A DNA stretch of 61,785 bases from positions 1-61,785 of the forward strand of contig JBBTZQ010000018.1 in the NCBI GenBank assembly GCA_038061275.1, read 5' to 3'. Under the pieces are notes generated by a model. That model was not told the origin of the DNA. It did no database searches and saw only the letters and a program-made list of their open reading frames with translations. The position numbers and the translations under genes were made by a program. Below, one piece after another: positions 1-61,785 of this stretch. This DNA is from Patescibacteria group bacterium (lineage in GTDB: Bacteria > Patescibacteriota > Minisyncoccia > Phycocordibacterales > UBA1550). How positions within the stretch are numbered: the first letter of the stretch is position 1; every line of letters begins with the position of its first letter.

Positions 1-656
<656 letters not shown>

Positions 657-658
657 TC

Positions 659-895
659 ATGTTCAAGCTTACCGTCGCACAAGTAGACAAAACTATTTTC
701 TCAGGTGACATTGTTCAAGTTACCTGTCCGAGCACGGGAGGAGAGATCACGATCCTTTCGCACCATACACCCCTCGTCACTCCGCTCAAACGAGGCGAGC
801 TTCGCATTGTGGATGAGAAAGGAGAAATAACGAATATTCCTATCGAAGATGGCATTCTTGAAGTTGGGTCGAATGAAGCCTCAGTGCTTTTATAG
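659..895 (+). CDS. atpC: F0F1 ATP synthase subunit epsilon, short form (N-terminal domain only)
   Basis: Starts 2 nt after the atpD stop. Position and sequence (..GEITILSHHTPLVTPLKRGELRI..) fit the epsilon beta-sandwich domain. Only 78 aa. Confidence 0.75.
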   Translation: MFKLTVAQVDKTIFSGDIVQVTCPSTGGEITILSHHTPLVTPLKRGELRIVDEKGEITNIPIEDGILEVGSNEASVLL

Positions 896-992
896 GGGTT
901 GACAAAAGTTATAATGATGCTATTCTTTTTCTAAGTTAGATCTTTGTTATAAACATACCTGAATGTCTCAGAGATATTCCTAGGAGGAAGAG

Positions 993-1202
993 ATGAATAA
1001 TATTTTTTTAGACACACTTTTTGGCAAATTGATTCCGCTCGTTATTGTCTTATGTTCTGGGCTAATTTTAGCAGACATTACTATCAATGGTATTGTTTGG
1101 ACTTTTTCCACAGCAATATGGATTGCTCTCTACGCATTCGTCTTGTGTTGTGGTTTGTGGCTAAGTCGTTTTTGGAAGGCAGAAACAAATCATAAACAAT
1201 AA
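993..1202 (+). CDS. small hypothetical membrane protein (2 predicted TM helices)
   Basis: 69-aa ORF with GGAGG-like SD (taggaggaagag) upstream, hydrophobic sequence, and a terminator hairpin just downstream. Confidence 0.4.
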   Translation: MNNIFLDTLFGKLIPLVIVLCSGLILADITINGIVWTFSTAIWIALYAFVLCCGLWLSRFWKAETNHKQ

Positions 1203-1217
1203 TACCATAAAAGGAAA

Positions 1218-1250
1218 ACCCGAGTGTCATGCTCGGGTCTTTTATTTTTT
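1218..1250 (+). terminator. rho-independent terminator
   Basis: Stem acccgag/ctcgggt with 7-nt loop, followed by cttttatttttt. Confidence 0.7.
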
Positions 1251-1307
1251 AAACAAATAAAATTTATTATATACCCAAAACTTTTTTGGGATCCGAAATC
1301 CTAAATT

Positions 1308-1339
1308 AAGAATAAGCTCACGACCGTGAGCTTATTCTT
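1308..1339 (-). terminator. long hairpin 3' of the UDG gene (possible bidirectional terminator)
   Basis: aagaataagctcacg / cgtgagcttattctt, near-perfect 13-15 bp stem located 3 nt beyond the minus-strand stop codon. Confidence 0.55.
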
Positions 1340-1341
1340 AA

Positions 1342-1929
1342 CTATGATTTCGAGTTTTGTTCTAACTTTTTCAGGATCTTCGGAATCTTTTTGAAATCTT
1401 TTTTAAGTGTCTCGCGGAGGGCGCCATTGTAGAGTGCGGCTGCAGGATGATAGAGGGGGAGGATATATCGCACTTTGCCTAAAGACTCTGTTGTAAAAAT
1501 TTCTCCATGGGATTCAGATATTTTTTTCTCGGGAAAGAAATTATTCATGGCGTATCGTCCGAGCGTTATGATGAGTGTCGGATCAATGAGCTCAACTTCT
1601 TCCTTGAGCCACAGACTGCACTCGCTAATTTCTTTTGGTGTCGGGTCGCGGTTTTCTGGAGGACGGTATTTTACGAGGTTGGTTATGTAGATATCTTCGC
1701 GTTTCATTTTTATACTCGCAAGCATCTCATCGAGAAATTTCCCCGCAGCCCCCACGAACGGTTTTCCTCCCGCGTCTTCTTTTGCGCCCGGCGCTTCGCC
1801 GATAAATATAATAGTCGCATCAGCGTTTCCGTGACCAGGGACGCCTTGAGTCGCGGTTTTCTTGAGGCCACACGTGCATTCTGAAAGCCACTTTTCGTGG
1901 AGTGCTTTGAGTCTTTTTGCCTTGTCCAT
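1342..1929 (-). CDS. uracil-DNA glycosylase, family 4
   Basis: Motif IIFIGEAPGAKEDAGGKPFVGAAGKFLDEML matches the family-4 UDG signature GEAPG..E...G.PFVG.AG. C-terminal HPAA motif present. Confidence 0.85.
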   Translation of the reverse strand: MDKAKRLKALHEKWLSECTCGLKKTATQGVPGHGNADATIIFIGEAPGAKEDAGGKPFVGAAGKFLDEMLASIKMKREDIYITNLVKYRPPENRDPTPKEISECSLWLKEEVELIDPTLIITLGRYAMNNFFPEKKISESHGEIFTTESLGKVRYILPLYHPAAALYNGALRETLKKDFKKIPKILKKLEQNSKS

Positions 1930-1992
1930 ATTTTGATACTATCATTCTTTAGGCTATGAAGACAATTTAGCATTTTATGATACGATTATCAC

Positions 1993-2325
1993 ATGAAGCT
2001 AACAGAACAAAAATGCGTTGCATGCGAAGGAGGTGTAATTCCATTTTCGGCTAAAGAGGCAACAATTTTGCTTGAACAAATTCCAGGATGGGTTCTTCTA
2101 GATGATAAAAAAACCATAAGTAAAGAATACACATGGAAAGATTTCAAAGAAGCACTCGCGTTCGTGAACAAAGTAGGAGACATTGCTGAGAGTGAAGGAC
2201 ATCATCCCGATATTCATTTGACCAATTTCAAAGAGGTGCGAATCGATCTCAGTACTCATGCGATAGACGGACTTTCTCAAAATGACTACATTGTCGCTGC
2301 AAAGATTGACGACAGAGCGCTATGA
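1993..2325 (+). CDS. 4a-hydroxytetrahydrobiopterin (pterin-4a-carbinolamine) dehydratase, PCD/DCoH family
   Basis: 110 aa. The ..FKEALAFVNKVGDIAESEGHHPDIHLTNFKEVRIDLSTH.. core (HHPD..) is typical of PCD. Confidence 0.8.
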   Translation: MKLTEQKCVACEGGVIPFSAKEATILLEQIPGWVLLDDKKTISKEYTWKDFKEALAFVNKVGDIAESEGHHPDIHLTNFKEVRIDLSTHAIDGLSQNDYIVAAKIDDRAL

Positions 2326-2783
2326 ACTACTGGCTCATGAAAAGCGAGGAGGACGAGTATTCGATAGACATGCTCAAAAAAGACAAACGCGCGCCGTGGT
2401 TCGGTGTTCGCAATTTTCAAGCACGCAATTTCATGCGTGATGACATGAAGATAGGGGATAAGGTACTTTTCTATCATTCAAATGCAAATCCGTCTGCGGT
2501 AGTTGGCCTTGCAAAAGTTGCGAGCGATCCTCATACGGACAAAACTGCGCTTGATAAAAAGAGTAAGTATTCCGATGTACGTTCTACAAAAGAGAAGCCT
2601 ATCTGGGAATGTGTGGACGTAGAATTCGTATCAAAACTTAATAATGTTGTCACACTTGAGTATATAAAAGGAGATGCTGAACTCTCAAATATGCTTGTCG
2701 CAAAGCGTGGACAACGACTCTCAATTCAGCCCGTCGAAAAGAGCCATTTTGATAGAATTATTGAACTAGGTACCGGTAAGTAA
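2322..2783 (+). CDS. EVE (PUA-like) domain protein
   Basis: Start overlaps the PCD stop (ATGA). MNYWLMKSEEDEYSIDML...GVRNFQARNFMRDDMKIGDKVLFYHSN...VVGLAKVAS fits the EVE/ASCH-like fold family. Confidence 0.75.
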   Translation: MNYWLMKSEEDEYSIDMLKKDKRAPWFGVRNFQARNFMRDDMKIGDKVLFYHSNANPSAVVGLAKVASDPHTDKTALDKKSKYSDVRSTKEKPIWECVDVEFVSKLNNVVTLEYIKGDAELSNMLVAKRGQRLSIQPVEKSHFDRIIELGTGK

Positions 2784-2787
2784 AAGT

Positions 2788-4302
2788 TTGAATTTTTATG
2801 ATATAGTCTTATCAATGTCAATTACGATATCAAAAACAGATTATTTGGTGTATAGGGATTGCCCCAAAAATGCGTGGCTTAAAAAGCACCGCCCTGAAGT
2901 CTATTTCAAGACTGAACTTGCCTCATTCGAGAAGCTCATCATTGAGACTGGAAACGAAGTTGAGAAGGTAGCGCGTACGCTTTTCCCAACAGGAGTTTTG
3001 ATTAAAGGGCATGACGAGGCTGCAATTGAGGAAACTCAGAAAAAACTTGGCGAAGGAGTCCAAACGCTTTTTCAGCCAATTTTTCATAAAGAAAATTTTC
3101 TTGCTGCCGTTGACGTTTTAAAATTCGATGAAGAATCTGGGGAATATACTATTTGTGAAATCAAAGCGACGAGTGAGGCCGACGAGAAGACACACTACTA
3201 CGACCTCGCATTTCAGACAAACCTTCTTCGTATGAGTGGATTGAATGTGACGACGATGAGTCTTCTGCATTTGAATTCGGATTACGTTCGAGAAGGGGAC
3301 ATCGACGTGACAGGATTATTTACTATCGAGGATGTGACTCTCGAGATCGAGAGCATGATTGAGGAGGTCGCGGGGGAGATGGAGTCGGCGCTCGCATATA
3401 TTTCAAACGAGACGGAGCCTACAGGATCTTGCACGTGTATTTACAAAGGAAGGTCGAAACATTGCGTTACGTTTGATCATTCGAACCCTGAGATTCCAGC
3501 CTATGGAGTTCACGATATAGCACGCATTGGTTCGAGTAAAGCTAAGCTCCGCGAGCTCATCGATAGCAACATATTTGAGTTCGAAAATATTCCTGATGGT
3601 ATGAAGTTCTCGGACACTCAGCAGAATCAGATTGATGCGCATGTTCTGGACCGAGCGACCATTGATCGTGAAAATATAAGAGAGGAACTCAGTGGTTTAT
3701 CTTTCCCACTCTATTTTTTGGATTACGAAACATTCCCATCAGCGATTCCGCTTTATGACGGATTTTCTCCTTACCAACAGATTCCATTTCAGTACTCACT
3801 TCATATTTTGCGTGATAAGGATGCTAAACTTGAGCACCGTGAATTCCTTTACACTGAAGCTGGGGATCCAAGCAAAGCGCTTTTTGAAGCAATGCAAAAA
3901 GATATCGGAAGCGTGGGGAGTGTTATTGTATGGAATAAGAGTTTTGAACGAGGAAGAAATGAGGAGATTGCGCAGAGGATTCCAGAGGCGCGTGCATTTA
4001 TGGACTCGGTCAACAGTCGCCTCTACGACCTCATGGATGTTTTCAAGAAACAATTTTATGTCCACAAAGATTTCAAAGGAAGCACTTCTATAAAAAAAAT
4101 ATTGCCGGTTCTTGCGCCAGAACTTTCTTATAAAACGCTCGGAATCCAAGAAGGAGGTACCGCTGCGGAGAGTTGGAATAAAATGATTATAGGGAGTCTT
4201 TCTATAGATGAAAAGAAAAAAATCGCCACTGATCTTAAAGAGTATTGTGGGCTAGATAGTTTTGCGATGTATGAGATATGGAGAGTTCTTGACGCGATGT
4301 AG
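2788..4302 (+). CDS. DUF2779-type protein (N-terminal PD-(D/E)XK-like nuclease module plus C-terminal RNase H-like/DEDD-like module)
   Basis: ISKTDYLVYRDCPKNAWLKK.. N-terminus, D..EIK nuclease-like motif (VDVLKF..YTICEIKAT), and C-terminal FPLYFLDYETF. TTG at 2788 or ATG at 2815 are possible starts. Confidence 0.65.
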   Translation: MNFYDIVLSMSITISKTDYLVYRDCPKNAWLKKHRPEVYFKTELASFEKLIIETGNEVEKVARTLFPTGVLIKGHDEAAIEETQKKLGEGVQTLFQPIFHKENFLAAVDVLKFDEESGEYTICEIKATSEADEKTHYYDLAFQTNLLRMSGLNVTTMSLLHLNSDYVREGDIDVTGLFTIEDVTLEIESMIEEVAGEMESALAYISNETEPTGSCTCIYKGRSKHCVTFDHSNPEIPAYGVHDIARIGSSKAKLRELIDSNIFEFENIPDGMKFSDTQQNQIDAHVLDRATIDRENIREELSGLSFPLYFLDYETFPSAIPLYDGFSPYQQIPFQYSLHILRDKDAKLEHREFLYTEAGDPSKALFEAMQKDIGSVGSVIVWNKSFERGRNEEIAQRIPEARAFMDSVNSRLYDLMDVFKKQFYVHKDFKGSTSIKKILPVLAPELSYKTLGIQEGGTAAESWNKMIIGSLSIDEKKKIATDLKEYCGLDSFAMYEIWRVLDAM

Positions 4303-4357
4303 GTTTTATGCGATAGTTCCACTAGATTCTTCGTTACAATAACTTTAGGGGAAAGTC

Positions 4358-4627
4358 ATGACAAAAGGCGTATCGAAAGTCCCGAAACCTGAATATGAAA
4401 AATGGCAGATTGTTGATGTCTATGAACGCGTTACTAGAGGGCCCTGCAAAGGAACTCCTCGAAAATCGTATCAAGGGCAAATAGCTGACATTCGGATTGT
4501 TCTTGAAAAGGTAGAATATCAGGTCCGTCGCATTGTGATTGGCAAAGATTTATCTGTTAAGGGTTATGAGAATTTCTCGGAACCAATTAAATGGATTTCT
4601 GAAGAACTCATCGAGCTCATCAAATGA
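4358..4627 (+). CDS. hypothetical protein
   Basis: 89-aa ORF with gggGAAAG SD-like sequence upstream. No recognisable motif. Confidence 0.4.
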   Translation: MTKGVSKVPKPEYEKWQIVDVYERVTRGPCKGTPRKSYQGQIADIRIVLEKVEYQVRRIVIGKDLSVKGYENFSEPIKWISEELIELIK

Positions 4628-4640
4628 TATAGAAACTTCA

Positions 4641-5090
4641 ATGGAGGCAACGATGCAAAGTTTTTTTACGGGAATAGTGACTTTCTTTACGAACTTTCCT
4701 TCTTTTGAAAGTCTTTTTTTTGAAAGCAGGTTTGGGAAACCGCTCTATCGCATAAATTTTTGCGATTTCCCAAGTTCAAAAAGCACTTTCAGTGATACTG
4801 AGTCAGAACTTATGGACGAGTATACGTTCGCACGATCCATGACGCGAGTTATTGCAAGCGGACAATGGGTGCTCACTGATGAGAATTTTTTGGTGTACAC
4901 TGAGCTCTTTCATGATTTAAAAATTGTTGGTGGATCCATTCCGCTCGATAAAAATCTCTTAAAACTGTCTTCCATGGGTCGCAAATATAACTACGAGGGG
5001 TACATACGCGAGTCTACAGAATTTTGTGTCAGACCACAGGAAATTAAGGAGAGAGGAAGGAATGCGATCGTAGAAATCAATTTTGAATGA
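4641..5090 (+). CDS. hypothetical protein
   Basis: ORF open from 4539 but overlapping the previous gene. ATG at 4641, or ATG at 4653 preceded by GGAGG, are the likely starts. Terminator follows. Confidence 0.45.
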   Translation: MEATMQSFFTGIVTFFTNFPSFESLFFESRFGKPLYRINFCDFPSSKSTFSDTESELMDEYTFARSMTRVIASGQWVLTDENFLVYTELFHDLKIVGGSIPLDKNLLKLSSMGRKYNYEGYIRESTEFCVRPQEIKERGRNAIVEINFE

Positions 5091-5110
5091 TGTGTGATTT
5101 AATGCATCAA

Positions 5111-5139
5111 AAGGGCTGTCTCACGACAGCCCTTTTTTA
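5111..5139 (+). terminator. rho-independent terminator
   Basis: aagggctgtc tcac gacagccctt followed by a T-run. Confidence 0.8.
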
Positions 5140-5179
5140 TATTTGTGTTTTGGCGGTTACTGTGGTATAATAAAAAAGT

Positions 5180-5989
5180 ATGAATGAACTAAAGCCCAAA
5201 CCGAAGAAAAACACCCATCATAAGAAAAAAATAAAAAAGACCTCTTGGGGAGGTGTCGCTGGATGGTACGATCAGCTTTTAGAAAAAAATGATGATACCT
5301 ACCAGACGAACGTGGTCTTGCCGAACCTAGTTCGAGCATTGGAAATTCGCAAAGGCCTTCGCGTTCTAGACCTTGCTTGCGGGCAAGGATTTTTCTCTCG
5401 AGCGTTTGCGCTAGAAGGAGCAGAAGTTGCGGGCGTTGATATTTCAAGCGAGCTCATTGACCTCGCAAAGAAACAATCGCCAAAGGAAATCAAATATTTC
5501 GTACGCTCTGCAGACGACCTTAGTGTATTTCAAGATGGATATTTTGAAAGGATTACCATTGTTTTATCAATACAAAATATTGAAGCACCCCATAAAGTTT
5601 TTAAAGAGTGCGCGCGTATACTTGCGCCCCAAGGGAAGCTTTTTATTGTCCTTAATCATCCCGCATTTCGTGTACCCAAAGAAAGTTCGTGGGGTTATGA
5701 TGAATCCACAAATATTCAGTACCGTCGCATTGACCGCTATATGTCGGAGAGTAAAGTAGAAATTGATATGAACCCAAGCAGACCTGGCTCAGTGAAGACG
5801 ATATCATTTCATCGTCCACTACAGTACTATTTCAAGACACTAGCAAATGCTGGATTTGCAACGACTCGTCTTGAAGAATGGCTTTCACATCGCGAAAGTG
5901 GACATGGCCCTAAAAAAGAAGCAGAGGACCGCGCGCGTATGGAGATACCACTTTTCCTTTTTCTTGAAGCACAAAAGCTGGTTAAATAA
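5180..5989 (+). CDS. class I SAM-dependent methyltransferase
   Basis: Motif I RVLDLACGQGFFS and acidic loop GVDIS, Methyltransf_11-like layout. Lys-rich N-terminal tail. Confidence 0.8.
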   Translation: MNELKPKPKKNTHHKKKIKKTSWGGVAGWYDQLLEKNDDTYQTNVVLPNLVRALEIRKGLRVLDLACGQGFFSRAFALEGAEVAGVDISSELIDLAKKQSPKEIKYFVRSADDLSVFQDGYFERITIVLSIQNIEAPHKVFKECARILAPQGKLFIVLNHPAFRVPKESSWGYDESTNIQYRRIDRYMSESKVEIDMNPSRPGSVKTISFHRPLQYYFKTLANAGFATTRLEEWLSHRESGHGPKKEAEDRARMEIPLFLFLEAQKLVK

Positions 5990-6018
5990 TTTTAGGCCCA
6001 TATGTTAGACTAAGTCTG

Positions 6019-6981
6019 ATGAGAAACTTATCGGGAGCAATATTCTTGGTATTGATTACTACCGGAGCATTCGGCGCTACTTTTTTGTATTTACAAAACA
6101 AGGCTCCTGTTGAGTTTGCACAAAAAGAAAATTCAGAAATTATTGGAATTATTGCTACGAGTACTCCGGTAGAGGATTCCAATACAAAGATTGTCGGCAC
6201 ACTTATAGCAACTAGTACTGAAGTAAAAAAAGTCACTGCGACACCTAAAAACATAGTTACTCCCGGCACCCTCGTAGCTCCGAAACTTACTGCCTCCATA
6301 TCGCCCGATCCTCTCACTGCTGATGGCGTGCTTTTCTTTACTAATGAAGCTCGTCTAAAAAATGGAGAACTCCCGCCACTTGCGAGAAACGCACTACTCA
6401 ACAATTTGGCTCAGATAAAACTCGCAGACATGTTTGCAAAGCAATATTTTGAACATATTTCGCCAATGGGGGTAGGCCCTGGAGATCTTGCAAAGACGGT
6501 TGGGTATGAGTTTGTGACTGTGGGAGAAAATCTCGCGCTCGGAGATTTTGAAAATGACGAGGCCTTGGTAGAGGCTTGGATGAACAGTCCAGGGCACCGA
6601 GCCAATATTTTAAATTTACGCTACACTGAAATTGGAATTGCCGTGGGGAAAGGGATGTATGAAGGGAATGAAACGTGGCTTACGGTCCAAAGTTTCGGTA
6701 TGCCGCTGTCGCTCTGTCCTGTGCTTAATACGGCGATCCGAGAGAAGATTGAAAAAAATAATGTTGAGATTGCAAGCATACAAAGCACGCTTGACGCACG
6801 GCGTGTGCGCATAGAGTCGACTCCACAAAGTGACCCAAACTACAATGCTTACGTCGCCGAATACAACGGGTTGATTCCGAGTTATGATGTGTTTGTCGCT
6901 CTGAATAAGGATCTCGTTTCAGCATTTAATTTGCAAGTAAAAGCATACAATGAGTGTATTTCAGGCGACAGCATCCATTAA
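6019..6981 (+). CDS. secreted/membrane-anchored CAP (SCP/PR-1, YkwD-like) domain protein
   Basis: N-terminal signal/TM segment. ..GENLALGDFENDEALVEAWMNSPGHRANILNLRYTEIGIAV.. is the CAP-domain core. Confidence 0.75.
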   Translation: MRNLSGAIFLVLITTGAFGATFLYLQNKAPVEFAQKENSEIIGIIATSTPVEDSNTKIVGTLIATSTEVKKVTATPKNIVTPGTLVAPKLTASISPDPLTADGVLFFTNEARLKNGELPPLARNALLNNLAQIKLADMFAKQYFEHISPMGVGPGDLAKTVGYEFVTVGENLALGDFENDEALVEAWMNSPGHRANILNLRYTEIGIAVGKGMYEGNETWLTVQSFGMPLSLCPVLNTAIREKIEKNNVEIASIQSTLDARRVRIESTPQSDPNYNAYVAEYNGLIPSYDVFVALNKDLVSAFNLQVKAYNECISGDSIH

Positions 6982-7036
6982 GATTTTTCATCGTATGGGT
7001 TTTGGTGGCGAAGGAACACAAAGACATGTATAATAG

Positions 7037-8080
7037 ATGTATCTTATGGGCAACACGAAACTACAAGTATATTTTATAGTTACCGTTCTTTTGGTCATCT
7101 CGGTCCTCACGTTTTTTATTTTTGAGCCTTTTCTCTCGGCTCTTGTACTTGCGATTGTGTGCGTGGTTGTGTTTAAACCTATTCACAAGAGGATCCTCGC
7201 TAATTTTGAAGAGTGGCCAGGACTTGCTGCGTTAGCAACGATTTCCGTCATCCTTGTCTTTGTGGTAACGCCTCTTTCGTTATTAGGCTCGCAGATTTTT
7301 CAGGAGGCGGGTCAAATATATTCATATTTGACCCACGAGGAAGGGAAAAGTGCTCTCACAAATGTGCTCAATATGGCATTGAGAGATATTGAAACGTACG
7401 TTCCTGTTGCTCAAGGATTTTCAGTGAACGTGGATCAATATATCAAACAGGGGCTTGAGTGGTTTCTTGGGAATCTCGGAGTTGTCTTCTCGAACCTTGC
7501 GAAAATTTTGTTAAGTTTGTTTGTATTTATTATTGCATTGTATTACTTGCTCAAGGACGGATACAAAATAAGAAAATTTATTGTTGCGCTTAGTCCATTG
7601 TCTGACGGTGATGACGAGGTGATTTTGAAAAAATTAGAAACTTCGGTTAATTCTATTGTGCGCGGTAGTCTCCTCATTGGATTTATTCAAGGAATTCTCA
7701 CGATGATCGGGTTTACGATTTTCGGTGTTCCCAACCCAATTCTTTGGGGAAGTATCGCAATGATAGCGTCACTTGTCCCGGGAATAGGGACTACGCTTGT
7801 CCTTGCTCCCGCTGTTTTGTTCCTCTTCTTGACTGGAGAGACGATATCGGGTTTTGGACTTCTTGCTTGGGGAATAGGTGCGGTAGGACTTGTTGATAAT
7901 CTTCTCGGACCAAAGCTTATTGGAAAGGGGATGCAACTTCATCCGCTCTTAGTACTCCTCGCGGTCCTTGGTGGACTAGCCTTCTTTGGGCCTATCGGAA
8001 TATTCTTGGGGCCACTTACGCTGAGCCTCCTCATTTCTATCTTAGAACTTCACTTTTCATTATCAAAACAAAAAAACTAG
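7037..8080 (+). CDS. AI-2E family transporter (PerM/UPF0118)
   Basis: 347-aa polytopic membrane protein. ..VNSIVRGSLLIGFIQGILTMIGFTIFGVPNPILWG.. is characteristic of AI-2E/PerM permeases. Confidence 0.8.
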   Translation: MYLMGNTKLQVYFIVTVLLVISVLTFFIFEPFLSALVLAIVCVVVFKPIHKRILANFEEWPGLAALATISVILVFVVTPLSLLGSQIFQEAGQIYSYLTHEEGKSALTNVLNMALRDIETYVPVAQGFSVNVDQYIKQGLEWFLGNLGVVFSNLAKILLSLFVFIIALYYLLKDGYKIRKFIVALSPLSDGDDEVILKKLETSVNSIVRGSLLIGFIQGILTMIGFTIFGVPNPILWGSIAMIASLVPGIGTTLVLAPAVLFLFLTGETISGFGLLAWGIGAVGLVDNLLGPKLIGKGMQLHPLLVLLAVLGGLAFFGPIGIFLGPLTLSLLISILELHFSLSKQKN

Positions 8081-8149
8081 GCTCATAAATTTTTGCGTAA
8101 AAGTTTATATGTTGTTGTCGTTTTTCTTATCTTTTGCTATCATATCCGC

Positions 8150-8374
8150 ATGATAAAAGATTTTTTATTGAAGCAAATGCTTAAGCGACAGCTCAAAGGT
8201 CTTCCTGAAGCTGAGATTGACCGTATTGTAGAACTCGTGGGCAAAAACCCAGAAGTCTTCAAAAAGATAGGCGATGAAATCAAAGCAAAGGTAAAGAGTG
8301 GACGTTCTCAGACTGCAGCAACTATGGAAGTTATGAGAGCACATCAGTCTGAGCTACAGAAAATTTTGAAATAG
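8150..8374 (+). CDS. hypothetical small protein
   Basis: ORF track starts at 8093. The first ATG (8150, MIKDFLLKQ..) is the more likely start. Charged helical sequence with no recognisable motif. Confidence 0.4.
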   Translation: MIKDFLLKQMLKRQLKGLPEAEIDRIVELVGKNPEVFKKIGDEIKAKVKSGRSQTAATMEVMRAHQSELQKILK

Positions 8375-8544
8375 GCGACTCATAACAAAAACCTTTTTGA
8401 GGAAGTTTTTTGTTTTTAAAATTTTAGCATCGCATTCTCCTGCAAAAGTATAGAAACGGAATATTATTTTTTCACAGCGTATACTCGTAATTATTGATCC
8501 AATAACCGTTAAAAGACTCTGGTATCGCGACAGACTTATTACTT

Positions 8545-8596
8545 AAGAAAAATAAAAACAAAAAACCCACCGAAGCAGGTTTCCTGTCGGTGGGTT
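8545..8596 (-). terminator. rho-independent terminator of the 8626..9141 gene
   Basis: aacccaccga...tcggtgggtt stem with inner cagg/cctg pairs. On the minus strand it is followed by ttttgtttttattttt. Confidence 0.8.
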
Positions 8597-8625
8597 GCGT
8601 TTAGTGATGTTCAAGTCTTGTGATT

Positions 8626-9141
8626 TCAATAATAGTTTGTAGTTTCCCATCCAAACCATTCTGGCGGATCAAAAGATTGCGCACCTACAAAGGAATCAAA
8701 CTTCGCTGTTATCAGCAGATACCCAGCTCCTATCTCGCCGATAAGAGTATTTATTTCTATTACGGCGCCACATAAACAAAGATTTGCGTAGCGGTTTATC
8801 GAATAATACCCAGAATCGCTCCATAAGTCATCAAATTGCTCTTCAGTAATATTGACCTCGTATCTGTATCGGGAGATACCTTGGCCGTTTTTTCTTGTCA
8901 AAAAATATGTATGAGTTTCCCCAGAACATTCCTTCCGAATATACATCTCGTAATCGGCATCCAAATGTTGCAATAGCACAGAGCAGGATTTAAGTTCTGC
9001 AAGGTCAAGGGAAATCCCTCCTTCTTCGCGAGGCAAGTCTTCCAATTTAAGTATGAACGACCGTGTGTGCTCAAGAACAGGGGAGGCTTGGTTTAGTGCA
9101 CTAGCAGGGGAGGCTTTGGTCAAAGCAGAACTCTTGGTCAT
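8626..9141 (-). CDS. hypothetical protein, possibly CYTH-like fold with degenerate catalytic motif
   Basis: C-terminal ..GAVIEINTLIGEIGAGYLLITAKFDSFVGAQSFDPPEWFGWETTNYY resembles the CYTH tail (..D.F.G.L.GL.LAEVEF....F..P.W.G.EVT.D..Y). The N-terminal ExExK is not conserved. Recognition from memory only. Confidence 0.35.
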   Translation of the reverse strand: MTKSSALTKASPASALNQASPVLEHTRSFILKLEDLPREEGGISLDLAELKSCSVLLQHLDADYEMYIRKECSGETHTYFLTRKNGQGISRYRYEVNITEEQFDDLWSDSGYYSINRYANLCLCGAVIEINTLIGEIGAGYLLITAKFDSFVGAQSFDPPEWFGWETTNYY

Positions 9142-9298
9142 GGTTTGCTCCTAGGTTGGCCTAATAAAGAATCTGTGCTCATTATACATACAAAAGCTTT
9201 TTTAGCTATTGATATGACTTAAGATATCTTTTAACCTTTACACCCAAAGCGGTGTCTGTTAGGATGCGACAGTAGGGAAAAATCTAATTTAAACTTTT

Positions 9299-10396
9299 AT
9301 GGCATTAGCAATCGGTATCGTGGGACTTCCAAACGTTGGCAAATCGACGCTTTTCAATGCGCTTACTAAAAAAAGCGTTCCTGCGGAAAACTATCCATTC
9401 TGCACAATCGACCCATCAGTCGGCGTTGTTGCTGTCCCAGACGAGCGCTTGGAGCTCCTTGCGAAATTTTCAAATACAAAAAAAATAGTTCCTGCCGCTG
9501 TGGAGTTCGTTGACATTGCGGGACTCGTCAAAGGCGCGTCCGAGGGTGAAGGTCTCGGTAACCAATTCCTCGCGCATATTCGTGAGACCGATGCCATCGC
9601 GCAGGTCGTGCGAATCTTTGAAGATGACAATGTGATTCATGTGAGCGGAAAGATTGATCCTGTGTCTGACATTGAGACTATCAACCTTGAACTCATACTT
9701 GCTGACATGCAGACGGTGGGTAAGCGACTCGGCAATATCGAAAAAGACGTGAAGCGAGGTGCGAAAGAAGCGATACAAGAAAAAGAAATACTTACGCGCG
9801 TGAAAGAAGCGCTAGAATCTGAAAAGCTCGCGCGCGAAGTGAAACTGAACGAGGAAGAGCTCGCTATCCTCCGCACAATGCACCTCCTCACGATGAAGCC
9901 TATTTTGTTCGTACTTAATAAAAAGGCGGGCGGAAAAAATCTAGACGAAACTAAAGACGAACGATATGAAAAACTTTTGGAATATATTAAGAAGCTTAAT
10001 TCACACTGTGTGATTGTCGACGCTGGCGTTGAGCACGATTTGTCGTCGCTTGAGGGTGAGGAGAAAGAACTTTTTCGAGAAGAACTTGGTGTAAAGGACG
10101 ATGGTATAAACAACCTCATCAAAAAAAGCTACGAGATGCTCGGACTTGAAACATATCTCACGACTGGAGAAGTAGAAACGCGCGCATGGACAATCAAAAA
10201 GGGAAGTACCGCTCCTGTCGCTGGCATGGCAATCCATACCGATTTCAAAGATAAGTTTATTCGTGCAGAAGTCATCTTCTGGAAAGACCTTTTAGATGCT
10301 GGTTCATTTGCAAACGCTCGCGAGAAGGGGCTTATGCGTGTGGAGGGGAAGGAGTATATCGTCAAAGACGGGGATGTGATGGAATTTAGGGTATAA
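9299..10396 (+). CDS. ychF: ribosome-binding ATPase YchF (Obg-like GTPase family)
   Basis: [24 protein letters not shown]-loop, ..YPFCTIDP.., C-terminal TGS-like ..[16 protein letters not shown]. Confidence 0.95.
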
Positions 10397-10509
10397 ATTT
10401 ACCCCATCTTCTTTGTTGCGGGTCCTTGCTCGCTCGTCATCGTACTACCTAGTACGCCTTCTCGCTCACTTTCCCGCGCCTCGAATCTGAGGCAATTTAT
10501 ACCCTAAAT
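10384..10509. repeat. 126-bp element bounded by a perfect 16-bp inverted repeat (ATTTAGGGTATAAATT / AATTTATACCCTAAAT) enclosing a C/T-rich, GC-enriched core
   Basis: Arms at 10384-10399 and 10494-10509 read directly. The left arm contains the ychF stop codon. The right arm is followed by ATTTTT. Confidence 0.7.
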
Positions 10510-10614
10510 ATTTTTAGTACAAATTCTTGTTGCATATTTAAGGTGTGGGTGTATCATTGAAAGAACGGTCAAATAGTTTAGGCGTCGATTTACAAGATAC
10601 ATAATTTTTATATC

Positions 10615-11574
10615 ATGGAACAAATTCAACAAAAGCCAAAGACGTCACCCAAAGATTTTTTTCTCAATCTAGGCGCAATATTCCTGCTCTACTTTCTCGT
10701 CGTCAATATCATCACTCTCTTGTTTCAAACAATCGATACTGCTTTCCCGCGCTCGCTTGCAGAGGGATACTACGGAGCACCTGACATTAGTTTTCCACTT
10801 GCGGCGCTCATTATTGGATTTCCATTCTTCCTCTATCTCTCACGAGTTCTTCACACAGGGGAGGAAGCAGAGCCTGCAAAGCGCGAACTCCCAGTACATA
10901 AATGGCTGACATTTATCACACTCTTCATTGCGGGCGCGACGATGGTCGTTGACCTCATTATCCTCTTGAGTACATTCCTCCGTGGAGATGAGATCACTAC
11001 GGGATTCATTTTGAAAGTATTCGCAGTTCTCATCATCGCAGGATTTATCTACGGATACTATATATCTAACCTTCGCTACAAGGGCGTGAAGCCAATCAAG
11101 AAATATTTTGCGTATGGAGCAACTGTGTTCGTCATCATTGTAATCGCGTGGGGTTTCTCAGTATTCGGTTCTCCTGCAACTCAAAAAGCAATGCGCTACG
11201 ATAGCGAGCGTGTGTCGAGTCTTCAGTCGATTCAATATCAGGTTCTCGAATATTGGCAGGCAAAGAAGACTGTTCCAGAAAATATAAATGGACTCAAGGA
11301 TGAGATTCGCGGAGTTACAGTTTCTGTAGACCCGCGCACAGGCGAATCATACGGATATGAAAAACTTTCTGCAACCACGTTCAAACTTTGCGCGACCTTT
11401 GAGCGCGAGGGCGGGAAGTCGAATGTTGCCAATAGGGAATCTATTCCAAAACCCGTTATGATTGGCGGTATAGTCAGCGAATACTGGGGACATGATGCAG
11501 GTGTCGTTTGTTTTGACCGCACCATCGACCCAACTCGCTATCCTGAAGCAATGAAGATTCCGCTCATGCAATAA
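10615..11574 (+). CDS. membrane protein with DUF5671-like N-terminal domain
   Basis: ..PKDFFLNLGAIFLLYFLVVNIITLLFQTID.. plus 4-5 further TM helices, as in DUF5671 proteins common in CPR genomes. Soluble C-terminal domain. Confidence 0.5.
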   Translation: MEQIQQKPKTSPKDFFLNLGAIFLLYFLVVNIITLLFQTIDTAFPRSLAEGYYGAPDISFPLAALIIGFPFFLYLSRVLHTGEEAEPAKRELPVHKWLTFITLFIAGATMVVDLIILLSTFLRGDEITTGFILKVFAVLIIAGFIYGYYISNLRYKGVKPIKKYFAYGATVFVIIVIAWGFSVFGSPATQKAMRYDSERVSSLQSIQYQVLEYWQAKKTVPENINGLKDEIRGVTVSVDPRTGESYGYEKLSATTFKLCATFEREGGKSNVANRESIPKPVMIGGIVSEYWGHDAGVVCFDRTIDPTRYPEAMKIPLMQ

Positions 11575-11600
11575 AGACCTCTGAGTTTTTCAATATCGAA

Positions 11601-11637
11601 CGCAAAATTACCGCCTTGTTTAGGCGGTAATTTTGCG
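11601..11637 (+). terminator. terminator hairpin (16-bp perfect stem)
   Basis: cgcaaaattaccgcct tgttt aggcggtaattttgcg. The T-tract lies within the 3' arm. Confidence 0.65.
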
Positions 11638-11663
11638 TTACTATGAGACAACAAAGACCTATT

Positions 11664-14078
11664 ATGAAATCCTACAATCACAACGATATTGAAAAAAAGT
11701 GGCAGAACGCTTGGAACGAAGCGAAGCTTTATCGTACCAGCGATGACAGTTCAAAGCCAAAGTGCTATGTACTCGACATGTTCCCGTATCCTTCAGGCGA
11801 TGGGCTTCATGTGGGACACCCAAAGGGGTATATAGCTACAGACGTGTACTCACGTATGAAAACGATGCAAGGCTTCAATGTGCTTCATCCGATGGGATGG
11901 GACGCATTTGGTCTGCCCGCAGAACAGTTCGCAATAAAAAACAAAGTGCACCCGAGTGTCGCTGTAAAAAATAATACTCAAAGATACAAGGAACAGTTAG
12001 AGATGATAGGATTCAACTACGACTGGGACCGAGAAATAAATACGACCGATCCTAAGTTCTATAAATGGACACAATGGACGTTCCTTAAAATGCTTGAGCG
12101 GGGACTCGCATACGAATCATACGAGCCAATTAACTGGTGTCCAAAATGTCAGACAGGACTTGCGAACGAGGACCTCGAAGATGGGAAGTGTGAGCGATGC
12201 GAAACGCCTGTAGAAAAGAAACCGATGCGTCAGTGGGTGCTCCGCATCACCGACTATGCAGACCGCATGCTTGCCGACCTCGATAAACTTGATTGGCCTA
12301 CCTCAATAAAAGAATCACAGAGAAACTGGATCGGGCGAAGCGAAGGCGCTGAGATTACCTTTCAGCTTGAAGTTGCTGGACAAAGCGATGAAGCACACAA
12401 TGTCACGGTGTTCACGACGCGACCTGATACGATATTTGGGGCGACGTATCTTGCAGTATCTCCTGAGCATGCGCAAAAATGGATTGATGCAGGATGGACA
12501 CCAGACTCTTCCGTGTCTCAATATATTAAAACAACGCTGGTTGAAAATTCCGTGCGTTCATTTGTGGAGCGTGTGAAGACAGGAGTATTTTCTGGAATAT
12601 TTGCAATCAATCCCGTGAATAACGAAAAGGTTCCAGTCTGGGTCGTGAACTATGTTTTAGGCGACGTAGGAACGGGAGCGATCATGGGTGTGCCTGCACA
12701 CGATGAACGCGATTTTGCGTTTGCTGAGAAATTTTCTATTTCAATAAAAACAGTCGTTGAGCCTAAGAAGAAAGATTCAAATCTTGAAAAAGAAAAAATA
12801 TTTACCGGAGTTGGAACACTCGTAAATTCGGGCGAATTTACTGGACAAGAAAGTGAAAAAGCAAAAGCTGAAATAGTAAAGCATGTGAAAGGACGCATGG
12901 TTACGAAATATCGTTTGAAAGACTGGGTATTTTCTCGTCAGCGCTATTGGGGCGAGCCAATACCCATTATTCACTGTGAAAAGTGTGGTGTTGTTCCTGT
13001 GCCTGAGAAAGATCTTCCGGTAATGCTTCCGCAGGTAGAATCCTATGAACCAACTGGCACAGGGGAATCTCCACTTGCGGATATTGCCGAGTGGGTCAAC
13101 ACGACATGTCCAAAATGTGGTGGAAAAGCAAAGCGAGAAACGAACACGATGCCTCAGTGGGCAGGTTCGTCATGGTACTATTTGCGCTTTATGGATCCGC
13201 ATAATGATACTGCGCTCGTAGATAAAGACAAAGAAAAATATTGGTCACCTGTCGATCTATATGTTGGCGGTGCGGAACATGCAACACGTCACCTTATCTA
13301 CGCGCGATTCTGGCACAAGTTTCTTTTTGATATTGGTGTTGTGAATTTTGAGGAGCCGTTCAAGCGTCTTCAGAATGTCGGGCTCATACAATCAGCCGAT
13401 GGAAGAAAGATGAGCAAGCGGTGGGGGAATGTAATAAACCCCGATGATGTGGTGAAAACATTTGGAGCGGATACACTTCGTGTGTATGAGATGTTCATGG
13501 GACCCTTCAATCAAGGAGTTGTGTGGAATACGGAGAGCATTGTAGGCCCACGAAGATTTCTAGATCGCGTGTGGAAGCTGCATACAAAAATAAACGACGC
13601 TTCGCGCAATGATGAACATGATGCGATCATCCACAAGACGATAAAAAAGGTGAGCGATGATATTGAAACATTTGGTTTCAATACCGCAATATCAACACTA
13701 ATGATCTTGCTCAATGACATGGAGAAAACCGAAATGATATCGAGAGAACATTACGAGACGCTACTCATTCTTCTTGCTCCGTTTGCACCGCATATCACTG
13801 AAGAATTGTGGTATGAGATTGGAAATAAGAATTCGATCCACCTTGCTTCATGGCCTTCCTTTGATGCGACCAAGATCATTGAAAAAGATATTACGATGGT
13901 CATTCAAGTGAACGGAAAAGTGCGCGATACGATTGTCGTGCCACTTCATACGGTGGAGGCGGAAATAAAGGAAATAATACTCTCTCGCCCACTTATCGTA
14001 AAGTGGCTCGAAGGCAAGAATATCGTGAAGATGATATTCGTTCCTGGCAAACTGATGAACATCCTTCTATCAGAATAG
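11664..14078 (+). CDS. leuS: leucine--tRNA ligase
   Basis: ..MFPYPSGDGLHVGHPKGY.. (HIGH), ..KMSKRWGN.. (KMSKS), and CP1 editing domain. ATG at 11643 is an alternative start. Confidence 0.95.
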   Translation: MKSYNHNDIEKKWQNAWNEAKLYRTSDDSSKPKCYVLDMFPYPSGDGLHVGHPKGYIATDVYSRMKTMQGFNVLHPMGWDAFGLPAEQFAIKNKVHPSVAVKNNTQRYKEQLEMIGFNYDWDREINTTDPKFYKWTQWTFLKMLERGLAYESYEPINWCPKCQTGLANEDLEDGKCERCETPVEKKPMRQWVLRITDYADRMLADLDKLDWPTSIKESQRNWIGRSEGAEITFQLEVAGQSDEAHNVTVFTTRPDTIFGATYLAVSPEHAQKWIDAGWTPDSSVSQYIKTTLVENSVRSFVERVKTGVFSGIFAINPVNNEKVPVWVVNYVLGDVGTGAIMGVPAHDERDFAFAEKFSISIKTVVEPKKKDSNLEKEKIFTGVGTLVNSGEFTGQESEKAKAEIVKHVKGRMVTKYRLKDWVFSRQRYWGEPIPIIHCEKCGVVPVPEKDLPVMLPQVESYEPTGTGESPLADIAEWVNTTCPKCGGKAKRETNTMPQWAGSSWYYLRFMDPHNDTALVDKDKEKYWSPVDLYVGGAEHATRHLIYARFWHKFLFDIGVVNFEEPFKRLQNVGLIQSADGRKMSKRWGNVINPDDVVKTFGADTLRVYEMFMGPFNQGVVWNTESIVGPRRFLDRVWKLHTKINDASRNDEHDAIIHKTIKKVSDDIETFGFNTAISTLMILLNDMEKTEMISREHYETLLILLAPFAPHITEELWYEIGNKNSIHLASWPSFDATKIIEKDITMVIQVNGKVRDTIVVPLHTVEAEIKEIILSRPLIVKWLEGKNIVKMIFVPGKLMNILLSE

Positions 14079-14127
14079 CTTATGGAATAAGGGTTTAATA
14101 CATATTTTGACGACTTAACGCAAACCC

Positions 14128-14156
14128 TTGACTTATCTCCGCATTGATGATAAAGT
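14128..14156 (+). promoter_or_regulatory. sigma70-type promoter (TTGACT-N17-TAAAGT)
   Basis: Hexamers and 17-nt spacing read directly, about 45 nt upstream of the 14202 start. Confidence 0.45.
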
Positions 14157-14201
14157 CTATGTATTGTATATAAGGTTACCTATTAATATTTATTAATTTT
14201 T

Positions 14202-15230
14202 ATGTCTACTATCACTTTCAAACCAAAACAAGTCGCGAAGCGCCTCATCTCATCTCTTTCACCGAGAGCTCTTGATGTTATGGTAAAACGCTATGGGCTT
14301 GGAGAAAGCACCGACCGCATGACGCTTGAGGGTATTGGTGGTACTTACAGTATTACACGCGAGCGCGTTCGTCAGATCGAGAACTTTGCGCTTGCAACAA
14401 TCAAAAAATCAGACGCATTCAAAAAAGAGGTGGAGGTTTTTGCGGAACTTCATAAGCTTGTCGTCTCAATGGGTGGAGTTGTCTGTGAGGAAGATTTTCT
14501 TATGCACGTTTCTAAGGACCCAAGCATCCAGAACCACATGTACTTCTTGCTCGTGCTTGGTGACGAGTTCAAGCGTGAAAAAGAAGATGAAAATTTCAAG
14601 CATCGTTGGATTGTTGATGATAAAACTTCAATGAAGGTCCACGAAGGACTTCGCAAGCTTTTTGAAACGCTCTCACATGACGACCTTATTCCTGAAGGCG
14701 AAATTGTGGCGACTTTCCTCGACCACTTGAAAGATGTTTCAGATGCATACAAGAATGAAGAGATTATCAAACGATGGCTCTCGCTTTCGAAGACAATTGC
14801 AAAGAATCCGCTCGGCGAATGGGGCATGGCAAACTCACACAACGTGAGCGCGCGCGGAATGCGCGACTATGCATACTTGATCATCCGCAAGCACGGATCT
14901 CCAATGCACTTCACTGAAGTAGCTGAGGCTATTACTGAAGTATTCCACAAGAAGGCTCACGTCGCCACCTGTCACAATGAACTCATCAAAGATGATCGTT
15001 TTGTGCTCGTCGGCCGTGGACTCTACGCGCTTTCATCATGGGGGTATGAAAAAGGTGTAGTGAAGGATGTCATTGTGAAAGTTCTCAAGAAAGAAGGACC
15101 ACTCTCAAAGAAAGACATCATTGACCGCGTTCTCAAAGAGCGTTATGTCAAAGAAAACACCGTCTTTGTAAATCTTCAAGACACTAAACTTTTCAAAAAA
15201 ACAAAGGACAGCAAATACGCTCTTGCGTAA
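14202..15230 (+). CDS. DNA-binding protein with sigma-70 region-4-like HTH and C-terminal HARE-HTH-like domain
   Basis: ..MTLEGIGGTYSITRERVRQIENFAL.. resembles sigma region 4.2. ..PMHFTEVAEAI...DDRFVLVGRGLYAL.. resembles HARE-HTH (RpoE-delta-like). Confidence 0.5.
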   Translation: MSTITFKPKQVAKRLISSLSPRALDVMVKRYGLGESTDRMTLEGIGGTYSITRERVRQIENFALATIKKSDAFKKEVEVFAELHKLVVSMGGVVCEEDFLMHVSKDPSIQNHMYFLLVLGDEFKREKEDENFKHRWIVDDKTSMKVHEGLRKLFETLSHDDLIPEGEIVATFLDHLKDVSDAYKNEEIIKRWLSLSKTIAKNPLGEWGMANSHNVSARGMRDYAYLIIRKHGSPMHFTEVAEAITEVFHKKAHVATCHNELIKDDRFVLVGRGLYALSSWGYEKGVVKDVIVKVLKKEGPLSKKDIIDRVLKERYVKENTVFVNLQDTKLFKKTKDSKYALA

Positions 15231-15240
15231 CAAGACACAA

Positions 15241-15283
15241 GAGAAAAGGCGTACGGTTCTAAATGAACCGTACGCCTTTTCTC
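15241..15283 (+). terminator. terminator hairpin (19-bp perfect stem)
   Basis: gagaaaaggcgtacggttc taaat gaaccgtacgccttttctc. Confidence 0.75.
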
Positions 15284-15303
15284 TTACTCAAATTTAGGAT
15301 ACA

Positions 15304-16566
15304 ATGTTCAGTATGGGATTTTTTGAAATACTCGGCTTGGGGGAATTGTATCAAAACACAATAGGGATACTTGCCTTCCTGCTTTCATGGGCTCCGTATT
15401 GGCTTCCAGTATTATTGTTTATGATTTTTGAACATGAGTGGATGAACTTTGTACGAGCTCAATGGAGAGCAAAGTTGAAATACATAATGCTTGAGGTTAA
15501 GCTCCCAAGGGAGATACACAAGTCTCCTTTAGCGATGGAGATAGCGCTTAATGCACTTTATCAAACTGCTCAGGGTCCAGGATGGCATAAATGGTGGAGG
15601 GGCAGAGTGCGAGATGAGTTTTCACTCGAGATGGTTTCAATCGGGGGACAAATACATTTCTTTATTCGTTGTTTAGGTAGCTATAAAGATTTAGTTGAAA
15701 CCCATTTGTATGCTCAGTACCCAGATATAGAAATTTTTGAAGTTCCCGATTATACACTTTACGTAGATTACCGCGGAAAAGAGGGGGATTGGGACGTTTT
15801 TGCCGCTGAATACAAGCTTTCAAAACCAGACGCATATCCAATAAAGACATATGTTGATTTTGGTCTCGACAAAGAAGGTATTAAGGAAGAATTTAAAATC
15901 GATCCACTTACTTCAGTGATTGAGTATCTTGGTTCTATGCGACCAGGGGAACAGCTTTGGATTCAGATTATTTTGCGTGCAGCAACAAAACGCTATAAGA
16001 AGAGTGATGGAACGATGGGCGACTGGAAGGATGAAGGAAAAGACCTTATCAAAAATTTTGTTGAAAAACTCACTAAGCAAAGAGGTGGGACAGACCCTAT
16101 GGGTATGCCAATGTTTAAGATGATGATGTTGACCGAGGTGGAGAAAGAGATTGTTACTGCAGTACAACGCAGTGTAGGAAAGCTCGGTTTTGATTGCGGT
16201 ATCAGGTCTATGTATGTCGCAAAAAAAGGAAAAATGAACTATGGTAACGTCAAGGGAATGAGCGGACTTTTCCGAGCGTTTTCTTCTTTAAACTTGAACA
16301 GCTTCGAGCTTGATGGAGAGTCGTATGGTTTTCAGTCTCCATGGCAAGATTACAAAGATTTGTATTTGACATACAAGCGAAAGAAGCATTTCAAGGCATA
16401 CAAACAGCGTTCATGGTTTTATCGTCCGCGGAAACTTCAACCGTTCGTTCTTAACTTGGAGGAAATTGCGACAATCTTTCATTTTCCTGGAGGAGTTGCT
16501 CAGACACCGACTTTTGGACGCATCCCTTCACGCAAATCAGAACCTCCTGTTAACCTGCCAATCTAA
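15304..16566 (+). CDS. hypothetical membrane protein (2 N-terminal TM helices plus about 350-aa soluble domain)
   Basis: 420-aa ORF. The C-terminal ..LEEIATIFHFPGG..PP.NLP resembles, from memory, the N-terminal module seen fused to VirD4/TraD/HerA-like ATPases in CPR and archaea. No ATPase motifs here. Confidence 0.5.
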   Translation: MFSMGFFEILGLGELYQNTIGILAFLLSWAPYWLPVLLFMIFEHEWMNFVRAQWRAKLKYIMLEVKLPREIHKSPLAMEIALNALYQTAQGPGWHKWWRGRVRDEFSLEMVSIGGQIHFFIRCLGSYKDLVETHLYAQYPDIEIFEVPDYTLYVDYRGKEGDWDVFAAEYKLSKPDAYPIKTYVDFGLDKEGIKEEFKIDPLTSVIEYLGSMRPGEQLWIQIILRAATKRYKKSDGTMGDWKDEGKDLIKNFVEKLTKQRGGTDPMGMPMFKMMMLTEVEKEIVTAVQRSVGKLGFDCGIRSMYVAKKGKMNYGNVKGMSGLFRAFSSLNLNSFELDGESYGFQSPWQDYKDLYLTYKRKKHFKAYKQRSWFYRPRKLQPFVLNLEEIATIFHFPGGVAQTPTFGRIPSRKSEPPVNLPI

Positions 16567-16572
16567 CTATCT

Positions 16573-17595
16573 ATGGAACAGGATTCACCTAAACAAGAAA
16601 AAGACAGACATTCTTATAAAAAATATTTTCAGTCCGATTTTTCCATCAAGAGAGAGCACGCTCCGAGAAATATTTTTGTAAGCTTGCTGTTTATTGGGGT
16701 ATCAATTGTGCTTTATTTTTCGCTACCACCAGACACCTTTCCTGTCGGAGAAACTATCGTGATTGAAGAGGGGATGCCACTCGGGAAAATATCTCAGAAG
16801 CTGGAAGAAAAGAATATTATTGCTTCTCGCACAATATTTGAATTGTGCATCATGCTGTATGGTGGTGACACGAAGATCATGCAGGGACCTTATATTTTTT
16901 CTGAGCCTGAAAATGCGTGCAAGATAGCATCGCGCTTTTCAAAGGGGGAATCCGGAGTCCCGCTTGTGAGGATAACAATCCCAGAAGGAACATCTAATCA
17001 AGGGATTGCGGTGATTGCTGAAAAAAACCTTTCACAGTTCGACAATGAAGCCTTTTTGTTAAAAGCAGAATCTCTGGAGGGTTATTTATTTCCTGAGACA
17101 TACTTTTTTTCTGCTACGGTGACTGAAGATAATATTATATCGGCAATGAGGGATGAATTTAGGACAAGAATCAAACCTTTTGAGAAACCTGTAAAAGATT
17201 CACAGCGTACACTGAACGATATAATCATTATGGCATCTATCCTTGAAAAAGAAGCGAAGACTTCTACTGACCAGGCTATCGTTGCGGGAATACTCTGGAA
17301 GAGAATTGAGATTGGCATGCCACTTCAAGTCGATGCCCCGTTTTACTATCTTCTCGGAAAGACATCTGCCGAAGTAACGCAAAGTGATCTTCGCATGGAT
17401 TCGCCTTACAATACGTATAAAAATAAGGGTCTGCCAATAGGTCCTATTGGCAACCCAGGCGAGGGGGCAATTAGGGCCGCAATCTTCTACAAAAAAACTC
17501 CCTATCTTTATTATCTCTCTGACAAAAACAACGTTATTCATTACGCAGCAACATTCGAAGAACATAAGAAGAATAAGGCAAAATATCTTAGATAG
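16573..17595 (+). CDS. mltG: endolytic murein transglycosylase MltG (YceG-like)
   Basis: N-terminal TM. ..ASILEKEA.., ..GLPIGPIGNPG.. and ..YYLSD..G.H.F..T..EH motifs of the YceG family. Confidence 0.9.
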   Translation: MEQDSPKQEKDRHSYKKYFQSDFSIKREHAPRNIFVSLLFIGVSIVLYFSLPPDTFPVGETIVIEEGMPLGKISQKLEEKNIIASRTIFELCIMLYGGDTKIMQGPYIFSEPENACKIASRFSKGESGVPLVRITIPEGTSNQGIAVIAEKNLSQFDNEAFLLKAESLEGYLFPETYFFSATVTEDNIISAMRDEFRTRIKPFEKPVKDSQRTLNDIIIMASILEKEAKTSTDQAIVAGILWKRIEIGMPLQVDAPFYYLLGKTSAEVTQSDLRMDSPYNTYKNKGLPIGPIGNPGEGAIRAAIFYKKTPYLYYLSDKNNVIHYAATFEEHKKNKAKYLR

Positions 17596-17603
17596 CTGAG
17601 GGC

Positions 17604-17632
17604 TTTACAAGGTACTTTAGTTAATGTATAGT
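17604..17632 (+). promoter_or_regulatory. sigma70-type promoter (TTTACA-N17-TATAGT)
   Basis: Hexamers read directly, upstream of the 17684 start, which has an AAGGAG SD. Confidence 0.45.
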
Positions 17633-17683
17633 ACCAGAGGTTCTTTTATGTAATTTTTTCTTTCTTTGAAAAGGAGTGTTATT

Positions 17684-17977
17684 ATGTCTCACCCTTCATT
17701 GATGAGAGTATATTTAACAAATGCACGATGTGATATCAGTCTTGGGGCTGAGTGTACTGTCGAGTACCCTGGCTCTCATGACTTCGGTTCGTTTTTTGAA
17801 TGCTCTATTTATGACAAGCAAAAAGCAGTTGTTGTCGGACTCAACGAAAGTTCGGTGGACATTGAACTGAAAACGGGGATGTATATCGGACGTATCGTTA
17901 AGAACGTGGACCCAAGACACCTCGTCTTTTCGGGCATCTTTGAACACGATGCCATTGCGGAAGAAGCTCTTTACTGA
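17684..17977 (+). CDS. hypothetical protein
   Basis: ATG at 17684 preceded by aaaAGGAGtgttatt. 97 aa with no recognisable motif. Terminator follows. Confidence 0.4.
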   Translation: MSHPSLMRVYLTNARCDISLGAECTVEYPGSHDFGSFFECSIYDKQKAVVVGLNESSVDIELKTGMYIGRIVKNVDPRHLVFSGIFEHDAIAEEALY

Positions 17978-17991
17978 AGCGAATCTAACAT

Positions 17992-18025
17992 TACCCAAAC
18001 CCTCATCCGGTTTGGGTAGATTTTT
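17992..18025 (+). terminator. rho-independent terminator
   Basis: tacccaaacc ctcatcc ggtttgggta followed by gattttt. Confidence 0.8.
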
Positions 18026-18060
18026 AAGGAAATGATTTCGTCTCGTTTCTTGAAAAATCT

Positions 18061-19140
18061 ATGAATAAAACAAAAGGAAAAGTATTTGTCGGCATGTCGG
18101 GTGGGGTTGATAGTTCCGTTTCAGCGGCGCTTCTCCAGAGAGAGGGCTATGAGGTGGTGGGGGTTTTTATGAAAGTATGGCAACCAGATTTCCTGCCGTG
18201 CACATGGGAAGATGAACGGAGAGATGCGATGCGCGTTGCGGCACATCTCGGCATTCCGCTCCTAACGTGGGACTTTGAAAAAGAATACAAAGAAGAGGTC
18301 GCTGACTATATGATTCGCGAGTACAAGCTTGGACGCACGCCGAACCCCGATGTCATGTGTAATAAGGAAATAAAATTCGGTGTATTTTTTCGGCGCGCCG
18401 TGGAGGAGGGGGCGGACTTCGTCGCGACGGGGCACTATGCGCAAGTAGTCTTTGATAAAAAAACTAATATTTATAAAATGCTTGCAGGAGTCGATGAGGC
18501 AAAAGATCAGTCATATTTTTTGTGGACGCTCGGGCAAGAGCAACTATCAAAAACATTCTTCCCTGTTGGCAAATATAAAAAGCCACACGTGCGCGACCTT
18601 GCGAAGAAATTCAAACTTCCCGTTGCAGAGAAGAAAGACAGCCAGGGACTCTGCTTCATGGGCAAGCTCGACATGAAGGATTTCCTCGGGCATTACATGG
18701 AAGAAAAAGAAGGGCGCGTGTTGAATGAGCGGGGAGAGACGGTCGGCACACATCGTGGGGCGTACTTCTATACGCTCGGAGAACGTCATGGATTTACGAT
18801 TACGCAAAAAGATACGGATAAAGAACGGTATTATGTCGTAGCAAAAGACCTGGAAAAGAACATCATCACGGTCGCTCATAACATAGAGGAGACCCTTGCA
18901 GAAACTTCAAAAGAGATTCATATCACTGATGTAAATTTTTGTCGAGGTATTCTGCCCGACATTACGTATTCATACACTGCACAGGTGCGGTATCATGGCG
19001 AGCATTATGATTGTCGCATTTCAACCGTCCACGACGATGAGCTTACCGTTCAATTTTCAAAGCCTGTCCTTGTTGCCCGCGGTCAATCTGTCGTTCTGTA
19101 CGACAAACAAGAATGTGTGGGTGGGGGAGTAGTTCAGTAA
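18061..19140 (+). CDS. mnmA: tRNA 2-thiouridine(34) synthase MnmA
   Basis: VGMSGGVDSSVSA PP-loop, ..NPDVMCNKEIKF.., ..KDQSYFL.., ..DSQGLCF.. Confidence 0.95.
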   Translation: MNKTKGKVFVGMSGGVDSSVSAALLQREGYEVVGVFMKVWQPDFLPCTWEDERRDAMRVAAHLGIPLLTWDFEKEYKEEVADYMIREYKLGRTPNPDVMCNKEIKFGVFFRRAVEEGADFVATGHYAQVVFDKKTNIYKMLAGVDEAKDQSYFLWTLGQEQLSKTFFPVGKYKKPHVRDLAKKFKLPVAEKKDSQGLCFMGKLDMKDFLGHYMEEKEGRVLNERGETVGTHRGAYFYTLGERHGFTITQKDTDKERYYVVAKDLEKNIITVAHNIEETLAETSKEIHITDVNFCRGILPDITYSYTAQVRYHGEHYDCRISTVHDDELTVQFSKPVLVARGQSVVLYDKQECVGGGVVQ

Positions 19141-19160
19141 AGCTGAACCATAACGACTGT

Positions 19161-19188
19161 TTGACAAATGTACGGTAAGTGGTATACT
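19161..19188 (+). promoter_or_regulatory. sigma70-type promoter (TTGACA-N16-TATACT)
   Basis: Consensus -35, TG-containing spacer end, and a good -10, about 60 nt upstream of 19247. Confidence 0.45.
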
Positions 19189-19246
19189 CTAATAAGAGTT
19201 TTTTGACCTGGCATCCCAGGAGTTCATCACAATAGGGGATTATCGA

Positions 19247-19756
19247 ATGGATCAATTTAATGTTTCAACAAATAGTTGGCACTGGAAAGTGTATATGTTT
19301 TCAGTAGCTATTTGGGCGAAATTTTTAGGCAATGGAATTTGCCGATATGAGCGTCCAAACTTATGCGAATACATCCGCACCATCTTGGTGTATCTCCCAT
19401 TAATACTTGTAATTAATGTTGGGATATATACCAGCCCATTATGGATTTTTGGGCTGGTGGTACATTATTATGGGTTCTGGGTTATCTTAGAAGTGCTCTC
19501 ATTTCATGCGCCTGTACTTTTGGTTTTCTTAGCAGTGGCGGTAGTCTTTACACTCGTCTTTGTCTTTGCGAACTTACTCGTATATGCAAAGGATAAGTCG
19601 AAGGATAATGAATATACCAGTTCTCAGCCTGAAATGGTAGGAGAGGTTGTCGAAAAAAGACCATTGTCGTTCACTAAGATGATTCTTCAATACTTGTCTG
19701 ATAGGCATGATATGTTTTGCCGTCAAATCCGTCCAACAACAAAGGAGCTGAAATGA
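19247..19756 (+). CDS. hypothetical integral membrane protein
   Basis: 169-aa ORF with 3-4 hydrophobic helices. Its stop overlaps the next start (ATGA). Confidence 0.45.
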   Translation: MDQFNVSTNSWHWKVYMFSVAIWAKFLGNGICRYERPNLCEYIRTILVYLPLILVINVGIYTSPLWIFGLVVHYYGFWVILEVLSFHAPVLLVFLAVAVVFTLVFVFANLLVYAKDKSKDNEYTSSQPEMVGEVVEKRPLSFTKMILQYLSDRHDMFCRQIRPTTKELK

Positions 19757-20127
19757 ACCACAGCGCATTCGTTTACTGGACACATGATAAAGCCTGCACG
19801 CTCGGCCAAATGCTCGCACTGTTCCTATTGATCGGAATTTGTGGAGCAATATTTTGGGGTACAGCACACAGTATTGCGACTAAAGAAACGCACGCTGTGC
19901 GTGAAAACTGCAAAATAACATCAATTGATATTGTAGGGGTTGGTGAAGCAGCCGAGGAAAAGCCTAGTGTAATCGTGAATGCGTCCTGTTCGTTTGGACA
20001 AGTCACACAGGAATGGGATTCAGCGAATACGGTTCTTGCTTTCGCTATAACCAAACCTCAAGAGATAGCGTGTTACGAAAAAAAATACGCACATAAAATG
20101 GTTAAAGGGTGCGATAAACCAAAGTAA
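19753..20127 (+). CDS. hypothetical membrane-anchored protein
   Basis: ATG at 19753 preceded by AAGGAG, one TM helix, terminator downstream. The ORF track's longer 19717 start overlaps the previous gene. Confidence 0.45.
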   Translation: MNHSAFVYWTHDKACTLGQMLALFLLIGICGAIFWGTAHSIATKETHAVRENCKITSIDIVGVGEAAEEKPSVIVNASCSFGQVTQEWDSANTVLAFAITKPQEIACYEKKYAHKMVKGCDKPK

Positions 20128-20149
20128 ACCTAAGCCAACTACGAACACT

Positions 20150-20182
20150 AACCCCTTCTTTTGAAGGGGTTTTTCTTTTTTA
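20150..20182 (+). terminator. rho-independent terminator
   Basis: aacccctt cttttg aaggggtt followed by tttctttttt. Confidence 0.8.
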
Positions 20183-20221
20183 ACTTTCAAAATTTATTTT
20201 GATGTGCGACAATGGGAAGAC

Positions 20222-21079
20222 ATGAACAAATCACACAATGATATGGTATGGGTCATCAAGACCTCGGGAGCGCGCGAGCCGTTCTCCATGGAAAAACTTC
20301 GCCGGTCGCTCGTACGTTCAGGTGCGGACACGGAAACGATCGAGATGGTCGTCTCGCATCTCACGCCCGAGATCAAAGACGGCATGAAGACTTCCGCGAT
20401 CTACAAGCATGCATTCTCGCTTCTCAAAAAAGCTAAATATCCAGTTGCGGTACGGTACTCGCTCCGAAAGGCCGTGATGGAGCTCGGGCCGAGCGGATTT
20501 CCCTTTGAAAAATATATTGCGGAGGTACTCCGCGGAAAAGGGTACACGGCAACGACGGGCGCGATCCTTCAGGGCTTTTGCGTGTCCCATGAAGTCGATG
20601 TGCTCATGGAAAAAGAGAATCGCCATATTTTTGTCGAGTGTAAATTTCATAATCAGCAGGGGGTGAAGACCGATGTGAAGGTGGCTCTCTATGTGCATGC
20701 GCGATTCCTCGACCTTCAGAAAGCGCATGATGTGCGAGAGTTTAAAGATGCTCCTGTCATTCATGAAGGATGGCTTGTTACGAACACGAAACTTACACAT
20801 GATGCGGTCCAGTACGCACAATGCGCTGGACTAACAGTCATCGGGTGGGATTATCCTGAAAAAGGGAATCTTCAAGATCTTATTTTAGAAACTGGAGTGC
20901 ATCCATTAACATTTTTGAATACGCTCAGCATGAGTGAAAAATCAGATCTTATTTCCTCTGGTGTTGTGATGTGTCGCGACCTCAAAAATGACAGCACTTC
21001 CTTGCGCAACTTGGGATTTTCAGATGACAGGATTGCTGGCGTGGTGAAGGAAATCGATCTCGTGTGTAAAGAACTTTAA
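20222..21079 (+). CDS. ATP-cone domain fused to a PD-(D/E)XK (Mrr-like) restriction-endonuclease-fold domain
   Basis: N-terminus ..VWVIKTSGAREPFSMEKLRRSLVRSGA.. is ATP-cone-like. ..HEVDVLMEKENRHIFVECKFH.. is a D..E.K nuclease core. Start is ambiguous (GTG 20204, ATG 20222 or ATG 20243). Confidence 0.6.
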   Translation: MNKSHNDMVWVIKTSGAREPFSMEKLRRSLVRSGADTETIEMVVSHLTPEIKDGMKTSAIYKHAFSLLKKAKYPVAVRYSLRKAVMELGPSGFPFEKYIAEVLRGKGYTATTGAILQGFCVSHEVDVLMEKENRHIFVECKFHNQQGVKTDVKVALYVHARFLDLQKAHDVREFKDAPVIHEGWLVTNTKLTHDAVQYAQCAGLTVIGWDYPEKGNLQDLILETGVHPLTFLNTLSMSEKSDLISSGVVMCRDLKNDSTSLRNLGFSDDRIAGVVKEIDLVCKEL

Positions 21080-21119
21080 TTTTATAGTTATTTTATTAAT
21101 CATTTGATATACTAAAAAT

Positions 21120-21599
21120 ATGGAAATCACAACACTATTAAACGACCCAAACTTTGAAACTGTTATGAAATTGTTTACGGCGCTGTTTCTAGGTATGTCG
21201 CTTGGTATAGAACGGGCAATTGTGGGGAAAACCGCTGGCATGCGTACGTACGGCCTTGTTACTATGGGGTCTGCGCTCTTCGTCATTATTGGCGTTACTG
21301 CGGCAGGCGGATTTAACTCTGCCGTAGCTTCCGTAGAGTCTCTCCGTATGACAGGACAAATAATTGTCGGCGTCGGATTCCTCGGAGCGGGACTTATTTT
21401 TCATCAGGGGGCGAAGGTAAGTGGCGTCACAACCGCTGCTGGTATTTGGGTTGCAGCTGGTATTGGCATGGCGATAGGATATGGGCTCTATGTTCTTGCC
21501 GTCGCAACAACTGTTCTTGCTATTTTTATTTTTACGGTGTTATGGAATTTAGAAAATAGTCTCAAGAAGTTTGCTCACCAAGAAGATAAGGAAGACTAA
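21120..21599 (+). CDS. MgtC/SapB family membrane protein
   Basis: ..LFLGMSLGIERAIVGKTAGMRTYGLVTMGSALF.. is the conserved MgtC N-terminal membrane domain. Confidence 0.8.
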   Translation: MEITTLLNDPNFETVMKLFTALFLGMSLGIERAIVGKTAGMRTYGLVTMGSALFVIIGVTAAGGFNSAVASVESLRMTGQIIVGVGFLGAGLIFHQGAKVSGVTTAAGIWVAAGIGMAIGYGLYVLAVATTVLAIFIFTVLWNLENSLKKFAHQEDKED

Positions 21600-21605
21600 C
21601 ATTTT

Positions 21606-21692
21606 ATGGAGTACTTCATCCTTTTTATTTCACTTGCGCTCATAGCCCTCATCGCAAAAGACCTTGCTGAGAACAAAAAGAATAAAAAATAA
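21606..21692 (+). CDS. possible 28-aa hydrophobic mini-protein (MEYFILFISLALIALIAKDLAENKKNKK)
   Basis: Not in the ORF track (<60 aa). It exactly fills the gap between mgtC (stop 21599) and the next gene (start 21698). One TM-like helix plus a basic tail. Confidence 0.2.
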   Translation: MEYFILFISLALIALIAKDLAENKKNKK

Positions 21693-21697
21693 TTTCT

Positions 21698-22120
21698 ATG
21701 TGGCTATTTTATGCATTTCTCTCAGCCTTCATGGCGGCCCTTGTCGCGATATTCGCGAAGCTCGGCTTAAAAACAATTGACCCGACACTTGCAACAACGG
21801 TAAGGGCAATCATCATGGCGCTGTTTCTAGTGTTTGTCGCTTTAGCACTTAATAAATTTAATGGATTTACTCTTGAATCTTTTACTGGACGAGAATGGAT
21901 ACTGATTATCCTTTCCGCGGTTGCGGGAGCGCTTTCATGGCTTTTTTATTTCTTTGCGCTAAAAACTGGTAATGTAGTACAAGTGGCAGCTATAGACAGA
22001 CTCTCTGTCGTTTTTGTAATCATTCTAGCAGCGATAGTCTTAGGCGAGGCTTTAACTTGGAAGACAATGCTTGGCGGGTTACTTATTGTTGGGGGAGCAC
22101 TTCTCATCATGCTCAAGTAA
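21698..22120 (+). CDS. EamA-like (DMT superfamily) small transporter, single EamA repeat
   Basis: 140 aa with 4-5 TM helices. ..LFYAFLSAFMAALVAIFAKLGL.. and ..FFALKTGNVVQVAAIDRLS.. are typical EamA motifs. Confidence 0.7.
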   Translation: MWLFYAFLSAFMAALVAIFAKLGLKTIDPTLATTVRAIIMALFLVFVALALNKFNGFTLESFTGREWILIILSAVAGALSWLFYFFALKTGNVVQVAAIDRLSVVFVIILAAIVLGEALTWKTMLGGLLIVGGALLIMLK

Positions 22121-22168
22121 AGTTTCATTTTTATATATTTAATGGTATACAGGATATAATCAACCTAT

Positions 22169-23980
22169 ATGGATTCAAGAGATATTAGATCAAGATTTTT
22201 AACTTTTTTTGAGAAAAGGGGACACTCCGTGATTCCTTCTGCTCCTCTTGTGCCTGAAAATGACCCATCTGTCCTTTTTAATACTGCAGGTATGCAACCT
22301 CTTGTTCCTTATCTCATGGGAACACCGCATCCGCGCGGGGAGCGCCTCGTAAACTCGCAAAAATGCGTCCGCACGCAGGATATCGAAGAAGTTGGGGATA
22401 ATACACACGATACATTTTTTGAAATGCTTGGTAACTGGTCGCTCGGGGACTATTTCAAGGAAGGCGCTATTAAGTGGAGCTATGAATTTCTGACTTCAAA
22501 AGAGGAAGGACTTGGACTTAACCCAGCGCGTCTTTATGTCACAGTTTTTGAAGGAGATGAGAATGCTCCTCGTGATAATGAGGCATTCGAAATTTGGAAG
22601 AAGTACATGCCTGAGAACCGCATATATTTCATGCCTGCCAAATCAAACTGGTGGAGTCCTGGAGATAATGGCCCATGTGGTCCAGACACGGAAATGTTTT
22701 ACGACGTCACCGAGCAGGGTTTAGGCGACATGACTAAAGACGAGTATCTTTCTGCTGACGACAAACAGCAAGTTGTAGAAATATGGAACGACGTATTTAT
22801 GGAATATGAGAAGAAAGATGGCAAGGTCATCGGTAAGCTAGCAAAGAAAAATGTTGACACAGGTTCTGGGCTTGAGCGTGTCGTGATGATGGTTCAAGGA
22901 AAGAATAATGTGTTTGACACCGATCTTTTCTCGCCAATCATGAATAAAATAGCAGAGTTATCTCAAAACAAATCTGACGATGTTCGCGCACTCCGCATTG
23001 TTTCCGATCACGTACGAACTTCGGTTATGATGATTGCTGACGGTGTGCGCCCATCGAACACAGATCAGGGATATATATTACGACGTCTCCTTCGTCGCGC
23101 TGTGCGCTATTCTGACATGCTTGGAGTTCCTCACGACAAACTCTCGGAGCTCGTGAGTGTGGTGGCGAGGATATATGAAGGCGTGTATGATAATGTTGGC
23201 AACCAAACTGAGGTCATTGAACGAGAGATCGCGGAGGAAGAGACAAAATTTAGAAATACGCTTGAACATGGAATGAAAGAATTTAGAAACTATATCAAAA
23301 GCGGTTCTTTTCATCGTGGTGAGGCAATGAATAATTTTTCGAAGGTACTACCTGCAAGTGTTGCCTTTAGATTATTTTCGACATATGGTTTTCCAATTGA
23401 GTTAACTGAAGAAATTGCAAAAGAAGAAGGTATTGTGGTTGATCGTGCTGACTTTGATGCCGAATTCAAAAAACATCAGGAACTTTCCCGCGCTGGAGCA
23501 GAGCAAAAATTCAAAGGGGGACTAGCCGACACAAGCGAAATGTCAGTTAAGTATCATACAGCTACCCACATGCTTCACAAGGCGCTTAAGATGGTGCTTG
23601 GAGAGCACGCATCTCAAAAGGGTTCGAACATCACCGCAGAGCGATTGCGCTTTGATTTTACACATGACCAAAAAATGACCGATGAGCAAAAGCGTGCTGT
23701 TGAGGACATCATAAATCAAAAGATAAAAGAAGCTCTCCCCGTCCGCTATGAAGATATTTCCATGGACGAGGCAAAGAAGCGGGGAGCAATAGGCCTATTT
23801 GAAGAAAAATATGGTGATTTAGTTCGCGTCTATCAGATTGGAGACAAGGATCAAAAATTTAGCTTGGAGCTCTGTGGAGGCCCTCATGTTTTGAATACAG
23901 GTGAACTTGGACATTTCAAGATTCAAAAAGAAGAAGCAGTCGCACAAGGAATCAGACGTATAAAAGCAACTCTTGGATAA
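22169..23980 (+). CDS. alaS: alanine--tRNA ligase, short form (no C-Ala domain)
   Basis: ..FNTAGMQPL.., ..FFEMLGNWSLGDYFK.., ..DTGSGLERV.., and editing motifs HTATHMLH and CGGPHV. The protein ends just after the editing core (603 aa). Confidence 0.9.
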   Translation: MDSRDIRSRFLTFFEKRGHSVIPSAPLVPENDPSVLFNTAGMQPLVPYLMGTPHPRGERLVNSQKCVRTQDIEEVGDNTHDTFFEMLGNWSLGDYFKEGAIKWSYEFLTSKEEGLGLNPARLYVTVFEGDENAPRDNEAFEIWKKYMPENRIYFMPAKSNWWSPGDNGPCGPDTEMFYDVTEQGLGDMTKDEYLSADDKQQVVEIWNDVFMEYEKKDGKVIGKLAKKNVDTGSGLERVVMMVQGKNNVFDTDLFSPIMNKIAELSQNKSDDVRALRIVSDHVRTSVMMIADGVRPSNTDQGYILRRLLRRAVRYSDMLGVPHDKLSELVSVVARIYEGVYDNVGNQTEVIEREIAEEETKFRNTLEHGMKEFRNYIKSGSFHRGEAMNNFSKVLPASVAFRLFSTYGFPIELTEEIAKEEGIVVDRADFDAEFKKHQELSRAGAEQKFKGGLADTSEMSVKYHTATHMLHKALKMVLGEHASQKGSNITAERLRFDFTHDQKMTDEQKRAVEDIINQKIKEALPVRYEDISMDEAKKRGAIGLFEEKYGDLVRVYQIGDKDQKFSLELCGGPHVLNTGELGHFKIQKEEAVAQGIRRIKATLG

Positions 23981-24003
23981 AAGCTAAATAAATTTCTTTC
24001 AAT

Positions 24004-24035
24004 AAAAAACGACATATTCAAGTATGTCGTTTTTT
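24004..24035 (+). terminator. rho-independent terminator
   Basis: aaaaaacgacata ttcaag tatgtcgtttttt. Confidence 0.8.
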
Positions 24036-24075
24036 ATTGAAATGATTTTCCTTTGCATGGTATACTGTACTTATT

Positions 24076-25278
24076 ATGGTATTTTCTTTTCTTTTCAGCG
24101 AGAAACAAGACGACACACTCGCACTCCTCATTGATATAGGTTCGGCAAGCGTGGGAACTGCAATTGTTTCTCTTGAGGGAAAAAAATCAATCCTTAAAAC
24201 AAACAAAGTACCTCATGTTTTTGCAACAAACAGAGAGACGATACCGTTTCAAGAAACACTGTCATCAGCACCATTCCTTTCTGCGATGAATCATGCGCTT
24301 GAGCGTTCACTCAAGAATATTCAAAAGAAAACGAGGAGTCGTAGACCCCCCGCTCATATTTATTGCACGCTTTCATCACCATGGTTTATTTCTAAAACAC
24401 GGCATATTCAAATTTCGCGAGAGACTTCCTTTAAGGTTGATGAAAAAATACTCAATGATTTTCTTGATGAGGATATAGAAAATCTAAAGAAAGAACTTAA
24501 CGGCACGCTCACAGTAAAAGACATCGCTGTTATTGAAAAAAAAATCATTCAAATGAAGCTGAACGGGTACGAGATTAAAAATCCCTTAGGGAAAACTACT
24601 CCTCAAATAGAAATAATCTCAAACGTAAGTCTTTCTTCAGACAGGACTATTGAAAGCATTGAGCGCGCGATTGGGCATTTTTTCCATACCAAATCAATGC
24701 ATTTTTGTTCGTTCCCTCTTGCTGCATACAGTACGGTGAGAGATATATTCCCTGAAAAGAAAAATTTTTTGTTTATAGATATCACGGGAGAAGCAACTGA
24801 CATATCGCTCATCTCTAATGATCTTTTGATTGGCACCACTTCATTTGCGCAAGGGAAAAATTTCTTTATTCGTGCGATTTCCTCTGAGTTCAAAACACCA
24901 CACGAGGAAGCAGCTACTCTTTTTGGAATGTTTCTCAGTAATGCTTTGGATGCGAAGACTGAAGAGGCGGTTGCAACCGTAGTTAATAAAGGTCATACTG
25001 AATGGAGTACTCAGCTCGAAAAGTCGCTGATTACGCTAGCGAAAGAAACTCAAATCCCGAACGCGGTATATTTTACTTGTGATTCTGATGTGGCAACTCT
25101 TTTTTTGGGACTTATTGATAATTTAAAATCTGAATCTTTGGCAAACAATAATTTTGAAGCCAAATATATCGATCATTTTGCCGTAGCATCGTCTGTTACC
25201 TTTAACCCAAGTGTTGTCCGCGATCCATTTCTGGTGATAGAGGCACTGTTTGCATTTAAGCTTAACCAACAAAAATAA
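24076..25278 (+). CDS. hypothetical protein, actin-like ATPase (ASKHA; FtsA/PilM-like) fold suspected
   Basis: ..LALLIDIGSASVGTAIV.. (phosphate-1-like) and ..FLFIDITGEATDISLI.. (phosphate-2-like) spaced as in FtsA/PilM. Confidence 0.4.
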   Translation: MVFSFLFSEKQDDTLALLIDIGSASVGTAIVSLEGKKSILKTNKVPHVFATNRETIPFQETLSSAPFLSAMNHALERSLKNIQKKTRSRRPPAHIYCTLSSPWFISKTRHIQISRETSFKVDEKILNDFLDEDIENLKKELNGTLTVKDIAVIEKKIIQMKLNGYEIKNPLGKTTPQIEIISNVSLSSDRTIESIERAIGHFFHTKSMHFCSFPLAAYSTVRDIFPEKKNFLFIDITGEATDISLISNDLLIGTTSFAQGKNFFIRAISSEFKTPHEEAATLFGMFLSNALDAKTEEAVATVVNKGHTEWSTQLEKSLITLAKETQIPNAVYFTCDSDVATLFLGLIDNLKSESLANNNFEAKYIDHFAVASSVTFNPSVVRDPFLVIEALFAFKLNQQK

Positions 25279-25279
25279 T

Positions 25280-26617
25280 ATGGATGGAATAAAAAGAAAA
25301 TTAAATCAGGATTTACCTACGCCGAAGTCTGAGATTGCACGGAGACCTTCGTATGCGCCCGAGCTTCGTCCAGACCTTTTGCCAAGCGACACAAGTGAAC
25401 GTATTTCGAAAAATCCTTTTTTTGAAAAGAGCGATCATGTGAATGAAACTTTTCGTGTTAAGCCTGAAAGAAACAATCCTCTATTATTGTGGGGATTAGC
25501 TGTTATTTCTTTAGTCGTTCTTGGGTTGATACTTGTTACGAGTTATTTTTCATCCGCCACCATTGAAATTGTTCCCGTGACTCAAAAGATAGAGATTGAC
25601 CAAGAATTTACTGCGGTCAAAGATCCAGAAGAAAACCAACTCGCGTTCTATTCTATGGTCTTAAATGAGGAAAAAGCAAAGGAAATACCGGCAACTATAG
25701 AAAAAAAGATTCAAGAGAAAGCTTCTGGAAGAGTGATTATTTTTAATACTTACAGTAAGGATCCTCAACGGCTCATAAAAAATACACGTCTTGAGGCAAC
25801 AGGAGGGAAGATATTCAGAATCAATGATTCCGTAGTTGTTCCCGGCACAAAAATGGTAAATGGAAAAATGGAACCTGGGCAAATAGAAGCTGTTGCATAT
25901 GCGGACGCTGCAGGCAAGGAATACAATTTGGGGGTTGTTGACTTCACGATTCCAGGATTTAAGGGCGACCCTCGCTACACTAAATTTTTTGCTCGTTCTG
26001 TAGAATCGAGCCCTCTCTCGGGCGGTTTTTCTGGGAGCGTAAAGGTACCTTCAGACGAAGATATTTCTAAAGCTCAACAAGAACTAAAAGAAGATCTAAA
26101 AAAATCCTCTATAGAAAAAGCACAGGCTAAAATTCCTGAAGGAGTAACATTTTTCCCAGGAAGTGTTGTGCTTAAATATGAAGAAGTTCCACAGGACCCT
26201 TCTCAAGAAGAACGCAAGAATGTAATAGTGAAATCAACTCTTTTAGTATTCTTTTTTGACACCGCTTCATTGACCAATAAAATGGCTAAAGAAGTTCTTA
26301 AGGAGGATAAGAATGCTGCGCAAACAATTTCCAATATGTCCTCGCTCGTTTTCTCGTTTGTTGACCCCGTGGACAATATCATTTTAAGCGATCTTTCAGC
26401 AATTAAGTTTAGAATTGCAGGGAATATAGTTTTTGTCGGTGATATCAATAAAGAAAAGCTCGTTAAAGACCTCGCAGGGAAGAACAATAATGAATTCTCA
26501 AGCGTAATAGAACAACAGGCAAACATAAGAAAAGCGAATGGTGAAATATTCCCCATGTGGAATTCTTCGTTTCCAAAGGATCCTGCTGACATATCGGTAA
26601 AAATAATAAACGAGTAA
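25280..26617 (+). CDS. hypothetical bitopic membrane protein (disordered N-terminus, 1 TM, large extracytoplasmic domain)
   Basis: ATG at 25280 lies 1 nt after the previous stop. TM LLLWGLAVISLVVLGLILV. No recognisable catalytic motif. Confidence 0.45.
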   Translation: MDGIKRKLNQDLPTPKSEIARRPSYAPELRPDLLPSDTSERISKNPFFEKSDHVNETFRVKPERNNPLLLWGLAVISLVVLGLILVTSYFSSATIEIVPVTQKIEIDQEFTAVKDPEENQLAFYSMVLNEEKAKEIPATIEKKIQEKASGRVIIFNTYSKDPQRLIKNTRLEATGGKIFRINDSVVVPGTKMVNGKMEPGQIEAVAYADAAGKEYNLGVVDFTIPGFKGDPRYTKFFARSVESSPLSGGFSGSVKVPSDEDISKAQQELKEDLKKSSIEKAQAKIPEGVTFFPGSVVLKYEEVPQDPSQEERKNVIVKSTLLVFFFDTASLTNKMAKEVLKEDKNAAQTISNMSSLVFSFVDPVDNIILSDLSAIKFRIAGNIVFVGDINKEKLVKDLAGKNNNEFSSVIEQQANIRKANGEIFPMWNSSFPKDPADISVKIINE

Positions 26618-26627
26618 ATTCGATTGA

Positions 26628-26656
26628 TTGACTCGGGTTGATATATTTGATATAGT
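26628..26656 (+). promoter_or_regulatory. sigma70-type promoter (TTGACT-N17-TATAGT)
   Basis: Read directly, 12 nt upstream of the infA start. Confidence 0.45.
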
Positions 26657-26667
26657 CTAAATTCTCA

Positions 26668-26883
26668 ATGGTAGAAACAGAAAATGAAGAATTGTTGCAA
26701 GGTGAGGTTATTGAAGCGCTTCCAAGCGCTATGTTTAGAGTAGAGTTCCCAGATGGAAAAATACTCATTGCATACCTTGCTGGAAAAATGAGACTGCATA
26801 GAATCAAGGTCCTTATTGGGGACAAAGTTATTGTGAAAATTGACCCCTACGGCGGGAAGGGGAGAATTTTAAAGAGACTTTAA
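26668..26883 (+). CDS. infA: translation initiation factor IF-1
   Basis: ..GEVIEALPSAMFRVEFPDGKILIAYLAGKMRLHRIKVLIGDKVIVKIDPY.. is the S1-like IF-1 fold. Confidence 0.95.
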   Translation: MVETENEELLQGEVIEALPSAMFRVEFPDGKILIAYLAGKMRLHRIKVLIGDKVIVKIDPYGGKGRILKRL

Positions 26884-26923
26884 CCTTAAAAATGTTTGAG
26901 ATAGAAAGAAAAGGTTTCAGGGC

Positions 26924-26952
26924 TTGCATTAATTTACAAAATGCGTTAGAAT
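26924..26952 (+). promoter_or_regulatory. sigma70-type promoter (TTGCAT-N17-TAGAAT) ahead of rpmJ-rpsM operon
   Basis: Read directly. It leaves a leader of about 90 nt before rpmJ. Confidence 0.45.
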
Positions 26953-27046
26953 AGCCGAATCGTTTTGTTTTTTGAGTTTAGTCTCGAAAATAAGGAAGAT
27001 CCGACGTCTCTTGGTAGAAACAGGTAAAGAGAAATTTAGTATATAT

Positions 27047-27160
27047 ATGAAAGTACGAGCATCAGTAAAAAAGATTTGTGCAAAATGCCAGACGGTCAAG
27101 CGTGGTGATCGTATTCGTGTTATTTGCGCAAATCCTCGTCATAAACAGCGCCAGGGTTAA
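27047..27160 (+). CDS. rpmJ: 50S ribosomal protein L36
   Basis: [37 protein letters not shown] (37 aa, zinc-ribbon CxxC..C..H). The ORF-track 26972 start is an in-frame upstream extension. Confidence 0.9.
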
Positions 27161-27183
27161 TATCAAATATAGATTTTAAGATT

Positions 27184-27564
27184 ATGCGTATTTTAGGAGT
27201 TACCATACCGGACGAAAAAAGATTGGAGATCAGCCTCACTGCCGTCTATGGCATCGGGCGTCCTAAGGCTAAAGAAATTCTCGATAATACGGGAATTGAA
27301 CATGGAAAAAAGGCAAAGGAACTAACTCCAGCAGAAGAAGCAAAAATACGAAAGGAGATTGAAGAGCTGACGCTTGAAGGCGATCTTAAGAGAAAAGTAT
27401 CAACGACGATTAAACGTCTCAAGGATATTAAATCCTATCGCGGATCTCGTCACGCGAAAAAACTTCCTGTTCGAGGACAGCGAACAAAGACGAACTCACG
27501 TACTGTTCGCGGAAACGTTCGAAAGACTATGGGTTCTGGAAGACGTAAGGAGGAGAAGAAGTAA
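27184..27564 (+). CDS. rpsM: 30S ribosomal protein S13
   Basis: MRILGVTIPDEKRLEISLTAVYGIG..SYRGSRHAKKLPVRGQRTKTN. Confidence 0.95.
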   Translation: MRILGVTIPDEKRLEISLTAVYGIGRPKAKEILDNTGIEHGKKAKELTPAEEAKIRKEIEELTLEGDLKRKVSTTIKRLKDIKSYRGSRHAKKLPVRGQRTKTNSRTVRGNVRKTMGSGRRKEEKK

Positions 27565-27582
27565 ACATACAATACTACCACT

Positions 27583-28017
27583 ATGGGCAAAAAAAGAATT
27601 ATTAAAAAAGAAGGACAAAGCGTTGACCAAGGGTTGGTGTCGCGCGCTCTTTCGCGCACCGCAAAGAAGAAGCATGTTTCTGGCGTGCTTTATGTTCAAT
27701 CAACTTACAACAACACCAAGTTGTTGGTTGCCGACAAGGCGGGAAATGCGCTCATTTGGTCATCTTCAGGCTCACTTGGCTTCAAGGGTGCAAAGAAGGG
27801 CACACCGTTTGCAGCCGCTAAGGTTGGTGAGCTCGTTGGCGAAAAGGCAGCAATGGTCGGAATTAAGGAGGTTGATGTTGTTGTAAAAGGAGTAGGAGCA
27901 GGTCGCGAAAGCTCGATTCGCGGATTCAATTCAAAAGGAATTGAGATCGCATCAATCAAGGACGTTACCCCCGTTCCCCACAATGGTCCAAAACCTAAGA
28001 AACCAAGAAGGATTTAA
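27583..28017 (+). CDS. rpsK: 30S ribosomal protein S11
   Basis: ..YVQSTYNNTKLLVAD..GSLGFKGAKKGTPFAA..VKGVGAGRESSIR..DVTPVPHNG. Confidence 0.95.
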   Translation: MGKKRIIKKEGQSVDQGLVSRALSRTAKKKHVSGVLYVQSTYNNTKLLVADKAGNALIWSSSGSLGFKGAKKGTPFAAAKVGELVGEKAAMVGIKEVDVVVKGVGAGRESSIRGFNSKGIEIASIKDVTPVPHNGPKPKKPRRI

Positions 28018-28028
28018 TATTATATATT

Positions 28029-28640
28029 ATGAGTAGAATTGCATGCAAAATTTGTCGACGTCTCGGAGAGTCCATTTGTGGACGCGAGAAGTGCGCGTAT
28101 AAAAAACGACCGTACCCACCGGGACGCCTCCTTTCTGAGCGAAAGCACCGTTCAAACATCACCGACTACGGTATGCAGATGCGCGAGAAGCAAAAGGTCC
28201 GTAATACATACGGACTGCGCGAGAAGCAGTTCGGTATGTATGTGAAGGAAGCTTCTGGAAAACAGGGAGTAAATCCTTCAGAGTATCTTTACGAGGCTCT
28301 TGAGTCCCGTCTTGATAATGCAGTTTTGCGTTCAGGTATTGTTGCTTCTCGCGCAATAGCGCGCCAGATCGTTGCACACGGGCACATCACGGTCAACGGG
28401 GCGCGTACCTATATTCCTTCACGAAGGATTAAGGTAGGCGATATCCTTGGGATTCGCGAGGGTAGCAAGAGTTCAGTGCTTTTTTCAAATTTGTCAGAGA
28501 AACTAAAGACACTTACAGCACCTACATGGCTTAAGGTTGATGCTGATAAGCTTTCCGTTACGGTTCAGGGTAAGCCTAAAGTTGCGCAAGGAGAACACAC
28601 CTTCAACCTTACTTCTGTTATTGAATTCTATAGCCGTTAA
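28029..28640 (+). CDS. rpsD: 30S ribosomal protein S4
   Basis: N-terminal Cys-rich segment. ..YGLREKQF.., ..LESRLDNAVLRSG...R.QIVAHGHITVNG.. (S4 domain). Confidence 0.95.
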   Translation: MSRIACKICRRLGESICGREKCAYKKRPYPPGRLLSERKHRSNITDYGMQMREKQKVRNTYGLREKQFGMYVKEASGKQGVNPSEYLYEALESRLDNAVLRSGIVASRAIARQIVAHGHITVNGARTYIPSRRIKVGDILGIREGSKSSVLFSNLSEKLKTLTAPTWLKVDADKLSVTVQGKPKVAQGEHTFNLTSVIEFYSR

Positions 28641-28705
28641 TCAGGTACGCGTTTGCATTTATTAAGGAAATAATGTATAGTTTCATCGTTTAAATTTAAA
28701 TCATT

Positions 28706-29674
28706 ATGCTCGACTACAACATCACATTGCCATCAAAGCCAAAGATCATCTCGGAAGATGGTTTTAAAGGTACCTACGAGATTGAGAATCTTTACCCTGG
28801 ATATGGCCACACGCTTGGCAACTCGCTTCGTCGTATCGTACTGTCTTCGCTTTTGGGCGCTGCTATCACGACCGTCAAGATCGAAAATGCTCAGCATGAA
28901 TTTTCAACGCTCGATGGCGTAAAAGAAGACGTTATTACGATTTTGCTCAACCTCAAGAAGGCTCGTTTCAAGCTTTCGACTATGGATGATCAGACTGTCA
29001 CACTCTCCGTCAAGGGACCAAAAGTAGTTACTGCGGGAGATATGAAATTATCTGGTCAAGTTGAAATATTGAACCCAGATCTTCATATTGCAACCCTCAC
29101 CTCAAAGGACAGCTCTCTTACTATTGAAATGACAGTCGCAAAGGGATTTGGATATGTTTCAAAGGAAGTACACCAGAAAGACAAAGTAGATATTGGAACT
29201 ATTGCCGTAGATGCCATCTTCACCCCTATTCGTCGCGTAAATTACGAGGTAGACAATATGCGTGTTGGTGATCGTACTGACTACAATCGTTTGAGAATCA
29301 CTATTGAAACAGATGGTACAATTCTTCCACGTCGCGCGCTTGAATCATCAATCGAGATTATGACCAAGCAATTGAAAGCTATCATCGGTTTTGCTGAAAA
29401 AGAGGAATCGGTAGAAGTTTTTAGTGATGAAACCAAAGAAGATACCTCTACCAAGAAGGATGGTGTTGATAACGAGTTTTTAAAAACACGCGTAGAACAG
29501 CTTGACCTTTCGACACGTACAACAAATGCGCTTTCAAACGCAAATATTCGCACTGTTGGAGGGCTTGCACGAAAGACCGAAGAAGATCTCCTTGAGATTG
29601 ATGGTCTTGGAGACAAGGGTATTCAGGAGATTAAGCGTGCTCTTGCACAGCACAGCATAATCCTTAAAGATTAA
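28706..29674 (+). CDS. rpoA: DNA-directed RNA polymerase subunit alpha
   Basis: ..PGYGHTLGNSLRRIVLSSL.. N-terminal domain. C-terminal domain ..LDLSTRTTNALSNANIRTVGGL.. Confidence 0.95.
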   Translation: MLDYNITLPSKPKIISEDGFKGTYEIENLYPGYGHTLGNSLRRIVLSSLLGAAITTVKIENAQHEFSTLDGVKEDVITILLNLKKARFKLSTMDDQTVTLSVKGPKVVTAGDMKLSGQVEILNPDLHIATLTSKDSSLTIEMTVAKGFGYVSKEVHQKDKVDIGTIAVDAIFTPIRRVNYEVDNMRVGDRTDYNRLRITIETDGTILPRRALESSIEIMTKQLKAIIGFAEKEESVEVFSDETKEDTSTKKDGVDNEFLKTRVEQLDLSTRTTNALSNANIRTVGGLARKTEEDLLEIDGLGDKGIQEIKRALAQHSIILKD

Positions 29675-29701
29675 GAATTAATACACGTTAACGATACTAT
29701 T

Positions 29702-30061
29702 ATGAAACACCACAAGTCGATGAGAAAATTTGGACGAGACCACGCAGGACGCATAGCGCTCCTTCGCTCGCTCGCTCTTGCTTTGATTGAAGGAGAGCAC
29801 ATACAGACGACCGAAGCGCGCGCAAAGGAGCTCCGCCCATTTATCGAAAGCTTGGTTACCAAGGGACGAACAGCGGATCTCGCATCTCGCCGTTTGATCA
29901 TTGCGCGCCTTGGAGGTGTCTCAGGAGAAGCGAGCGCAAAGAAGCTCATTGATGATATTTCTCCTCGTTACGCTACGCGTCCTGGAGGATACACACGTAT
30001 CGTCAAGCTTCCTCGTCGAGGAGGCGATGCCAGCAAGATGGCGATTATTGAATTTGTATAG
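29702..30061 (+). CDS. rplQ: 50S ribosomal protein L17
   Basis: MKHHKSMRKFGRDHAGRIALLRSLA..TT.ARAKELRPF.E.L.T..GGYTRI. Confidence 0.95.
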   Translation: MKHHKSMRKFGRDHAGRIALLRSLALALIEGEHIQTTEARAKELRPFIESLVTKGRTADLASRRLIIARLGGVSGEASAKKLIDDISPRYATRPGGYTRIVKLPRRGGDASKMAIIEFV

Positions 30062-30072
30062 TATTTACCATT

Positions 30073-30426
30073 ATGACAACCACAGCTTATAAAATTGACG
30101 CAAAGGGAAAGTCCGTAGGTCGCGTTGCGACCGAGGCAGCGAGCGCGCTCATGGGCAAAAATTCAGTTACTTTTCAGAAGCATCTCGTTGCAGATGTTCA
30201 GGTGGTAATTGAAAATGCTTCACTTGCGTCGATCTCTCCACGAAAGCTTGGTGAAGTTCATGCAAAGTCATACTCTGGGTACCCTGGAGGACTCAAGGAG
30301 CGAACGATTGGATACACAATCGAGAAGAAGGGGCATGGAGAAGTGTTTATCCGCGCTATCGGTCGCATGATTCCGCGCAACCGTCTCCACAAGGACCGCA
30401 TGAAGCGCCTTACGGTAACTGATTAA
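30073..30426 (+). CDS. rplM: 50S ribosomal protein L13 (short, 117 aa)
   Basis: ..GKSVGRVATEAASALMGK.. and ..YSGYPGGLKE.. and ..RAIGRMIPRN.LHKDRMKRL.. Confidence 0.9.
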   Translation: MTTTAYKIDAKGKSVGRVATEAASALMGKNSVTFQKHLVADVQVVIENASLASISPRKLGEVHAKSYSGYPGGLKERTIGYTIEKKGHGEVFIRAIGRMIPRNRLHKDRMKRLTVTD

Positions 30427-30433
30427 TAATATT

Positions 30434-30886
30434 ATGACAACATCTATGACAGAAAAAACAACTCCTAAGAAAACGCCTGCTCTCGCCAAGGTAGCCCACC
30501 GCTACATCGAGGCAGTAGGTCGTCGCAAGACTTCTACCGCGCGCGTTCGCATCACTGAGGCGACCAAGGAGAGTGTTGTCATCAACGGCAAAGATGTGCC
30601 AAGCTACTTCGTGACCGCAGATCTCCAGAAGATTGTGAACGACGCATTTGAAAAATCTAAAGTAGTAGGAAAATTTATAGTTACAGTAGTTGTTCGCGGA
30701 GGTGGTATTCACTCTCAAGCAGAGGCACTCCGCCACGGACTTTCGCGCGCATTGGTATCATTCGACGAAGAGCTTCGAGGACGTTTGAAGAAGTCTGGTT
30801 ACTTGAAGCGCGATCCTCGCATGAAAGAGCGTCGTAAGTTCGGACTCAAGAAGGCACGCAAGGCTCCACAATGGTCAAAGCGCTAA
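30434..30886 (+). CDS. rpsI: 30S ribosomal protein S9
   Basis: ..GRRKTSTARVRI..GGGIHSQAEALRHGLSRAL..DPRMKERRKFGLKKARKAPQWSKR. Confidence 0.95.
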   Translation: MTTSMTEKTTPKKTPALAKVAHRYIEAVGRRKTSTARVRITEATKESVVINGKDVPSYFVTADLQKIVNDAFEKSKVVGKFIVTVVVRGGGIHSQAEALRHGLSRALVSFDEELRGRLKKSGYLKRDPRMKERRKFGLKKARKAPQWSKR

Positions 30887-30901
30887 TACGGTTTTTAAAA
30901 G

Positions 30902-30931
30902 AATTCCCTCTCATCTGACAGGGAATTTTTT
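30902..30931 (+). terminator. rho-independent terminator of the ribosomal protein block
   Basis: aattccct (10-nt loop) agggaatt followed by tttttt. Confidence 0.7.
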
Positions 30932-30980
30932 GTATTTGCATATTTAAAAAACTCTTAAAGTGTGATAGTATGTCAGTTAT

Positions 30981-31619
30981 ATGGTACAGACGCACAAAGA
31001 AAAAAAGGGTGGAACTGATGAGGAAATCAAGGCTGTAAACGAAGCCTCAAGTGCCGGGCTTGACACAACAAAAGAAGATATGTATATTGACGACGTGCAG
31101 TTCGAGGATATTCAAGAAGGAGAAAATCCGGCAATGACGATAAAAAAATTACGAGAGAAACTTCGCACCTGCGAATCGGAGAAGAAAGAATATCTTGATG
31201 GATGGCAACGGATGAGAGCGGATTACGCAAATGCGCGCAAGGAAGAAGAGACGCGCCGCGGAGAGATCATAAAATTTGCCTCGGAGGGGCTCGTCGAAGA
31301 TGTTCTCCCTGTTCTAGATAGTTTCAGAATGGCGTTTTCAAATAAAGAGGCATGGGAGAAAGTTGATAAAAATTGGCGTACGGGAGTTGAATACATACAT
31401 GCTCAATTGCTTTCTGTTCTCGAGTCTCGCGGACTTACGGAAATCGGCACGATAGGAGAAAAGATCGATCCACGAATCCATGTGGTCACCGAAGTCATCC
31501 CCGTTAACGACACTTCAAAAGAAGATACTGTTTCTGAAGTGATACAAAAGGGTTATCGTCTCCACAGCAAAGTGGTTAGACCAGCAAAGGTGAAGTCATT
31601 TGGGAACACCATAGAATAA
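30981..31619 (+). CDS. grpE: nucleotide exchange factor GrpE
   Basis: Coiled-coil N-terminus. ..[20 protein letters not shown].. and a C-terminal beta domain ..[14 protein letters not shown].. Confidence 0.9.
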
Positions 31620-31717
31620 TTTTATGGCCGAGCTTGCGTCCAAGACGTGAACTTGCTAGTTCAGAATCTGCTGATTCGAAGTCGAATTTAACTAATACAT
31701 TTAAACACAAAAATATT

Positions 31718-33607
31718 ATGGCAAAAATTTTAGGCATAGATCTTGGTACGACAAACTCAGCGATGGCAATCATCGAAGGTGGCGAACCGAGGATCATTGA
31801 GAACATTGAAGGCGTGCGAACGACACCGTCTGTCATTGCGACCTCCAAGAACGGAGAGCGCGTTGTTGGCTTGCTTGCAAAACGACAAGCGGTAACGAAC
31901 CCGACCAATACACTGTTTGGGATCAAGCGTTTGATCGGACACACGTTCGAGGACGAGGGTGTTCAGCGTGACAAAAAAAACGCTCCCTTTACCATTGAGA
32001 AATCGCCAGATGGCGGCGTAAAGGTAAAGATGGGTGACAAGTCGTTCCGTCCTGAAGAGATTTCGGCTATGGTTCTCCAGAAACTCAAGCAGGATGCAGA
32101 GGCAAAGCTCGGAGAAAAGATTACCGAAGCGGTCATCACCGTGCCTGCTTATTTTAATGACTCACAACGACAAGCTACAAAAGACGCGGGGCAAATCGCG
32201 GGCTTCGATGTAAAACGCATCATCAATGAGCCTACGGCGGCAGCGCTTGCGTACGGTTTTAACAAGAAGAAAGATGAGAAGATTGTCGTGTATGACTTTG
32301 GAGGAGGCACGTTCGATGTATCTGTTCTTGAGGTTGGAGATGATGTTATTGAAGTAAAATCAACCGATGGCGACGTTCACATGGGTGGAGAAGACATTGA
32401 CCAGAAGATCATTCGTTGGATTGCTGATGAATTTAAAAAAGAATCAGGCATCGACGTCTCTAAGGATGTCATGGCCCTTCAGCGTCTCAAGGAAGCAGCA
32501 GAAAAGGCAAAGCATGAGCTCTCGACAACACCAGAGGCAGAGATCAACATTCCATTCATCACGTCTGATGCATCGGGCCCTCGACATCTTCAGCTTAAAC
32601 TCCTGAGAAGCAAGCTCGAAGAGCTCGCTCGAGAATACATCGACAAATCCATTGAGATTACCAAGCGCGCCCTCGATGCGTCTCCGTTCAAAGTGGGTGA
32701 TATTAACGAAGTTATCTTGGTGGGTGGACAAACTCGAATGCCAGCTATCATAGATGCGGTAAAAGCACTTTTTGGAAAAGAGCCAAACCGCTCAATTAAC
32801 CCAGATGAAGTCGTTGCGATTGGAGCTGCTATTCAAGCAGGAATTCTTCAAGGTGACGTAAAGGATATTCTCCTTCTTGATGTAATACCACTTTCTCTGG
32901 GTATTGAGACATTCGGAAATGTTGCAACGAAGCTTATCGAAAAGAATACAACAATTCCTGCATCTAGATCACAAATCTTTTCAACTGCATCGGATAATCA
33001 AACATCAGTTGAAATTCACGTTGTTCAAGGTGAGCGTCCTATGGCTCCAGACAACAAGTCCCTCGGGCGCTTTATCTTGGATGGTATTCCACCTTCACCG
33101 CGCGGACTTCCTCAGGTTGAAGTTACGTTTGACGTGGACGCAAACGGTATCTTGCAGGTAAAAGCAAAAGAAAAAACAACCGGCAAAGAACAATCTATTC
33201 GTATTGAAGCTCGGTCAGGACTTACTAAAGAAGACATTGAACGCATGACAAAAGAGGCAGAAATGAATGCTTCAGAAGATGCAAAAAAGAAAGACGCTGC
33301 TGAATCAAAGAACGTACTTGAGCAACTTATCTACACAGCTGAAAAAGCCTTACGTGATAACGGTGAAAAAGTTCCAGCAGATATTAAAATCTCTATTGAG
33401 TCCAAGATTGCTGATGCAAAAGGAGCTGTCACAAGTACTGACCTCGATGTAATGAAAAAAGCAACGGAGGATCTTTCACAAGAACTCCAGAAGATTGGTG
33501 AGGCGATGATGAAAAATGCGGAACAGCCTGCGGAAGAAACGACAAAAGAAGAAGGAGATGGAAAAGTACACGACGCTGAGTACAAAGAAGGAGACGATAA
33601 AAAATAA
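31718..33607 (+). CDS. dnaK: molecular chaperone DnaK (Hsp70)
   Basis: [17 protein letters not shown].., ..[10 protein letters not shown].., ..[11 protein letters not shown].. The ORF-track start at 31634 is an upstream in-frame extension. Confidence 0.97.
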
Positions 33608-33662
33608 TCTAGCTTAATTCTACGAGAGTTGCCCACGTGCATTTTTCAGATCGCACAATATT

Positions 33663-34748
33663 ATGAGTCCCAAAGATTATTACAAAATTCTCGGTGTGGA
33701 AAAGAACGCCTCTCAAGATGAGATCAAAAAGGCGTTTCGTAAACTTGCACACCAGCATCATCCTGATAAAGGAGGCGATGAGAAAAAATTCAAGGAGGCG
33801 AGTGAGGCGTATCAAACTCTCTCCGATGAAAAAAAGAGAGCCGAGTATGATACACACGGATCCACAGGGGGAAATCGTGGATTCGGCGGTGGTGGAGGGC
33901 AGACCCAGGGAGGAGGTTTTGACTTCTCAGGGTTCGGTGGAGGGCAGGGTTTTGAAGGCGTCGACTTAAATGATATCTTTGGAGATTTTTTCGGTGGTCG
34001 CGGAGCACAAACATCTTCGCGGTCTCGCCGTGGCAGTGATGTTTCAGTGGATATCAAACTTACATTTTCTGAAGCTGTATTTGGCGTTGAGCGAAAGATC
34101 CGCATTGCCAAAACTTCGAAATGCGAAACGTGCGAAGGCTCTGGCGCAAAACCAAAAACTAAACTCATCATTTGTACTATTTGTAACGGAGTTGGTCGCA
34201 TTAGCGAGAACCGACAATCTGTCTTTGGCACATTTTCACACATGCGCGACTGTCCACATTGTGGTGGGTATGGAAAAATCCCAGAAGAGAAATGCACTAC
34301 CTGTAAAGGAGCGGGTGTAATGCGTCGCGAGGAGGAGATCAGTATTAAAATTCCTGCGGGGATTGAACACGGAGAAATGGTTCGCTTAATGGGGGCTGGA
34401 GAAGCTGTACAACATGGAACCACAGGAGACCTCTATGTGCGCGTTTCAGTAGCGCCACACCCCGTGTTCAAGCGCGATCATGAGAACCTTGTGATGAACC
34501 TCAGAGTCAAACTCACGGATGCTATTTTAGGAGCAGAGTATCCACTCGAGACTCTTGATGGACAGATCAAACTCTCTATCCCCAAAGGAATATCTTCTGG
34601 AGAAGTATTACGGGTAAAAGGGAAAGGTGTTCCTGTTGATAAAAAACATCGCGGGGACCTGTTTATTAAAGTTGAGGTAAAAAACCCAGCAAAACTCTCT
34701 CGCAAAGCTGAAAAACTCATCGAAGAACTCCGTGTGGAGGGGATATAA
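33663..34748 (+). CDS. dnaJ: molecular chaperone DnaJ
   Basis: J domain with HPD (..[11 protein letters not shown]..), G/F-rich linker, four CxxCxG zinc-finger repeats. Confidence 0.95.
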
Positions 34749-34760
34749 AACTACTAATAT

Positions 34761-34789
34761 TTGCAAATTTATTAAAATCAAGGTATAGT
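34761..34789 (+). promoter_or_regulatory. sigma70-type promoter (TTGCAA-N17-TATAGT) driving a small transcript
   Basis: Read directly, 13 nt after the dnaJ stop. Followed by GAGGAGG and two mini-ORFs. Confidence 0.5.
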
Positions 34790-34805
34790 TTTCGAGGAGG
34801 TATTA

Positions 34806-34835
34806 ATGGTTCAAGTATCGAGATTTTCTCGGTGA
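34806..34835 (+). other. 9-codon mini-ORF (MVQVSRFSR) with near-perfect SD
   Basis: GAGGAGG at 34794-34800, 5-nt spacer, ATG at 34806, TGA at 34833-34835. Could be a leader/regulatory uORF or chance. Confidence 0.25.
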
Positions 34836-34868
34836 CATTAACGCCATTCCATGAAAAAGAGGTGTGAA

Positions 34869-34958
34869 ATGAACATTATATCGTATGCTGGTCCTGGCGA
34901 AGGCACTTGCCCAGATTGTCCAGGTGACCCAGGTGATGCGCCCTGTGACGGTGGTTAA
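34869..34958 (+). CDS. 29-aa Cys/Pro/Gly/Asp-rich mini-protein MNIISYAGPGEGTCPDCPGDPGDAPCDGG (candidate precursor peptide)
   Basis: ATG at 34869 preceded by AGAGGT (5-nt spacer). An in-frame ATG at 34851 would add MKKRCE. The coding stretch is visibly more GC-rich than its flanks. A hairpin follows. Not in the ORF track (<60 aa). Confidence 0.3.
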   Translation: MNIISYAGPGEGTCPDCPGDPGDAPCDGG

Positions 34959-34972
34959 CTTTTCCACTAGTA

Positions 34973-35006
34973 AATATCCCCCGTTTTTTAATAGGCGGGG
35001 GATATT
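34973..35006 (+). terminator. 11-bp stem hairpin after the mini-ORF (possible terminator/attenuator)
   Basis: aatatcccccg (12-nt T-rich loop) cgggggatatt. No clean 3' T-tract, so function is uncertain. Confidence 0.45.
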
Positions 35007-35030
35007 CTATGTTAATATATGTAATATTGT

Positions 35031-37058
35031 ATGAATTTCCCAAAAACTCAAAAAGAGAATATTGAAGAAAAAATTTTTGACACAGTTATTAATGACCCCT
35101 ATCGATGGCTTGAGAATGGAGAAAGCAGAGAGACAAAAGAATGGGTTGATGCGCAAAATGCTTATATTGATCTGAATCTTCGGAATGAAACTTTTGAGAT
35201 GTTTTCTCGAGAGCTTACTCAAGATTTTAAAATTACTAATTTTTCGAACCCCATCCCTTGCAGAGGAAAATATTTCTTTTCTGAGAGACAGCCTGATGAA
35301 GACCAGTTTGTGGTTTATGTAAAAGAAGGAATTCACGGGACTCCTATCAAGCTCGTTGATCCTAACGGAATGAATTCAAGTAATACGGTCGCTATTGATT
35401 TTTGGTCAATATCAAGAACAGGGAAGTATTTGGTGTACGGCCTTTCGCATGGCGGTGATGAAATGCCGACCATGTACATTAAAGACATTGGTGCTGATAG
35501 TGCCCCCGAGCAAATTCCGCGCTGTAAAAATGCTCAGGCGAGATGGCTCCCTGATGATTCCGGCTTTTATTATAAAAGAAATCCTCAAGAAGGCGCTGTT
35601 CCTAGAAATGAAGAGCACCTACACTCGAAAGTCTATTTTCACCAAATAGGTCAAAATCCAGAAAACGACGAACTTATCTTTGGGGAGGGTCGTCCCAAAG
35701 ATGATATGCTTACATTGGCTATTTCGTTAGATGGAAGATATTTAGCTGTTGAGGCATCTAGAAATTGGACTGAAAATGAAATATATATTTATGATAGGGA
35801 GAACAAACAGACAACACCTTTAATAATTAATATCCCCGCACTTTCTTCGATTTTCTTTTTAGAAGACAAGGCGATACTCTATACAAATTACGAGGCAAAT
35901 AATTATCGAACTCTCTCTATGTCACTTAATTCTCTCTTTGTTCCCATTGAGCAATGGCAAGAATTAATTCCTGAAAGAGAGGTCCTTCTGCGATCAATTG
36001 TCCCAACTAGAGACAAGATTCTTGCTGATTATTTAGTGAACGCTTGCTCTAAAGCAGTAATCTTTGACCAACAAGGAAAAGAACAAGAAGAAATACCTCT
36101 TCCACCATACTCCAATCTCACTGGCATTTCTGCTCGTCGCGAAGAACATGAATTTTTTTATGGAGTAGAATCCTTCACATTTCCTAAGGTGACTTATCGA
36201 TATATCCCTGATGAACGTACGTTTGCTGAATATAGAAGAACACAAAGCTCGATAGATTCTGATGAATATATCGTCAAGCAGGAATGGTATTCGTCTAAAG
36301 ACGGCACTAAAATACCCCTATTTATTTTTCATAGGAAGGATTTAAAAACCAGCGGATTCCACCCAACTATTCTTTATGGATATGGTGGGTTTGGTCATTC
36401 ACTGACACCTTTGTTCAATAGAAATTTTATACCTTGGATTAAGCGAAACGGCATTTTTGCAGTTGCAAACATACGAGGAGGTGCAGAGTTTGGTGAAGAG
36501 TGGCATAAGCAAGGAATAAAAGAGAACAAGCAAAATAGCTTTGATGATTTTATTGCCGCTGCTGAGTACTTAATAAAGGAAGGATACACTGACCGTAGCC
36601 ACCTAGGTATTTTAGGAGGAAGTAACGGAGGTCTTTTGGTAAGCGCCGTAGAGACTCAAAGACCAGAACTCTTTAAGGCGGTATGTTCAAGGGTTCCACT
36701 TGCTGATATGGTGCGATTCCCGCTTTTTGGCATGGCTTCTCGCTGGGTTCATGAATACGGGGATCCAAATAACAAAGAGGATTTGCTCAGAATATTGAAA
36801 TGGAGTCCTTACCATACTACAAAGGAAGGAATAGAATATCCTGCCACCTTTTTTACAACTGCAGACAAGGACTCGCGAGTCAATCCTCTCCACGCTCGAA
36901 AAATGGCAGCCATGCTTCAATCAATCAATAAAAAAAACAGTATTTTTATTTTTACTGAAATGGAGGCTGGGCACGGTCCTGGCAAACCGATAACAAAAAC
37001 CGTAGAAAGCTGGGCGCTGATACTTACCTTCTTTGCAAAAGAGCTTGGTTTAGGTTAA
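35031..37058 (+). CDS. prolyl oligopeptidase (peptidase S9A family)
   Basis: N-terminus ..DPYRWLE.. and beta-propeller. The catalytic domain has ..GILGGSNGGLLV.. (GxSxGG nucleophile elbow) and ..DKDSRVNPLHARK.. and ..EAGHG.. Confidence 0.9.
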   Translation: MNFPKTQKENIEEKIFDTVINDPYRWLENGESRETKEWVDAQNAYIDLNLRNETFEMFSRELTQDFKITNFSNPIPCRGKYFFSERQPDEDQFVVYVKEGIHGTPIKLVDPNGMNSSNTVAIDFWSISRTGKYLVYGLSHGGDEMPTMYIKDIGADSAPEQIPRCKNAQARWLPDDSGFYYKRNPQEGAVPRNEEHLHSKVYFHQIGQNPENDELIFGEGRPKDDMLTLAISLDGRYLAVEASRNWTENEIYIYDRENKQTTPLIINIPALSSIFFLEDKAILYTNYEANNYRTLSMSLNSLFVPIEQWQELIPEREVLLRSIVPTRDKILADYLVNACSKAVIFDQQGKEQEEIPLPPYSNLTGISARREEHEFFYGVESFTFPKVTYRYIPDERTFAEYRRTQSSIDSDEYIVKQEWYSSKDGTKIPLFIFHRKDLKTSGFHPTILYGYGGFGHSLTPLFNRNFIPWIKRNGIFAVANIRGGAEFGEEWHKQGIKENKQNSFDDFIAAAEYLIKEGYTDRSHLGILGGSNGGLLVSAVETQRPELFKAVCSRVPLADMVRFPLFGMASRWVHEYGDPNNKEDLLRILKWSPYHTTKEGIEYPATFFTTADKDSRVNPLHARKMAAMLQSINKKNSIFIFTEMEAGHGPGKPITKTVESWALILTFFAKELGLG

Positions 37059-37120
37059 GAACAGGCGGTACTATTCGTATATAATCGTAAACAGATATGT
37101 TATAATGGTTATGATTTATT

Positions 37121-38224
37121 ATGAGGATTAGAACACCAAAAATTTATAAGGACAAAGAAGAACTTCCAGAGGGTACAGAGGTTGTTGATATTGTAGACTC
37201 TGCTCTCAAAGAACTTTTTATTGTCGAGAATCCACATTTTAAAAATAGTCCGGATAATCTTGGTGAGCAAATTAAAAATTTTTCATCAGAATATGAAAAG
37301 GACATAATCTGGGCGTATCTTCCATGGAAAAATATTGCTATTAGAATGCCGAGTGAAGCCGTTTATTATAAACTTCGTACAGCAAGAAACAGAAATATTA
37401 TAAGAGAAGAAGAACAAGAAAAATATAGAAACTGCCACGCAGGAATAGTCGGGCTGTCGGTCGGATCGTCAATATTAGCGTCGCTTGTAATGACTGGTGG
37501 TCCTAAAAAAATAAAGATTGCTGATTTTGATGTACTGGAGACAACAAACCTCAATCGTTTGAGAGGAAAAATTTTTGATATTGGGAAAGTTAAAACAGAT
37601 ATTGCAGCAAAAGAAACATGGGAGCTCGACCCTTTTGCAGATCTTGAGTTATGGCACGAAGGTGTTACGAAAGATACGATTGAGAATTTTATTTTGTCGC
37701 CGAAGCTTGATATTTTTATCGACGAGATGGATAGCATTCATATTAAGATTCTTTCCCGCATCATATGTAAAGAAAATAGAATACCTGTTTTAATGGCGAC
37801 AGACAATGGTGATAGTATAATTCTTGATGTAGAAAGATTTGATCTTGAGCCGGAGCGTCCTATTTTTCACGGTTTGCTCAACGACGATGACCAAAAAAAC
37901 CTTGAAGACCTCACGTTTAAAGATTGGCTCAAGCTCGCGACAAAAATTGTTGACGCTGAATACTTAACGCCACGAATGCAGGAATCTCTCTTGGATATAG
38001 GACTTAAAAAAATTCCCTCGGTTCCTCAGCTCGGCACTACTGCAGCTATCGCTGGTGCGGCGGTTGCTTATGCAGTTCGACAAATTTCCAACGGAGTTGC
38101 GCTCCCTTCTGGTAGATACACATTAGGACTGGAGTCAACTATATCTACAAATTATAATGAGGAAGAGCAGGTAGTTGAGCGCAAAAAAAGAACCGAGGAA
38201 TTTAAGAGCAAATTCATGAAATGA
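37121..38224 (+). CDS. ThiF/E1-like adenylyltransferase-fold protein (Rv1355c N-terminal-domain-like)
   Basis: ..WAYLPWKNIAIRMP...RTARNRNIIREEEQEK...GIVGLSVGSSILASLVMTGG..IKIADFDVLETTNLNR.. Rossmann-like E1 core with the GLSVG variant I associate with Rv1355c/MoeY-type proteins (from memory). Confidence 0.65.
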   Translation: MRIRTPKIYKDKEELPEGTEVVDIVDSALKELFIVENPHFKNSPDNLGEQIKNFSSEYEKDIIWAYLPWKNIAIRMPSEAVYYKLRTARNRNIIREEEQEKYRNCHAGIVGLSVGSSILASLVMTGGPKKIKIADFDVLETTNLNRLRGKIFDIGKVKTDIAAKETWELDPFADLELWHEGVTKDTIENFILSPKLDIFIDEMDSIHIKILSRIICKENRIPVLMATDNGDSIILDVERFDLEPERPIFHGLLNDDDQKNLEDLTFKDWLKLATKIVDAEYLTPRMQESLLDIGLKKIPSVPQLGTTAAIAGAAVAYAVRQISNGVALPSGRYTLGLESTISTNYNEEEQVVERKKRTEEFKSKFMK

Positions 38225-39648
38225 AAAAAATACAAGGAATTGAAGTAGCTATCAACACACTTAAATGGGCTGCCAAAACAGTACCTGCCTATAGAGAATT
38301 TCTGAAAAAAAATAATTTTCAGATTAAAAATATAAAGACAGTCGATGATTTTTCCGCTGTCCCTTTGATGGATAAAGATAATTATATTAAAGCATACCCT
38401 TATTTAGACCTTTTTCCGCTTGGTAAAGTACCTTCAGTTATATCATCAAGCTCGGGTTCGTCAGGAACTCCATTTTATTGGCCGCGCGGACGAGAACAAG
38501 AAATCGCGGGAGGGAATTTGCACGAACCAATCTTTAGAGATATTTTTAAGATAGGAAAGAAGAGAACTCTTGTCGTTAATTGTTTTTCAGCAGGAACATG
38601 GATTGCAGGAGCATTTACTACAGAATCATGTAGGCATTTGGCTGAAACAAAAGGATATAATATTTCCGTAATTCCACCAGGAATTGAAAAAGAAGATATT
38701 TTATCAATTTTGAAGAGACTTGCGCCCTTGTTTGATGTTGTTGTTATTGCAGGATACCCTCCATTTTTGATGGACGTGGTTACTGAAGCTTCATCACGAG
38801 ATATACCTCTAAAAAATATGAACATTAAGTTTATATTTGCAGGAGAAAATTTTTCTGAGAAATGGCGACAAGTAATATGCGACATTGCATTTATTGAGGA
38901 TATTGAGCACTCTGTGGCGAGTGTTTATGGTACAGCGGACGCTGCAATGTTGGGACACGAGACACCTCTTTCAATTTTTATTCGTCAAAAAGCAAATAAA
39001 AATAAAGCGTTCTTTAAAGAATTTTTTGGAGATCTGACATTTTTGCCAACACTTGTACAATATCAACCTGACCATATTTATTTTGAAAATATTAATAATG
39101 AAATTGTATTCACTGTTAAAGGAGGAATTCCACTTGTGCGCTACAATATTCGAGACCGAGGAAGAATTTTTTCTCATACTGAGATACGAGCGATACTGAA
39201 AAAATACAAGTACGATAAAGAGATAGCGCATGAATTAAAAAAATGGGAAATGCCATTTGTGAGCCTTCACGGAAGAAATGATGTTTCCGTGACATTTTAT
39301 GCCTTAAACATGTTTCCTGAAAATTTCAAATACGGACTTGAGGACACTCGTATTTCGGAATATGTAACAGGGAAATTCGTAGTTTCTTCTAAAACTACAA
39401 GTGACCAAAAAACACAAGAACTTCATTTGTCTATAGAGCTTTCTCCGAACATTCATAAAAAAACGATCCCCATTGCCGTAATAGAAAAGATTATCGTAGA
39501 GAGGTTGCGTAACTCAAATACTGAGTATCGTAAACTTCATGATACTTTGGGAAAAAAAGCTATTCCTAAAATAAAACTCTTGCCATATTCAGACCCAGTG
39601 TTTATTCTGAAGAAGATAAAACATTCTTGGATAAAAAAGGAAATATAA
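38221..39648 (+). CDS. PaaK-like / coenzyme F390 synthetase-like adenylate-forming enzyme (ANL superfamily)
   Basis: ATGA overlap with the upstream gene. ..SSSGSSGTPFYWPR.. phosphate-binding loop and ..YGTADAA.. motif in PaaK-like order. 475 aa. Confidence 0.65.
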   Translation: MKKIQGIEVAINTLKWAAKTVPAYREFLKKNNFQIKNIKTVDDFSAVPLMDKDNYIKAYPYLDLFPLGKVPSVISSSSGSSGTPFYWPRGREQEIAGGNLHEPIFRDIFKIGKKRTLVVNCFSAGTWIAGAFTTESCRHLAETKGYNISVIPPGIEKEDILSILKRLAPLFDVVVIAGYPPFLMDVVTEASSRDIPLKNMNIKFIFAGENFSEKWRQVICDIAFIEDIEHSVASVYGTADAAMLGHETPLSIFIRQKANKNKAFFKEFFGDLTFLPTLVQYQPDHIYFENINNEIVFTVKGGIPLVRYNIRDRGRIFSHTEIRAILKKYKYDKEIAHELKKWEMPFVSLHGRNDVSVTFYALNMFPENFKYGLEDTRISEYVTGKFVVSSKTTSDQKTQELHLSIELSPNIHKKTIPIAVIEKIIVERLRNSNTEYRKLHDTLGKKAIPKIKLLPYSDPVFILKKIKHSWIKKEI

Positions 39649-39649
39649 T

Positions 39650-40711
39650 ATGAAAGAAACGATAAAAAAAATACTTGAATACGCAGTGTATGCTCCGTCT
39701 GGAGACAATTCTCAGCCATGGCGTTTTGTCGTTAAGGGAAATAAGATATTTCAGTATAATCTTCCGTTTGAAGATAATATTTATTTGAATTATCAACAGA
39801 GTGGATCATACGTCTCTCACGGTGCGGTAATAGAAAATATATTTATCGCAAGTTCTCATTTTGGTTATGCTACTAATGTAGAATTGTTTCCTGAAAACAG
39901 TGAACAGGATTTAGTAGCTATTCTGGATCTACAAGAAGCGAATATATCTATTGATCCAGAATTTGAATGTATAAAGAGTAGGTGTGTAAACCGCAGGCCG
40001 TATGATTCACGCGAGATTGGAAAGGAGTTACTTGAGAGTATTAAAGCATCTATTAAAAAAGAGTTCGATTTTCAAGGACTATCATTCATCACAGACCGAG
40101 GATCTATTAAGGAAGTTGGGGTCGCTGCAACAGTCATGGAGCGTATTGCTCTTCGGAATCCTGTTATTCATAAATTGTTTTTTTCTGGAATTATTTGGAC
40201 TGATAAAGAACACAGACAAAAGAAAAAAGGACTCTATATAAAAACACTCGAATTGCCACTACCGGTTCAGTACCTCTTTAGACTTTTTAAGCATTGGCCA
40301 GTCATGTCGTTTTTGGGACGCATTGGGTTCCCCGAAAAAGCAGCGAACGGAAATGCGGAAATCAATGCTAAGAGTGCCGCATTTGGGATAATTACGACCA
40401 AACAATCATCCCCGAAGGATTTTATTCTTGCTGGAAGGGTGATGCAGAGAATTTGGTTAAAGACCACAAGCTTAGGTTTGTCTTTGCAGCCAGTGACCGG
40501 ACTTCTTTTTTTAGCACACAGAGTGAAAGATAATCAGACTGAAGGATTATCTCTAATTCAAACAGAAATGATCAAAGATGGAATTTCAGTAATAGAAAAG
40601 AAATTTAGTTTGAAAGACGAAATTCCAATAATGATGTTTCGGATTGGGTATGCTAAAAAACCTACAGCTAACTCATTCCGGATGGAACCCAAAGTGATTT
40701 TTAAAGAGTAG
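39650..40711 (+). CDS. nitroreductase-superfamily FMN oxidoreductase (Acg / Rv1355c C-terminal-domain-like, double-length)
   Basis: Starts 1 nt after the upstream stop. ..ILEYAVYAPSGDNSQPWRFVV.. signature. The length of about 350 aa is typical of Acg-type tandem nitroreductase folds. Confidence 0.65.
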   Translation: MKETIKKILEYAVYAPSGDNSQPWRFVVKGNKIFQYNLPFEDNIYLNYQQSGSYVSHGAVIENIFIASSHFGYATNVELFPENSEQDLVAILDLQEANISIDPEFECIKSRCVNRRPYDSREIGKELLESIKASIKKEFDFQGLSFITDRGSIKEVGVAATVMERIALRNPVIHKLFFSGIIWTDKEHRQKKKGLYIKTLELPLPVQYLFRLFKHWPVMSFLGRIGFPEKAANGNAEINAKSAAFGIITTKQSSPKDFILAGRVMQRIWLKTTSLGLSLQPVTGLLFLAHRVKDNQTEGLSLIQTEMIKDGISVIEKKFSLKDEIPIMMFRIGYAKKPTANSFRMEPKVIFKE

Positions 40712-40724
40712 ATTTTCTAATAAT

Positions 40725-42302
40725 ATGGATATTTTTTTAAATTTAGACTTGCTTGTTTTAGGAATCGTAATTGCTGGGATTGCGGTCATTGGGGCTGCTG
40801 TGTTTCTCACAAATTATCAAAACAAAACATACAGATATTTCTTCTACTTTTTATTAATTACAATAGTCTGGAGTTTGTTGAGCTATCAGAGCTACTTGTC
40901 CGGAGCAACTTTAGGCAACCTAAGGGCTGTAATCTTCGTCGCGGTTTGGCACTCATTTTTGTTTTTCCAATTTTGTTTCGTATTCCCGAAAGAGTCAATC
41001 GCCCTTCCTTTCTGGTATAAGTATATGTTGATACCGTATATTATTGGTGTTTCAGTATTAACACTTACACCTGCGGTTTTTTTAAAAATAACAGAGTATG
41101 CGTCAGACGGAACAGTGCTCGTTGTAGAAAATGGAGGAGGAATCGCAATTTTCGGCATCACAGTCTTTTTGCTTATTCTTGGCGGAATATTTATCTTAGT
41201 CAAGAAATACATTCAAGAAGTACCAGAAGAAAGGAAGCAATTAAGATTTATTTTGATTGGCGTTGTAATAACATTTACTCTTTTAGTCACCTTTAGTTTT
41301 GTATTACCAGCTATCTTTCAAGATGCTAGATTCTTCAAGCACGGGGTTTTGGCGTTGATTCCATTTATTGCTCTAACGTTCTATGCGATTTATAAACATA
41401 AACTTTTTAATATAAAAGTTGTATCAACTGCTTTCCTGGTATTTCTAGTTACTGTTTTTAGTATTTCTAATATTCTTTTTTCTGAAACACCTATTAGTGT
41501 GACAGTAAATACCACAGCATTTTTGATAATTCTGATTGGAAGTATTCATCTTATTAGTGATATGTTAAAACTTGAGAGGGCAAATGAAGAAAAAGCGGAA
41601 TTTATATCTTTTGCCTCCCACGAACTTCGTACTCCACTTACTGTGATCAAAGGTTACTCGTCAATGATGCTTGATGGAGATTTTGGAGAATTAAATCAAA
41701 ATTCACGTGATGCTTTGCAAAAAATACTCGTGAAGTCAAATGAAGCAGTAAGCTTAATTGGTCAATATTTGAACAAATCAAAAATGGAGCTTGGTCAGCT
41801 GCGTTACAATTTAAGTACGTTTGACATGGGGAATCTGGTTCGCTTGGCTGGGAGTGAATTTGGACATAACGCTGATCAAAAGGGTATTACGATTAATTAT
41901 ACAAATGATAATAAAGAATCCTACGCGGTAAATGCAGATGAGGGCAAAATAAAAGAAGTCGTGGCTAATTTGATAGACAACGCTGTAAAGTACACCCCCA
42001 AAGGCTCTGTGGATATTTACCTTTCTCGCACTAACGACAAGATTTTATTGAAAATATCAGATACTGGAGTCGGTATTTCGTCAGAAAGCTATCCTCTTTT
42101 ATTTAAAAAATTCGGACGCTTAAAGGGAACCGAAAAAGCAGGTATTTTGGGAACCGGGCTTGGTCTGTATTTGGCTCATACTTTTATTACCGCTCACAAG
42201 GGACGTATTTGGGCGGAGTCAAAAGGTGATGGGGAGGGTTCGACATTTTTTATCGAGCTTGATGCTTTCAAAAATACATCCATTGCTCCGGAAATGTCAT
42301 AA
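40725..42302 (+). CDS. sensor histidine kinase with N-terminal 7TM-type sensor region
   Basis: About 7 TM helices, then HisKA (..FISFASHELRTPLTVIKGY..) and HATPase_c (..LIDNAVKYTP.., ..DTGVGI.., ..GTGLGLYL..). No response regulator adjacent. Confidence 0.85.
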   Translation: MDIFLNLDLLVLGIVIAGIAVIGAAVFLTNYQNKTYRYFFYFLLITIVWSLLSYQSYLSGATLGNLRAVIFVAVWHSFLFFQFCFVFPKESIALPFWYKYMLIPYIIGVSVLTLTPAVFLKITEYASDGTVLVVENGGGIAIFGITVFLLILGGIFILVKKYIQEVPEERKQLRFILIGVVITFTLLVTFSFVLPAIFQDARFFKHGVLALIPFIALTFYAIYKHKLFNIKVVSTAFLVFLVTVFSISNILFSETPISVTVNTTAFLIILIGSIHLISDMLKLERANEEKAEFISFASHELRTPLTVIKGYSSMMLDGDFGELNQNSRDALQKILVKSNEAVSLIGQYLNKSKMELGQLRYNLSTFDMGNLVRLAGSEFGHNADQKGITINYTNDNKESYAVNADEGKIKEVVANLIDNAVKYTPKGSVDIYLSRTNDKILLKISDTGVGISSESYPLLFKKFGRLKGTEKAGILGTGLGLYLAHTFITAHKGRIWAESKGDGEGSTFFIELDAFKNTSIAPEMS

Positions 42303-42313
42303 CCAGGCCATGT

Positions 42314-42340
42314 AAAAAAGCTTTAACTGAAAGCTTTTTT
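42314..42340 (+). terminator. rho-independent terminator
   Basis: aaaaaagcttt aactg aaagctttttt. Confidence 0.75.
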
Positions 42341-42356
42341 CTGCTAGAATGAAGAA

Positions 42357-43331
42357 ATGAAAAAAACCCTGCTTTCAGGCATAAAACCAACGGGAACGAT
42401 ACACTTGGGCAACTATTTTGGCGCGATGCGACAGTTTGTGGATTTTCAGAATACTCATAATTCGTTCGTCTTTATTGCCAACTACCATGCACTCACGAGC
42501 GTATCAGACGGGGAGCTCCTGCGTAAGCTTTCCATTGATATTGCAATGGACTATCTCGCTATTGGGCTTGATCCGAAAAAAGTGACTATGTTCCTTCAGT
42601 CCGATGTTCCTGAAGTGACCGAGCTCGCGTGGATATTTAATACGCTGACGACGGTACCGTATCTCATGCGCGCGCACGCGTTCAAGGATTCCGAAGCAAA
42701 AAATAGTGAGGTGAACGTTGGACTCTTTGATTACCCGATACTCATGGCTGCGGACATATTGATGTATGGTGCAGATATAGTGCCTGTTGGTCTCGACCAA
42801 AAACAGCATGTGGAGATAACGCGCGATACAGCGCAAAAATTCAATCGTATTTTTGGTGAGACTTTCAAAGTGCCAGAGCCCCTTATTCTTGAAAATGTAC
42901 AAACAGTGATGGGAACTGATGGTAGAAAGATGAGTAAAAGTTATGGGAATATTATCGGACTCTTTGCGAGCGACGAGGAGATACAAAAAGCAGTCATGAG
43001 CATACCGACAGATTCTAAAGGCATTGATGAACCGAAAGATCCTGCACAATGTAAAGTTTTTGCATTTCACAAACTTCTTGCTCACGATGAACTCGACCAG
43101 GTGAGAAAACGCTACGTCGAAGGAGGGATAGGGTACAAAGAATCAAAGGACATTTTAGTAGAAAAAATGAAAGCCTTTATCAAACCGCTTCGCGAGCGAA
43201 GAGAGGAGATTGCGAAAAATCCTGATGCGATAATTAAAATGCTAAGCGATGGGGGAGCGGAAGCACGCACTCGTGCACAGGCGATGATGAAGATTGTGCG
43301 AGAAAAAACAGGACTATCGCTCACGAACTAG
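42357..43331 (+). CDS. trpS: tryptophan--tRNA ligase
   Basis: ..SGIKPTGTIHLGNYFG.. (HIGH-like), ..KMSKSYGN.. (KMSKS). 324 aa. Confidence 0.95.
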   Translation: MKKTLLSGIKPTGTIHLGNYFGAMRQFVDFQNTHNSFVFIANYHALTSVSDGELLRKLSIDIAMDYLAIGLDPKKVTMFLQSDVPEVTELAWIFNTLTTVPYLMRAHAFKDSEAKNSEVNVGLFDYPILMAADILMYGADIVPVGLDQKQHVEITRDTAQKFNRIFGETFKVPEPLILENVQTVMGTDGRKMSKSYGNIIGLFASDEEIQKAVMSIPTDSKGIDEPKDPAQCKVFAFHKLLAHDELDQVRKRYVEGGIGYKESKDILVEKMKAFIKPLRERREEIAKNPDAIIKMLSDGGAEARTRAQAMMKIVREKTGLSLTN

Positions 43332-43371
43332 GCAAACACTAAGCATATCAATTAAAATTATTTAAACCACT

Positions 43372-44772
43372 ATGGAGCGCACATACATCAAATACTTGAA
43401 CGAAAAAATAGGGGAGGAGGTCACTGTAGCGGGGTGGATTGATGTTCGTCGTGACCAAGGCAAGATGGTTTTTATAGATTTAAGAGATATGAGTGGTAAG
43501 GTTCAGGCCGTTGTCCTACCTAGTCATGTCGATGCGCTTAATGTAGCTCAGCAGGTTCGTTCTGAGTGGGTTGTTAGTGTCTCTGCTCTTGTGAATAAAC
43601 GACCCGAACGCAATATTAAAGCAGATGTTCTTAATGGTGATATAGAGCTTGAGGTTTTGAATATTGAAGTATTAAGTGAAGCGCAAACTCCGCCAATGGA
43701 TGTTACGAGTGATGGGCATGAGATTGGCGAGGAAACAAGGCTCACGTATCGCTATCTCGATCTAAGACGTCCACGTCTTCAGCGCAATATGCGCATGCGT
43801 CACGCTGTGTCACTCCATGCTCGCAATTTTCTTTCCGATCGAGGATTCATTGAGATAGAGACACCAATACTTACAAAATCAACCCCAGAAGGTGCCCGCG
43901 ACTATGTTGTGCCTTCTCGCACAGAACAAGGAAAATTTTATGCGCTACCACAATCACCTCAGCAATATAAGCAACTACTAATGGTTGGAGGAATGGAAAA
44001 ATATTTTCAGATAGCGCGGTGTATGCGCGACGAGGATACTCGTGGAGACCGACAGCCAGAGTTTACCCAGCTCGATATGGAGCTTTCGTTTGCTTCTCAA
44101 GAAGATATTATGGCACTCAATGAGGCTTTTTTAATTGATATCGTGAAGAAGCTCACTCCTGAAAAAAGGATACAAACAATACCGTTTCCTCGAATAACTT
44201 ACAAAGAAGCAATGGAAAAGTATGGAAATGATAGGCCCGACCTTCGCGAAGACAAGAACAATCCAGACCTTCTTGCGTTTTGCTGGGTAATAGACTTTCC
44301 ATTTTTTGAAAAAGATAAAGAGGGTGGTTGGACATTTACCCATAATCCATTTTCTGCGCCCAAAAAAGAACATTATGATTTTTTGATGAAAAAAGAAAAC
44401 ATCGAGAATATCCTCGCAACCCAATACGACATTGCGCTCAATGGATTTGAAATTGGCGGAGGAAGTATCCGCAACCATCACCCAGAGGCGCTCATTAAAG
44501 TGCTTGAGATTATGGGACATACCGAAGAAAATATTCGAAAGAATTTCGGACACATGCTCGATGCGTTTTCATACGGGGCGCCACCACATGGCGGTATTGC
44601 GTGGGGGCTCGACCGCTTCATCACACTTCTTTTGAATGAGCCGAATATTCGCGAGGTAATCGCATTCCCAAAAACAGGAGAGGGTAGAGACCTCATGATG
44701 GAGGCCCCTTCGGAAATAAATTTCGCACAGCTTCAAGAGTTAGGAATATCGGTGAAGAAAACTAGTAAATAA
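43372..44772 (+). CDS. aspS: aspartate--tRNA ligase, bacterial-type core lacking the GAD insertion domain
   Basis: OB-fold N-terminus (..GKMVFIDLRDMSG..), ..QSPQQYKQLLM.., ..FQIARCMRDED.., ..GGGSIR.. The DRPDLRE..FCWVIDFPFF junction is only about 20 aa. Confidence 0.9.
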   Translation: MERTYIKYLNEKIGEEVTVAGWIDVRRDQGKMVFIDLRDMSGKVQAVVLPSHVDALNVAQQVRSEWVVSVSALVNKRPERNIKADVLNGDIELEVLNIEVLSEAQTPPMDVTSDGHEIGEETRLTYRYLDLRRPRLQRNMRMRHAVSLHARNFLSDRGFIEIETPILTKSTPEGARDYVVPSRTEQGKFYALPQSPQQYKQLLMVGGMEKYFQIARCMRDEDTRGDRQPEFTQLDMELSFASQEDIMALNEAFLIDIVKKLTPEKRIQTIPFPRITYKEAMEKYGNDRPDLREDKNNPDLLAFCWVIDFPFFEKDKEGGWTFTHNPFSAPKKEHYDFLMKKENIENILATQYDIALNGFEIGGGSIRNHHPEALIKVLEIMGHTEENIRKNFGHMLDAFSYGAPPHGGIAWGLDRFITLLLNEPNIREVIAFPKTGEGRDLMMEAPSEINFAQLQELGISVKKTSK

Positions 44773-44783
44773 GATTGAGTTGC

Positions 44784-45524
44784 ATGAAGAATGAATATCA
44801 AATCAAAATAGAAACCTTCGAAGGTCCGCTTGAGCTTTTGCTTGAACTTATTGAAAAAAAGAAACTGTTCATCAATGAAATATCGCTGGCAAAAATTTCC
44901 GATGATTATGTCGCCCACTTAAAGAGTTTTGAAAAGTTGCCTCTTGATTTTGTTACAAACTTTCTCATTGTTGCTGCAACGCTTATCCTCATTAAATCCA
45001 AGTCTCTCCTGCCTGATCTCTCTCTTACTCCTGAAGAAACTCAAGATATAGAAGAGCTTGAGATGAGGCTTCGCGAATACCAACGCATGCGTGAGCTCTC
45101 AGTGCATGTCAAAAAAATGTTCGGGCAGAATATTGCTTTTTTTAAGAACCAATCTCGATCAAATGAAGTCGTTTTTGCACCAAGTGAGGAAATGACCTCA
45201 CCTAACCTCTATCAATCAATGAGAGAGGTTATCTCTCGATTTCCTAAAAAGACAGTTCTACAATCCGTGGTGGTCAAAAAAATAATTTCTCTCGAAGAGG
45301 TAATGGATACACTTTCAAAACGCATCACGGCAAATCTTAAAATGAGCTTTAATGAATTTGCCGGAGTTGGTAAAGAAGAAAAGGTAAATGTAATCGTTAC
45401 TTTTTTGGCGATGCTTGAGCTTGTAAAACAGGGCATGCTTTTAGTAACACAGGAGCGTTCTGGAGATGATATTCATATGGAAACAGGGGTTCTTGATACT
45501 CCGCAATACGGGCGCAAAGTGTGA
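44784..45524 (+). CDS. scpA: segregation and condensation protein A
   Basis: ..FEGPLELLLELIEKKKL.I.EISLAKI.D.Y.. ScpA N-terminus. The ORF-track TTG at 44775 is an alternative start. Confidence 0.85.
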   Translation: MKNEYQIKIETFEGPLELLLELIEKKKLFINEISLAKISDDYVAHLKSFEKLPLDFVTNFLIVAATLILIKSKSLLPDLSLTPEETQDIEELEMRLREYQRMRELSVHVKKMFGQNIAFFKNQSRSNEVVFAPSEEMTSPNLYQSMREVISRFPKKTVLQSVVVKKIISLEEVMDTLSKRITANLKMSFNEFAGVGKEEKVNVIVTFLAMLELVKQGMLLVTQERSGDDIHMETGVLDTPQYGRKV

Positions 45525-45528
45525 TAGA

Positions 45529-46155
45529 ATGAAAACCATGTCAGACATTTTACCAAATTCATCTCGCATTGAAGCCCTTCTTTTTTACAAAGGAGAGCCT
45601 GTCACACTTCGATTTATCTCATCGGCACTCAATATTTCCGAGGAAGAAGCTTCTTTGGGAGTTGATGCTTTGGAGAAAGCCCTTCTCGAAACCTCACGAG
45701 GAATCGTACTTATGAAAAAAGGAAATGAGATTATGCTTGCCGCGACCCCCGCGATGGGGAGCGTAATAGAAGGCATTATTAAAGAGGAAATTTCAAAAGA
45801 TTTGGGAAAGGCTGGCCTTGAGACATTGGCTATCGTCTTGTATCGTGGCCCAATCGCACGGAGCGAGGTTAACTATATTCGCGGTGTAAATTCTAATTAC
45901 ATTTTGAGAAGTTTGCTCGTAAGGGGGCTTATAGAAAAAGATGAGAGCTCGTCATCGCGGAGCATCATTTATCAGCCTACCTTTGAATTGCTTTCATATT
46001 TAGGTATTTCAACAGTAAAAGATCTTCCTGAGTACGATGTGGTTGAATCTTCAGTGAAAGAATTCAAGGACAGAGAAGTGGCGGAGGAAGGAGAAGGAGA
46101 CATACATAAAAATCAAAATGGATCAAAAGATGAAATTATCAACGAAAAAGTTTAG
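45529..46155 (+). CDS. scpB: segregation and condensation protein B
   Basis: ..RIEALLFYKGEPVT.. and ..LETLAIVLYRGPIARSEVNYIRGVNS.. winged-helix repeats. ATG at 45529 lies 4 nt after the scpA stop. Confidence 0.85.
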   Translation: MKTMSDILPNSSRIEALLFYKGEPVTLRFISSALNISEEEASLGVDALEKALLETSRGIVLMKKGNEIMLAATPAMGSVIEGIIKEEISKDLGKAGLETLAIVLYRGPIARSEVNYIRGVNSNYILRSLLVRGLIEKDESSSSRSIIYQPTFELLSYLGISTVKDLPEYDVVESSVKEFKDREVAEEGEGDIHKNQNGSKDEIINEKV

Positions 46156-47119
46156 CTTGACCGTCATCGTGCTTTCCGGCGCCTTTGTTTGTGCAATCCT
46201 TATACAAGTGGCGCTTTCTTTTTTGTTTTTAGAGAAGACAGGACAGGCAAAAATAGTTGGGTCATCGCAGGTCGCGCAGATTATTGCGGAATCTCAATTT
46301 GTGAACGTAGTACTTGAAGCGAAGTCGGCTTATGTGTTTGATATTTCTACCAATAAAGTTTTATATGCAAAAAATGAAAACGAAGCGTTGCCACTCGCGT
46401 CAATTACGAAAATTATGACAGCGCTGACAGCTCGAAGCACCATATCTGAAAATGCCATAATAACGCTTAGTAACAGAGATATATCTTCCGAGGGTGATAG
46501 TGGTCTCAACGTGGGCGAGCGGTGGCGCTTGGGGGACTTGCTTGACGTGGCGCTCATCGTTTCTTCAAATGATGCTGCTCATGCGGTGGCAAATTTTGTA
46601 GGAAGACAGGGACATTCTACAGAGGAGGGTATTAGCGAAGCCGCGTACTTCAGAAACTTTATAGAGATGATGAACAGTAAGGCTCAAACCATGGGGCTTT
46701 CGACTATGAAATTTTATAATGAAACAGGGCTGGACATTCAAGAAAATGGACTAAGTAGCGGTAGCGCAAGGATGACTCCTGGAGCTTATGGTTCTGCAAA
46801 AGATGTCTCATTACTTATGACAGAATTATGGAAAACATATCCTTCCCAGCTTGAGATAACCGCGCGTAGAGATGTAAGAATTGTTTCTCAGAATGGAATC
46901 GCCCACGCGCTTTCTAACACAAATGAAGCTCTCGGACACTTCCCAGGAATGGTAGGCTCGAAGACGGGCTATACAACCCTTGCGGGAGGAAATCTTGCTA
47001 TCATTTTTGATGTTGGTATTGGTCGTCCAGTCGTCGCTGTCGTGCTCGGCTCTACCTACGAAGGACGCTTTGATGATATGCAAAAGCTTACGGATGCGAC
47101 GTTGAAAACACTACAATAA
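46118..47119 (+). CDS. D-alanyl-D-alanine carboxypeptidase (peptidase S11, PBP5/6-like)
   Basis: N-terminal TM. SxxK (ASITKIM), SxN (VSSNDAA) and KTG (SKTGYT) motifs in order. Confidence 0.8.
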   Translation: MDQKMKLSTKKFSLTVIVLSGAFVCAILIQVALSFLFLEKTGQAKIVGSSQVAQIIAESQFVNVVLEAKSAYVFDISTNKVLYAKNENEALPLASITKIMTALTARSTISENAIITLSNRDISSEGDSGLNVGERWRLGDLLDVALIVSSNDAAHAVANFVGRQGHSTEEGISEAAYFRNFIEMMNSKAQTMGLSTMKFYNETGLDIQENGLSSGSARMTPGAYGSAKDVSLLMTELWKTYPSQLEITARRDVRIVSQNGIAHALSNTNEALGHFPGMVGSKTGYTTLAGGNLAIIFDVGIGRPVVAVVLGSTYEGRFDDMQKLTDATLKTLQ

Positions 47120-47161
47120 TTCGTTTTGAGTTGTTGCGCATTTCCGATATACTAAGGATAT

Positions 47162-48217
47162 ATGCCAATTGATGTTGTTAAAATATTTGTTCCTACGGTT
47201 GGAGCGTTTATTATCGGAATCGCCCTTACGCCTATTTTGACAGATTTTCTCTATCGTAAGAAGATGTGGAAGAAAACGAGCGTCAAAAAGACCGTGGATG
47301 GAAAGGAAGCAACGATTACGAGTGCCCTTCACAATGACGAAGAACGAAAGACGCCACGCATGGGAGGCATTGTCATTTGGGGCTCGGTAACGATAACAAT
47401 TTCGTTATTTTTCATACTTTCATTATTGTTCCCGCAAAGTATTTTTTCAAAACTTTCATTTCTTTCACAAAATCAAACTTGGCTTCCTCTTTTCACTCTC
47501 TTGCTTGGAGGAATGTTCGGGCTTATCGATGACTATTTAGTATGTCGTGAAAAAGGCACGTACGATGGTGGGGGATTGTCACTTCGGACTCGACTCTTAT
47601 TTGTATTCTTCTTAGGACTTGCGGGAGCGTGGTGGTTCTATGTCAAGCTCGGCATGGACAGTATTCACGTTCCTTTTGTTGGCGACATTCATCTTGGGTT
47701 GTTCTTCATTCCGCTCTTTATCGGGGTGATTATACTTATGTATTCTGGTGGAATTATTGATGGCATCGACGGGCTTTCGGGGGGAGTTTTTGCGGCTATC
47801 TTTTCTGCTTATGCAGTAATAGCATTTGCGCAGAACCAGATTGACCTCGCAGCGTTTTCAAGCGTCGTCGTCGGGGGAATCCTCGCTTTTCTCTGGTTCA
47901 ACATACCGCCCGCAAGATTTTTTAACTCCGAGACAGGAACTATGGCTCTCACTACATCTCTTACCGTTGTGGCGTTTCTTACTAAGGCAGTCTTCGTGCT
48001 TCCCATCATCGCATTCCTTCTTATTGTTACAAGCTTCTCAACCATTATTCAGATACTCTCAAAAAAATACCGAAATGGAAAAAAAGTCTTTCTCGTCGCT
48101 CCACTTCATAATCATTTTCAAGCGAAAGGATGGCCTCCTTATAAAGTTACTATGCGATATTGGGTTCTGTCAGTCGTGTTTGCAATTATTGGAACCATAA
48201 TTGCTCTTGTGGGCTAA
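47162..48217 (+). CDS. mraY: phospho-N-acetylmuramoyl-pentapeptide-transferase
   Basis: ..KKTPRMGGI.., ..GLIDDY.., ..IDGIDGLSGG.., ..APLHHHF-like APLHNHFQ.. Confidence 0.95.
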   Translation: MPIDVVKIFVPTVGAFIIGIALTPILTDFLYRKKMWKKTSVKKTVDGKEATITSALHNDEERKTPRMGGIVIWGSVTITISLFFILSLLFPQSIFSKLSFLSQNQTWLPLFTLLLGGMFGLIDDYLVCREKGTYDGGGLSLRTRLLFVFFLGLAGAWWFYVKLGMDSIHVPFVGDIHLGLFFIPLFIGVIILMYSGGIIDGIDGLSGGVFAAIFSAYAVIAFAQNQIDLAAFSSVVVGGILAFLWFNIPPARFFNSETGTMALTTSLTVVAFLTKAVFVLPIIAFLLIVTSFSTIIQILSKKYRNGKKVFLVAPLHNHFQAKGWPPYKVTMRYWVLSVVFAIIGTIIALVG

Positions 48218-48221
48218 CGAA

Positions 48222-49334
48222 ATGAAGACAAAAAGAGTAGACAAAGTTTTTCTCGGACTCTCAGTTCTTCTTGTCTCTACCGGACTTTTTGTTTTCACAT
48301 CTGCGTCATTCGGACTCATCTTCAGAAAAGGATTTACTCTCTGGGATGTCTTTTTTGACCAGTTCGTATTAGGCCTCATGCTCGGACTCATTGCGCTCAT
48401 ACTCGTACTCTATCTTCCTCTGAAATTGCTCCGAACGTATGCCCTCTATATTTTTATCGCGTCACTAGCACTCACGCTCCTTGTGTTTGTCCCGGGGATT
48501 GGTGTAGAAAGCGGGGGAGCGAAGCGATGGATATTTATTGGTTCTATCTCATTTCAACCTGCGGAAGCTCTCAAGCTCGCCACCATTATATATTTAGCTG
48601 CGCTTCTCCCACTCTTTAAGGACCGTATCATGAATATGAAATACGCCTATGGCATTTTGGGCGGAGTTCTGGCGCTCCCAGCAATCATCTTGCTTGCTCA
48701 GCCGAATACAAGCACGCTCGCGATTTTGTTTGTCGCGGTTTGCGCGATGCTACTTTCTGCAGGAATGAAAATTCGCCATTTCTTAATTCTATTTCTTGTC
48801 GCGATCCTAGCTCTCGGCGTTATTGCTACCGTAAGACCGTATGTTAAAGAGCGTGTGCTCACCTTTCTTGATGCATCTCACGATCCACAGGGCGCAAGCT
48901 ATCAAATTCAAAAATCTCTAATAGCGATAGGGTCTGGAGGTATTACGGGTAGAGGATTTGGTCAAAGCATTCAAAAGTTCGGCTCTCTTCCTGAGCCTAC
49001 AGGGGACTCGATCTTTGCGGTCATGGGCGAAGAATTCGGATTTATTGGAGGTGCAGGAATCATCGTCATTTTCCTCCTGTTCGCCATCAGAGGACTTCAA
49101 ATAGCGCGGAGAGCCCAAGATTCATTTAGTGGACTTTTAGCAGTCGGAATTGTTATACTCATCATAACGCAATCGTTTACGAATATTGCGGCAATGCTCG
49201 CCATCGTGCCACTTACCGGAGTTCCGCTTGTCTTTGTAAGTCACGGCGGCACAGCGCTTTTTTTCGCACTTTTGGAAATTGGTATCTTGCTCAATATCTC
49301 AAAGCTTGCTGTTCATAAAAAAATATCCTCATGA
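48222..49334 (+). CDS. ftsW: SEDS family peptidoglycan glycosyltransferase (FtsW/RodA)
   Basis: ..GAKRWIFIGSISFQPAE.LK.., ..LPEPTGDSIFAVMGEEFGFIG.., ..VPLTGVPLVFVSHGG.. ATG at 48222 lies 4 nt after the mraY stop. Confidence 0.85.
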   Translation: MKTKRVDKVFLGLSVLLVSTGLFVFTSASFGLIFRKGFTLWDVFFDQFVLGLMLGLIALILVLYLPLKLLRTYALYIFIASLALTLLVFVPGIGVESGGAKRWIFIGSISFQPAEALKLATIIYLAALLPLFKDRIMNMKYAYGILGGVLALPAIILLAQPNTSTLAILFVAVCAMLLSAGMKIRHFLILFLVAILALGVIATVRPYVKERVLTFLDASHDPQGASYQIQKSLIAIGSGGITGRGFGQSIQKFGSLPEPTGDSIFAVMGEEFGFIGGAGIIVIFLLFAIRGLQIARRAQDSFSGLLAVGIVILIITQSFTNIAAMLAIVPLTGVPLVFVSHGGTALFFALLEIGILLNISKLAVHKKISS

Positions 49335-50458
49335 AAATACTTTTTACAGGCGGTGGCAGTGGCGGACACTTTTATCCCATCATTGCGGTTGCACAAAAAT
49401 TAAAAATATTACTCGACAAAGAAAAGATACCTAATGTGAAGTTTTTCTTCATGTCTACCGACCCCTACAATGCGGAAGTGCTGTCTGATAATGAAATAGA
49501 GTTCAAGCGGGTAACCGCGGGGAAGGTTCGTACTTATTCTTCTTTTGAAAATATTACCGATGCTTTTAAAACGGTTTGGGGTATTATCAAAGCATTCTTT
49601 CAAATATTCAGCCTCTATCCCGACATCATTTTTAGTAAGGGCGGATTCGCAAGTTTCCCCACGCTTGTTGCCGCACGATTTTTTCGTATTCCCGTCATTA
49701 TTCATGAGTCTGACTCTGTGCCGGGGCGTGTTAATTTATGGGCTGGGAAATTTGCTCAAAAGATTGCTATATCATATCCTGAAGCTGTGTCGTTCTTCCC
49801 AGAGAACAAAGTTGCTCTTACGGGGAACCCGATTCGACATGAGCTCATTAATTCTTCAGGAAAGAATGCATGGAATGAATTAAAATTGGATTCTAGCATC
49901 CCCGTCATACTCATTCTTGGAGGATCTCTCGGTTCACAAAAAATAAATGATCAGTTCGTGACACTCTCGGCACGTCTCGTGGAAAAATATCAAATCATTC
50001 ACCAAACAGGCGAGAGAAATTTTGATGAAGTTAATTCTTTGATAGCAGGTCTTCTTGGAGGCAATCCGAATGCCGCTCGTTATCATGTATTTCCGTACCT
50101 CGATCCAGAGAAATTAAAACTTGCTTTTGAAGCCGCCACGATTGTAATATCCCGCTCTGGTTCCTCGGTTTTTGAAATAGCAGCAAATCAAGTGCCTGCA
50201 ATCCTTATTCCTATAACAGAATCAAACGGCGACCATCAGCGAAAAAATGCATTTGCGTATGCCCGCGCCGGCGGAGCAAGCGTGGTCGAAGAGGCTAACC
50301 TAGCGCCGAATCTTCTCATGCTTGAGATTGAGCACCTCTTGGAAGACAAGGGGCGACGTAACGCAATGAAAGAATCGGCAAAGAATTTTGCGCGTACGGA
50401 CGCTGCAGAAAAAATAGCGGAACAAATAGTCGCAGTTCTTCTACGACACCAAATATAA
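49331..50458 (+). CDS. murG: UDP-N-acetylglucosamine--N-acetylmuramyl-(pentapeptide) pyrophosphoryl-undecaprenol GlcNAc transferase
   Basis: MKILFTGGGSGGHFYP.. and ..ISRSGSSVFEIAA...P.ILIP....GDHQ..NA.. Confidence 0.9.
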   Translation: MKILFTGGGSGGHFYPIIAVAQKLKILLDKEKIPNVKFFFMSTDPYNAEVLSDNEIEFKRVTAGKVRTYSSFENITDAFKTVWGIIKAFFQIFSLYPDIIFSKGGFASFPTLVAARFFRIPVIIHESDSVPGRVNLWAGKFAQKIAISYPEAVSFFPENKVALTGNPIRHELINSSGKNAWNELKLDSSIPVILILGGSLGSQKINDQFVTLSARLVEKYQIIHQTGERNFDEVNSLIAGLLGGNPNAARYHVFPYLDPEKLKLAFEAATIVISRSGSSVFEIAANQVPAILIPITESNGDHQRKNAFAYARAGGASVVEEANLAPNLLMLEIEHLLEDKGRRNAMKESAKNFARTDAAEKIAEQIVAVLLRHQI

Positions 50459-50464
50459 AAATAT

Positions 50465-51820
50465 ATGTCGCAAGATACCAAAAACGTAGTAACGCGCTTT
50501 GCCCCGTCACCAACGGGGGTTCTTCATATCGGTTCTGTTCGCACGGCACTGTATTCCTGGCTTTATGCACGGCAAAACAAAGGTAAGTTCATTCTTCGCA
50601 TTGAAGATACTGACAAGGAGCGTTCAAAGAAGGAGTATGAGGAAAATATTCTCGATGGCCTTTCATGGCTGGGAATTACGCACGATGAATTTTATCGCCA
50701 ATCTGAGCGCGGTGATGTATACAAAAGGCACCTTGAAAAACTTATTGCTGATGGCGTAGCGTATGTTTCAAAAGAAGAACCTGCTCTGGAAGGTCAGCGT
50801 AGCACGGTCATACGTTTCAAAAACCCAGGGCGTACGGTGACTTTTCGTGATGAGGCAAGGGGCGATATTTCTTTCGATACAACAGAGCTCGGCGACTTTG
50901 TAATTGCAAAAGACTTCGAGTCCCCGCTCTATCATTTTGCTGTTGTCGTGGACGACTTTGAGATGGGTGTCACGCACATCATTCGTGGTGATGACGCTAT
51001 TTCGAATACACCGCGACAAATTCTTATTCAAGAAGCTATTGGCGCGCCACGCCCCATTTACGCGCATTTGCCGATGATTCTTGCTCCTGATAAATCAAAG
51101 CTCTCCAAGAGACACGGTGCTTTAGCGGTGACAGAGTATCGAGAAGAAGGATACTTGCCGGAGGCAATTCTTAACTTTGTTGCGCTCATGGGATGGAATC
51201 CGGGGAATGACCAAGAGATTATTTCTCTTGATGAGATGATAAAACTTTTTACTCTTGAAAAGATTCAAAAAGGCGGAGCGGTTTTTAATATTGATAAATT
51301 GAAGTGGCTTAATAAGCACTATTTGAAACTCTTTTCCCTTGAAAAGGCGGGAGAGGAGATTCTCGCGAGATTTCCTGAAACGTTGAAAATAAAAGCACAC
51401 AGCGAGGCTAAGATTTTTAAAAAAATAGTGCCCATTATCATTGACCATATTACAAGCTTCGGAGAGGTACGTGCTCTTGCGGAGGCGGGGGAGTATGAAT
51501 ATTTTTTTGAAGACCCTGCATATCTAAAAGAGAAGCTCTTGTGGAAAGACGAGCAAGATAGCGAGGTTGCAATACAAAAATTAAAGAAGATCGCCTTACT
51601 TATTAGCAATATTGATGACGTGCTTTTTGCATCGGAAGCAATCAAGAGTGCTGTATGGGACTATGCAACTGAAGCGGGGAGGGGAAGTGTCTTGTGGCCT
51701 ATGCGGTATGCTTTATCTGGACGCGATAAGTCTCCCGATCCATTCACACTAGCAGATATTTTGGGCAAAGAAACAACTATTCGTCGTATCAATAGTGCAA
51801 TAAAGACTTTAGAAGAGTAA
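50465..51820 (+). CDS. gltX: glutamate--tRNA ligase
   Basis: ..RFAPSPTGVLHIGSVRTAL.. (HIGH), ..IEDTD..R.., ..KLSKRHG.. (KMSKS). Confidence 0.95.
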   Translation: MSQDTKNVVTRFAPSPTGVLHIGSVRTALYSWLYARQNKGKFILRIEDTDKERSKKEYEENILDGLSWLGITHDEFYRQSERGDVYKRHLEKLIADGVAYVSKEEPALEGQRSTVIRFKNPGRTVTFRDEARGDISFDTTELGDFVIAKDFESPLYHFAVVVDDFEMGVTHIIRGDDAISNTPRQILIQEAIGAPRPIYAHLPMILAPDKSKLSKRHGALAVTEYREEGYLPEAILNFVALMGWNPGNDQEIISLDEMIKLFTLEKIQKGGAVFNIDKLKWLNKHYLKLFSLEKAGEEILARFPETLKIKAHSEAKIFKKIVPIIIDHITSFGEVRALAEAGEYEYFFEDPAYLKEKLLWKDEQDSEVAIQKLKKIALLISNIDDVLFASEAIKSAVWDYATEAGRGSVLWPMRYALSGRDKSPDPFTLADILGKETTIRRINSAIKTLEE

Positions 51821-51838
51821 AGTTTTTGCGAATAAAAT

Positions 51839-53119
51839 ATGCGTAATTTTATACTTGTATTATCAATAATCTTTGTCGGAATCTTCGGCATATTTTATAC
51901 TAATGCTTTTATATACGCCCAAACGGCTGATGAACTTAGAAAGAGTATTTCGGACAAAACCGCAGAAATTCAGAAAATCGAAGCAGAAATTGTTCGATAC
52001 AAAGATGACTTGAATAAAATAGCTTCTCTTAAGAAAAACCTCAACAACTTAATTGCCGAGCTGGAATTGACCCGTAAAAAGCTTGATGCGGAGATACGAG
52101 TCACCACGGGCAAAGTAGACACAACTGATTTAAAGATTCGACAGCTTAACTCAGACATTTCTCGCAAACAATCGGAACTTGAGGCTCGTCACGCGGCTCT
52201 TATTGAATCACTTCGTTTAATTAATGAACGAGACAAGCTTTCGTTGTCTGAAATTGCAGCATCGAACGATGGATATTCAGGCTTTTGGGATGATCTTGCT
52301 ACCCTCGATCAATTTAACAATTCTATACGCGACAATATTGCCGTCATTGAGAATGTAAAAACGAAGCTTGAGCAAACCCACAAAACGAAAGAGGTAGAAA
52401 AAAAGACGCTCCTCAGTCTTAAAAGTGAGTTAGCAGATAGAAAGAAAATTGCTGAAGATACTAAGAAGAAAAATTTGGCGCTCTTAACGCAGACAAAAAA
52501 AGACGAATCAACATACGCAAAACTTTTAAAACAAAAAGAGGCGCAAAAAGAGGCGTTTGAAAAGGAATTGCGTGATTACGAATCAACACTCAAGTTTATT
52601 CTCGATCCAACTTCGATTCCTCCTCGCGGCGTGAATATATTTTCGTCTCCTTTGGGCAATATTTCGATAACTCAACAATTTGGAAGAACAAGCGATTCTC
52701 GCCGTCTCTATGCATCAGGCACGCACAATGGCACAGATTTTCGTGCAAGTGTTGGAACTCCCATTAAGTCTGTTTTAGATGGGGTAGTTTCAGACACCGG
52801 CAACACAGATCAATTCCCCGGGTGCTACTCATACGGAAAGTGGGTCTTGGTAAAACATTCCAATGGCCTCTCTACTTTATACGCACATCTTTCGCTCATT
52901 AAAGTTTCAAAAGGACAATCCGTGACTACGGGAGAGCTTCTTGGTTATAGTGGCAATACTGGATACAGTACAGGACCGCACCTACACCTCACGGTCTTCG
53001 TGAGCGAGGCTGTTCAAATTATTCGCCTCGGAGATGTGAAAAAGGGGACACCGTGCGCAAATGCGCCAGTGCCTATTGCTGCGACAAACGCATACCTCGA
53101 CCCAATGGATTATTTGTAA
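51839..53119 (+). CDS. M23 family metallopeptidase with long N-terminal coiled coil (EnvC-like)
   Basis: Signal/TM, about 250-aa coiled coil, then ..HNGTDFRA..GTPI.. and ..GNTGYSTGPHLHLTV.. M23 motifs. Confidence 0.85.
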   Translation: MRNFILVLSIIFVGIFGIFYTNAFIYAQTADELRKSISDKTAEIQKIEAEIVRYKDDLNKIASLKKNLNNLIAELELTRKKLDAEIRVTTGKVDTTDLKIRQLNSDISRKQSELEARHAALIESLRLINERDKLSLSEIAASNDGYSGFWDDLATLDQFNNSIRDNIAVIENVKTKLEQTHKTKEVEKKTLLSLKSELADRKKIAEDTKKKNLALLTQTKKDESTYAKLLKQKEAQKEAFEKELRDYESTLKFILDPTSIPPRGVNIFSSPLGNISITQQFGRTSDSRRLYASGTHNGTDFRASVGTPIKSVLDGVVSDTGNTDQFPGCYSYGKWVLVKHSNGLSTLYAHLSLIKVSKGQSVTTGELLGYSGNTGYSTGPHLHLTVFVSEAVQIIRLGDVKKGTPCANAPVPIAATNAYLDPMDYL

Positions 53120-53140
53120 AAAATACTATATACTTTCGTA

Positions 53141-53365
53141 ATGGTAAAACGACAGAGAAAAGAAGGTGGTTTGATAGAAATTATTGTAATAGTCCTTATT
53201 GCCATAGCTCTTCTGGCATATTTTAATGTCGATGTGAGGACTGCTGGAGACAGCATTTTTGTGTTTTTAGGAAAAGTTTGGATTATCATCAAGGGCGCAT
53301 GGATTCAGTATCTAGCACCCTTAGGTACATATCTTTGGATGAGCATCACAGGACTGTTTAATTAA
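53141..53365 (+). CDS. hypothetical small membrane protein
   Basis: 74-aa ORF with two hydrophobic helices. No motif. Confidence 0.35.
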   Translation: MVKRQRKEGGLIEIIVIVLIAIALLAYFNVDVRTAGDSIFVFLGKVWIIIKGAWIQYLAPLGTYLWMSITGLFN

Positions 53366-53407
53366 ACGCGGAGCTTATTAAGTTTTATTAAAAGAAAAAT
53401 ATACGAA

Positions 53408-56185
53408 ATGAACGGGAAAAAATATTCAATATGGATTGTTTGGGGACTCTTACTTATCGCTATTAGTTTATTTTCGACAATCATCGCATTCTTTGCCGAT
53501 TTATGGTGGTTTAGGGAGGTTGGATATACAGAGATTTTCTTAACAGCAATTTCGATGAAGTTTCTCATCGGAGCTTCGGTGGCTGTTTTCTCATTTCTGT
53601 TTCTCTATATAAACATCGTCATTGCAACGAAAGCGAAAACTTCATGGTTTATGGTGCTTCCTGAAGGCATGTTTGGTCAGCCAGTCAGTCTTAGTAATAG
53701 TATGACGAGAAAAGTTGGTGCGGTCATAGCACTTGTTGTTGCAGTGTTTCTTGGGCTTGTTGCTGCTTCAGGATGGCAGGATGTCCTAAAATTTTTAAAC
53801 GCTACGCCGTTCGGAACAACTGACCCAATCTTTGGAAGAGATATTTCATTCTATGTTTTTTCGCTTCCAGTCATTACGTTCGTGTTGGGTATTTTGAAAA
53901 CTATTATCATCGCAGCGCTCATGCTTGTCGGCGGCATTTATATTTTCCGCGGATTGCTCAGCCTTGCGACATTTGTGGGAAATCTTTTTGGCGCTCGCCA
54001 ACGTCCAGCACATCATTTTTCTCAAGAGATTGACCACGAGGATGTTGCGCCAAAAGCGCGGTTTCATACGGCCACTTTATTGTTTGCCCTCCTATTTGTT
54101 ATTGCAGTCAGCACGTACTACTCGTTATTTAAGCTTCTTACAGGGCAAACAATAGGACAATTGAGCGGTTCTGCGTTCACAGGTGTGAATGTTATGGTCC
54201 CGCTTATATGGATGTCCATCTTCGCGCTCATGGTCTCCGCAATCGCCGTTCTTTATTGGGGAAGAACCGGAAGAGCAAAATTTTTCATAGGAGCTATGAT
54301 TATTTATTTCCTCGTAGGATTTGCTACGAGTATCATTCCATCATTATTTCAAAAGCTTGTAGTAGCTCCAAACGAGCTTGTCAAAGAAACGCCTTACATT
54401 GAACACAATATTGAAGCGACTCGAGATGCATACGGCCTCGATGCTATTGAAGAGAGGGAAATATCTGGAGACAAGCCTCTTACGCAAGCTGACATTGCAA
54501 ACAATAATTTGACGATAAAAAATGTGCGTCTCTGGGAACGCACCCCGCTCTTGTCTACATTTTCTCAGCTTCAGGAGATAAGAACGTATTATGAATTTGC
54601 GTCTGTAGATAACGACCGATACATGATTAATGGCGAGATACGACAGGTCATGTTGAGCCCGCGAGAACTTTCATCAGAGAGTTTGCCCAACAGAAATTGG
54701 ATCAACGAGCGACTGACATTCACACACGGTTATGGAGTCGCTCTCGGACCTGTTAATCAAGTGACAAAAGAAGGTTTGCCAGTATTGTTTGTAAAAGATC
54801 TTCCTCCGCAGTCTAGCGTGAAGGAGCTTAAGATTGATCGTCCGGAAATTTACTACGGAGAACTTCCTAATGATTACGTCTTCACTAATACGAAATCAAA
54901 AGAATTTGATTATCCAAAAGGGGAGGAGAACGTCTACAGCGTCTATGCGGGAAATGGGGGAGTTGAGATTAACTCTTTCACAAAAAGAGTTCTGTACGCT
55001 ATACACTTTAGGTCGCTTAAGTTGATTCTTTCCAACGACATCACCGAGGAAAGTAAGATTCTGTATCGCAGAAACATTGTAGAGCGAGCCTCGCTGATAG
55101 CTCCATTTTTGACTTTTGACCGTGACCCATATTCGGTCATTGTTGATGGAAAAATATACTGGGTTCTCGACGCGTACACGACGAGCAATCTCTACCCATA
55201 CTCACAAGTAAGCACACTCGGAAGCAAGAAAGTAAACTACATTAGAAATTCTGTAAAAGTTATCATTGATGCATATGATGGTAAAACGACACTCTATCTT
55301 GCGGATACAGAAGATCCTATTATAAAAACTTACAGTAAGATTTTTCCTAATTCCTTCCGCCCGATTACTGAGATGCCAAAGAATCTTGCTTCTCACATGA
55401 GATACCCTGAGGATATCTTTGCGTTACAGTCAGGAATCTATACGACATACCACATGACCGATCCTCAAATCTTTTACAATAAGGAGGACCAGTGGGAAGT
55501 TCCGGTAATCCCTGGAGATGGGGCACAGAACGGCACGCTGAAGAATTCAGCTATGACACCGCGCCACATGGTCATGAAGCTACCAGGTGAAAAGTCTGAG
55601 GAGTATGTACTCATGCTCCCATTTACACCGCGCGCAAAGGACAACTTGTCAGCGTGGATGGTTGCCAAAAATGACGGAGAAAATTACGGAAAGCTTGTCG
55701 TATATCGATTCCCAAAACAGAAACTTATTTTCGGACCAAAGCAAGTTATTGGACGCATTAACCAAGACGCTGAGGTAAGCCGTCAGATATCTCTTTGGGA
55801 TCAACGAGGGTCACAGGTCATCCAAGGTTCGCTGTTGGTCATTCCAATTGAGGAATCACTCATCTATGTTAGACCACTGTACCTTAAGGCGCAGGATGGG
55901 AAAATCCCTGAGTTAAAGCGAGTTCTAGTCTCATATGGTAATAAGGTAGCTATGGAGGAGACACTTGAGGCTGGACTTGCGAGAATCTTTGGAGGCACGA
56001 TGCCAGTAGCTTATAGTGATGCAGGAGCAGTAGAAACTGGAGGAACAAGCGCTCGTACGAATGAAATGATTTCGCAGGCTGAGCAAGCATATCAAGCGGC
56101 AATCAACGCACAGCAAAACGGCGACTGGGCTCGCTACGGGGAAGAAATAAAAAAGCTCGGTGATATTCTCAAGAATCTGAGATAA
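53408..56185 (+). CDS. UPF0182 family large membrane protein
   Basis: 925 aa with about 7 N-terminal TM helices. ..YW.LDAYTTSN.YPYSQ.. and ..ISLWDQRGSQVIQGSLLVIPIEESLIYVRPLYL.. match my recollection of UPF0182/COG1615. Confidence 0.75.
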   Translation: MNGKKYSIWIVWGLLLIAISLFSTIIAFFADLWWFREVGYTEIFLTAISMKFLIGASVAVFSFLFLYINIVIATKAKTSWFMVLPEGMFGQPVSLSNSMTRKVGAVIALVVAVFLGLVAASGWQDVLKFLNATPFGTTDPIFGRDISFYVFSLPVITFVLGILKTIIIAALMLVGGIYIFRGLLSLATFVGNLFGARQRPAHHFSQEIDHEDVAPKARFHTATLLFALLFVIAVSTYYSLFKLLTGQTIGQLSGSAFTGVNVMVPLIWMSIFALMVSAIAVLYWGRTGRAKFFIGAMIIYFLVGFATSIIPSLFQKLVVAPNELVKETPYIEHNIEATRDAYGLDAIEEREISGDKPLTQADIANNNLTIKNVRLWERTPLLSTFSQLQEIRTYYEFASVDNDRYMINGEIRQVMLSPRELSSESLPNRNWINERLTFTHGYGVALGPVNQVTKEGLPVLFVKDLPPQSSVKELKIDRPEIYYGELPNDYVFTNTKSKEFDYPKGEENVYSVYAGNGGVEINSFTKRVLYAIHFRSLKLILSNDITEESKILYRRNIVERASLIAPFLTFDRDPYSVIVDGKIYWVLDAYTTSNLYPYSQVSTLGSKKVNYIRNSVKVIIDAYDGKTTLYLADTEDPIIKTYSKIFPNSFRPITEMPKNLASHMRYPEDIFALQSGIYTTYHMTDPQIFYNKEDQWEVPVIPGDGAQNGTLKNSAMTPRHMVMKLPGEKSEEYVLMLPFTPRAKDNLSAWMVAKNDGENYGKLVVYRFPKQKLIFGPKQVIGRINQDAEVSRQISLWDQRGSQVIQGSLLVIPIEESLIYVRPLYLKAQDGKIPELKRVLVSYGNKVAMEETLEAGLARIFGGTMPVAYSDAGAVETGGTSARTNEMISQAEQAYQAAINAQQNGDWARYGEEIKKLGDILKNLR

Positions 56186-56210
56186 TATCAAAAATAGGCA
56201 AAAGGGCAGT

Positions 56211-56241
56211 AAAGGCCAGGATCTTAAGGATTCTGGCCTTT
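56211..56241 (+). terminator. terminator hairpin after UPF0182 gene
   Basis: aaaggccaggatc ttaag gattctggccttt (13-bp stem, one G-U). Confidence 0.6.
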
Positions 56242-56344
56242 ATGCTATATAAGCCATATTCCATTATGTGTATGTCGCAAAAGATATATTTTGCGACATA
56301 CGTATATACAACTCCCCCATATAAAATAGTGCTGCTATGCGCTC

Positions 56345-56388
56345 ATATAAAATATAAATAAAATGCCGTACGATTTCTCGTACGGCAT
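56345..56388 (-). terminator. rho-independent terminator of 56415..57011 gene
   Basis: atgccgtacg atttct cgtacggcat. The minus strand continues tttatttatatttt. Confidence 0.8.
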
Positions 56389-56414
56389 GTTCCTCTAATC
56401 AAAACTCACTACAT

Positions 56415-57011
56415 TTATGTTGCTAATCTTAGGATGGCTCTTTCGACGTCCATTCCTTCCTTAACCTTGCACGCATCTTCGTAAAGTCTCTTACGACGAG
56501 AAACCCATTCATCGACAGTAATGTCGAAGTATGTCTGGATCAGATTTACTTCAATTTTCATTTCTTCAAGAATTGTTGATAGATCTGTACGAATTACCTG
56601 AACAATTTCGGCCCTCTCGTACTTGTCCAAACGATCAGTTCTTTCCTCCTTGAGATAAGTTATTTTAATGAGCAACCAGGATTCATGGTCGATTCCAAAA
56701 GCGAAACGTCTGTTACCATTTTGCTGGCTAAAGTTATTGCCAGCATAAAGACCTCGTGAGTCTAAGTTGAACTGGTTATCAATGCTGGTAACTCGTGGGG
56801 TATCATTATACAGATCATGATAAAATAGATTACCTGAGTCCATACAGGTTAGTTGCCCGATTGTATTCATGGAAAATGTTTTCATGCACCTGACGAGAAT
56901 CTCACGACGGTATTCAAGTACTTGCAACTGTTGTTCCCTTGTAAGTTTCTTACCTTCCAAAAGTTCCTTAAGCACAGCACTTGCTGGTGCTGATTTTGGT
57001 TTTTCAAACAT
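56415..57011 (-). CDS. hypothetical protein (no recognisable domain)
   Basis: 198-aa ORF with AAGGAGG SD, its own promoter-like hexamers and its own terminator. Confidence 0.5.
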   Translation of the reverse strand: MFEKPKSAPASAVLKELLEGKKLTREQQLQVLEYRREILVRCMKTFSMNTIGQLTCMDSGNLFYHDLYNDTPRVTSIDNQFNLDSRGLYAGNNFSQQNGNRRFAFGIDHESWLLIKITYLKEERTDRLDKYERAEIVQVIRTDLSTILEEMKIEVNLIQTYFDITVDEWVSRRKRLYEDACKVKEGMDVERAILRLAT

Positions 57012-57135
57012 GGGCGTACCCTCCTTTTCAATTTAGAGGGGCGTACCCCTCGGAGTTCTACTGTAGCATTTATATGACATTTATCAAACCATCCGTACTA
57101 CTTTTGAGAATGAATCCCTGCGTAGTTCTTTCGCT

Positions 57136-57174
57136 GTATAAAAAGACAGGCGACCCAGAAATTAGGTCGCCTGT
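57136..57174 (-). terminator. rho-independent terminator of 57195..57782 gene
   Basis: acaggcgacc cagaaatta ggtcgcctgt. The minus strand continues cttttta. Confidence 0.7.
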
Positions 57175-57194
57175 GAATATTAAGAGTAACGTTC

Positions 57195-57782
57195 TTAGTG
57201 AAGTGTCGATCCTTTTTCGTTTGAAAAAATTATATTGAGGAGTTGCGCTATATCAACTTGCGCTTCTTTGAAGATTGATTCAACGTACCTATCTTCGAGT
57301 GCCCATGCGTTACTTTCTGCTTCTATATCTCGGACAAGTGTATGGAAATTTTTTAGGTCCATTGGCGTGCCTAAACTTTCATTGACGGGCATTGGAACAA
57401 CTAAAGTATGAGGAATCGCAAGTTCGAACATTGCACACCAAGCTAGGTAATAATTCCCCAAGAATGCTGGAGGAACTTTTCTTGGTATTATTGTAATTTG
57501 TTCAAGTGCATCAAGGAAGCAATCTTCATGGCTTAGGTCCTCGTCTCGCAGCTCATTTAAGGATTCAGCTTCAAGATATTCATGAAGAATGATTTCGCTC
57601 TCCATGATCGTAGTCATTCTAAGCTCGGTAATCTCAAGAGCGTAGTCCAGAAACGGTATATAAAGGAGTTTTTTTACTGTTTCAAATCTGCTTCGAGCAA
57701 TATCATGGTCAAACCCCCTCTCTCTTTCAGGGATTTTGGAGACCATATCATAGATAACATCAGATATTTTTTGTGTATCCAT
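57195..57782 (-). CDS. hypothetical acidic protein (no recognisable domain)
   Basis: 195-aa ORF preceded on the minus strand by AAGGGAGGGGAG SD. Own terminator. Confidence 0.5.
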   Translation of the reverse strand: MDTQKISDVIYDMVSKIPERERGFDHDIARSRFETVKKLLYIPFLDYALEITELRMTTIMESEIILHEYLEAESLNELRDEDLSHEDCFLDALEQITIIPRKVPPAFLGNYYLAWCAMFELAIPHTLVVPMPVNESLGTPMDLKNFHTLVRDIEAESNAWALEDRYVESIFKEAQVDIAQLLNIIFSNEKGSTLH

Positions 57783-57894
57783 TCTCCCCTCCCTTTTGAC
57801 TTGCTTGCAATTTACATATTATCCTTACACGCTATAACACAATTTTCCTTAAATTACAATAGCTTTTTCTCGAACATATTAAGCATGTTAAAGC

Positions 57895-58518
57895 TTAAGC
57901 TTTGATGAAATTCGCAAGAGGGCAATCAAGATGTTTGCAATGAGCTTGGCAGTATCCCCTGCCGTAAAGGATGAGAAGATGCGAAAATCGCACCCAATCT
58001 TTCTCGGGAACTATTTTCATAAGGTCTCGTTCAATTTTCACCGCATCACTGTGTTTGGTGAGTCCGAGAAGGCGGGAAAGGCGAATGACGTGGGTATCTA
58101 CGGCGATACCTTCTGCGAAGCCGTAGAGTTCGCCAAGGACGACGTTTGCGGTCTTACGGCCTACTCCTGGGACCGTAATCATTTCCCCCATCGTCTTGGG
58201 AATTTTGCCTTTAAAATTTTCTTGCACTGCCTTTGCTGCCGCGAGAATGTTTTTTGTTTTTGCTTTGTAAAATCCTGTTGAATAGATTGCTTGCTCAAAT
58301 TCTTTTGGGTCCGCACGCACATAATCATCGAGCGTTGGATATTTTTTAAAAAGCTCTTTGGTCACTTCGTTTACCTTTTTGTCGGTACACTGAGCAGACA
58401 GTATGACCGCGACCAAAAGCTCCCACGCCTTTTTATAGTGGAGCGCGCATTTAGGGTCGGGAAAAAGCTTCGTTAAAATGCGCGTTATCTCAGGCAAGTT
58501 TGTACGTTCTTTTTTCAT
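57895..58518 (-). CDS. nth: endonuclease III (HhH-GPD DNA glycosylase/AP lyase)
   Basis: ..LVAVILSAQCTDKKVN.., HhH ..PGVGRKTANVVL.., catalytic Lys/Asp region ..VDTHV.R.. The C-terminal Cys motif is non-canonical (C-x3-C-x4-C). Confidence 0.88.
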   Translation of the reverse strand: MKKERTNLPEITRILTKLFPDPKCALHYKKAWELLVAVILSAQCTDKKVNEVTKELFKKYPTLDDYVRADPKEFEQAIYSTGFYKAKTKNILAAAKAVQENFKGKIPKTMGEMITVPGVGRKTANVVLGELYGFAEGIAVDTHVIRLSRLLGLTKHSDAVKIERDLMKIVPEKDWVRFSHLLILYGRGYCQAHCKHLDCPLANFIKA

Positions 58519-58573
58519 GAGTTATGAGTTTACTGCTCATGCTGACTATAACATGCAAGAAAAGCAATCAGTT

Positions 58574-59167
58574 CTATTTGTTTAGTGGGTACCCTTTAAA
58601 TTCTGGCAGTAAATTTTTACCGTGCAAGATTCTTGAAAATGCCTCTGCTTCCATTTGCGCACCGGTAAGTCCATGGTGAGGTTTTGGCTCTGTTGGAAGT
58701 CCGACATATTTGAAGATTGTGTCAGTAGAAAGATCTGTGCGGTCATTTTTCCTAGGAGGTTTAATGCCTTTCTTAATCATGTCCATGTACGCCATCGATT
58801 GAAGATCGAGTGTTCTATATGCAAAATGCCAACCGATGTGCGAGCGAGAAAACGAATCGTTGATGAAGTCACGGTCAAATGAAGGATTTTGTCCCGCGAG
58901 AGTTTTTTCGTCGCACTGCTCTATCCAATGATAAAAACTATTCATAACTTCTTCAAGTGATTTCTTTTTGGTGTCACGACATTCTTCTTCTGTGAAGCCA
59001 TTAACGGCGAGTGAGTCTGTCATAATGCTTGCCCCGTCCCACATTCGGCACTCTTCATAGAATTGCCGTTCTGGATGCTCGAATTCAACCGCACCAATAC
59101 TGAGTATTGAGTGTTTTCGAGGGTCGAGTCCGCTAGCTTCAACATCTGCGATTATCATAACCTGCAT
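58574..59167 (-). CDS. DEDD-family 3'-5' exonuclease (DnaQ/RNase T-like)
   Basis: ExoI ..IIADVEASGLD.., ExoII ..GQNPSFDRDF.., ExoIII-like ..HHGLTGAQMEAEAF.. Confidence 0.7.
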   Translation of the reverse strand: MQVMIIADVEASGLDPRKHSILSIGAVEFEHPERQFYEECRMWDGASIMTDSLAVNGFTEEECRDTKKKSLEEVMNSFYHWIEQCDEKTLAGQNPSFDRDFINDSFSRSHIGWHFAYRTLDLQSMAYMDMIKKGIKPPRKNDRTDLSTDTIFKYVGLPTEPKPHHGLTGAQMEAEAFSRILHGKNLLPEFKGYPLNK

Positions 59168-59194
59168 TATACCATGCTCATCAGAGGATTAAAA

Positions 59195-60211
59195 TTACAG
59201 TGATGAGAATTTTTTGTTTACTTTACCTGTTGCAAGAATCTTTTCGGTAAAGCCTGCTGTCTCTCTTGAGAACCATTCGTTTTCAGCGTAATATTCAAGA
59301 TCTTCTTTACTGTGTGCGTCCGAGCCACCTAGTGCGAGCGCATTGTATTTTTGTGCAAGCTCGCGAAGAGTTTGACGCTCCACATGGATAATCTTCTCGC
59401 GGTCTGTTTTATATTCACCGATACCATACACCACCTCTACACCGTCGATTCGTTTTTCTGAAAGAATTTTTTCGAGCATATCAAGAGGCATTTTTCTCCG
59501 AATGGTAAAGTAGTGCGCGATGATAGCGACTCCTCCAGCATTACGAATGAGCGACACGGCTTCGTCGAGATCAGGCAAGTATTCGTGTTCAGCATAGGCT
59601 TCGCGAAATGCTCCATGTGTCAAAAAAAGAGAATAGGGATAACTCCGCTCTCTCTTTCCCATCATGTAGTTGTAGCGTTCTTGAAGTTCTGGATTCTGCT
59701 CTGACTCCTTTGCCATTTCGAGGCGCATCTTTTCCATTACTACGGTATTGCCAGGATATTTCCTGAGAGCCTCTACGACGTGCGGTCTGCCGACTGAGTC
59801 CCCGCCTGATGCTTCGAGGCAATCATTCTCTGTGATCTCAAATCCAAGATTTTGAAGACTTGAAACCATTTTCTGCATGCGCTTGATGCGGTCTTCTTGC
59901 GCTTTCAAACAATGAGTTAATAGATTTGCGTTTGTAGGGTCGACAAAAAGTCCGATAATATGAGCGCTTCCCGTATCCCCACTGATTTCTTTAGGCATTC
60001 CTGCAGTTATTTCAATCCCAGTAACCCATTTCGTCGTGTTTCCGCGGAAACCTTCGAGTTCGTTCATTATCTCAGGTGTTGGCAAAGCATCGTGATCGGT
60101 AAATGCGAGTACTGCGATATCGAGGGATTCTGCGAGTAAAAAAAGCTCTCGATGAGAGAGTTTACCATCTGAGCTTGTGGTATGTGTGTGGAGAGTTTCG
60201 ATCTTTGACAT
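59195..60211 (-). CDS. PHP-domain phosphoesterase (TrpH/YciV-like)
   Basis: ..LHTHTTSSDGK.. and ..AFTDHD.. and ..GIEI.. and ..IAH.. and ..GGSDAH.. metal-ligand motifs. ATG at 60211 avoids overlap with the upstream gene (ORF track extends to 60316). Confidence 0.8.
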   Translation of the reverse strand: MSKIETLHTHTTSSDGKLSHRELFLLAESLDIAVLAFTDHDALPTPEIMNELEGFRGNTTKWVTGIEITAGMPKEISGDTGSAHIIGLFVDPTNANLLTHCLKAQEDRIKRMQKMVSSLQNLGFEITENDCLEASGGDSVGRPHVVEALRKYPGNTVVMEKMRLEMAKESEQNPELQERYNYMMGKRERSYPYSLFLTHGAFREAYAEHEYLPDLDEAVSLIRNAGGVAIIAHYFTIRRKMPLDMLEKILSEKRIDGVEVVYGIGEYKTDREKIIHVERQTLRELAQKYNALALGGSDAHSKEDLEYYAENEWFSRETAGFTEKILATGKVNKKFSSL

Positions 60212-60230
60212 GCGAGCACTATAGCACAAA

Positions 60231-60677
60231 TTAAAGTCCCTTGCAGTTGCTTGCAGGAGTGTACCCTCGAGCCTCGGCTTCTTCTTTTGAATTGAAATAA
60301 ATCCGGTTCCCCTCACTGATGCGCTGTGCCCCCGAGCACCATGGGTAATGGTATTTTGTTCCCGTCTTTGATGCTACATATGTTCCCTGCTGGCTCGGTG
60401 TTATAACTCGAGGTGTCGCAACCTGTCGCTTGTTTAGGTCTGGAGCTTCAGCGCTTTGTGCTGGAAATGTTTGCGGAGTGACCACAGGTGCATTCTCTAT
60501 TTTTATGGGAGTCTTTTGTTCTCCAATTATCGAAAGCCTACCAAGCCCAAATGACCCAAACGCCACCAAAATGATGACGAGAAGTAAAAAGAGGTCGTCT
60601 GACCATTTTGGGGTCTTAAAATCGGATGGAATCAGAAAGCCCTTGATTTTTTCCCATAAATCTTTTATACTGTTCAT
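60231..60677 (-). CDS. membrane-anchored protein with C-terminal Ada-Zn-binding-like ('sunset'-type) small domain
   Basis: One TM (LFLLLVIILVAFGSFGL). The C-terminus ..YVASKTGTKYHYPWCSGAQRISEGNRIYFNSKEEAEARGYTPASNC.. fits the YH..C...N..F.S..EA...GY.P..C pattern. Confidence 0.45.
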   Translation of the reverse strand: MNSIKDLWEKIKGFLIPSDFKTPKWSDDLFLLLVIILVAFGSFGLGRLSIIGEQKTPIKIENAPVVTPQTFPAQSAEAPDLNKRQVATPRVITPSQQGTYVASKTGTKYHYPWCSGAQRISEGNRIYFNSKEEAEARGYTPASNCKGL

Positions 60678-60726
60678 TACCTATAAATTATACGTGTTTT
60701 AGGATTATTTACGAAATTTCAATACC

Positions 60727-60999
60727 ATGGCACATAAAAAAGCGGGAGGATCCGCACAAAACCTAACAGATTCAAAAGCAAAGTACCTCGGTACTAAGCT
60801 TTATGCTGGTGAGTTTGCAAAAGCAGGCTCTATTATTATTCGTCAGCGTGGCACAAAGATTCTTGCAGGAGAGAATGTTGGTATTGGCTCAGACCATACC
60901 CTCTACGCCCTCAAGGAAGGCACTGTAGAATTCTCCGAGAAGCGCAAGGGAAACTTTGACGGTACAACGACTCGTCGCAAAGTAGCGCACGTTAAATAA
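60727..60999 (+). CDS. rpmA: 50S ribosomal protein L27
   Basis: [20 protein letters not shown]...G......[11 protein letters not shown]...G.NVG.G.DHTL.AL..G.V.F. Confidence 0.95.
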
Positions 61000-61012
61000 A
61001 CCTAGCTAAAAA

Positions 61013-61039
61013 AACCGCCTCGTGAGGCGGGTTTTTTAA
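61013..61039 (+). terminator. rho-independent terminator
   Basis: ccgcct-c gtg-aggcgg stem preceded by an A-run and followed by gtttttt. Confidence 0.75.
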
Positions 61040-61188
61040 AACATATGGCGTAATAAATTAATTTGACTTAGTAAGTGATAAGCGTTAGTGTGTATTTGGG
61101 TAGTAATTTCGTAAATCTATTTTTACAAAAGAGGTCATTAACTATGCCAAGAAAGTGATACATCGTAGCGTTATATGGTACCGAGCAT

Positions 61189-61644
61189 GTGCTCAAACAC
61201 CAAAATGAAGTCACGTGGACAAAATTTGCTAACGAGGCAGGGTTTAATAAATGGTATAAAATCCAGAATACGAAGGAGGTATTAGAAAAAGGCATTACAC
61301 TTGAACGAGCGATTGAGCTCGTAAGAAGATACAAAATGACAAGACCTGATCTTTTGTCGTTGGTAATTTATACAATGCCAAACATCAAATTTACTTTTCA
61401 AGAGGTAAATAAGAGGTTAGAACTAGAAAGTCCTTTTATAGAAGGATTCTCTGAAAAAGAAATTTCATTTGCCAGATTAATGCTTAACTGTAGGCTTGAG
61501 ATTTTAAAACATGAGGGAATCTTATCACGAAGAAATTGGACACGTGGTTATTCAGTAAACATCCCAATATACAAAGACGGCGCGCGATACGCAGCGCTCA
61601 GGTGGAATCCTGCGCTAGAAAATCTCGTATATCCTAAGATGTGA
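61189..61644 (+). CDS. hypothetical protein
   Basis: 151-aa ORF with a GTG start in the track (internal ATG alternatives exist). No motif. Terminator follows. Confidence 0.35.
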   Translation: MLKHQNEVTWTKFANEAGFNKWYKIQNTKEVLEKGITLERAIELVRRYKMTRPDLLSLVIYTMPNIKFTFQEVNKRLELESPFIEGFSEKEISFARLMLNCRLEILKHEGILSRRNWTRGYSVNIPIYKDGARYAALRWNPALENLVYPKM

Positions 61645-61670
61645 AAAGTGGTGTTGAGTTTATTTTATAG

Positions 61671-61695
61671 CCGCACAGTGATGTGCGGTTTTTTT
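61671..61695 (+). terminator. rho-independent terminator
   Basis: ccgcac agtgat gtgcgg followed by ttttttt. Confidence 0.75.
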
Positions 61696-61785
61696 AAATG
61701 CAGAAGATGATAACTTGTTTCCTCTTTTTGTTATGCTATTCTTAACATGGACGTTAGATTTTCCGTACATAACCAGCTCTTTTTT

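Follow-up and report, generated by a model that had tools for sequence, protein, structure and literature searches.

Two probable gene units, a peptide-prolyl oligopeptidase pair and a four-gene cassette, between dnaJ and trpS in a Patescibacteria genome

The block of genes lying between dnaJ and trpS in a Patescibacteria group bacterium probably consists of two independent and uncharacterised units: (i) an unannotated gene for a 29-aa peptide followed by a prolyl oligopeptidase (POP), and (ii) a cassette of four genes coding for a ThiF-like protein, a PaaK-like enzyme, a flavin oxidase and a sensor histidine kinase. The DNA analysed is a stretch of 61,785 nucleotides, hereafter the window. 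An earlier note on this DNA had described the block as one five-gene peptide-modification locus; its gene calls were all recovered, whereas synteny in relatives revealed two separable units. The features of the block and its flanks are as follows:

33663-34748, + strand: dnaJ, 5' flank of the block
34761-34789, + strand: promoter-like site TTGCAA-17-TATAGT, 9/12 consensus matches, aligned sites in loci L086 and L173
34819-34831, + strand: 5' UTR hairpin CGAGA-UUU-UCUCG, same element in L086 and L173
34869-34958 (stop 34956-34958), + strand: 29-aa peptide gene (mini-ORF), MNIISYAGPGEGTCPDCPGDPGDAPCDGG, homologues upstream of POP
34974-35005, + strand: terminator-like hairpin, 3' of the peptide gene, -22.2 kcal/mol
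35031-37058, + strand: S9A prolyl oligopeptidase (POP), Peptidase_S9_N 1e-68, Peptidase_S9 6e-52
37121-38224, + strand: ThiF-like putative adenylating cyclase, PF00899 3e-21, NF005901 1.8e-88
38221-39648, + strand: PaaK-like putative ANL adenylating enzyme, fold match PaaK1 2y27, weak match to TIGR02155
39650-40711, + strand: nitroreductase-fold flavin oxidase, NF011424 7.9e-61, NF005901 2e-49, Acg family 1.4e-38
40725-42302, + strand: 7TM sensor histidine kinase, HisKA_7TM, HisKA, HATPase_c
42357-43331, + strand: trpS, 3' flank of the block

Gene neighbourhoods of the two units

In the closest relative (L001), whose proteins are 90-93% identical, a gap of 104 bp separates dnaJ from the ThiF-like gene, and neither the peptide gene nor POP is present. 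Conversely, L086, L169 and L173 have the peptide and POP but no cassette, and of the 80 loci retrieved with POP as query, 79 (all except L033) lack the triad of ThiF-like, PaaK-like and oxidase genes beside the POP homologue. In L167, POP lies directly 5' of the ThiF-like gene, at the same position as in the window, and the peptide is absent. Full cassettes other than those of the window and L167 lack both peptide and POP, save that of L033, which adjoins an unrelated POP (31% identical). No conserved small ORF was detected in or beside the cassette across 26 cassette loci. The co-occurrence of peptide gene and enzyme triad, on which a common pathway would depend, therefore breaks down in relatives, where each is found without the other, and the peptide-POP pair is, to judge from these neighbourhoods, a unit that moves independently of the downstream enzymes.

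Of the fetched Patescibacteria loci, 22 contain the ThiF-like, PaaK-like, oxidase and kinase genes as a set; their order takes four forms, each with the kinase at the end. The cassette often occupies the dnaJ / trpS-aspS position, and the dnaK-dnaJ and trpS/aspS flanks recur in distant lineages (e.g. L039, L047, L010), so that the description of the block as an unusual accessory element no longer applies to these four genes, which are widespread in Patescibacteria. The four-gene cassette is, on this distribution, an old and vertically inherited element. The co-occurrence of ThiF-like, PaaK-like and nitroreductase genes in relatives was borne out, the three forming a conserved, functionally linked set that includes the 7TM kinase. 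In the window, the start of the PaaK-like gene overlaps the stop of the ThiF-like gene by 4 nt and the oxidase gene begins 1 nt past the PaaK-like stop. The GC content of POP and the four cassette genes is 0.35-0.40, versus 0.44-0.47 for the flanking housekeeping genes.

The peptide gene and the prolyl oligopeptidase

The corrected start of the mini-ORF is the ATG at 34869; an alternative ATG upstream, at 34851, would extend the product to 35 aa. The gene is preceded by a Shine-Dalgarno sequence (AGAGGTG), and this element and the ATG are kept in every copy compared. Outside the window, the peptide core, TCPDCPGDP..PCDG, is encoded directly 5' of a POP homologue in no fewer than three genomic settings (L086, L169, L173). 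Over the 17-codon core, the window and L086 display 11 synonymous-only differences and 1 non-synonymous difference, and between L086 and L173 10 of 10 codons differ, all of them synonymously. Two 29-aa homologues (E 1e-8 and 2e-7) were found in a representative library of 1.84 billion proteins. Given the synonymous divergence, the Shine-Dalgarno sequence and ATG in all copies and the two library homologues, the comparison demonstrates a real and conserved gene, as the earlier note had proposed, whose pattern of change is that of a translated sequence under purifying selection. The peptides have no match in NCBIfam or Pfam. At the conserved POP-adjacent contexts (n=4) they measure 24-32 aa and contain 3-6 Pro; their N-terminus is variable and the conserved portion is a C-terminal core rather than a leader, the opposite of most RiPP precursors.

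The flanking elements also recur. The promoter-like site had been regarded as a consensus promoter belonging to the peptide gene; its 9/12 match is, by itself, what chance would give (26 sites of this quality in 10 kb versus 26.8 expected), but the counterparts TTGCAA..TATTAT of L086 and TTGCGT..TACTGT of L173 align with it, at equal distance 5' of the peptide gene. A CGAG(A)-N3/4-(T)CTCG element occupies the equivalent place in the 5' UTRs of L086 and L173, and in the window this hairpin folds within a structure of -12 kcal/mol (z = -2.4). The hairpin at 34974-35005 has a z-score of -4.7, with 0/200 shuffles folding as well, and strong hairpins of different sequence stand at the equivalent position in L086, L169 and L173.

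The POP translation contains a GGSNGG serine motif, and its Asp and His are readable. POP homologues were detected in more than 100 Patescibacteria clusters with 57-75% identity. The peptide gene lies 5' of POP in four contexts, namely the window, L086 (POP 75% identical), L173 (65%) and L169 (62%), an adjacency that upholds the proposed tie between mini-ORF and POP. Divergent small peptides are encoded 5' of POP in L168, L171 and L087, and no peptide was found upstream of the close POP homologues of L166, L167, L170 and L172. In L086, the peptide and POP genes adjoin an ABC exporter. In L087, a PapB-like radical-SAM/SPASM gene (NF047865, 1e-46, below the 340-bit cut-off) is followed by a related Cys-rich peptide and then by POP, and in L086 and L170 a radical-SAM/SPASM gene is located within about 2.5 kb of POP; no radical-SAM homologue is encoded anywhere in the 61.8-kb window.

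A RiPP-like reading of the peptide and POP is plausible because, in L087, the maturase gene stands directly 5' of a related peptide. The first unit (34761-37058) would then comprise its own promoter, the Cys/Pro/Asp/Gly peptide gene, the terminator hairpin and the S9A POP; the peptide would be the substrate of POP, most likely as a RiPP-like precursor, for which the radical-SAM/SPASM enzyme of some relatives would provide a further maturation step. Such an arrangement resembles the ranthipeptide/SCIFF-type radical-SAM RiPPs (PapB, freyrasin) in its short Cys/Asp-rich precursor-like peptide followed by a hairpin and, in L087, in the PapB-like gene immediately 5', but differs from them in that the window has no radical-SAM gene. 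It also recalls POP-processed RiPPs (FlaP, POPB, PCY1, OphP), in that an S9A POP gene adjoins a short Pro-containing peptide. No description of the peptide-POP pairing was found in the literature searched on it.

The four-gene cassette and its resemblance to oxazolone systems

The ThiF-like protein matches the 'Rv1355c family' model NF005901 over positions 36-351 of 722, with 7e-18 for the runner-up family, and the oxidase matches the same model over positions 375-713 and NF011424 over positions 326-671 of 679, so that the two proteins together tile the Rv1355c model end to end. Rv1355c is TrzS, in which a ThiF cyclase and a flavin oxidase form one fused protein; its substrates are small N-acyl amino acids and it makes N-acyl tryptazolones (PMC12856293); TyzB/TyzC (PMC10404671) and OxzB (bioRxiv 10.1101/2020.06.11.147165) perform the same chemistry. 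The ThiF-like protein can accordingly be assigned by homology as the probable equivalent of the N-terminal half of a TrzS/OxzB-type oxazolone synthetase, and the oxidase, a nitroreductase-superfamily flavin enzyme, as that of the C-terminal half. In the ThiF-like protein, R89, N90, G111, G115, D135, D137, N143, N145, R146 and K158 are identical in all of the aligned close homologues, at least 90% of which also have E202 and D204; no Cys reaches 90% conservation. Its fold matches include AclA, ThiF and MoeB, with MccB and PaaA further down the list, and in sequence it is closest, among solved structures, to AclA (9egb), followed by TcdA. It also carries a roughly 85-residue N-terminal helix/beta-hairpin domain that is common to the Rv1355c family. 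The oxidase is an Acg-like double-domain protein whose nearest solved structure is MsAcg (2ymv); its flavin motif APS..N.QPW is conserved, and the position equivalent to the catalytic Arg540 of TrzS could not be mapped.

The PaaK-like enzyme has no Pfam match and matches TIGR02155 weakly (1e-8; 33.8 bits versus an equivalog cut-off of 646.3 bits). It was rejected as an equivalog of the phenylacetate-CoA ligase PaaK, since its score is below the cut-off and its neighbours are the ThiF-like, oxidase and kinase genes and not paa genes. A Foldseek search with the predicted structure nevertheless retrieved PaaK1 (2y27, E 8e-23), NatL2, AjiA1 and ClxA (8e-23 to 1e-15), with only 14-18% identity, and the SSGSSGxPxxW loop is invariant. 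The likeness to PaaK-family AMP-ligases (PaaK1/2; NatL2, AjiA1 and ClxA of benzoxazole pathways) lies in the predicted fold and the SSGxxGxP phosphate-binding loop, and the difference in the low identity and the absence of paa catabolic neighbours. NatL2, AjiA1 and ClxA couple their adenylates without CoA. The protein is thus a predicted ANL adenylating enzyme of an uncharacterised clade, which would occupy the place of the N-acyltransferase in known oxazolone systems; an ordinary CoA ligase is the alternative, in which case acyl transfer would either be encoded elsewhere or not take place. None of the ThiF-like, PaaK-like and nitroreductase genes is an ordinary thiamine, molybdopterin or sulfur-carrier gene, a point on which the earlier note had made its proposal depend.

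The 7TM sensor region of the kinase (residues 1-270) matches only cassette kinases (E 1e-9 to 1e-158), and non-cassette kinases in the fetched loci match the catalytic half only; the sensor domain is, as far as these matches go, specific to the cassette. Searches with phmmer and a receiver HMM detected no receiver domain or response regulator in the whole window, and some loci, L002, L016, L023 and L027 among them, do have response regulators in the vicinity of the kinase.

Several loci carry additional genes: (i) a MIO aromatic ammonia-lyase inside the cassette (L167, L017, L013, L020), (ii) an ELFV amino-acid dehydrogenase inside the cassette (L010, L012, L046, L022), (iii) a class I/II aminotransferase with it (L047, L065) and (iv) methyltransferase-like genes with it (L009, L011, L058). 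The deaminating enzymes of the variant loci, together with the lack of a conserved peptide beside the cassette, point to an amino-acid-derived small molecule, possibly a signal sensed by the kinase. For the second unit (37121-42302), we infer a product of the N-acyl-dehydroamino-acid or oxazolone type. The PaaK-family enzyme, replacing the acyl-CoA-dependent N-acyltransferase of OxzAB, TyzACB and TrzAS, would adenylate a carboxylic acid and join it to an amino acid, the acid being taken up or, in variant loci, formed from an amino acid by the ammonia-lyase, dehydrogenase or aminotransferase. The ThiF-like enzyme would then adenylate the amino-acid carboxylate and bring about closure of the oxazolone ring, the flavin oxidase would desaturate the C-alpha/C-beta bond, and the co-inherited 7TM kinase could sense the product or its precursor. 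Taken as a whole, this two-unit explanation is the one that we favour, with somewhat better than even confidence.

Known oxazolone systems (OxzAB of Pseudoalteromonas rubra, TyzACB, TrzAS of Mycobacterium tuberculosis, and the NasY/ThiF/nitroreductase set of the stieleriacines) share with the cassette a ThiF-like ATP-dependent cyclase and an Acg-like flavin oxidase, which are fused, or adjacent as in TyzB/TyzC; in the window they are adjacent in the same operon. Stieleriacine clusters carry a methyltransferase, as do some cassette variants. In contrast, these systems have an N-acyl amino acid synthase, and no such enzyme (OxzA, TyzA, TrzA, NasY) was found in the window block or between the genes of the cassette loci examined, where the constant third gene is of the PaaK family. 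The cassette further differs in having its own 7TM histidine kinase, deaminating enzymes in variants and a Patescibacteria host. A signalling role has been speculated upon by the authors of the oxazolone studies (PMC12856293; bioRxiv 10.1101/2020.06.11.147165). The agrBDCA and comCDE autoinducer operons likewise combine biosynthetic genes with a downstream polytopic membrane histidine kinase, but they have no sequence relationship with the cassette, the window kinase has no response regulator beside it, and signalling here would be a purely inferred role.

Alternative readings of the block

A single RiPP pathway, in which the triad modifies the 29-aa peptide and POP removes the leader or cyclises the product, would account for five adjacent genes on the same strand, for the POP directly 5' of the ThiF-like gene in L167 and for a real, conserved peptide, and E1-like enzymes and nitroreductase-fold dehydrogenases are known in RiPP pathways (reviews PMC12596934, PMC12250964). 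It deserves scarcely any credence given the distribution described above, with the cassette lacking peptide and POP in L001 and in the remaining full cassettes bar L033 and its unrelated POP, POP lacking the peptide in L167, and peptide and POP occurring elsewhere without the triad, and given the lack of a conserved small ORF at the cassette, the membership of the ThiF-like protein and oxidase in a small-molecule oxazolone-synthetase family and the amino-acid-deaminating enzymes of variants. The analogy drawn earlier with azole-forming TOMM systems (McbBCD/SagBCD) fails as well: these combine a YcaO cyclodehydratase with an E1-like docking protein, whereas the block has no YcaO and its E1-like protein keeps all adenylation residues in a full ATP-binding site. 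Action of this protein on the C-terminus of a protein or peptide (the kinase or an unlinked small protein), with the PaaK-like enzyme and oxidase decorating the adduct, is very improbable. The E1/ThiF-like fold, the lower-ranked structural matches to MccB and PaaA and an N-terminal domain that could bind a peptide would suit it, but ubiquitin-like, ThiS-like and MoaD-like proteins are missing from the cassette, the ThiF-like protein has no Cys conserved at the 90% level, its N-terminal domain is shared with a family whose TrzS acts on small molecules, and PADLOC returned generic E1 similarity only.

The cassette could also be a unit for sensing and for catabolism or salvage, with no signalling product. 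An aromatic or amino-acid-derived acid of host or environmental origin would be recognised by the kinase and turned by the PaaK-like enzyme into an adenylate or CoA thioester, which the remaining two enzymes would process towards assimilation or detoxification. The PaaK family is classically catabolic, amino-acid breakdown likewise typically involves ammonia-lyases, dehydrogenases and aminotransferases like those of the variant loci, the kinase shares the operon and peptidases sometimes adjoin the cassette; we consider this unlikely, as the pair of ThiF-like cyclase and Acg-like oxidase is biosynthetic in every characterised case and no downstream catabolic genes are present in the cassette. 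Concerning the peptide, a possible though doubtful reading is that the mini-ORF acts in cis as an arrest or attenuation leader, its translation and the hairpin together controlling read-through into POP. Indeed, 15 nt separate a short Pro/Asp/Gly-rich ORF from a strong terminator-like hairpin immediately 5' of POP, a layout conserved in four loci, the POP genes of L168 and L171 are preceded at the equivalent place by other short ORFs, acidic and rich in Pro, and arrest peptides can also show conservation at the amino-acid level. However, the Cys-containing core is kept residue by residue through saturated synonymous change, the equivalent peptide of L087 adjoins a radical-SAM maturase and no alternative anti-terminator pairing was identified, all of which counts against a leader.

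Finally, an M19 dipeptidase adjoins the cassette in L002, as the unrelated POP does in L033. Since POP is itself a neighbour of the cassette both in the window and in L167, peptidases and cassette may be loosely connected in function, for instance through the supply of amino acids.

The two units between dnaJ and trpS

The region between dnaJ and trpS consists of two real, conserved and uncharacterised units and not of one, namely a short peptide gene paired with an S9A prolyl oligopeptidase (POP), and a cassette of four genes (37121-42302) encoding a ThiF-like protein, a PaaK-like protein, a nitroreductase-fold oxidase and a 7TM histidine kinase. An earlier note had read the whole as a single RiPP-like locus, an interpretation that is only partly supported. 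All of the genes it described were found on the + strand and their classes were confirmed with Pfam and NCBIfam, the PaaK-like protein having no Pfam match and a weak PaaK match (33.8 bits vs a 646-bit cut-off).

Genes of the region (window coordinates)
33663-34748, + strand: dnaJ, upstream flank
34869-34958, + strand: mini-ORF of 29 aa, start codon with a proper Shine-Dalgarno (SD) sequence
35031-37058, + strand: S9A prolyl oligopeptidase (POP), class confirmed by Pfam/NCBIfam
37121-38224, + strand: ThiF-family gene, class confirmed by Pfam/NCBIfam
38221-39648, + strand: PaaK-like gene, 475 aa, 4-nt overlap with the ThiF stop
39650-40711, + strand: nitroreductase-fold gene, class confirmed by Pfam/NCBIfam
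40725-42302, + strand: HisKA_7TM histidine kinase, class confirmed by Pfam/NCBIfam
42357-43331, + strand: trpS, downstream flank

The GC content is 0.35-0.40 in POP and the four cassette genes vs 0.44-0.47 in the flanking genes. Nearly every large ORF of the window (1-61785) lies on the + strand, and a search of the entire 61.8-kb window against Rfam yielded no RNA gene at gathering thresholds; a small RNA in the dnaJ-POP spacer was discarded, its Rfam match being at chance level (E 0.9).

The proposed five-gene RiPP unit comes apart when relatives are compared, since the cassette and the peptide-POP pair separate between loci (L-numbers are handles of fetched relative loci). Indeed, (i) L001 encodes five proteins 90-93% identical to those of the window, and there a 104-bp spacer separates dnaJ from ThiF, with neither the mini-ORF nor POP in the interval, (ii) L033 is the only one of the remaining full cassettes to adjoin a POP, which lies on the opposite strand and is 31% identical, (iii) L167 carries a POP at the position it has in the window, without the peptide, and (iv) with POP as query, ThiF, PaaK and oxidase genes were not beside the POP homologue in 79 of 80 loci. 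Searches with the mini-ORF and spacer (tblastn, blastn) against 85 PaaK-anchored loci gave low-complexity noise alone, and 26 loci yielded no conserved small ORF within or next to the cassette, the only clusters being antisense artefacts of conserved genes. Peptidases (POP, M19) occur beside the cassette in more cases than a simple estimate of chance would predict, so a loose supply role for them is possible. Neither unit was found described in the literature on such Patescibacteria gene combinations. The case is also a caution for neighbourhood inference, as same-strand neighbours in a compact genome do not necessarily belong to one pathway.

Conservation and enzymes of the cassette

The PaaK-like protein, which has more than 1,400 homologues, served as anchor for fetching 80 genome loci and several contigs; among the best 120 of these homologues, nearly all named sources are Patescibacteria. 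All four cassette genes (ThiF-like, PaaK-like, oxidase, 7TM kinase) occur together in 22 Patescibacteria loci, and further cases end at contig edges. Four gene orders were found (ThiF-PaaK-NR-HK, NR-ThiF-PaaK-HK, PaaK-ThiF-NR-HK and NR-PaaK-ThiF-HK, NR being the oxidase and HK the kinase), the kinase coming last in all of them. This persistence of co-occurrence despite shuffled order is good evidence for a functional link between the four genes. Furthermore, the flanks seen in the window are often retained: the cassette lies between dnaK-dnaJ and trpS-aspS in L039, directly downstream of dnaK-dnaJ in L047, and about 4.4 kb downstream of dnaK-dnaJ, without the kinase, in L065; it is followed by trpS in L010, L006 and L017 and by aspS in L002, L013, L033 and L048. 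The cassette is therefore old and vertically inherited, and neither a strain-specific island nor the unusual accessory block that had been suspected. A defence system was also considered and rejected, PADLOC having returned generic E1 and HATPase similarity and nothing specific.

In the complete Niyogibacteria genome CP066691.1 (L004:6506-9437), a lone PaaK-like gene follows hrcA-grpE-dnaK-dnaJ after a 415-bp gap, with ThiF, oxidase and kinase not close to it; the cassette may be reduced or dispersed here. Between dispersed ThiF and PaaK genes, L064:7185-9633 holds a radical-SAM/SPASM gene (7474-8808), a putative methyltransferase-like ORF (8884-9633) and, upstream, a small ORF ending in GISGGSSQCC; this may be another, unrelated radical-SAM peptide cluster.

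NF005901 ("Rv1355c family protein") is the best-scoring family for the ThiF-like protein, with 1.8e-88 across positions 36-351 of the 722 in the model; the next-best reaches 7e-18. The oxidase aligns to this same model at 2e-49 over positions 375-713, and also matches the Acg family (1.4e-38) and, over the C-terminal half of the model, NF011424 (7.9e-61). As the two proteins cover NF005901 in turn, they correspond to split halves of a known fusion. The Rv1355c fusion of Mycobacterium tuberculosis is the oxazolone synthetase TrzS (PMC12856293); TrzS-type chemistry on N-acyl Tyr or Phe is carried out by the split pair TyzB/TyzC (PMC10404671) and by OxzB (bioRxiv 10.1101/2020.06.11.147165), and related clusters yield dehydro-N-acyl tyrosines (PMC12479983).

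The ThiF-like protein keeps its adenylation residues: in 32 aligned Patescibacteria homologues, R89, N90, G111, G115, D135, D137, N143, N145, R146 and K158 are invariant and E202 and D204 are shared by at least 90%, a level that no Cys reaches in this alignment. Among solved structures, the nearest by sequence is AclA (9egb), followed by TcdA, likewise an oxazolone-ring former, and the best fold matches of the predicted model (pLDDT 91.6) are AclA, ThiF and MoeB. The AlphaFold model of the PaaK-like protein (pLDDT 84) matches PaaK1 (E 8e-23) and the PaaK-family AMP-ligases NatL2, AjiA1 and ClxA.

Lacking a Pfam model, the PaaK-like clade represents a large uncharacterised enzyme family. Outside Patescibacteria it stands alone (L025-L085, e.g. 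L029, L053, L057), with full-length proteins 37-40% identical in Nocardia, Lentzea, Nonomuraea, Sorangium, many cyanobacteria, Chloroflexia and Methylococcaceae. A survey of its neighbours in Nocardia, Lentzea, Sorangium, cyanobacteria, Chloroflexia and Methylococcaceae, for which naive ORF calls are unreliable at high GC, gave genes that vary by lineage (protein kinase, nitronate monooxygenase, PPK2, symporter and others) and no functional clue. A gene for a Ser/Thr protein kinase precedes the PaaK-like gene by about 2 kb in some 20 loci, most of them cyanobacterial, and is mostly on the opposite strand.

Several cassettes carry additional genes, inserted among those of the core.

Variant cassettes of relatives
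L167, L017, L013, L020: MIO aromatic amino-acid ammonia-lyase between core genes (PF00221 up to 1e-165; ASG motif present)
L010, L012, L046, L022: Glu/Leu/Phe/Val-type amino-acid dehydrogenase
L047, L065: class I/II aminotransferase
L009, L011, L058: methyltransferase-like genes
L002: M19 dipeptidase with the cassette

The reactions of the lyase, dehydrogenase and aminotransferase each yield a carboxylic acid from an amino acid, and such an acid is a plausible substrate of the PaaK-like enzyme; the inserted genes thus speak for a small-molecule pathway supplied by amino acids. In the lyase-carrying L167 the PaaK-like protein is 47% identical to that of the window and ThiF 76%, a low PaaK-like identity that fits a changed acid substrate.

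A possible oxazolone pathway with its own sensor

On these assignments, the PaaK-like enzyme would adenylate an acid and couple it to an amino acid, the amide formation being ascribed to it by inference; the ThiF-like enzyme would then adenylate the carboxylate of the amino acid and close an oxazolone ring, the oxidase would desaturate the C-alpha/C-beta bond, and the 7TM kinase would sense the product or a precursor. The cassette appears to work like an oxazolone synthetase system minus one defining feature. The known systems (OxzAB, TyzACB, TrzAS) are all partnered by an N-acyl amino acid synthase, whereas the cassette lacks this N-acyltransferase, has the PaaK-like ligase as its constant third gene and adds a kinase; its first enzyme, unlike theirs, would be ATP-driven.

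The 7TM sensor region of the kinase (residues 1-270) has detectable homology only among cassette kinases, and the non-cassette kinases of the fetched loci match its catalytic half only. No receiver (response-regulator) domain was found anywhere in the 61.8-kb window. The kinase has about 725-780 aa in L015, L016, L018, L050, L058 and L064 vs 525 aa in the window, i.e. about 230 extra residues. No clear same-strand oxidase gene was detected in L015, L016 and L050, L015 having a marginal opposite-strand match only.

Oxazolone biosynthesis was discovered as late as 2020-2025. The authors of the studies concerned (PMC12856293; bioRxiv 10.1101/2020.06.11.147165) describe oxazolones as labile in water and similar to signalling molecules, and suspect a signalling role; the invariable kinase of the cassette is a first genomic hint in this direction. 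A speculative overall reading, which we consider possible but rather unlikely, is that the cassette combines synthesis and sensing of a signal, a labile oxazolone-type molecule made from scavenged or amino-acid-derived acids being detected by the dedicated 7TM kinase, and that, separately, the unannotated CPDCPGDP peptide and POP form a new RiPP-like family. If true, the ultra-small, host-dependent Patescibacteria would have their first defined system of chemical communication (cell-to-cell or symbiont-to-host), and bacterial oxazolones their first assigned physiological role. Many reduced genomes of Patescibacteria have retained the cyclase/oxidase pair, at a conserved place in the chromosome, and the cassette offers a testable hypothesis on the role of oxazolones and on how uncultivated episymbionts sense their surroundings.

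The peptide gene and its prolyl oligopeptidase

The mini-ORF called in the earlier note proved to be a real gene: homologues lie directly upstream of POP in unrelated contexts, in L086 (MNAKPGVCFGGTCPDCPGDPGDPPCDGEVFLD; POP 75% identical), L169 (MKMIAPCYADPNCPDCPGDPGDAPCGGE; POP 62%) and L173 (MKKLFSCHGGTCPDCPGDPPCDGE; POP 65%), each with an SD and ATG and followed by a strong hairpin of differing sequence. Codon divergence is almost entirely synonymous. Over a 17-codon core, window and L086 share 5 identical codons and differ by 11 synonymous changes and 1 non-synonymous change, and between L086 and L173 10 of 10 codons differ, all synonymously, a pattern that clearly points to selection acting on the peptide. 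Among 1.84 billion representative proteins, two further homologues of 29 aa were retrieved, MNTALYAGPGEGTCPDCPGDPGDPPCDGG and MKMFLFAGPGEGYCPDCPGDPGDPPCDGG (E 1e-8 and 2e-7). An exact look-up of nine peptide variants in a collection of 15 billion proteins returned none of them, so the gene usually escapes annotation.

Different peptides stand at the equivalent place in L168 (MKLTNLCSAGPGDDSPSYPDPHGPDGDGSQQE), L171 (an acidic, Pro-rich 30-mer) and L087 (MDTDEVFVLSEAAISSVQPQACSDCSCGDYGPCSQCW, Cys-rich, 37 aa), and no small peptide was found upstream of POP in L166, L167, L170, L172 and L088. In L087:4367-8040, a PapB-like radical-SAM/SPASM gene (4367-5791; best match the PapB ranthipeptide-maturase family, 1e-46, below cut-off), the peptide gene (5807-5920) and POP (6001-8040, 60% identical to that of the window) form a compact cluster resembling a RiPP locus. 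The L087 peptide has a single Pro at the likely leader/core junction. Radical-SAM/SPASM genes also lie within about 2.5 kb of POP in L086 and L170, and an ABC exporter is directly upstream in L086 and L168; no radical-SAM homologue was found in the window.

The mini-ORF peptide is best read as a RiPP-like precursor or a substrate of POP. The pair with POP resembles POP-processed and radical-SAM RiPPs, and in the window it matches no family definition. Alternatively, the mini-ORF could encode a leader or arrest peptide controlling POP, or a small metal-binding peptide, to which its CPxCP..C motif would be suited. With the gene recovered, the pairing of a peptide with a prolyl oligopeptidase, most readily understood as precursor or substrate and enzyme, becomes directly testable.

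As for the surrounding signals, the claimed consensus promoter does match at 9 of 12 positions, but taken alone it is not above chance (26 sites vs 26.8 expected). The hairpin at 34974-35005 has -22 kcal/mol (z = -4.7). The 5' UTR of the mini-ORF (34795-34836) contains a very strong SD (GAGGAGG) and, from the ATG at 34807, a 9-codon ORF (MVQVSRFSR) that overlaps a conserved CGAGA..TCTCG hairpin. This hairpin is found in the window, L086 and L173; in its stead, L168 (5760-5800) and L169 (5735-5775) have a common 5' UTR palindrome, GGGAATGTTCCC. Both kinds of leader could act as operator sites or as RNA structures.

Two ORFs of the window (24076-25278 and 25250-26617) have homologues (E 4e-38 and 8e-40) in the two genes that precede the L087 radical-SAM gene, an indication that L087 derives from a related organism; one of these ORFs or of their L087 homologues has a weak FtsA-like Pfam match.

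Follow-up and report, generated by a model that had tools for sequence, protein, structure and literature searches.

A conserved 29-codon gene next to prolyl oligopeptidase genes in Patescibacteria encodes a Cys/Pro-rich peptide, a candidate partner of the enzyme

A 29-codon ORF upstream of a prolyl oligopeptidase (POP) gene was found to be a real protein-coding gene under purifying selection. The ORF lies in the window, i.e. the whole 61,785-nucleotide stretch of patescibacterial DNA that was analysed. Comparison with related loci indicates that the gene is conserved, carries expression signals of its own and is located strictly next to POP. The peptide is most likely a dedicated partner of POP and probably its substrate, as judged from conservation and gene order. 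Patescibacteria, or the candidate phyla radiation (CPR), account for a large part of known bacterial lineages' diversity and have tiny genomes in which small genes are largely unannotated. To our knowledge, few secondary-metabolite or signalling systems have been recognised in these bacteria, and the natural substrates of bacterial POPs are mostly unknown.

The locus contains the following features.

34761–34789, forward strand: putative promoter of the mini-gene, −35 TTGCAA at 34761–34766, 17-nt spacer, −10 TATAGT at 34784–34789
34796–34848, forward strand: 5′ stem-loop, paired part 34799–34847, apical CGAGA-UUU-UCUCG, identified by RNAalifold covariation
34859–34864, forward strand: Shine-Dalgarno (SD) sequence GAGGTG, 4 nt ahead of the ATG at 34869, read from the sequence
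34869–34958, forward strand: 29-codon ORF encoding MNIISYAGPGEGTCPDCPGDPGDAPCDGG, core C14 P D C P G D P G D x P C x G28
34973–35006, forward strand: stem-loop predicted by RNAfold, 14 nt past the stop codon, interpreted as the mini-gene terminator
35010–35018, forward strand: putative extended −10 element TGTTAATAT, hexamer ending 12 nt ahead of the POP ATG
35031–37058, forward strand: POP (MEROPS S9A), 675 aa, Pfam Peptidase_S9_N (PF02897, N-terminal, 1e-68) and Peptidase_S9 (PF00326, C-terminal, 6e-52)
37121–38224: ThiF-like gene, downstream of POP
38221–39648: PaaK-like gene, after the ThiF-like gene
39650–40711: nitroreductase gene, after the PaaK-like gene

A first-pass annotation had described a self-contained mini-gene with a promoter, an SD sequence, a 29-aa ORF rich in Cys, Pro, Gly and Asp, and a strong hairpin, and all of these elements were located at the positions listed above. 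The annotation had also taken the base composition of the ORF as a sign of constraint. The ORF is indeed more GC-rich than its flanks (0.49–0.56 compared to 0.22–0.37), and the constraint was found to operate at the protein level, with synonymous changes far exceeding non-synonymous changes in relatives, the comparison that the annotation had proposed.

The family consists of ten distinct peptides of 25–32 aa, the window peptide and nine further versions; it is small, and several members are from related groundwater and sediment samples. DNA context covers eight loci (the window, L010, L014, L017, L018, L019, L022 and L024). A CPDCPGDPGD-x-PC-x-G core, with 13 strictly invariant residues, is invariant in 9 of the 10 members, as are the C-x2-C-x8-C spacing of the Cys residues and four Asp residues. 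The core is constant, whereas the N-terminal 5–12 residues vary in sequence and length. The C-terminal tails also differ between loci (GG, GE, GEGS or GEVFLD); five members end in Gly-Gly (the window, P0241, P0242, L018 and L019) and the others in GE, GS or LD. Every member has 5–6 Pro residues, located at Cys-Pro, Asp-Pro or Xaa-Pro bonds and followed by a non-Pro residue, and most members contain DPP and PPC motifs. The L014 and L017 peptides are almost identical to each other. The divergent L022 peptide has lost all three core Cys residues but retains five Pro at similar spacing, as well as Asp and Gly.

Over the 16 core codons, the sequences from six loci contained 134 third-position differences compared to 8 first-position and 17 second-position differences (25 in total). 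Amino acid identity averaged 87% in the coding frame and 42–52% in the remaining two sense frames. An ATG with an SD sequence (GAGG, GGAG or AAGGA) about 5–10 nt before the start was present in all eight loci, and no frameshift or in-frame stop codon was found in any of them. The antisense frame was conserved equally well (88% identity), but its start codon is missing in five of six loci and stop codons bound the frame at the core in most loci; antisense coding was therefore rejected. A 35-aa version beginning at the ATG at 34851 was rejected as well, as it has no SD sequence, neither L018 nor L019 keeps its ATG and both called homologues have a length of 29 aa. Those homologues were the two identified in an exhaustive HMMER search with the 35-aa query (E = 1e-8 and 2e-7), and a doubled-peptide profile search returned the same two plus one chance match (P0243). 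The peptide is acidic and is predicted to be unstructured; AlphaFold modeling of the 35-aa version gave no secondary structure, at a pLDDT of 47 that is too low to be informative. A search of viral contigs with the core DNA pattern gave no matches.

The promoter called in the first-pass annotation as TTGCAA-N17-TATAGT is present and matches 9 of 12 consensus positions, but the consensus match itself is at chance level, since the same type of scan over 7 kb found 18 sites compared to 17.1 expected. Its conservation nevertheless appears to be more than chance. A TTGCAA or TTGCAT −35 box is kept in six of the eight loci, and in five relatives (L018, L019, L010, L022 and L024) both boxes occupy the same position as in the window. 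As the −10 box ends at 34789, the transcript is predicted to begin near 34796, within a GAGGAGG sequence (34794–34800).

The 5′ end of this predicted transcript contains a stem-loop. RNAalifold analysis of four sequences yielded 19 pairs, with 92% of the alignment cells pairing. Ten pairs were changed on both sides, compared to 4.2 ± 1.6 after shuffling (0/500) and 0–3 in slid controls. With six sequences the structure had 18 pairs, 11 of which showed compensatory changes. A covariance model of the stem-loop (R1) scored 65 bits at the window site, and a search of the window and 13 loci with the 5′-UTR hairpin model identified no copies beyond the sequences used to build it. An Rfam search of the window found nothing at the gathering score, and the region from 34700 to 35100 gave only chance-level matches (E = 0.9–2.4). 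A 9-codon uORF with a perfect SD sequence had been proposed for this segment (MVQVSRFSR-stop, 34806–34835, ATG at 34806, with GAGGAGG as the SD sequence). Although present in the window, the uORF is not conserved and is taken to be incidental: L018 has neither the ATG nor the SD sequence, and the only in-frame ATG of L019 is inside the −10 box. Both the uORF and GAGGAGG fall in the covarying stem-loop, as the stretch from 34799 to 34847 is one arm-and-loop.

The hairpin after the stop codon, previously reported with an 11-bp stem, was confirmed as 14 pairs including an 11-bp Watson-Crick core. The stretch from the stop codon to POP (34956–35033), which is dominated by this hairpin, folds with −23.3 kcal/mol (z = −3.9). 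A hairpin of differing sequence is found at the same place in all eight loci, about 16–55 nt past the stop codon, and most are followed by a U-tract (L018, L010, L014, L017 and L024). The window hairpin was not called in a simple terminator scan because its tail, AUAUUCUAUGUU, has no U-run, and the window terminator is possibly leaky for the same reason. In every one of the eight loci, a single TGnTAnnnT sequence follows the hairpin ahead of the POP ATG, and in a six-locus alignment of TGnTAnnAT the T, G, T, A, A and T columns are invariant. The POP leader in the window is very short and does not contain an SD sequence. We read TGTTAATAT as the POP gene's own promoter.

The domain content of the window POP (an N-terminal beta-propeller and a C-terminal alpha/beta-hydrolase domain), together with a GGSNGG serine motif of the GxSxGG type at residue 529 and its greater similarity to prolyl endopeptidases, indicates that it belongs to the S9A prolyl oligopeptidases. 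The closest solved structures are the hydrolytic prolyl endopeptidases 3IUJ and 2BKL (1e-130), followed by oligopeptidase B (1e-60), and the protein aligns end to end with PCY1 (1e-92), OphP (1e-83) and GmPOPB (1e-75). It has an EAGHG sequence near the C-terminus, and no signal peptide was evident by eye at the N-terminus. Peptide-linked POPs are 38–78% identical to one another. The closest POP relatives (65–69%, L012 and L020) have no peptide gene and interleave with the peptide-linked POPs, and the enzyme looks like a housekeeping POP.

In all eight loci with DNA context, an S9A POP is the next gene on the same strand, 71–138 nt downstream of the peptide gene, and POP is the only gene that all eight have in common. 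These loci occupy at least five different neighbourhoods. Upstream of the peptide gene, the window and L018 have dnaJ, L010 and L022 have an ABC exporter, L014 has a divergent TrmB-type regulator and L017 has a 157-aa ORF. In L010, 137-bp direct repeats (94% identical) flank exactly the peptide and POP segment, as if the pair had moved as a single unit. The persistence of the pairing in differing neighbourhoods and with POPs of as little as 38% identity argues for a functional tie to POP. In L010, L014 and L022 the pair adjoins orthologous MsbA-like ABC exporter genes (50–79% identical), which makes export of a peptide product plausible; no ABC exporter was found in the 61 kb of the window or in the sequenced flanks of L017. 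A radical SAM gene is located 2 kb away in L010 only. The first-pass annotation had not remarked on the conserved POP neighbour.

We propose that the mini-gene is transcribed apart from POP, from a sigma-70-type promoter, as an RNA with a 5′ stem-loop, an SD sequence, 29 codons and a terminator-like hairpin, and that POP is expressed from its own extended −10 promoter. The separate promoter and terminator, and the presence of TGnTAnnnT before POP in every locus, suggest that the peptide acts in trans, on cytoplasmic POP, rather than in cis. We infer that POP would bind the peptide and cut after its 5–6 conserved Pro residues, with MNIISYAGP, GEGTCP, DCP, GDP, GDAP and CDGG as the predicted products of the window peptide. 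The peptide or its fragments would be the functional product, which would be exported where an MsbA-like exporter adjoins, giving a minimal precursor–protease(–exporter) module. A role as POP ligand or substrate is consistent with peptide lengths of 25–32 aa, at the limit of about 30 residues for POP substrates, with the 5–6 Pro residues and their retention in the Cys-depleted L022 peptide, and with the lack of predicted structure. POP is classically known to cleave at Cys-Pro-Xaa, e.g. in oxytocin and vasopressin. Taken as a whole, the reading of the peptide as a trans-acting, separately transcribed and dedicated POP ligand that is cut after Pro and exported in some lineages is a tentative one, falling slightly short of probable. 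Several points count against this reading. The POP looks like a housekeeping enzyme with close peptide-less relatives, the exporter is missing from the window and from the sequenced flanks of L017, and the family is small. No modifying enzyme is conserved beside the pair, and hence nothing points to a modified product. In addition, a mere cleavage substrate would not need three Cys and three Asp residues to be strictly invariant, a pattern equally compatible with a metal site or a tight-binding inhibitor.

The suggestion in the first-pass annotation that the ORF encodes a RiPP precursor pointed in the right direction, given the conserved POP neighbour; however, no maturase is conserved, the supposed MNIISYA leader is variable in sequence and length, and the ORF is no more than a candidate RiPP precursor. 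POP-processed peptides include the amatoxins (MSDIN precursors of about 35 aa, POPB) and the orbitides (PCY1). Other S9 peptidases that process ribosomal peptides are FlaP (class III lanthipeptides), OphP (omphalotin), MpgP (clavusporin) and WprP2 (WprA2), the last of which cuts a repeat-containing precursor at several sites (PMC12957482). As in the window, a very short encoded peptide is genetically tied to a Pro-cutting S9 peptidase in these systems, and the multi-site cutting by WprP2 resembles that proposed for the window peptide. However, S9-processed RiPPs involve a maturase (a lanthionine synthetase, radical SAM enzyme or methyltransferase) or a specialised macrocyclase paralogue, whereas no maturase is conserved beside the precursor here. 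They also carry a conserved leader or follower for enzyme recognition, set apart from a core that varies, whereas the window family has a variable N-terminus and an invariant core. The substrates of macrocyclases (MSDIN/POPB, presegetalin/PCY1 and OphMA/OphP) have a core ending in Pro plus a C-terminal recognition tail. In the window family only about 3–7 residues follow the last Pro (CDGG, CGGE or CDGEVFLD). The window POP, nearest to ordinary hydrolytic bacterial enzymes and interleaved with peptide-less POPs of the same clade, is also unlike the dedicated macrocyclases.

The layout of the locus resembles that of mccA–mccB, pqqA–pqqB and nisA–nisB, operons in which the precursor gene comes first and is followed by a hairpin. 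In those operons, as here, a tiny and often unannotated gene with a strong SD sequence is followed by a stem-loop and then by a processing enzyme on the same strand, an arrangement that gives far more precursor than enzyme transcript. Their enzymes are expressed via read-through of the hairpin, whereas the extended −10 element suggests a separate promoter for POP, and their adenylation, radical SAM and dehydration chemistry has no counterpart here. In a more far-reaching version of the proposal, a two- or three-gene module would make a housekeeping POP the sole processing enzyme for a dedicated peptide in genome-reduced Patescibacteria. Its exported products, either tri- to hexapeptides containing Cys and Asp or a macrocycle ending in Pro, would serve as a signal, a metal/thiol carrier or a host-cell effector. 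This extension is conceivable but on balance doubtful.

The alternative that survives best is a role as an endogenous POP inhibitor or regulator, in which the peptide would act as a slow- or pseudo-substrate plug, perhaps stiffened by a metal or a disulfide, and would be made from its own regulated promoter. Protease–inhibitor gene pairs such as staphopain–staphostatin and AprA–AprI are known. The adjacency of the peptide and POP supports an inhibitor as it does a substrate, the invariance of a 13-residue core is more readily accounted for if the peptide must fit the enzyme precisely than if it need only be cleavable, and separate promoters would let the peptide:enzyme ratio be set independently. 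Cys-rich peptides are described as POP inhibitors (PMC13076805, PMC8311463). However, most of the core is changed in L022, yet the L022 POP is still 73% identical to the L017 POP. POPs of the same clade that lack the peptide apparently need no inhibitor, and an adjoining exporter in three loci would be unexpected for a cytoplasmic one. We consider an inhibitor unlikely.

Metal binding, which the first-pass annotation had also suggested, is weakened by L022. According to this explanation the peptide would be a free-standing metal or redox mini-protein, with a CPxCPG knuckle, a third Cys and Asp residues, and its link to POP would reflect only co-regulation or shared locus ancestry. The three Cys and four Asp residues invariant in nine members favour this explanation, but the L022 peptide, a positional homologue that keeps Pro, Asp and Gly, is devoid of the three core Cys residues. 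Rubredoxins also have CPxCG knuckles followed by GDP motifs, and the peptide resembles rubredoxins and zinc ribbons in its CPDCPG then GDP order and its richness in Cys and Asp. Those proteins have two CxxC knuckles and four Cys ligands, whereas the peptide has one CxxC and one additional Cys. Searches of Pfam, NCBIfam and PDB with five members gave nothing that reached significance. The sole Pfam match was a weak one between the window peptide and FhuF_C 2Fe-2S (16.2 bits against a cut-off of 20.5, E = 0.0097), and the other members had no match in any of the three. The AlphaFold model contained no fold, although metals cannot be modelled, and pairing with divergent POPs in varied neighbourhoods favours a functional tie to the enzyme. 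A free-standing metal or redox protein is distinctly unlikely.

Rather than acting in trans, the ORF might be a cis-acting leader peptide, such that translation of Pro, Gly or Asp codons or nascent-chain arrest controls the terminator and hence POP transcription. TnaC–tnaA and SpeFL–speF, in which sensory leader peptides precede catabolic enzyme genes, are similar in that a conserved peptide of 24–34 codons is located immediately upstream of a degradative enzyme and in that amino acids, not only codons, are conserved. A short ORF and a terminator-like hairpin directly upstream of a same-strand POP gene without an SD sequence fit this arrangement, as do the DPP and PPC motifs of most members and the richness in Pro codons that even L022 retains. 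However, only the terminator of an attenuator was found (8/8 loci). The predicted folds contained no alternative antiterminator pairing or competing helix, the spacing between stop codon and terminator varies, as do the C-terminal tails, and every locus keeps an extended −10 element after the terminator and ahead of POP. Codon sensing would also leave the invariant Cys and Asp residues unexplained, and leaderless POPs of the same clade exist (L012 and L020). The leader-peptide reading was rejected as improbable.

It is more improbable still that the peptide is a substrate of the ThiF-like, PaaK-like and nitroreductase genes, with a TOMM- or microcin-like E1 and dehydrogenase acting on Cys or on the C-terminal Gly-Gly. 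These three genes directly follow POP in the window and half of the family ends in Gly-Gly, but the remaining members do not, and the gene neighbourhoods contradict the link. ThiF and nitroreductase genes are found beside the pair in the window only (the L018 contig stops just past POP), the peptide and POP occur without the three genes in L010, L014, L017, L022 and L024, and L012, L002 and L004 have the three genes but no peptide. As tblastn and regular-expression searches found no peptide in the distant PaaK-like-bearing loci L001–L004, the peptide is not part of this cluster. Finally, the suggestion in the first-pass annotation of a structured sRNA in which the ORF is incidental retains almost no credibility: the region folds somewhat better than shuffled sequences (z = −2.2) and the stem-loop in its 5′ part truly covaries, but this reading is refuted by the codon periodicity of the core substitutions and the freedom from frameshifts and in-frame stops, and is further opposed by the conserved SD sequence and ATG and the lack of an Rfam match.

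If POP processes the peptide, no genetically encoded peptide-product system simpler than this pair of a precursor and a general peptidase would be known, and the pair would reveal a physiological substrate or regulator for bacterial POPs. If the module reading is true, it would constitute a maturase-free peptide-product system and the first CPR-specific pathway resembling those of peptide natural products. The system was not found in literature searches for the motif or for POP combined with Parcubacteria, Patescibacteria or RiPP. The peptide gene is tied to one enzyme across several CPR (Parcubacteria) bacteria, even where the POPs have diverged to 38% identity, and the proposed relationship is directly testable with one synthetic 29-mer and one recombinant enzyme. 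We also observed that gene callers miss or mis-call the peptide gene; in relatives, the calls made in its place are a 49-aa ORF in the wrong frame or a 57-aa ORF on the antisense strand.

The contig is of Parcubacteria type within the Patescibacteria. The best homologues of its encoded proteins all come from Patescibacteria MAGs, and a groundwater assembly (ENA ERZ1292625, Hain_H41_01um) contains the identical sequence. The mini-gene lies in a 282-nt gap between dnaJ and a gene for an S9A prolyl oligopeptidase (POP), which is followed by ThiF-like, PaaK-like ligase, nitroreductase and histidine kinase genes. Every element listed by the first-pass annotation (promoter, nine-codon uORF, 29-aa ORF and hairpin) was read in the sequence where it had been placed.

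Features of the region (window coordinates)
33663-34748, dnaJ, last gene of grpE-dnaK-dnaJ
34796-34848, 5' stem-loop, first ~50 nt of the predicted transcript
34869-34958 (+), mini-gene ORF, 29 codons
34803-34967 (-), spurious ORF
34885-35034 (+), spurious ORF in the wrong sense frame, called as a 49-aa ORF in L007 and L008
34973-35006, hairpin
35031-37058, POP, 675 aa
37121-38224, ThiF-like
38221-39648, PaaK-like ligase
39650-40711, nitroreductase

When 1.84 billion representative proteins were searched exhaustively with HMMER, two homologues of 29 aa, both called as proteins, were recovered: MNTALYAGPGEGTCPDCPGDPGDPPCDGG and MKMFLFAGPGEGYCPDCPGDPGDPPCDGG. Fetching contigs that encode POP homologues, together with a back-translated core scan of public genomes and metagenomes, yielded seven further loci (L numbers, own coordinates) with an ORF at the equivalent position.

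Peptides of the further loci
L018, MNKLSSINLGGEGTCPDCPGDPGDPPCDGG
L019, MNMILYIGPGEGTCPDCPGDPGDPPCDGG
L010, MNAKPGVCFGGTCPDCPGDPGDPPCDGEVFLD
L024, MKKDLSICMGTCPDCPGDPGDPPCDGEGS
L017, MKMIAPCYADPNCPDCPGDPGDAPCGGE
L014, MKLSYTDPNCPDCPGDPGDPPCGGE
L022, 3818-3916, MKLTNLCSAGPGDDSPSYPDPHGPDGDGSQQE, divergent positional homologue with the same promoter, Shine-Dalgarno (SD) sequence, terminator and POP neighbour

The L022 peptide has lost all three core cysteines and keeps one N-terminal Cys, five prolines at similar spacing and an Asp/Gly-rich character. The aligned core reads TGY CCN GAY TGY CCN GGN GAC CCN GGN GAY, with variation confined to wobble bases. Pairwise comparison of 16 core codons from six loci gave 134 third-position differences versus 25 at first and second positions (8 and 17, respectively). 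The suggestion that this GC-rich ORF is constrained is therefore borne out, and GC content rises to 0.49-0.56 over it. One antisense frame shares its wobble positions with the sense frame and was equally conserved; antisense coding was rejected, as no ATG, GTG or TTG occurs in or 5' of the core in five of six loci and a stop bounds the frame right at the core. In the sense frame, all eight loci carry an SD and ATG. An alternative start at 34851 lacks both an SD and conservation, so that the start is 34869. We conclude that the ORF is a real gene. No entry in Pfam, NCBIfam or the PDB matched the peptide, and its motif is absent from the searchable literature. The mini-gene represents a genuine, conserved gene family that had escaped annotation and is closely tied to prolyl oligopeptidase in Parcubacteria. 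Gene callers used for public assemblies skip the 29-aa gene or place spurious ORFs over it, including a 57-aa antisense ORF in L010 (4784-4957, -); several frames are held open by the GC-rich Gly, Pro and Asp codons.

The proposed promoter matches the consensus at 9 of 12 positions. Although such a match alone occurs at chance frequency, the TTGCAA/TTGCAT -35 box and the -10 box recur in L018, L019, L010, L022 and L024. The position of the -10 box predicts a transcript start at ~34796, immediately followed by the 5' stem-loop. With four sequences, 19 pairs were formed with 92% of cells pairing, and both sides had changed at 10 pairs compared to 4.2 ± 1.6 in shuffles (0/500) and 0-3 in slid controls; six sequences gave 18 pairs with compensatory changes in 11. 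The GAGGAGG and uORF, previously described as a uORF with a perfect SD, lie inside this stem-loop and neither is conserved as an SD or ORF, so we consider them incidental. Stem-loops a few nucleotides from the 5' end are classical mRNA stabilisers, and this one may act likewise. The 5' UTRs of L022 and L017 share GGGAATGTTCCCGTG. L010 carries a second copy of the stem-loop at 7220-7273 (51 bits with R1, the covariance model of the stem-loop), followed at 7293-7496 by an uncalled 67-aa hydrophilic ORF, MGKYSENTGASGDSSSQAAHAEHDARDH...FWSSIFGK, with its own SD and terminator; an 80-aa ORF in another frame had been annotated there.

The strong hairpin after the stop codon was confirmed, with 14 pairs, and dominates a stop-to-POP stretch with a folding energy of -23.3 kcal/mol (z = -3.9). 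Every locus has a strong hairpin at this position, with differing sequences and in most cases a U-tract; the window hairpin has a U-poor tail, so termination there may be leaky. Directly past the hairpin, exactly one TGnTAnnnT occurs per locus, 12-33 nt 5' of the POP ATG, and TG-TA--AT forms invariant columns in a six-locus alignment. We read this element as a putative extended -10 promoter of POP itself, producing a nearly leaderless mRNA. In the window (35019-35033) POP has no SD, and ~5-6 nt separate its predicted transcript start from the ATG. As the adjacent mini-gene has a strong SD, SD-led and nearly leaderless initiation seemingly coexist in this organism.

POP was the next same-strand gene at each of the eight loci for which flanking DNA was available, whereas the surroundings differed. 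The upstream neighbour is dnaJ in the window and L018, an ABC exporter in L010 and L022, a divergently oriented TrmB-type regulator in L014 and a 157-aa ORF in L017; ThiF, murA, an ABC exporter or other genes lie 3' of POP. Peptide-linked POPs share 38% to 78% identity. L014 stands out: its POP shares no more than 38-40% identity with the rest, but its peptide nearly matches that of L017. The peptide gene accompanies five of seven sampled near homologues of the window POP and is absent beside two same-clade POPs, in L012 (which has the dnaJ-POP-ThiF synteny of the window) and L020. In L010, L014 and L022 the pair is flanked by MsbA-like ABC exporters that are orthologues of one another (50-79% identity); the window has none. 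In L010, the 3' end of the upstream exporter gene is present as two direct-repeat copies of 137 bp (94% identical; 4554-4690 and 7047-7183) that exactly bracket the peptide-plus-POP segment (4691-7046). They resemble a scar left when recombination or insertion introduced both genes. With the 81-aa ABC C-terminal remnant after POP in L022 (7120-7362), this suggests that the pair moves or recombines as a unit. At the level of sequence, the data show a coding peptide with its own predicted transcription signals and POP as its only constant companion.

The window POP contains propeller and hydrolase domains and a GGSNGG motif, and no signal peptide was apparent by eye at its N-terminus. It is most similar to hydrolytic prolyl endopeptidases of bacteria and mammals (3IUJ and 2BKL, 1e-130; porcine, 1e-111). 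The macrocyclases PCY1, OphP and GmPOPB follow at 1e-92 to 1e-75, and oligopeptidase B trails far behind (1e-60). POP substrates are limited to ~30 residues. The family peptides have 25-32 aa and 5-6 prolines in Cys-Pro, Asp-Pro or Xaa-Pro bonds, the next residue always being non-Pro, and AlphaFold predicted no structure (pLDDT 47, run on a 35-aa version of the window peptide). Because of the constant POP neighbour, the peptide size, proline content and predicted disorder, and the prolines retained in L022 despite its Cys-less core, we tentatively favour the peptide as a dedicated POP ligand. We infer that POP would bind it and cut it at prolines, and that the product would be exported where the ABC gene is present.

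Cleavability alone fails to explain the three invariant cysteines and several aspartates. These residues would suit an inhibitor or regulator of POP, which we consider possible but rather unlikely, or a metal- or redox-binding mini-protein, which is less likely again. An attenuator leader peptide is quite improbable: no antiterminator was found in the folds, the stop-to-terminator distance ranges from 16 to 55 nt, the C-termini vary, and a conserved promoter element separates the terminator from POP. We rejected as highly improbable a substrate of the ThiF, PaaK-like or nitroreductase products, which do not co-occur with the peptide in either direction. The earlier suggestion of a structured sRNA with incidental ORFs can be dismissed, as it is contradicted by codon-periodic evolution and lacks an Rfam match.

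POPB and PCY1 are S9 peptidases of RiPP pathways. Others are FlaP, OphP, MpgP and WprP2, the last of which makes several cuts in a precursor that contains repeats (PMC12957482). Here too a tiny precursor-like gene is coupled to a POP, and in this respect the RiPP precursor considered in the first pass is a partial fit. However, the loci have no conserved maturase, and the variable N-terminus and invariant 'core' are the opposite of leader/core logic. Unlike in macrocyclase systems, the peptide has no follower tail and is not paired with a specialised POP paralogue. It qualifies neither as a RiPP precursor nor as a macrocyclase substrate, and we regard the pair as a variant of the arrangement in which a gene-encoded peptide is tied to an S9 peptidase.

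The ThiF-like, PaaK-like and nitroreductase trio also occurs in L002 (5834-9419), L004 (4800-9416) and L012 (4142-9079). It corresponds to the Rv1355c-type ThiF-nitroreductase fusion split into separate genes (NF005901; N-terminal half, 298 bits; C-terminal half, 169 bits); the PaaK-like adenylate-forming ligase had no Pfam match. Across Patescibacteria the trio is common (1469 ligase homologues). Its varied companions, an M19 dipeptidase, a Glu/Leu/Phe/Val dehydrogenase, an aromatic ammonia-lyase or POP, suggest an uncharacterised amino-acid or peptide-derived pathway. In L012, a close relative of the window cluster, an aromatic amino-acid ammonia-lyase gene (PF00221, 6697-8289) is inserted between the ligase and nitroreductase genes.

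Follow-up and report, generated by a model that had tools for sequence, protein, structure and literature searches.

A four-gene Patescibacteria operon that pairs split oxazolone synthetase-type enzymes with a PaaK-like ligase and may couple their product to a 7TM sensor kinase

Results

Four forward-strand genes of a Patescibacteria (CPR, Parcubacteria-type) genome form one operon at 37121-42302 of the window, the whole 61.8-kb stretch of DNA analysed here (Table 1). The first three encode a ThiF/E1-like protein of 367 amino acids, a PaaK-like ligase of 475 amino acids and a nitroreductase-superfamily oxidase of 353 amino acids. The ThiF stop overlaps the ligase start in an ATGA at 38221-38224, and a single base separates the ligase TAA (39646-39648) from the oxidase ATG at 39650 (TAA-t-ATG, 39646-39652). 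The single, tightly coupled operon that a preliminary description of this DNA had read from these junctions is confirmed, and its three genes are packed as described. It overlooked, however, the co-operonic gene for a 7TM histidine kinase, which begins 13 nt 3' of the oxidase stop; as the unit runs on into this gene, the operon is a tetrad and not a triad. The AT-rich spacer in front of the operon contains TATAAT-like boxes and a single promoter-like match at 37088-37115, in a scan that gave no more matches than shuffled sequence, and may be the site of the operon promoter. Behind the kinase gene, a palindrome that was not called by a consensus terminator scan is predicted to form a hairpin of -11 kcal/mol (z = -1.5) and may mark the operon end.

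Table 1. Genes and flanking features of the operon, with positions in the window.
Feature	Position	Strand	Remarks
62-nt spacer 5' of ThiF	37059..37120	+	candidate operon promoter, weak evidence
ThiF/E1-like adenylating cyclase	37121..38224	+	split counterpart of TrzS/Rv1355c N-half and TyzB
PaaK-like adenylate-forming (ANL) ligase	38221..39648	+	uncurated clade; proposed supplier of the acyl-amino acid
Single-chain flavin-dependent oxidase, nitroreductase superfamily	39650..40711	+	split counterpart of TrzS/OxzB C-half and TyzC
7TM-HisKA-HATPase sensor histidine kinase, 525 aa	40725..42302	+	Pfam HisKA_7TM, HisKA, HATPase_c
AT-rich palindrome 3' of kinase stop	42314..42340	+	AAAAAAGCTTT-aactg-AAAGCTTTTTT

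The ThiF-like protein matches Pfam ThiF (E 3.2e-21), and its best NCBIfam profile is NF005901, the 'Rv1355c family', aligned over positions 36-351 of 722 (E 1.8e-88, 297.6 bits), with the runner-up ThiF model at 64.6 bits; all 16 Patescibacteria homologs tested have the same best family. The oxidase aligns with the C-half of NF005901 (positions 375-713 of 722, E 2e-49) and with positions 326-671 of 679 of the fusion model PRK14851 (E 7.9e-61), a profile behaviour shared by 18/18 homologs tested, and the summed NF005901 scores of the two proteins reach 466 bits, near the full-length cutoff of 476 bits. The two proteins are thus a split Rv1355c-type pair, as had been suggested from motifs. The motifs quoted for the three proteins (IVGLSVGS, ADFD, NLNR, SSSGSSGTPFYWPR and APSGDNSQPWRF) are all present in the translations. 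Rv1355c itself, earlier called uncharacterised, is now known as TrzS, an oxazolone synthetase in which a ThiF-type cyclase is fused to a flavin oxidase and which converts small N-acyl amino acids to oxazolones (PMC12856293).

Conserved in the ThiF-like protein are G111-L-S-V-G-S116, D135/D137, N143-L-N-R146, K158 and D201-E-M-D204, and its translation has no CxxC pair. Since the ATP-binding and Asp motifs are kept, the docking-only E1-like role raised as a possibility in the preliminary description does not apply. TrzS carries out both cyclisation and desaturation on N-acyl-Trp, and the D217A substitution abolishes cyclisation (PMC12856293); judged by motif position, D204 may correspond to this residue. 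The tRNA ct6A synthase TcdA is among the nearest solved sequence relatives (E ~6e-7), but the score for the TcdA model, 33.7 bits, falls far short of its cutoff (304).

For the oxidase, the label 'Acg-type' proves approximate. The AF2 model (pLDDT 91.4) has MsAcg as its best PDB match (2YMV, TM 0.70/0.75), the remaining matches spanning only half the chain, but the fusion-type oxidase models outscore the Acg family NF047509, which gives 133 bits, under its cutoff of 199. For the oxidase domain of TrzS, too, MsAcg 2YMV has been reported as the nearest structure (PMC12856293). A15PSGxNxQPW24, R111 and N114-R115 are among the residues that are invariant in the operon's oxidase and its homologs. 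Two other cluster subtypes carry an Acg-family oxidase; Grigg et al. saw no part for the Acg subfamily in oxazolone pathways, which weighs against an oxazolone reading of the cluster.

No Pfam family was found for the ligase, which scores far under every curated NCBIfam cutoff (33.8 bits against 646 for the PaaK model TIGR02155) and is only 15-18% identical to any solved enzyme. In Foldseek searches with its AF2 model (pLDDT 81), the aryl-acid adenylases PaaK1/2 and BT_0428 came first (E ~1e-21 to 1e-18; lowest 8e-22), followed by ClxA, HCL and AjiA1 (E ~1e-16 to 1e-12). With PaaK1/2, BT_0428 and the condensing enzymes ClxA, NatL2 and AjiA1 it shares the two-domain ANL fold of the short PaaK type, and with PaaK-like adenylases the conserved ANL core motifs, which are invariant here as S77SGSSG82xP, Y236GxAD240, Y308xxxD312xG and R352xD354; unlike those adenylases, it is not found in a paa catabolic or benzoxazole setting. 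The ligase is a deep-branching PaaK-like adenylate-forming (ANL) enzyme of a clade without a curated family, which comprises at least 882 representative clusters at E<=1e-30. Its earlier placement in the ANL superfamily holds, and it is not an ortholog of PaaK or CapK.

The kinase conserves the H-box SHELRTP and the N and G boxes, and according to Pfam the membrane-embedded domain is its only sensor domain. The window contains no receiver domain; single-domain receivers are added in sister loci. In a census seeded with the ligase, the kinase adjoins the enzymes in 52 of 59 loci, and a reverse census seeded with the 7TM domain found the oxidase upstream in 41, the ligase in 38 and ThiF in 36 of 42 loci. 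The association between kinase and enzymes is reciprocal.

Nor is the cluster peculiar to its source genome, as the preliminary description had considered: it occurs in more than 100 Patescibacteria loci with permuted gene orders, and its genes lie together in most of the 59 Patescibacteria-type genome loci and in 36 of the 42 metagenome loci. Intergenic gaps have a median of 2-5 nt in every gene order, and the arrangement exceeds chance. Ligase and ThiF are fused in P0384, P0447 and P0467, the types on record being ThiF-ligase, ligase-ThiF and dehydrogenase-ligase-ThiF, one of them present in two assemblies. The 7TM kinase lies beside all three fusions and an oxidase gene beside two, with no oxidase called at the third locus (L171); in some loci the oxidase went undetected by tblastn, and ORF clustering recovers divergent copies.

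Discussion

We consider it reasonably likely that this operon produces a small molecule of the oxazolone type with no acyltransferase involved, and that a dedicated membrane sensor kinase is coupled to this product. What differs from the known oxazolone systems is the ligase, instead of an N-acyltransferase, plus the kinase. Known oxazolone clusters all employ acyl-CoA or ACP-dependent N-acyltransferases (OxzA/TyzA/TrzA/NasY) as their defining partner, whereas no N-acyltransferase was found among the 37 ORFs of the window, the recurrent cluster genes or about 170 related loci. We infer that the substrate of the ThiF-like protein arises here without such an enzyme, and that the ligase is the source of the N-acyl amino acid: it would adenylate a carboxylic acid, probably aromatic and amino-acid-derived, and attach it to an amino acid at the amino group, an acyl thioester route being the less likely variant.

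What would supply the acid? Sister loci contain aromatic amino-acid (MIO ammonia-) lyases (PF00221; best model the FlxA tyrosine ammonia-lyase, 560 bits), a ScyB-like tryptophan dehydrogenase (293 bits), a D-2-hydroxyacid dehydrogenase, class I/II aminotransferases and methyltransferases, and the deaminating enzymes among them are compatible with an amino-acid origin of the acid. Neither lyase nor dehydrogenase was found in the window, so that the acid must come from elsewhere here.

The ligase might instead be merely an aryl- or acyl-CoA (or carrier-thioester) ligase. An N-acyltransferase from another genomic locus would then make the N-acyl amino acid, and ThiF and oxidase would convert it by the same chemistry. 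The acyltransferases of all known clusters favour this, as does the fact that the top structural matches PaaK, BT_0428 and HCL are CoA ligases, and we regard it as unlikely though deserving some weight. Against it stand the lack of an acyltransferase across the loci covered, the direct ligase-ThiF fusions, which argue for consecutive steps with no enzyme between, and the PaaK-like ClxA (PMC12519233) and NatL2 (PMC7204872), which show for this fold that amides or esters can be formed with ATP in a CoA-independent condensation.

In the favoured oxazolone pathway, homology to TyzB, TrzS and OxzB predicts that the ThiF-like protein adenylates the alpha-carboxylate of the N-acyl amino acid, whose amide oxygen would then close the oxazol-5-one ring. 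From its homology to TyzC, TrzS and OxzB, the oxidase would desaturate the C-alpha/C-beta bond. The product would be a 4-alkylidene or 4-arylidene oxazolone, or an N-acyl dehydroamino acid if the ring then opens. TyzB and TyzC, split relatives of TrzS, perform ATP-dependent cyclisation and O2-dependent desaturation of N-acyl-Tyr (PMC10404671). Like the present operon, that of the N-acyl tyrazolone pathway of Mycobacterium tuberculosis encodes the ThiF-type ATP-dependent cyclase apart from a single-chain flavin oxidase of the nitroreductase superfamily (~350-370 aa, Acg-like fold in both cases); it differs in that the AHL-synthase-like N-acyltransferase TyzA acts with acyl-CoA, whereas in our operon the gene for a PaaK-like ligase separates the two, a 7TM histidine kinase is encoded as well and the host belongs to Patescibacteria rather than Actinomycetota. 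TrzS and its relative OxzB, a fused enzyme of Pseudoalteromonas rubra (bioRxiv 10.1101/2020.06.11.147165), represent the best-scoring curated family for both operon halves (NF005901, PRK14851), and their DxxD adenylation motif and FMN-site arginines are conserved in the operon proteins. They hold both domains on one polypeptide, however, while the operon splits them around the ligase, and the related Patescibacteria fusions join ThiF to the ligase and not to the oxidase. A reaction similar to that proposed for the ThiF-like cyclase is described for TcdA, which drives cyclisation of an N-acylated amino acid carboxylate with ATP, in this case on tRNA t6A (PMC13139853). The known oxazolone-pathway oxidases need O2. 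Low-oxygen habitats are common among Patescibacteria, which counts against an O2-needing oxidase.

The preliminary description had likened the genes to McbB/McbC/McbD and considered activation of a peptide backbone, with a neighbouring peptide as possible substrate. The TOMM operon does also combine an E1-like protein, an ATP-using enzyme and an FMN-dependent nitroreductase-superfamily enzyme, but ours lacks YcaO, a conserved precursor peptide and a SagB/McbC-type dehydrogenase match, and its E1-like protein keeps a complete ATP site. The analogy is unsupported, and it is unnecessary because Rv1355c/TrzS, like the other homologs, acts on small molecules, namely N-acyl amino acids. We regard as very unlikely a RiPP/TOMM- or ubiquitin-like modification of a peptide or protein, with ThiF activating or docking its C-terminus, the ligase attaching a group and the oxidase doing the tailoring. 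The C-termini of proteins or peptides are indeed frequent targets of E1-like enzymes (ThiS, MoaD, MccA), and 2.2 kb upstream (34851-34958) there is a Cys/Pro-rich ORF of 29-35 aa with Gly-Gly at its end, with a prolyl oligopeptidase between it and ThiF. This ORF is missing, however, from the closest relative (L165) and all other loci, the oligopeptidase is conserved in L165 only, and no conserved precursor peptide or small ORF accompanies the cluster across the loci. The same holds for a recurring ThiS/MoaD-like or YcaO gene, and no SagB-type model appears among the oxidase's NCBIfam matches, a library that may hold no such model. The ThiF-like protein, moreover, fits the family of small-molecule oxazolone cyclases far better than any ThiF, MoeB or E1 model (297 against at most 65 bits).

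With the oxazolone pathway as the favoured reading, the 7TM kinase, linked to the enzymes across loci, would probably sense their product or a precursor through its membrane domain; product and ligand are predictions proposed from sequence for the whole cluster type. The operon suggests that ultra-small (CPR/Patescibacteria) bacteria, minimal as they are, produce a small reactive molecule as a signal and also sense it. The enzymes could alternatively serve detoxification or scavenging, converting or neutralising exogenous aromatic acids or host metabolites that the kinase senses, with no signal made. PaaK-like enzymes often catalyse the first step in the breakdown of aromatic acids, and both the absence of an acid-making enzyme from the window copy and a sensor consisting of the membrane-embedded domain only would suit this role. 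We nevertheless find it improbable, as ORF clustering revealed downstream catabolic genes in no locus, the accessory genes are biosynthetic in kind (ammonia-lyase, dehydrogenase, aminotransferase, methyltransferases) and the ThiF/oxidase pair is known from biosynthesis only.

Least probable, and purely conjectural, is that the reactive oxazolone (azlactone) becomes bound covalently, by acylation, to the kinase or some other protein, where it could serve as a ligand or chromophore, for instance. Oxazolones are electrophilic and readily opened by nucleophiles (hydrolysis and alcoholysis are reported), and known ones absorb at 360-400 nm (PMC12856293); the lyase and ligase pairs of many sister loci recall the photoactive yellow protein chromophore, which is supplied by a tyrosine ammonia-lyase and a coumarate ligase. 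The kinase shows no sign of a conserved mid-membrane nucleophile, however, its invariant K231 lying at a loop/helix boundary outside the helix interior, and the source habitats are often dark subsurface sites.

A signal that is sensed by the neighbouring kinase would have a functional analogy in Vibrio, where an autoinducer synthase is encoded beside a membrane histidine-kinase receptor (CqsA/CqsS, LuxM/LuxN). The Vibrio systems have no sequence kinship with the operon, whose signalling role is a proposal, and use other chemistry; common to both is that biosynthetic genes adjoin a multi-pass membrane kinase with a TM-only sensor.

An operon of a probable split oxazolone-synthetase pair, a ligase and a sensor kinase

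Four adjacent genes on the forward strand of the window encode what homology, gene fusions and gene context suggest to be a split oxazolone-synthetase pair together with a PaaK-like ligase from a new clade and a 7TM sensor kinase of its own, a combination found across the Patescibacteria that bears on the physiological role of bacterial oxazolones. The preliminary description had reported the first three genes, and their positions, all the peptide motifs quoted from them and both junctions are recovered in our translations: the ThiF-like stop and the ligase start share ATGA at 38221-38224, and the ligase TAA (39646-39648) is followed after one base by the ATG at 39650. The triad is, however, incomplete as an operon, as the histidine kinase gene 13 nt past the third gene had been omitted.

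Features of the window and of related loci, with positions in the respective sequence
Sequence	Feature	Position	Strand	Remarks
Window	ThiF-like protein	37121-38224	+	367 aa ORF
Window	Ligase	38221-39648	+	475 aa ORF
Window	Nitroreductase-like oxidase	39650-40711	+	353 aa ORF
Window	HisKA_7TM-HisKA-HATPase_c histidine kinase	40725-42302	+	525 aa ORF; Pfam
Window	AI-2E family transporter	7037-8080	+	PF01594, E 1.4e-48; 29 kb upstream of operon
Window	Four ORFs (400, 455, 198, 195 aa)	24076-26617 (+), 56415-57782 (-)		no Pfam family
Window	35-aa ORF MKKRCEMNIISYAGPGEGTCPDCPGDPGDAPCDGG	34851-34958	+	between dnaJ and prolyl oligopeptidase; four Cys, Gly-Gly end
Window	14-bp GC-rich hairpin	~34970-35005		3' of the 35-aa ORF
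Window	S9 prolyl oligopeptidase	35031-37058	+	ends 62 nt upstream of operon
L165	MIO aromatic amino-acid lyase	6697-8289		ASG motif; between ligase and oxidase
L166	MIO aromatic amino-acid lyase	2705-4294		ASG motif; between ligase and oxidase
L168	Fusion locus	6001-9729		
L169	Fusion locus			
L170	Fusion locus	4095-6737		
L171	Fusion locus	1114-3705		P0447
L007	Acg-family oxidase	2853-3827		NF047509, 189.5 bits
L027	Acg-family oxidase	4872-5846	-	NF047509, 213.3 bits
L002	M19 membrane dipeptidase	7487-8428		between ligase and kinase
L130	Tandem 7TM kinases, same family	5261-6973, 7001-8566		3' of oxidase gene
L058, L064-L066, L068-L080	Nostoc ligase homologs	~6001-7400		37-38% identity

The operon is flanked by housekeeping genes, with ribosomal proteins, rpoA, grpE-dnaK-dnaJ and an S9 prolyl oligopeptidase upstream and trpS, aspS, scpA/B, PBP and mraY downstream. 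Its four genes have a G+C content of 35-38%, compared with 44-47% in dnaK, dnaJ, trpS and aspS, a difference that could stem from lateral gene transfer or from selection acting differently on them. Scans for promoters and terminators gave site counts not above those of shuffled sequence, the hairpin 3' of the kinase is weak (z = -1.5), and Rfam searches matched nothing in the window and gave no credible hit for the spacer between dnaJ and the prolyl oligopeptidase gene. The latter was rejected as an operon member: it keeps this place in L165, the closest relative (68% identity), and in no other locus. Elsewhere in the window we note four ORFs without a family assignment and an AI-2E family transporter gene, for which no evidence of a tie to the operon was found.

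The ThiF-like protein and the oxidase match the halves of one family

The ThiF-like protein has a Pfam ThiF match and aligns with the N-terminal half of the NCBIfam model NF005901, "Rv1355c family" (positions 36-351 of 722, E 1.8e-88, 297.6 bits); other ThiF, MoeB, TcdA and E1 models score 64.6 bits or less. All 16 of 16 ThiF homologs share this assignment, and the ThiF proteins of subtype B and C loci, scoring about 300 bits, are still of the Rv1355c type. The adenylation motifs (G111-x-S-x-G-S, which reads GLSVGS at 111-116 in the window protein, D135/D137, NLNR at 143-146, K158 and D201-E-M-D204) are kept in two sets of 45 and 16 homologs; the ATP site is complete and conserved, hence the protein is not a docking-only E1-like domain, the alternative that the preliminary description had wanted checked. 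Nor does it pass as a sulfur-carrier E1: the highest-scoring ThiF/MoeB model, at 53.4 bits, stays below its cutoff of 159, the window protein has no CxxC pair, and no ThiS/MoaD-like gene recurs in the related loci. From homology and conserved motifs we predict a functional adenylating cyclase that belongs to the oxazolone synthetase clade. By motif position rather than direct alignment, D204 would correspond to D217 of the mycobacterial oxazolone synthetase TrzS, whose D217A exchange abolishes cyclisation (PMC12856293).

Encoded in the same operon, with the ligase alone between them, the oxidase matches the C-terminal halves of fusion models (PRK14851, E 7.9e-61; NF005901 positions 375-713 of 722, E 2e-49), and the same family assignment holds for 18/18 homologs. 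The two proteins therefore cover the N- and C-terminal halves of NF005901, and since their scores sum to 466 bits, close to the full-length cutoff of 476, the split Rv1355c-like architecture named in the preliminary description proves right. Its description of Rv1355c as uncharacterised is outdated, the protein being the oxazolone synthetase TrzS (PMC12856293). The window oxidase does not reach the cutoff of the Acg family NF047509 (133.2 versus 199 bits). Its AlphaFold model (pLDDT 91.4) can be superposed over the full length only on MsAcg (2YMV, TM 0.70/0.75), ordinary nitroreductases spanning half of it, which points to a predicted single-chain, pseudo-dimeric flavin-dependent oxidase; Acg 2YMV is also the closest structural homolog of the TrzS oxidase domain (PMC12856293). 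From homology and conserved motifs, the third operon protein would be the flavin-dependent oxidase matching the ThiF cyclase.

Two other subtypes, represented by loci L007 and L027, carry Acg-family oxidases, with NF047509 scores at or near the 199-bit cutoff in subtypes B and C. The Acg subfamily (FDO-B) is considered not to make oxazolones (PMC10404671). Against this expectation, the co-occurrence of an Rv1355c-type ThiF protein with an Acg-family oxidase in these loci connects a family linked to M. tuberculosis dormancy with ThiF cyclases.

Several characterized systems provide a frame for these assignments. De Rond et al identified the ThiF-nitroreductase fusion OxzB as an oxazolone synthetase that has the N-acyltransferase OxzA as partner (bioRxiv 10.1101/2020.06.11.147165). 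The M. tuberculosis pathway described by Grigg et al (PMC10404671) begins with N-acylation of Tyr or Phe by TyzA, and ATP-dependent cyclisation by the ThiF homolog TyzB and O2-dependent desaturation by the oxidase TyzC follow. TrzS carries out both cyclisation and desaturation on N-acyl-Trp supplied by TrzA (Kleetz et al, PMC12856293); acid or methanol opens the ring of such oxazolones (PMC12856293). In planctomycete clusters for N-acyl dehydrotyrosine (PMC12479983), the same ThiF/nitroreductase pair is accompanied by a methyltransferase and an N-acyl amino acid synthase. With the OxzB/TrzS and TyzB+TyzC systems our operon shares the cyclase clade, the intact adenylation site and a partner oxidase in the operon; it differs in having no adjacent N-acyltransferase, a role that the operon's ligase would fill. 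The three oxazolone papers checked for these subjects mention no adenylate-forming ligase, Patescibacteria or histidine kinase, and the library searched contains no paper joining Patescibacteria/CPR with ThiF, oxazolone or phenylacetate-CoA ligase.

A PaaK-like ligase, in places fused to the cyclase

The ligase has no Pfam family. Its best curated match, PaaK TIGR02155, reaches 33.8 bits where the cutoff is 646.3, and PaaK is a marginal hit in a sequence search of the PDB (E 0.005); together with the absence of paa genes from the window and the related loci, this sets it apart from PaaK orthologs. The predicted structure (pLDDT 81) has a fold of the PaaK structural type, with Foldseek matches to PaaK1/2, BT_0428, ClxA, HCL and AjiA1 (E 8e-22 to 1e-12, 15-18% identity), and the ANL core motifs (P-loop-like, aromatic, Asp, hinge) are invariant in a two-domain adenylate-forming fold. 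Fold and motifs agree with the PaaK-like, ANL-superfamily identity proposed for the middle gene and place it in the PaaK-like structural subgroup. A GH3-type amido synthetase was dropped as a candidate, no GH3 structure being among the best 50 Foldseek matches.

A profile search covering 1.84 billion representatives places at least 882 representative clusters in the ligase clade at E<=1e-30 and reveals three fusion proteins. P0384 consists of ThiF followed by ligase and P0447 of ligase followed by ThiF, whereas P0467, encoded identically in two NCBI assemblies, joins a Glu/Leu/Phe/Val-type dehydrogenase, ligase and ThiF in that order. All three adjoin an alpha/beta-hydrolase and a 7TM kinase; an oxidase gene is adjacent to P0384 and P0467, and none is called in the P0447 locus. 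These fusions are strong evidence that ligase and ThiF act consecutively, and the domain order of P0467 agrees with the reaction order we propose. The hydrolase (~291 aa) is a recurrent accessory, lying 3' of each fusion and followed by the 7TM kinase, and it is present in locus L045 too. The ligase clade is wider than the pathway, as ThiF, oxidase and histidine kinase are all missing beside the ligase homologs of Nostoc and Chloroflexia. Each Nostoc homolog has two divergently transcribed genes for Ser/Thr protein kinases upstream of it.

How might such a ligase serve an oxazolone synthetase? We suggest that it stands in for the acyltransferase OxzA, TyzA or TrzA by activating a carboxylic acid as its adenylate and coupling this to an amino acid, after which ThiF would close the oxazolone ring and the oxidase would desaturate it. 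An aromatic acid derived from an amino acid is the probable substrate, given the PaaK/ClxA-like fold and the deaminating enzymes among the accessory genes. Precedent comes from the PaaK-like enzymes ClxA (PMC12519233) and NatL2 (PMC7204872), which form C(O)-N and C(O)-O bonds in an ATP-dependent manner without CoA. The operon points to a different, possibly CoA-independent, route to N-acyl amino acids, through a new PaaK-like clade whose members are in some cases fused to the cyclase. Alternatively, the ligase may be only a CoA ligase and the acyltransferase may be encoded elsewhere in the genome; no acyltransferase-type Pfam match occurs among the 37 window ORFs or the recurrent or exceptional genes of the clusters, and we regard this arrangement as unlikely, if worth keeping in mind.

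Reciprocal linkage to a membrane sensor kinase

A scan seeded with an alignment of the ligase and run on a single genome for each GTDB species gave 260 relatives. We kept 80 loci, 59 of them neither Nostoc nor Chloroflexia. These 59 are mostly labelled Patescibacteria (Nomura-, Pacei-, Niyogi-, Doudna-, Yanofsky-, Lloyd-, Magasanikbacteria and others), a few having other or unspecific labels. By tblastn, ThiF and the 7TM kinase are each detected in 52/59 and the oxidase in 35/59, a count that ORF clustering raises to 46; some loci have no detectable oxidase. Gene order is permuted (ThiF-ligase-oxidase-kinase 16 times, oxidase-ThiF-ligase-kinase 11 times, ligase-ThiF-(oxidase)-kinase about 14 times), yet every adjacency, including those of the kinase, has a median gap of 2-5 nt. 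The reverse census was a metagenome scan seeded with the kinase 7TM domain alone, as a 5-sequence alignment, a 15-sequence alignment being too divergent for locus scanning. Upstream sequence of 4.5 kb or more is available for 42 loci; among these, the oxidase is present in 41, the ligase in 38, ThiF in 36, all three in 36 and none in one.

The two censuses establish that kinase family and enzymes are reciprocally linked, and the gene set, whose distribution the preliminary description had wished to see counted, recurs across Patescibacteria loci rather than being confined to this genome. Correlations of similarity scores were given no weight as a proxy for co-evolution, since the loci compared were picked by ligase similarity and relatedness was uncontrolled (ThiF/oxidase/kinase rho 0.45-0.68; ligase versus ThiF rho 0.09). 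One locus, L130, lacks ligase and ThiF and has two kinases of this family in tandem.

The kinase contains HisKA and HATPase domains with their H-box and N/G boxes. The whole 61.8-kb window is free of receiver domains, so in this genome the kinase has no partner close by; single-domain receivers (~130 aa) adjoin the cluster in 24/120 related loci. A rhodopsin-like Lys in helix 7 was considered and dropped, as the invariant K231 falls in the loop before the last helix.

What does the kinase sense? Its membrane domain may recognise the product or a precursor of the pathway. The discoverers of these oxazolones speculated on signalling with only weak genomic hints; they remarked that the molecules resemble acyl-homoserine lactones and that neighbouring genes relate to c-di-GMP, and had no direct link to signalling (PMC12856293). 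The near-obligatory co-operonic association of a cyclase/oxidase pair with one membrane sensor kinase family, in many Patescibacteria lineages, is much stronger genomic evidence than those hints and makes the signalling hypothesis directly testable; the genomes of these lineages are tiny and carry little secondary metabolism. Tentatively, and with more doubt than confidence, we propose a self-contained circuit in which an acyltransferase-independent, possibly CoA-independent, oxazolone synthase, with ligase, ThiF cyclase and flavin oxidase as its parts, would be wired directly to a 7TM receptor kinase of its own, a new class of autoinducer or host-cue system characteristic of Patescibacteria. 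If true, this would be the first direct genetic evidence of oxazolones as signalling molecules. Alternatively, a reactive oxazolone could modify the kinase covalently, which strikes us as the most improbable of the readings weighed here.

Accessory enzymes in related loci

In the window's two closest relatives (ThiF 76% and 68% identical), a MIO aromatic amino-acid lyase (PF00221) sits between ligase and oxidase, where the window has a single nucleotide; the window operon is therefore a lyase-less variant. The best lyase model is FlxA tyrosine ammonia-lyase (560 bits, versus 433 for HutH), although the selectivity dyad, Ala/Ser-His, is one we take to be HAL-like. Further inserts in sister loci are a dehydrogenase whose nearest match is ScyB, a tryptophan dehydrogenase (293 bits), class I/II aminotransferases, a D-2-hydroxyacid dehydrogenase, SAM methyltransferases and single-domain receivers. 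Neither lyase nor dehydrogenase is found elsewhere in the 61.8-kb window. The module might instead transform or detoxify aromatic acids that the kinase senses; we think this improbable and favour oxazolone synthesis. An M19 membrane dipeptidase gene occurs in locus L002. M19 is the family of renal dehydropeptidase, and this enzyme could act on ring-opened N-acyl dehydroamino acids.

A very unlikely alternative: peptide modification

The preliminary description likened the triad to McbB/McbD/McbC, that is, to a TOMM system. Its observation of the genes stands and its interpretation holds in part, but the RiPP and McbBCD component does not: no conserved small ORF accompanies the cluster, the window ORFs scanned contain no YcaO, the oxidase has no SagB-type model among its matches, and the ATP site of the ThiF protein is intact. 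More generally, a system modifying peptides or proteins seems very unlikely to us, as related loci have no conserved peptide and ThiF lies clearly within the small-molecule clade. The only candidate precursor, the Cys/Pro-rich 35-aa ORF, was rejected, being kept neither in the closest relative nor in ~170 loci; it has no Rfam match. Started at an internal ATG, which is preceded by GAGGTG, this ORF would encode 29 aa, and a GC-rich hairpin follows it.
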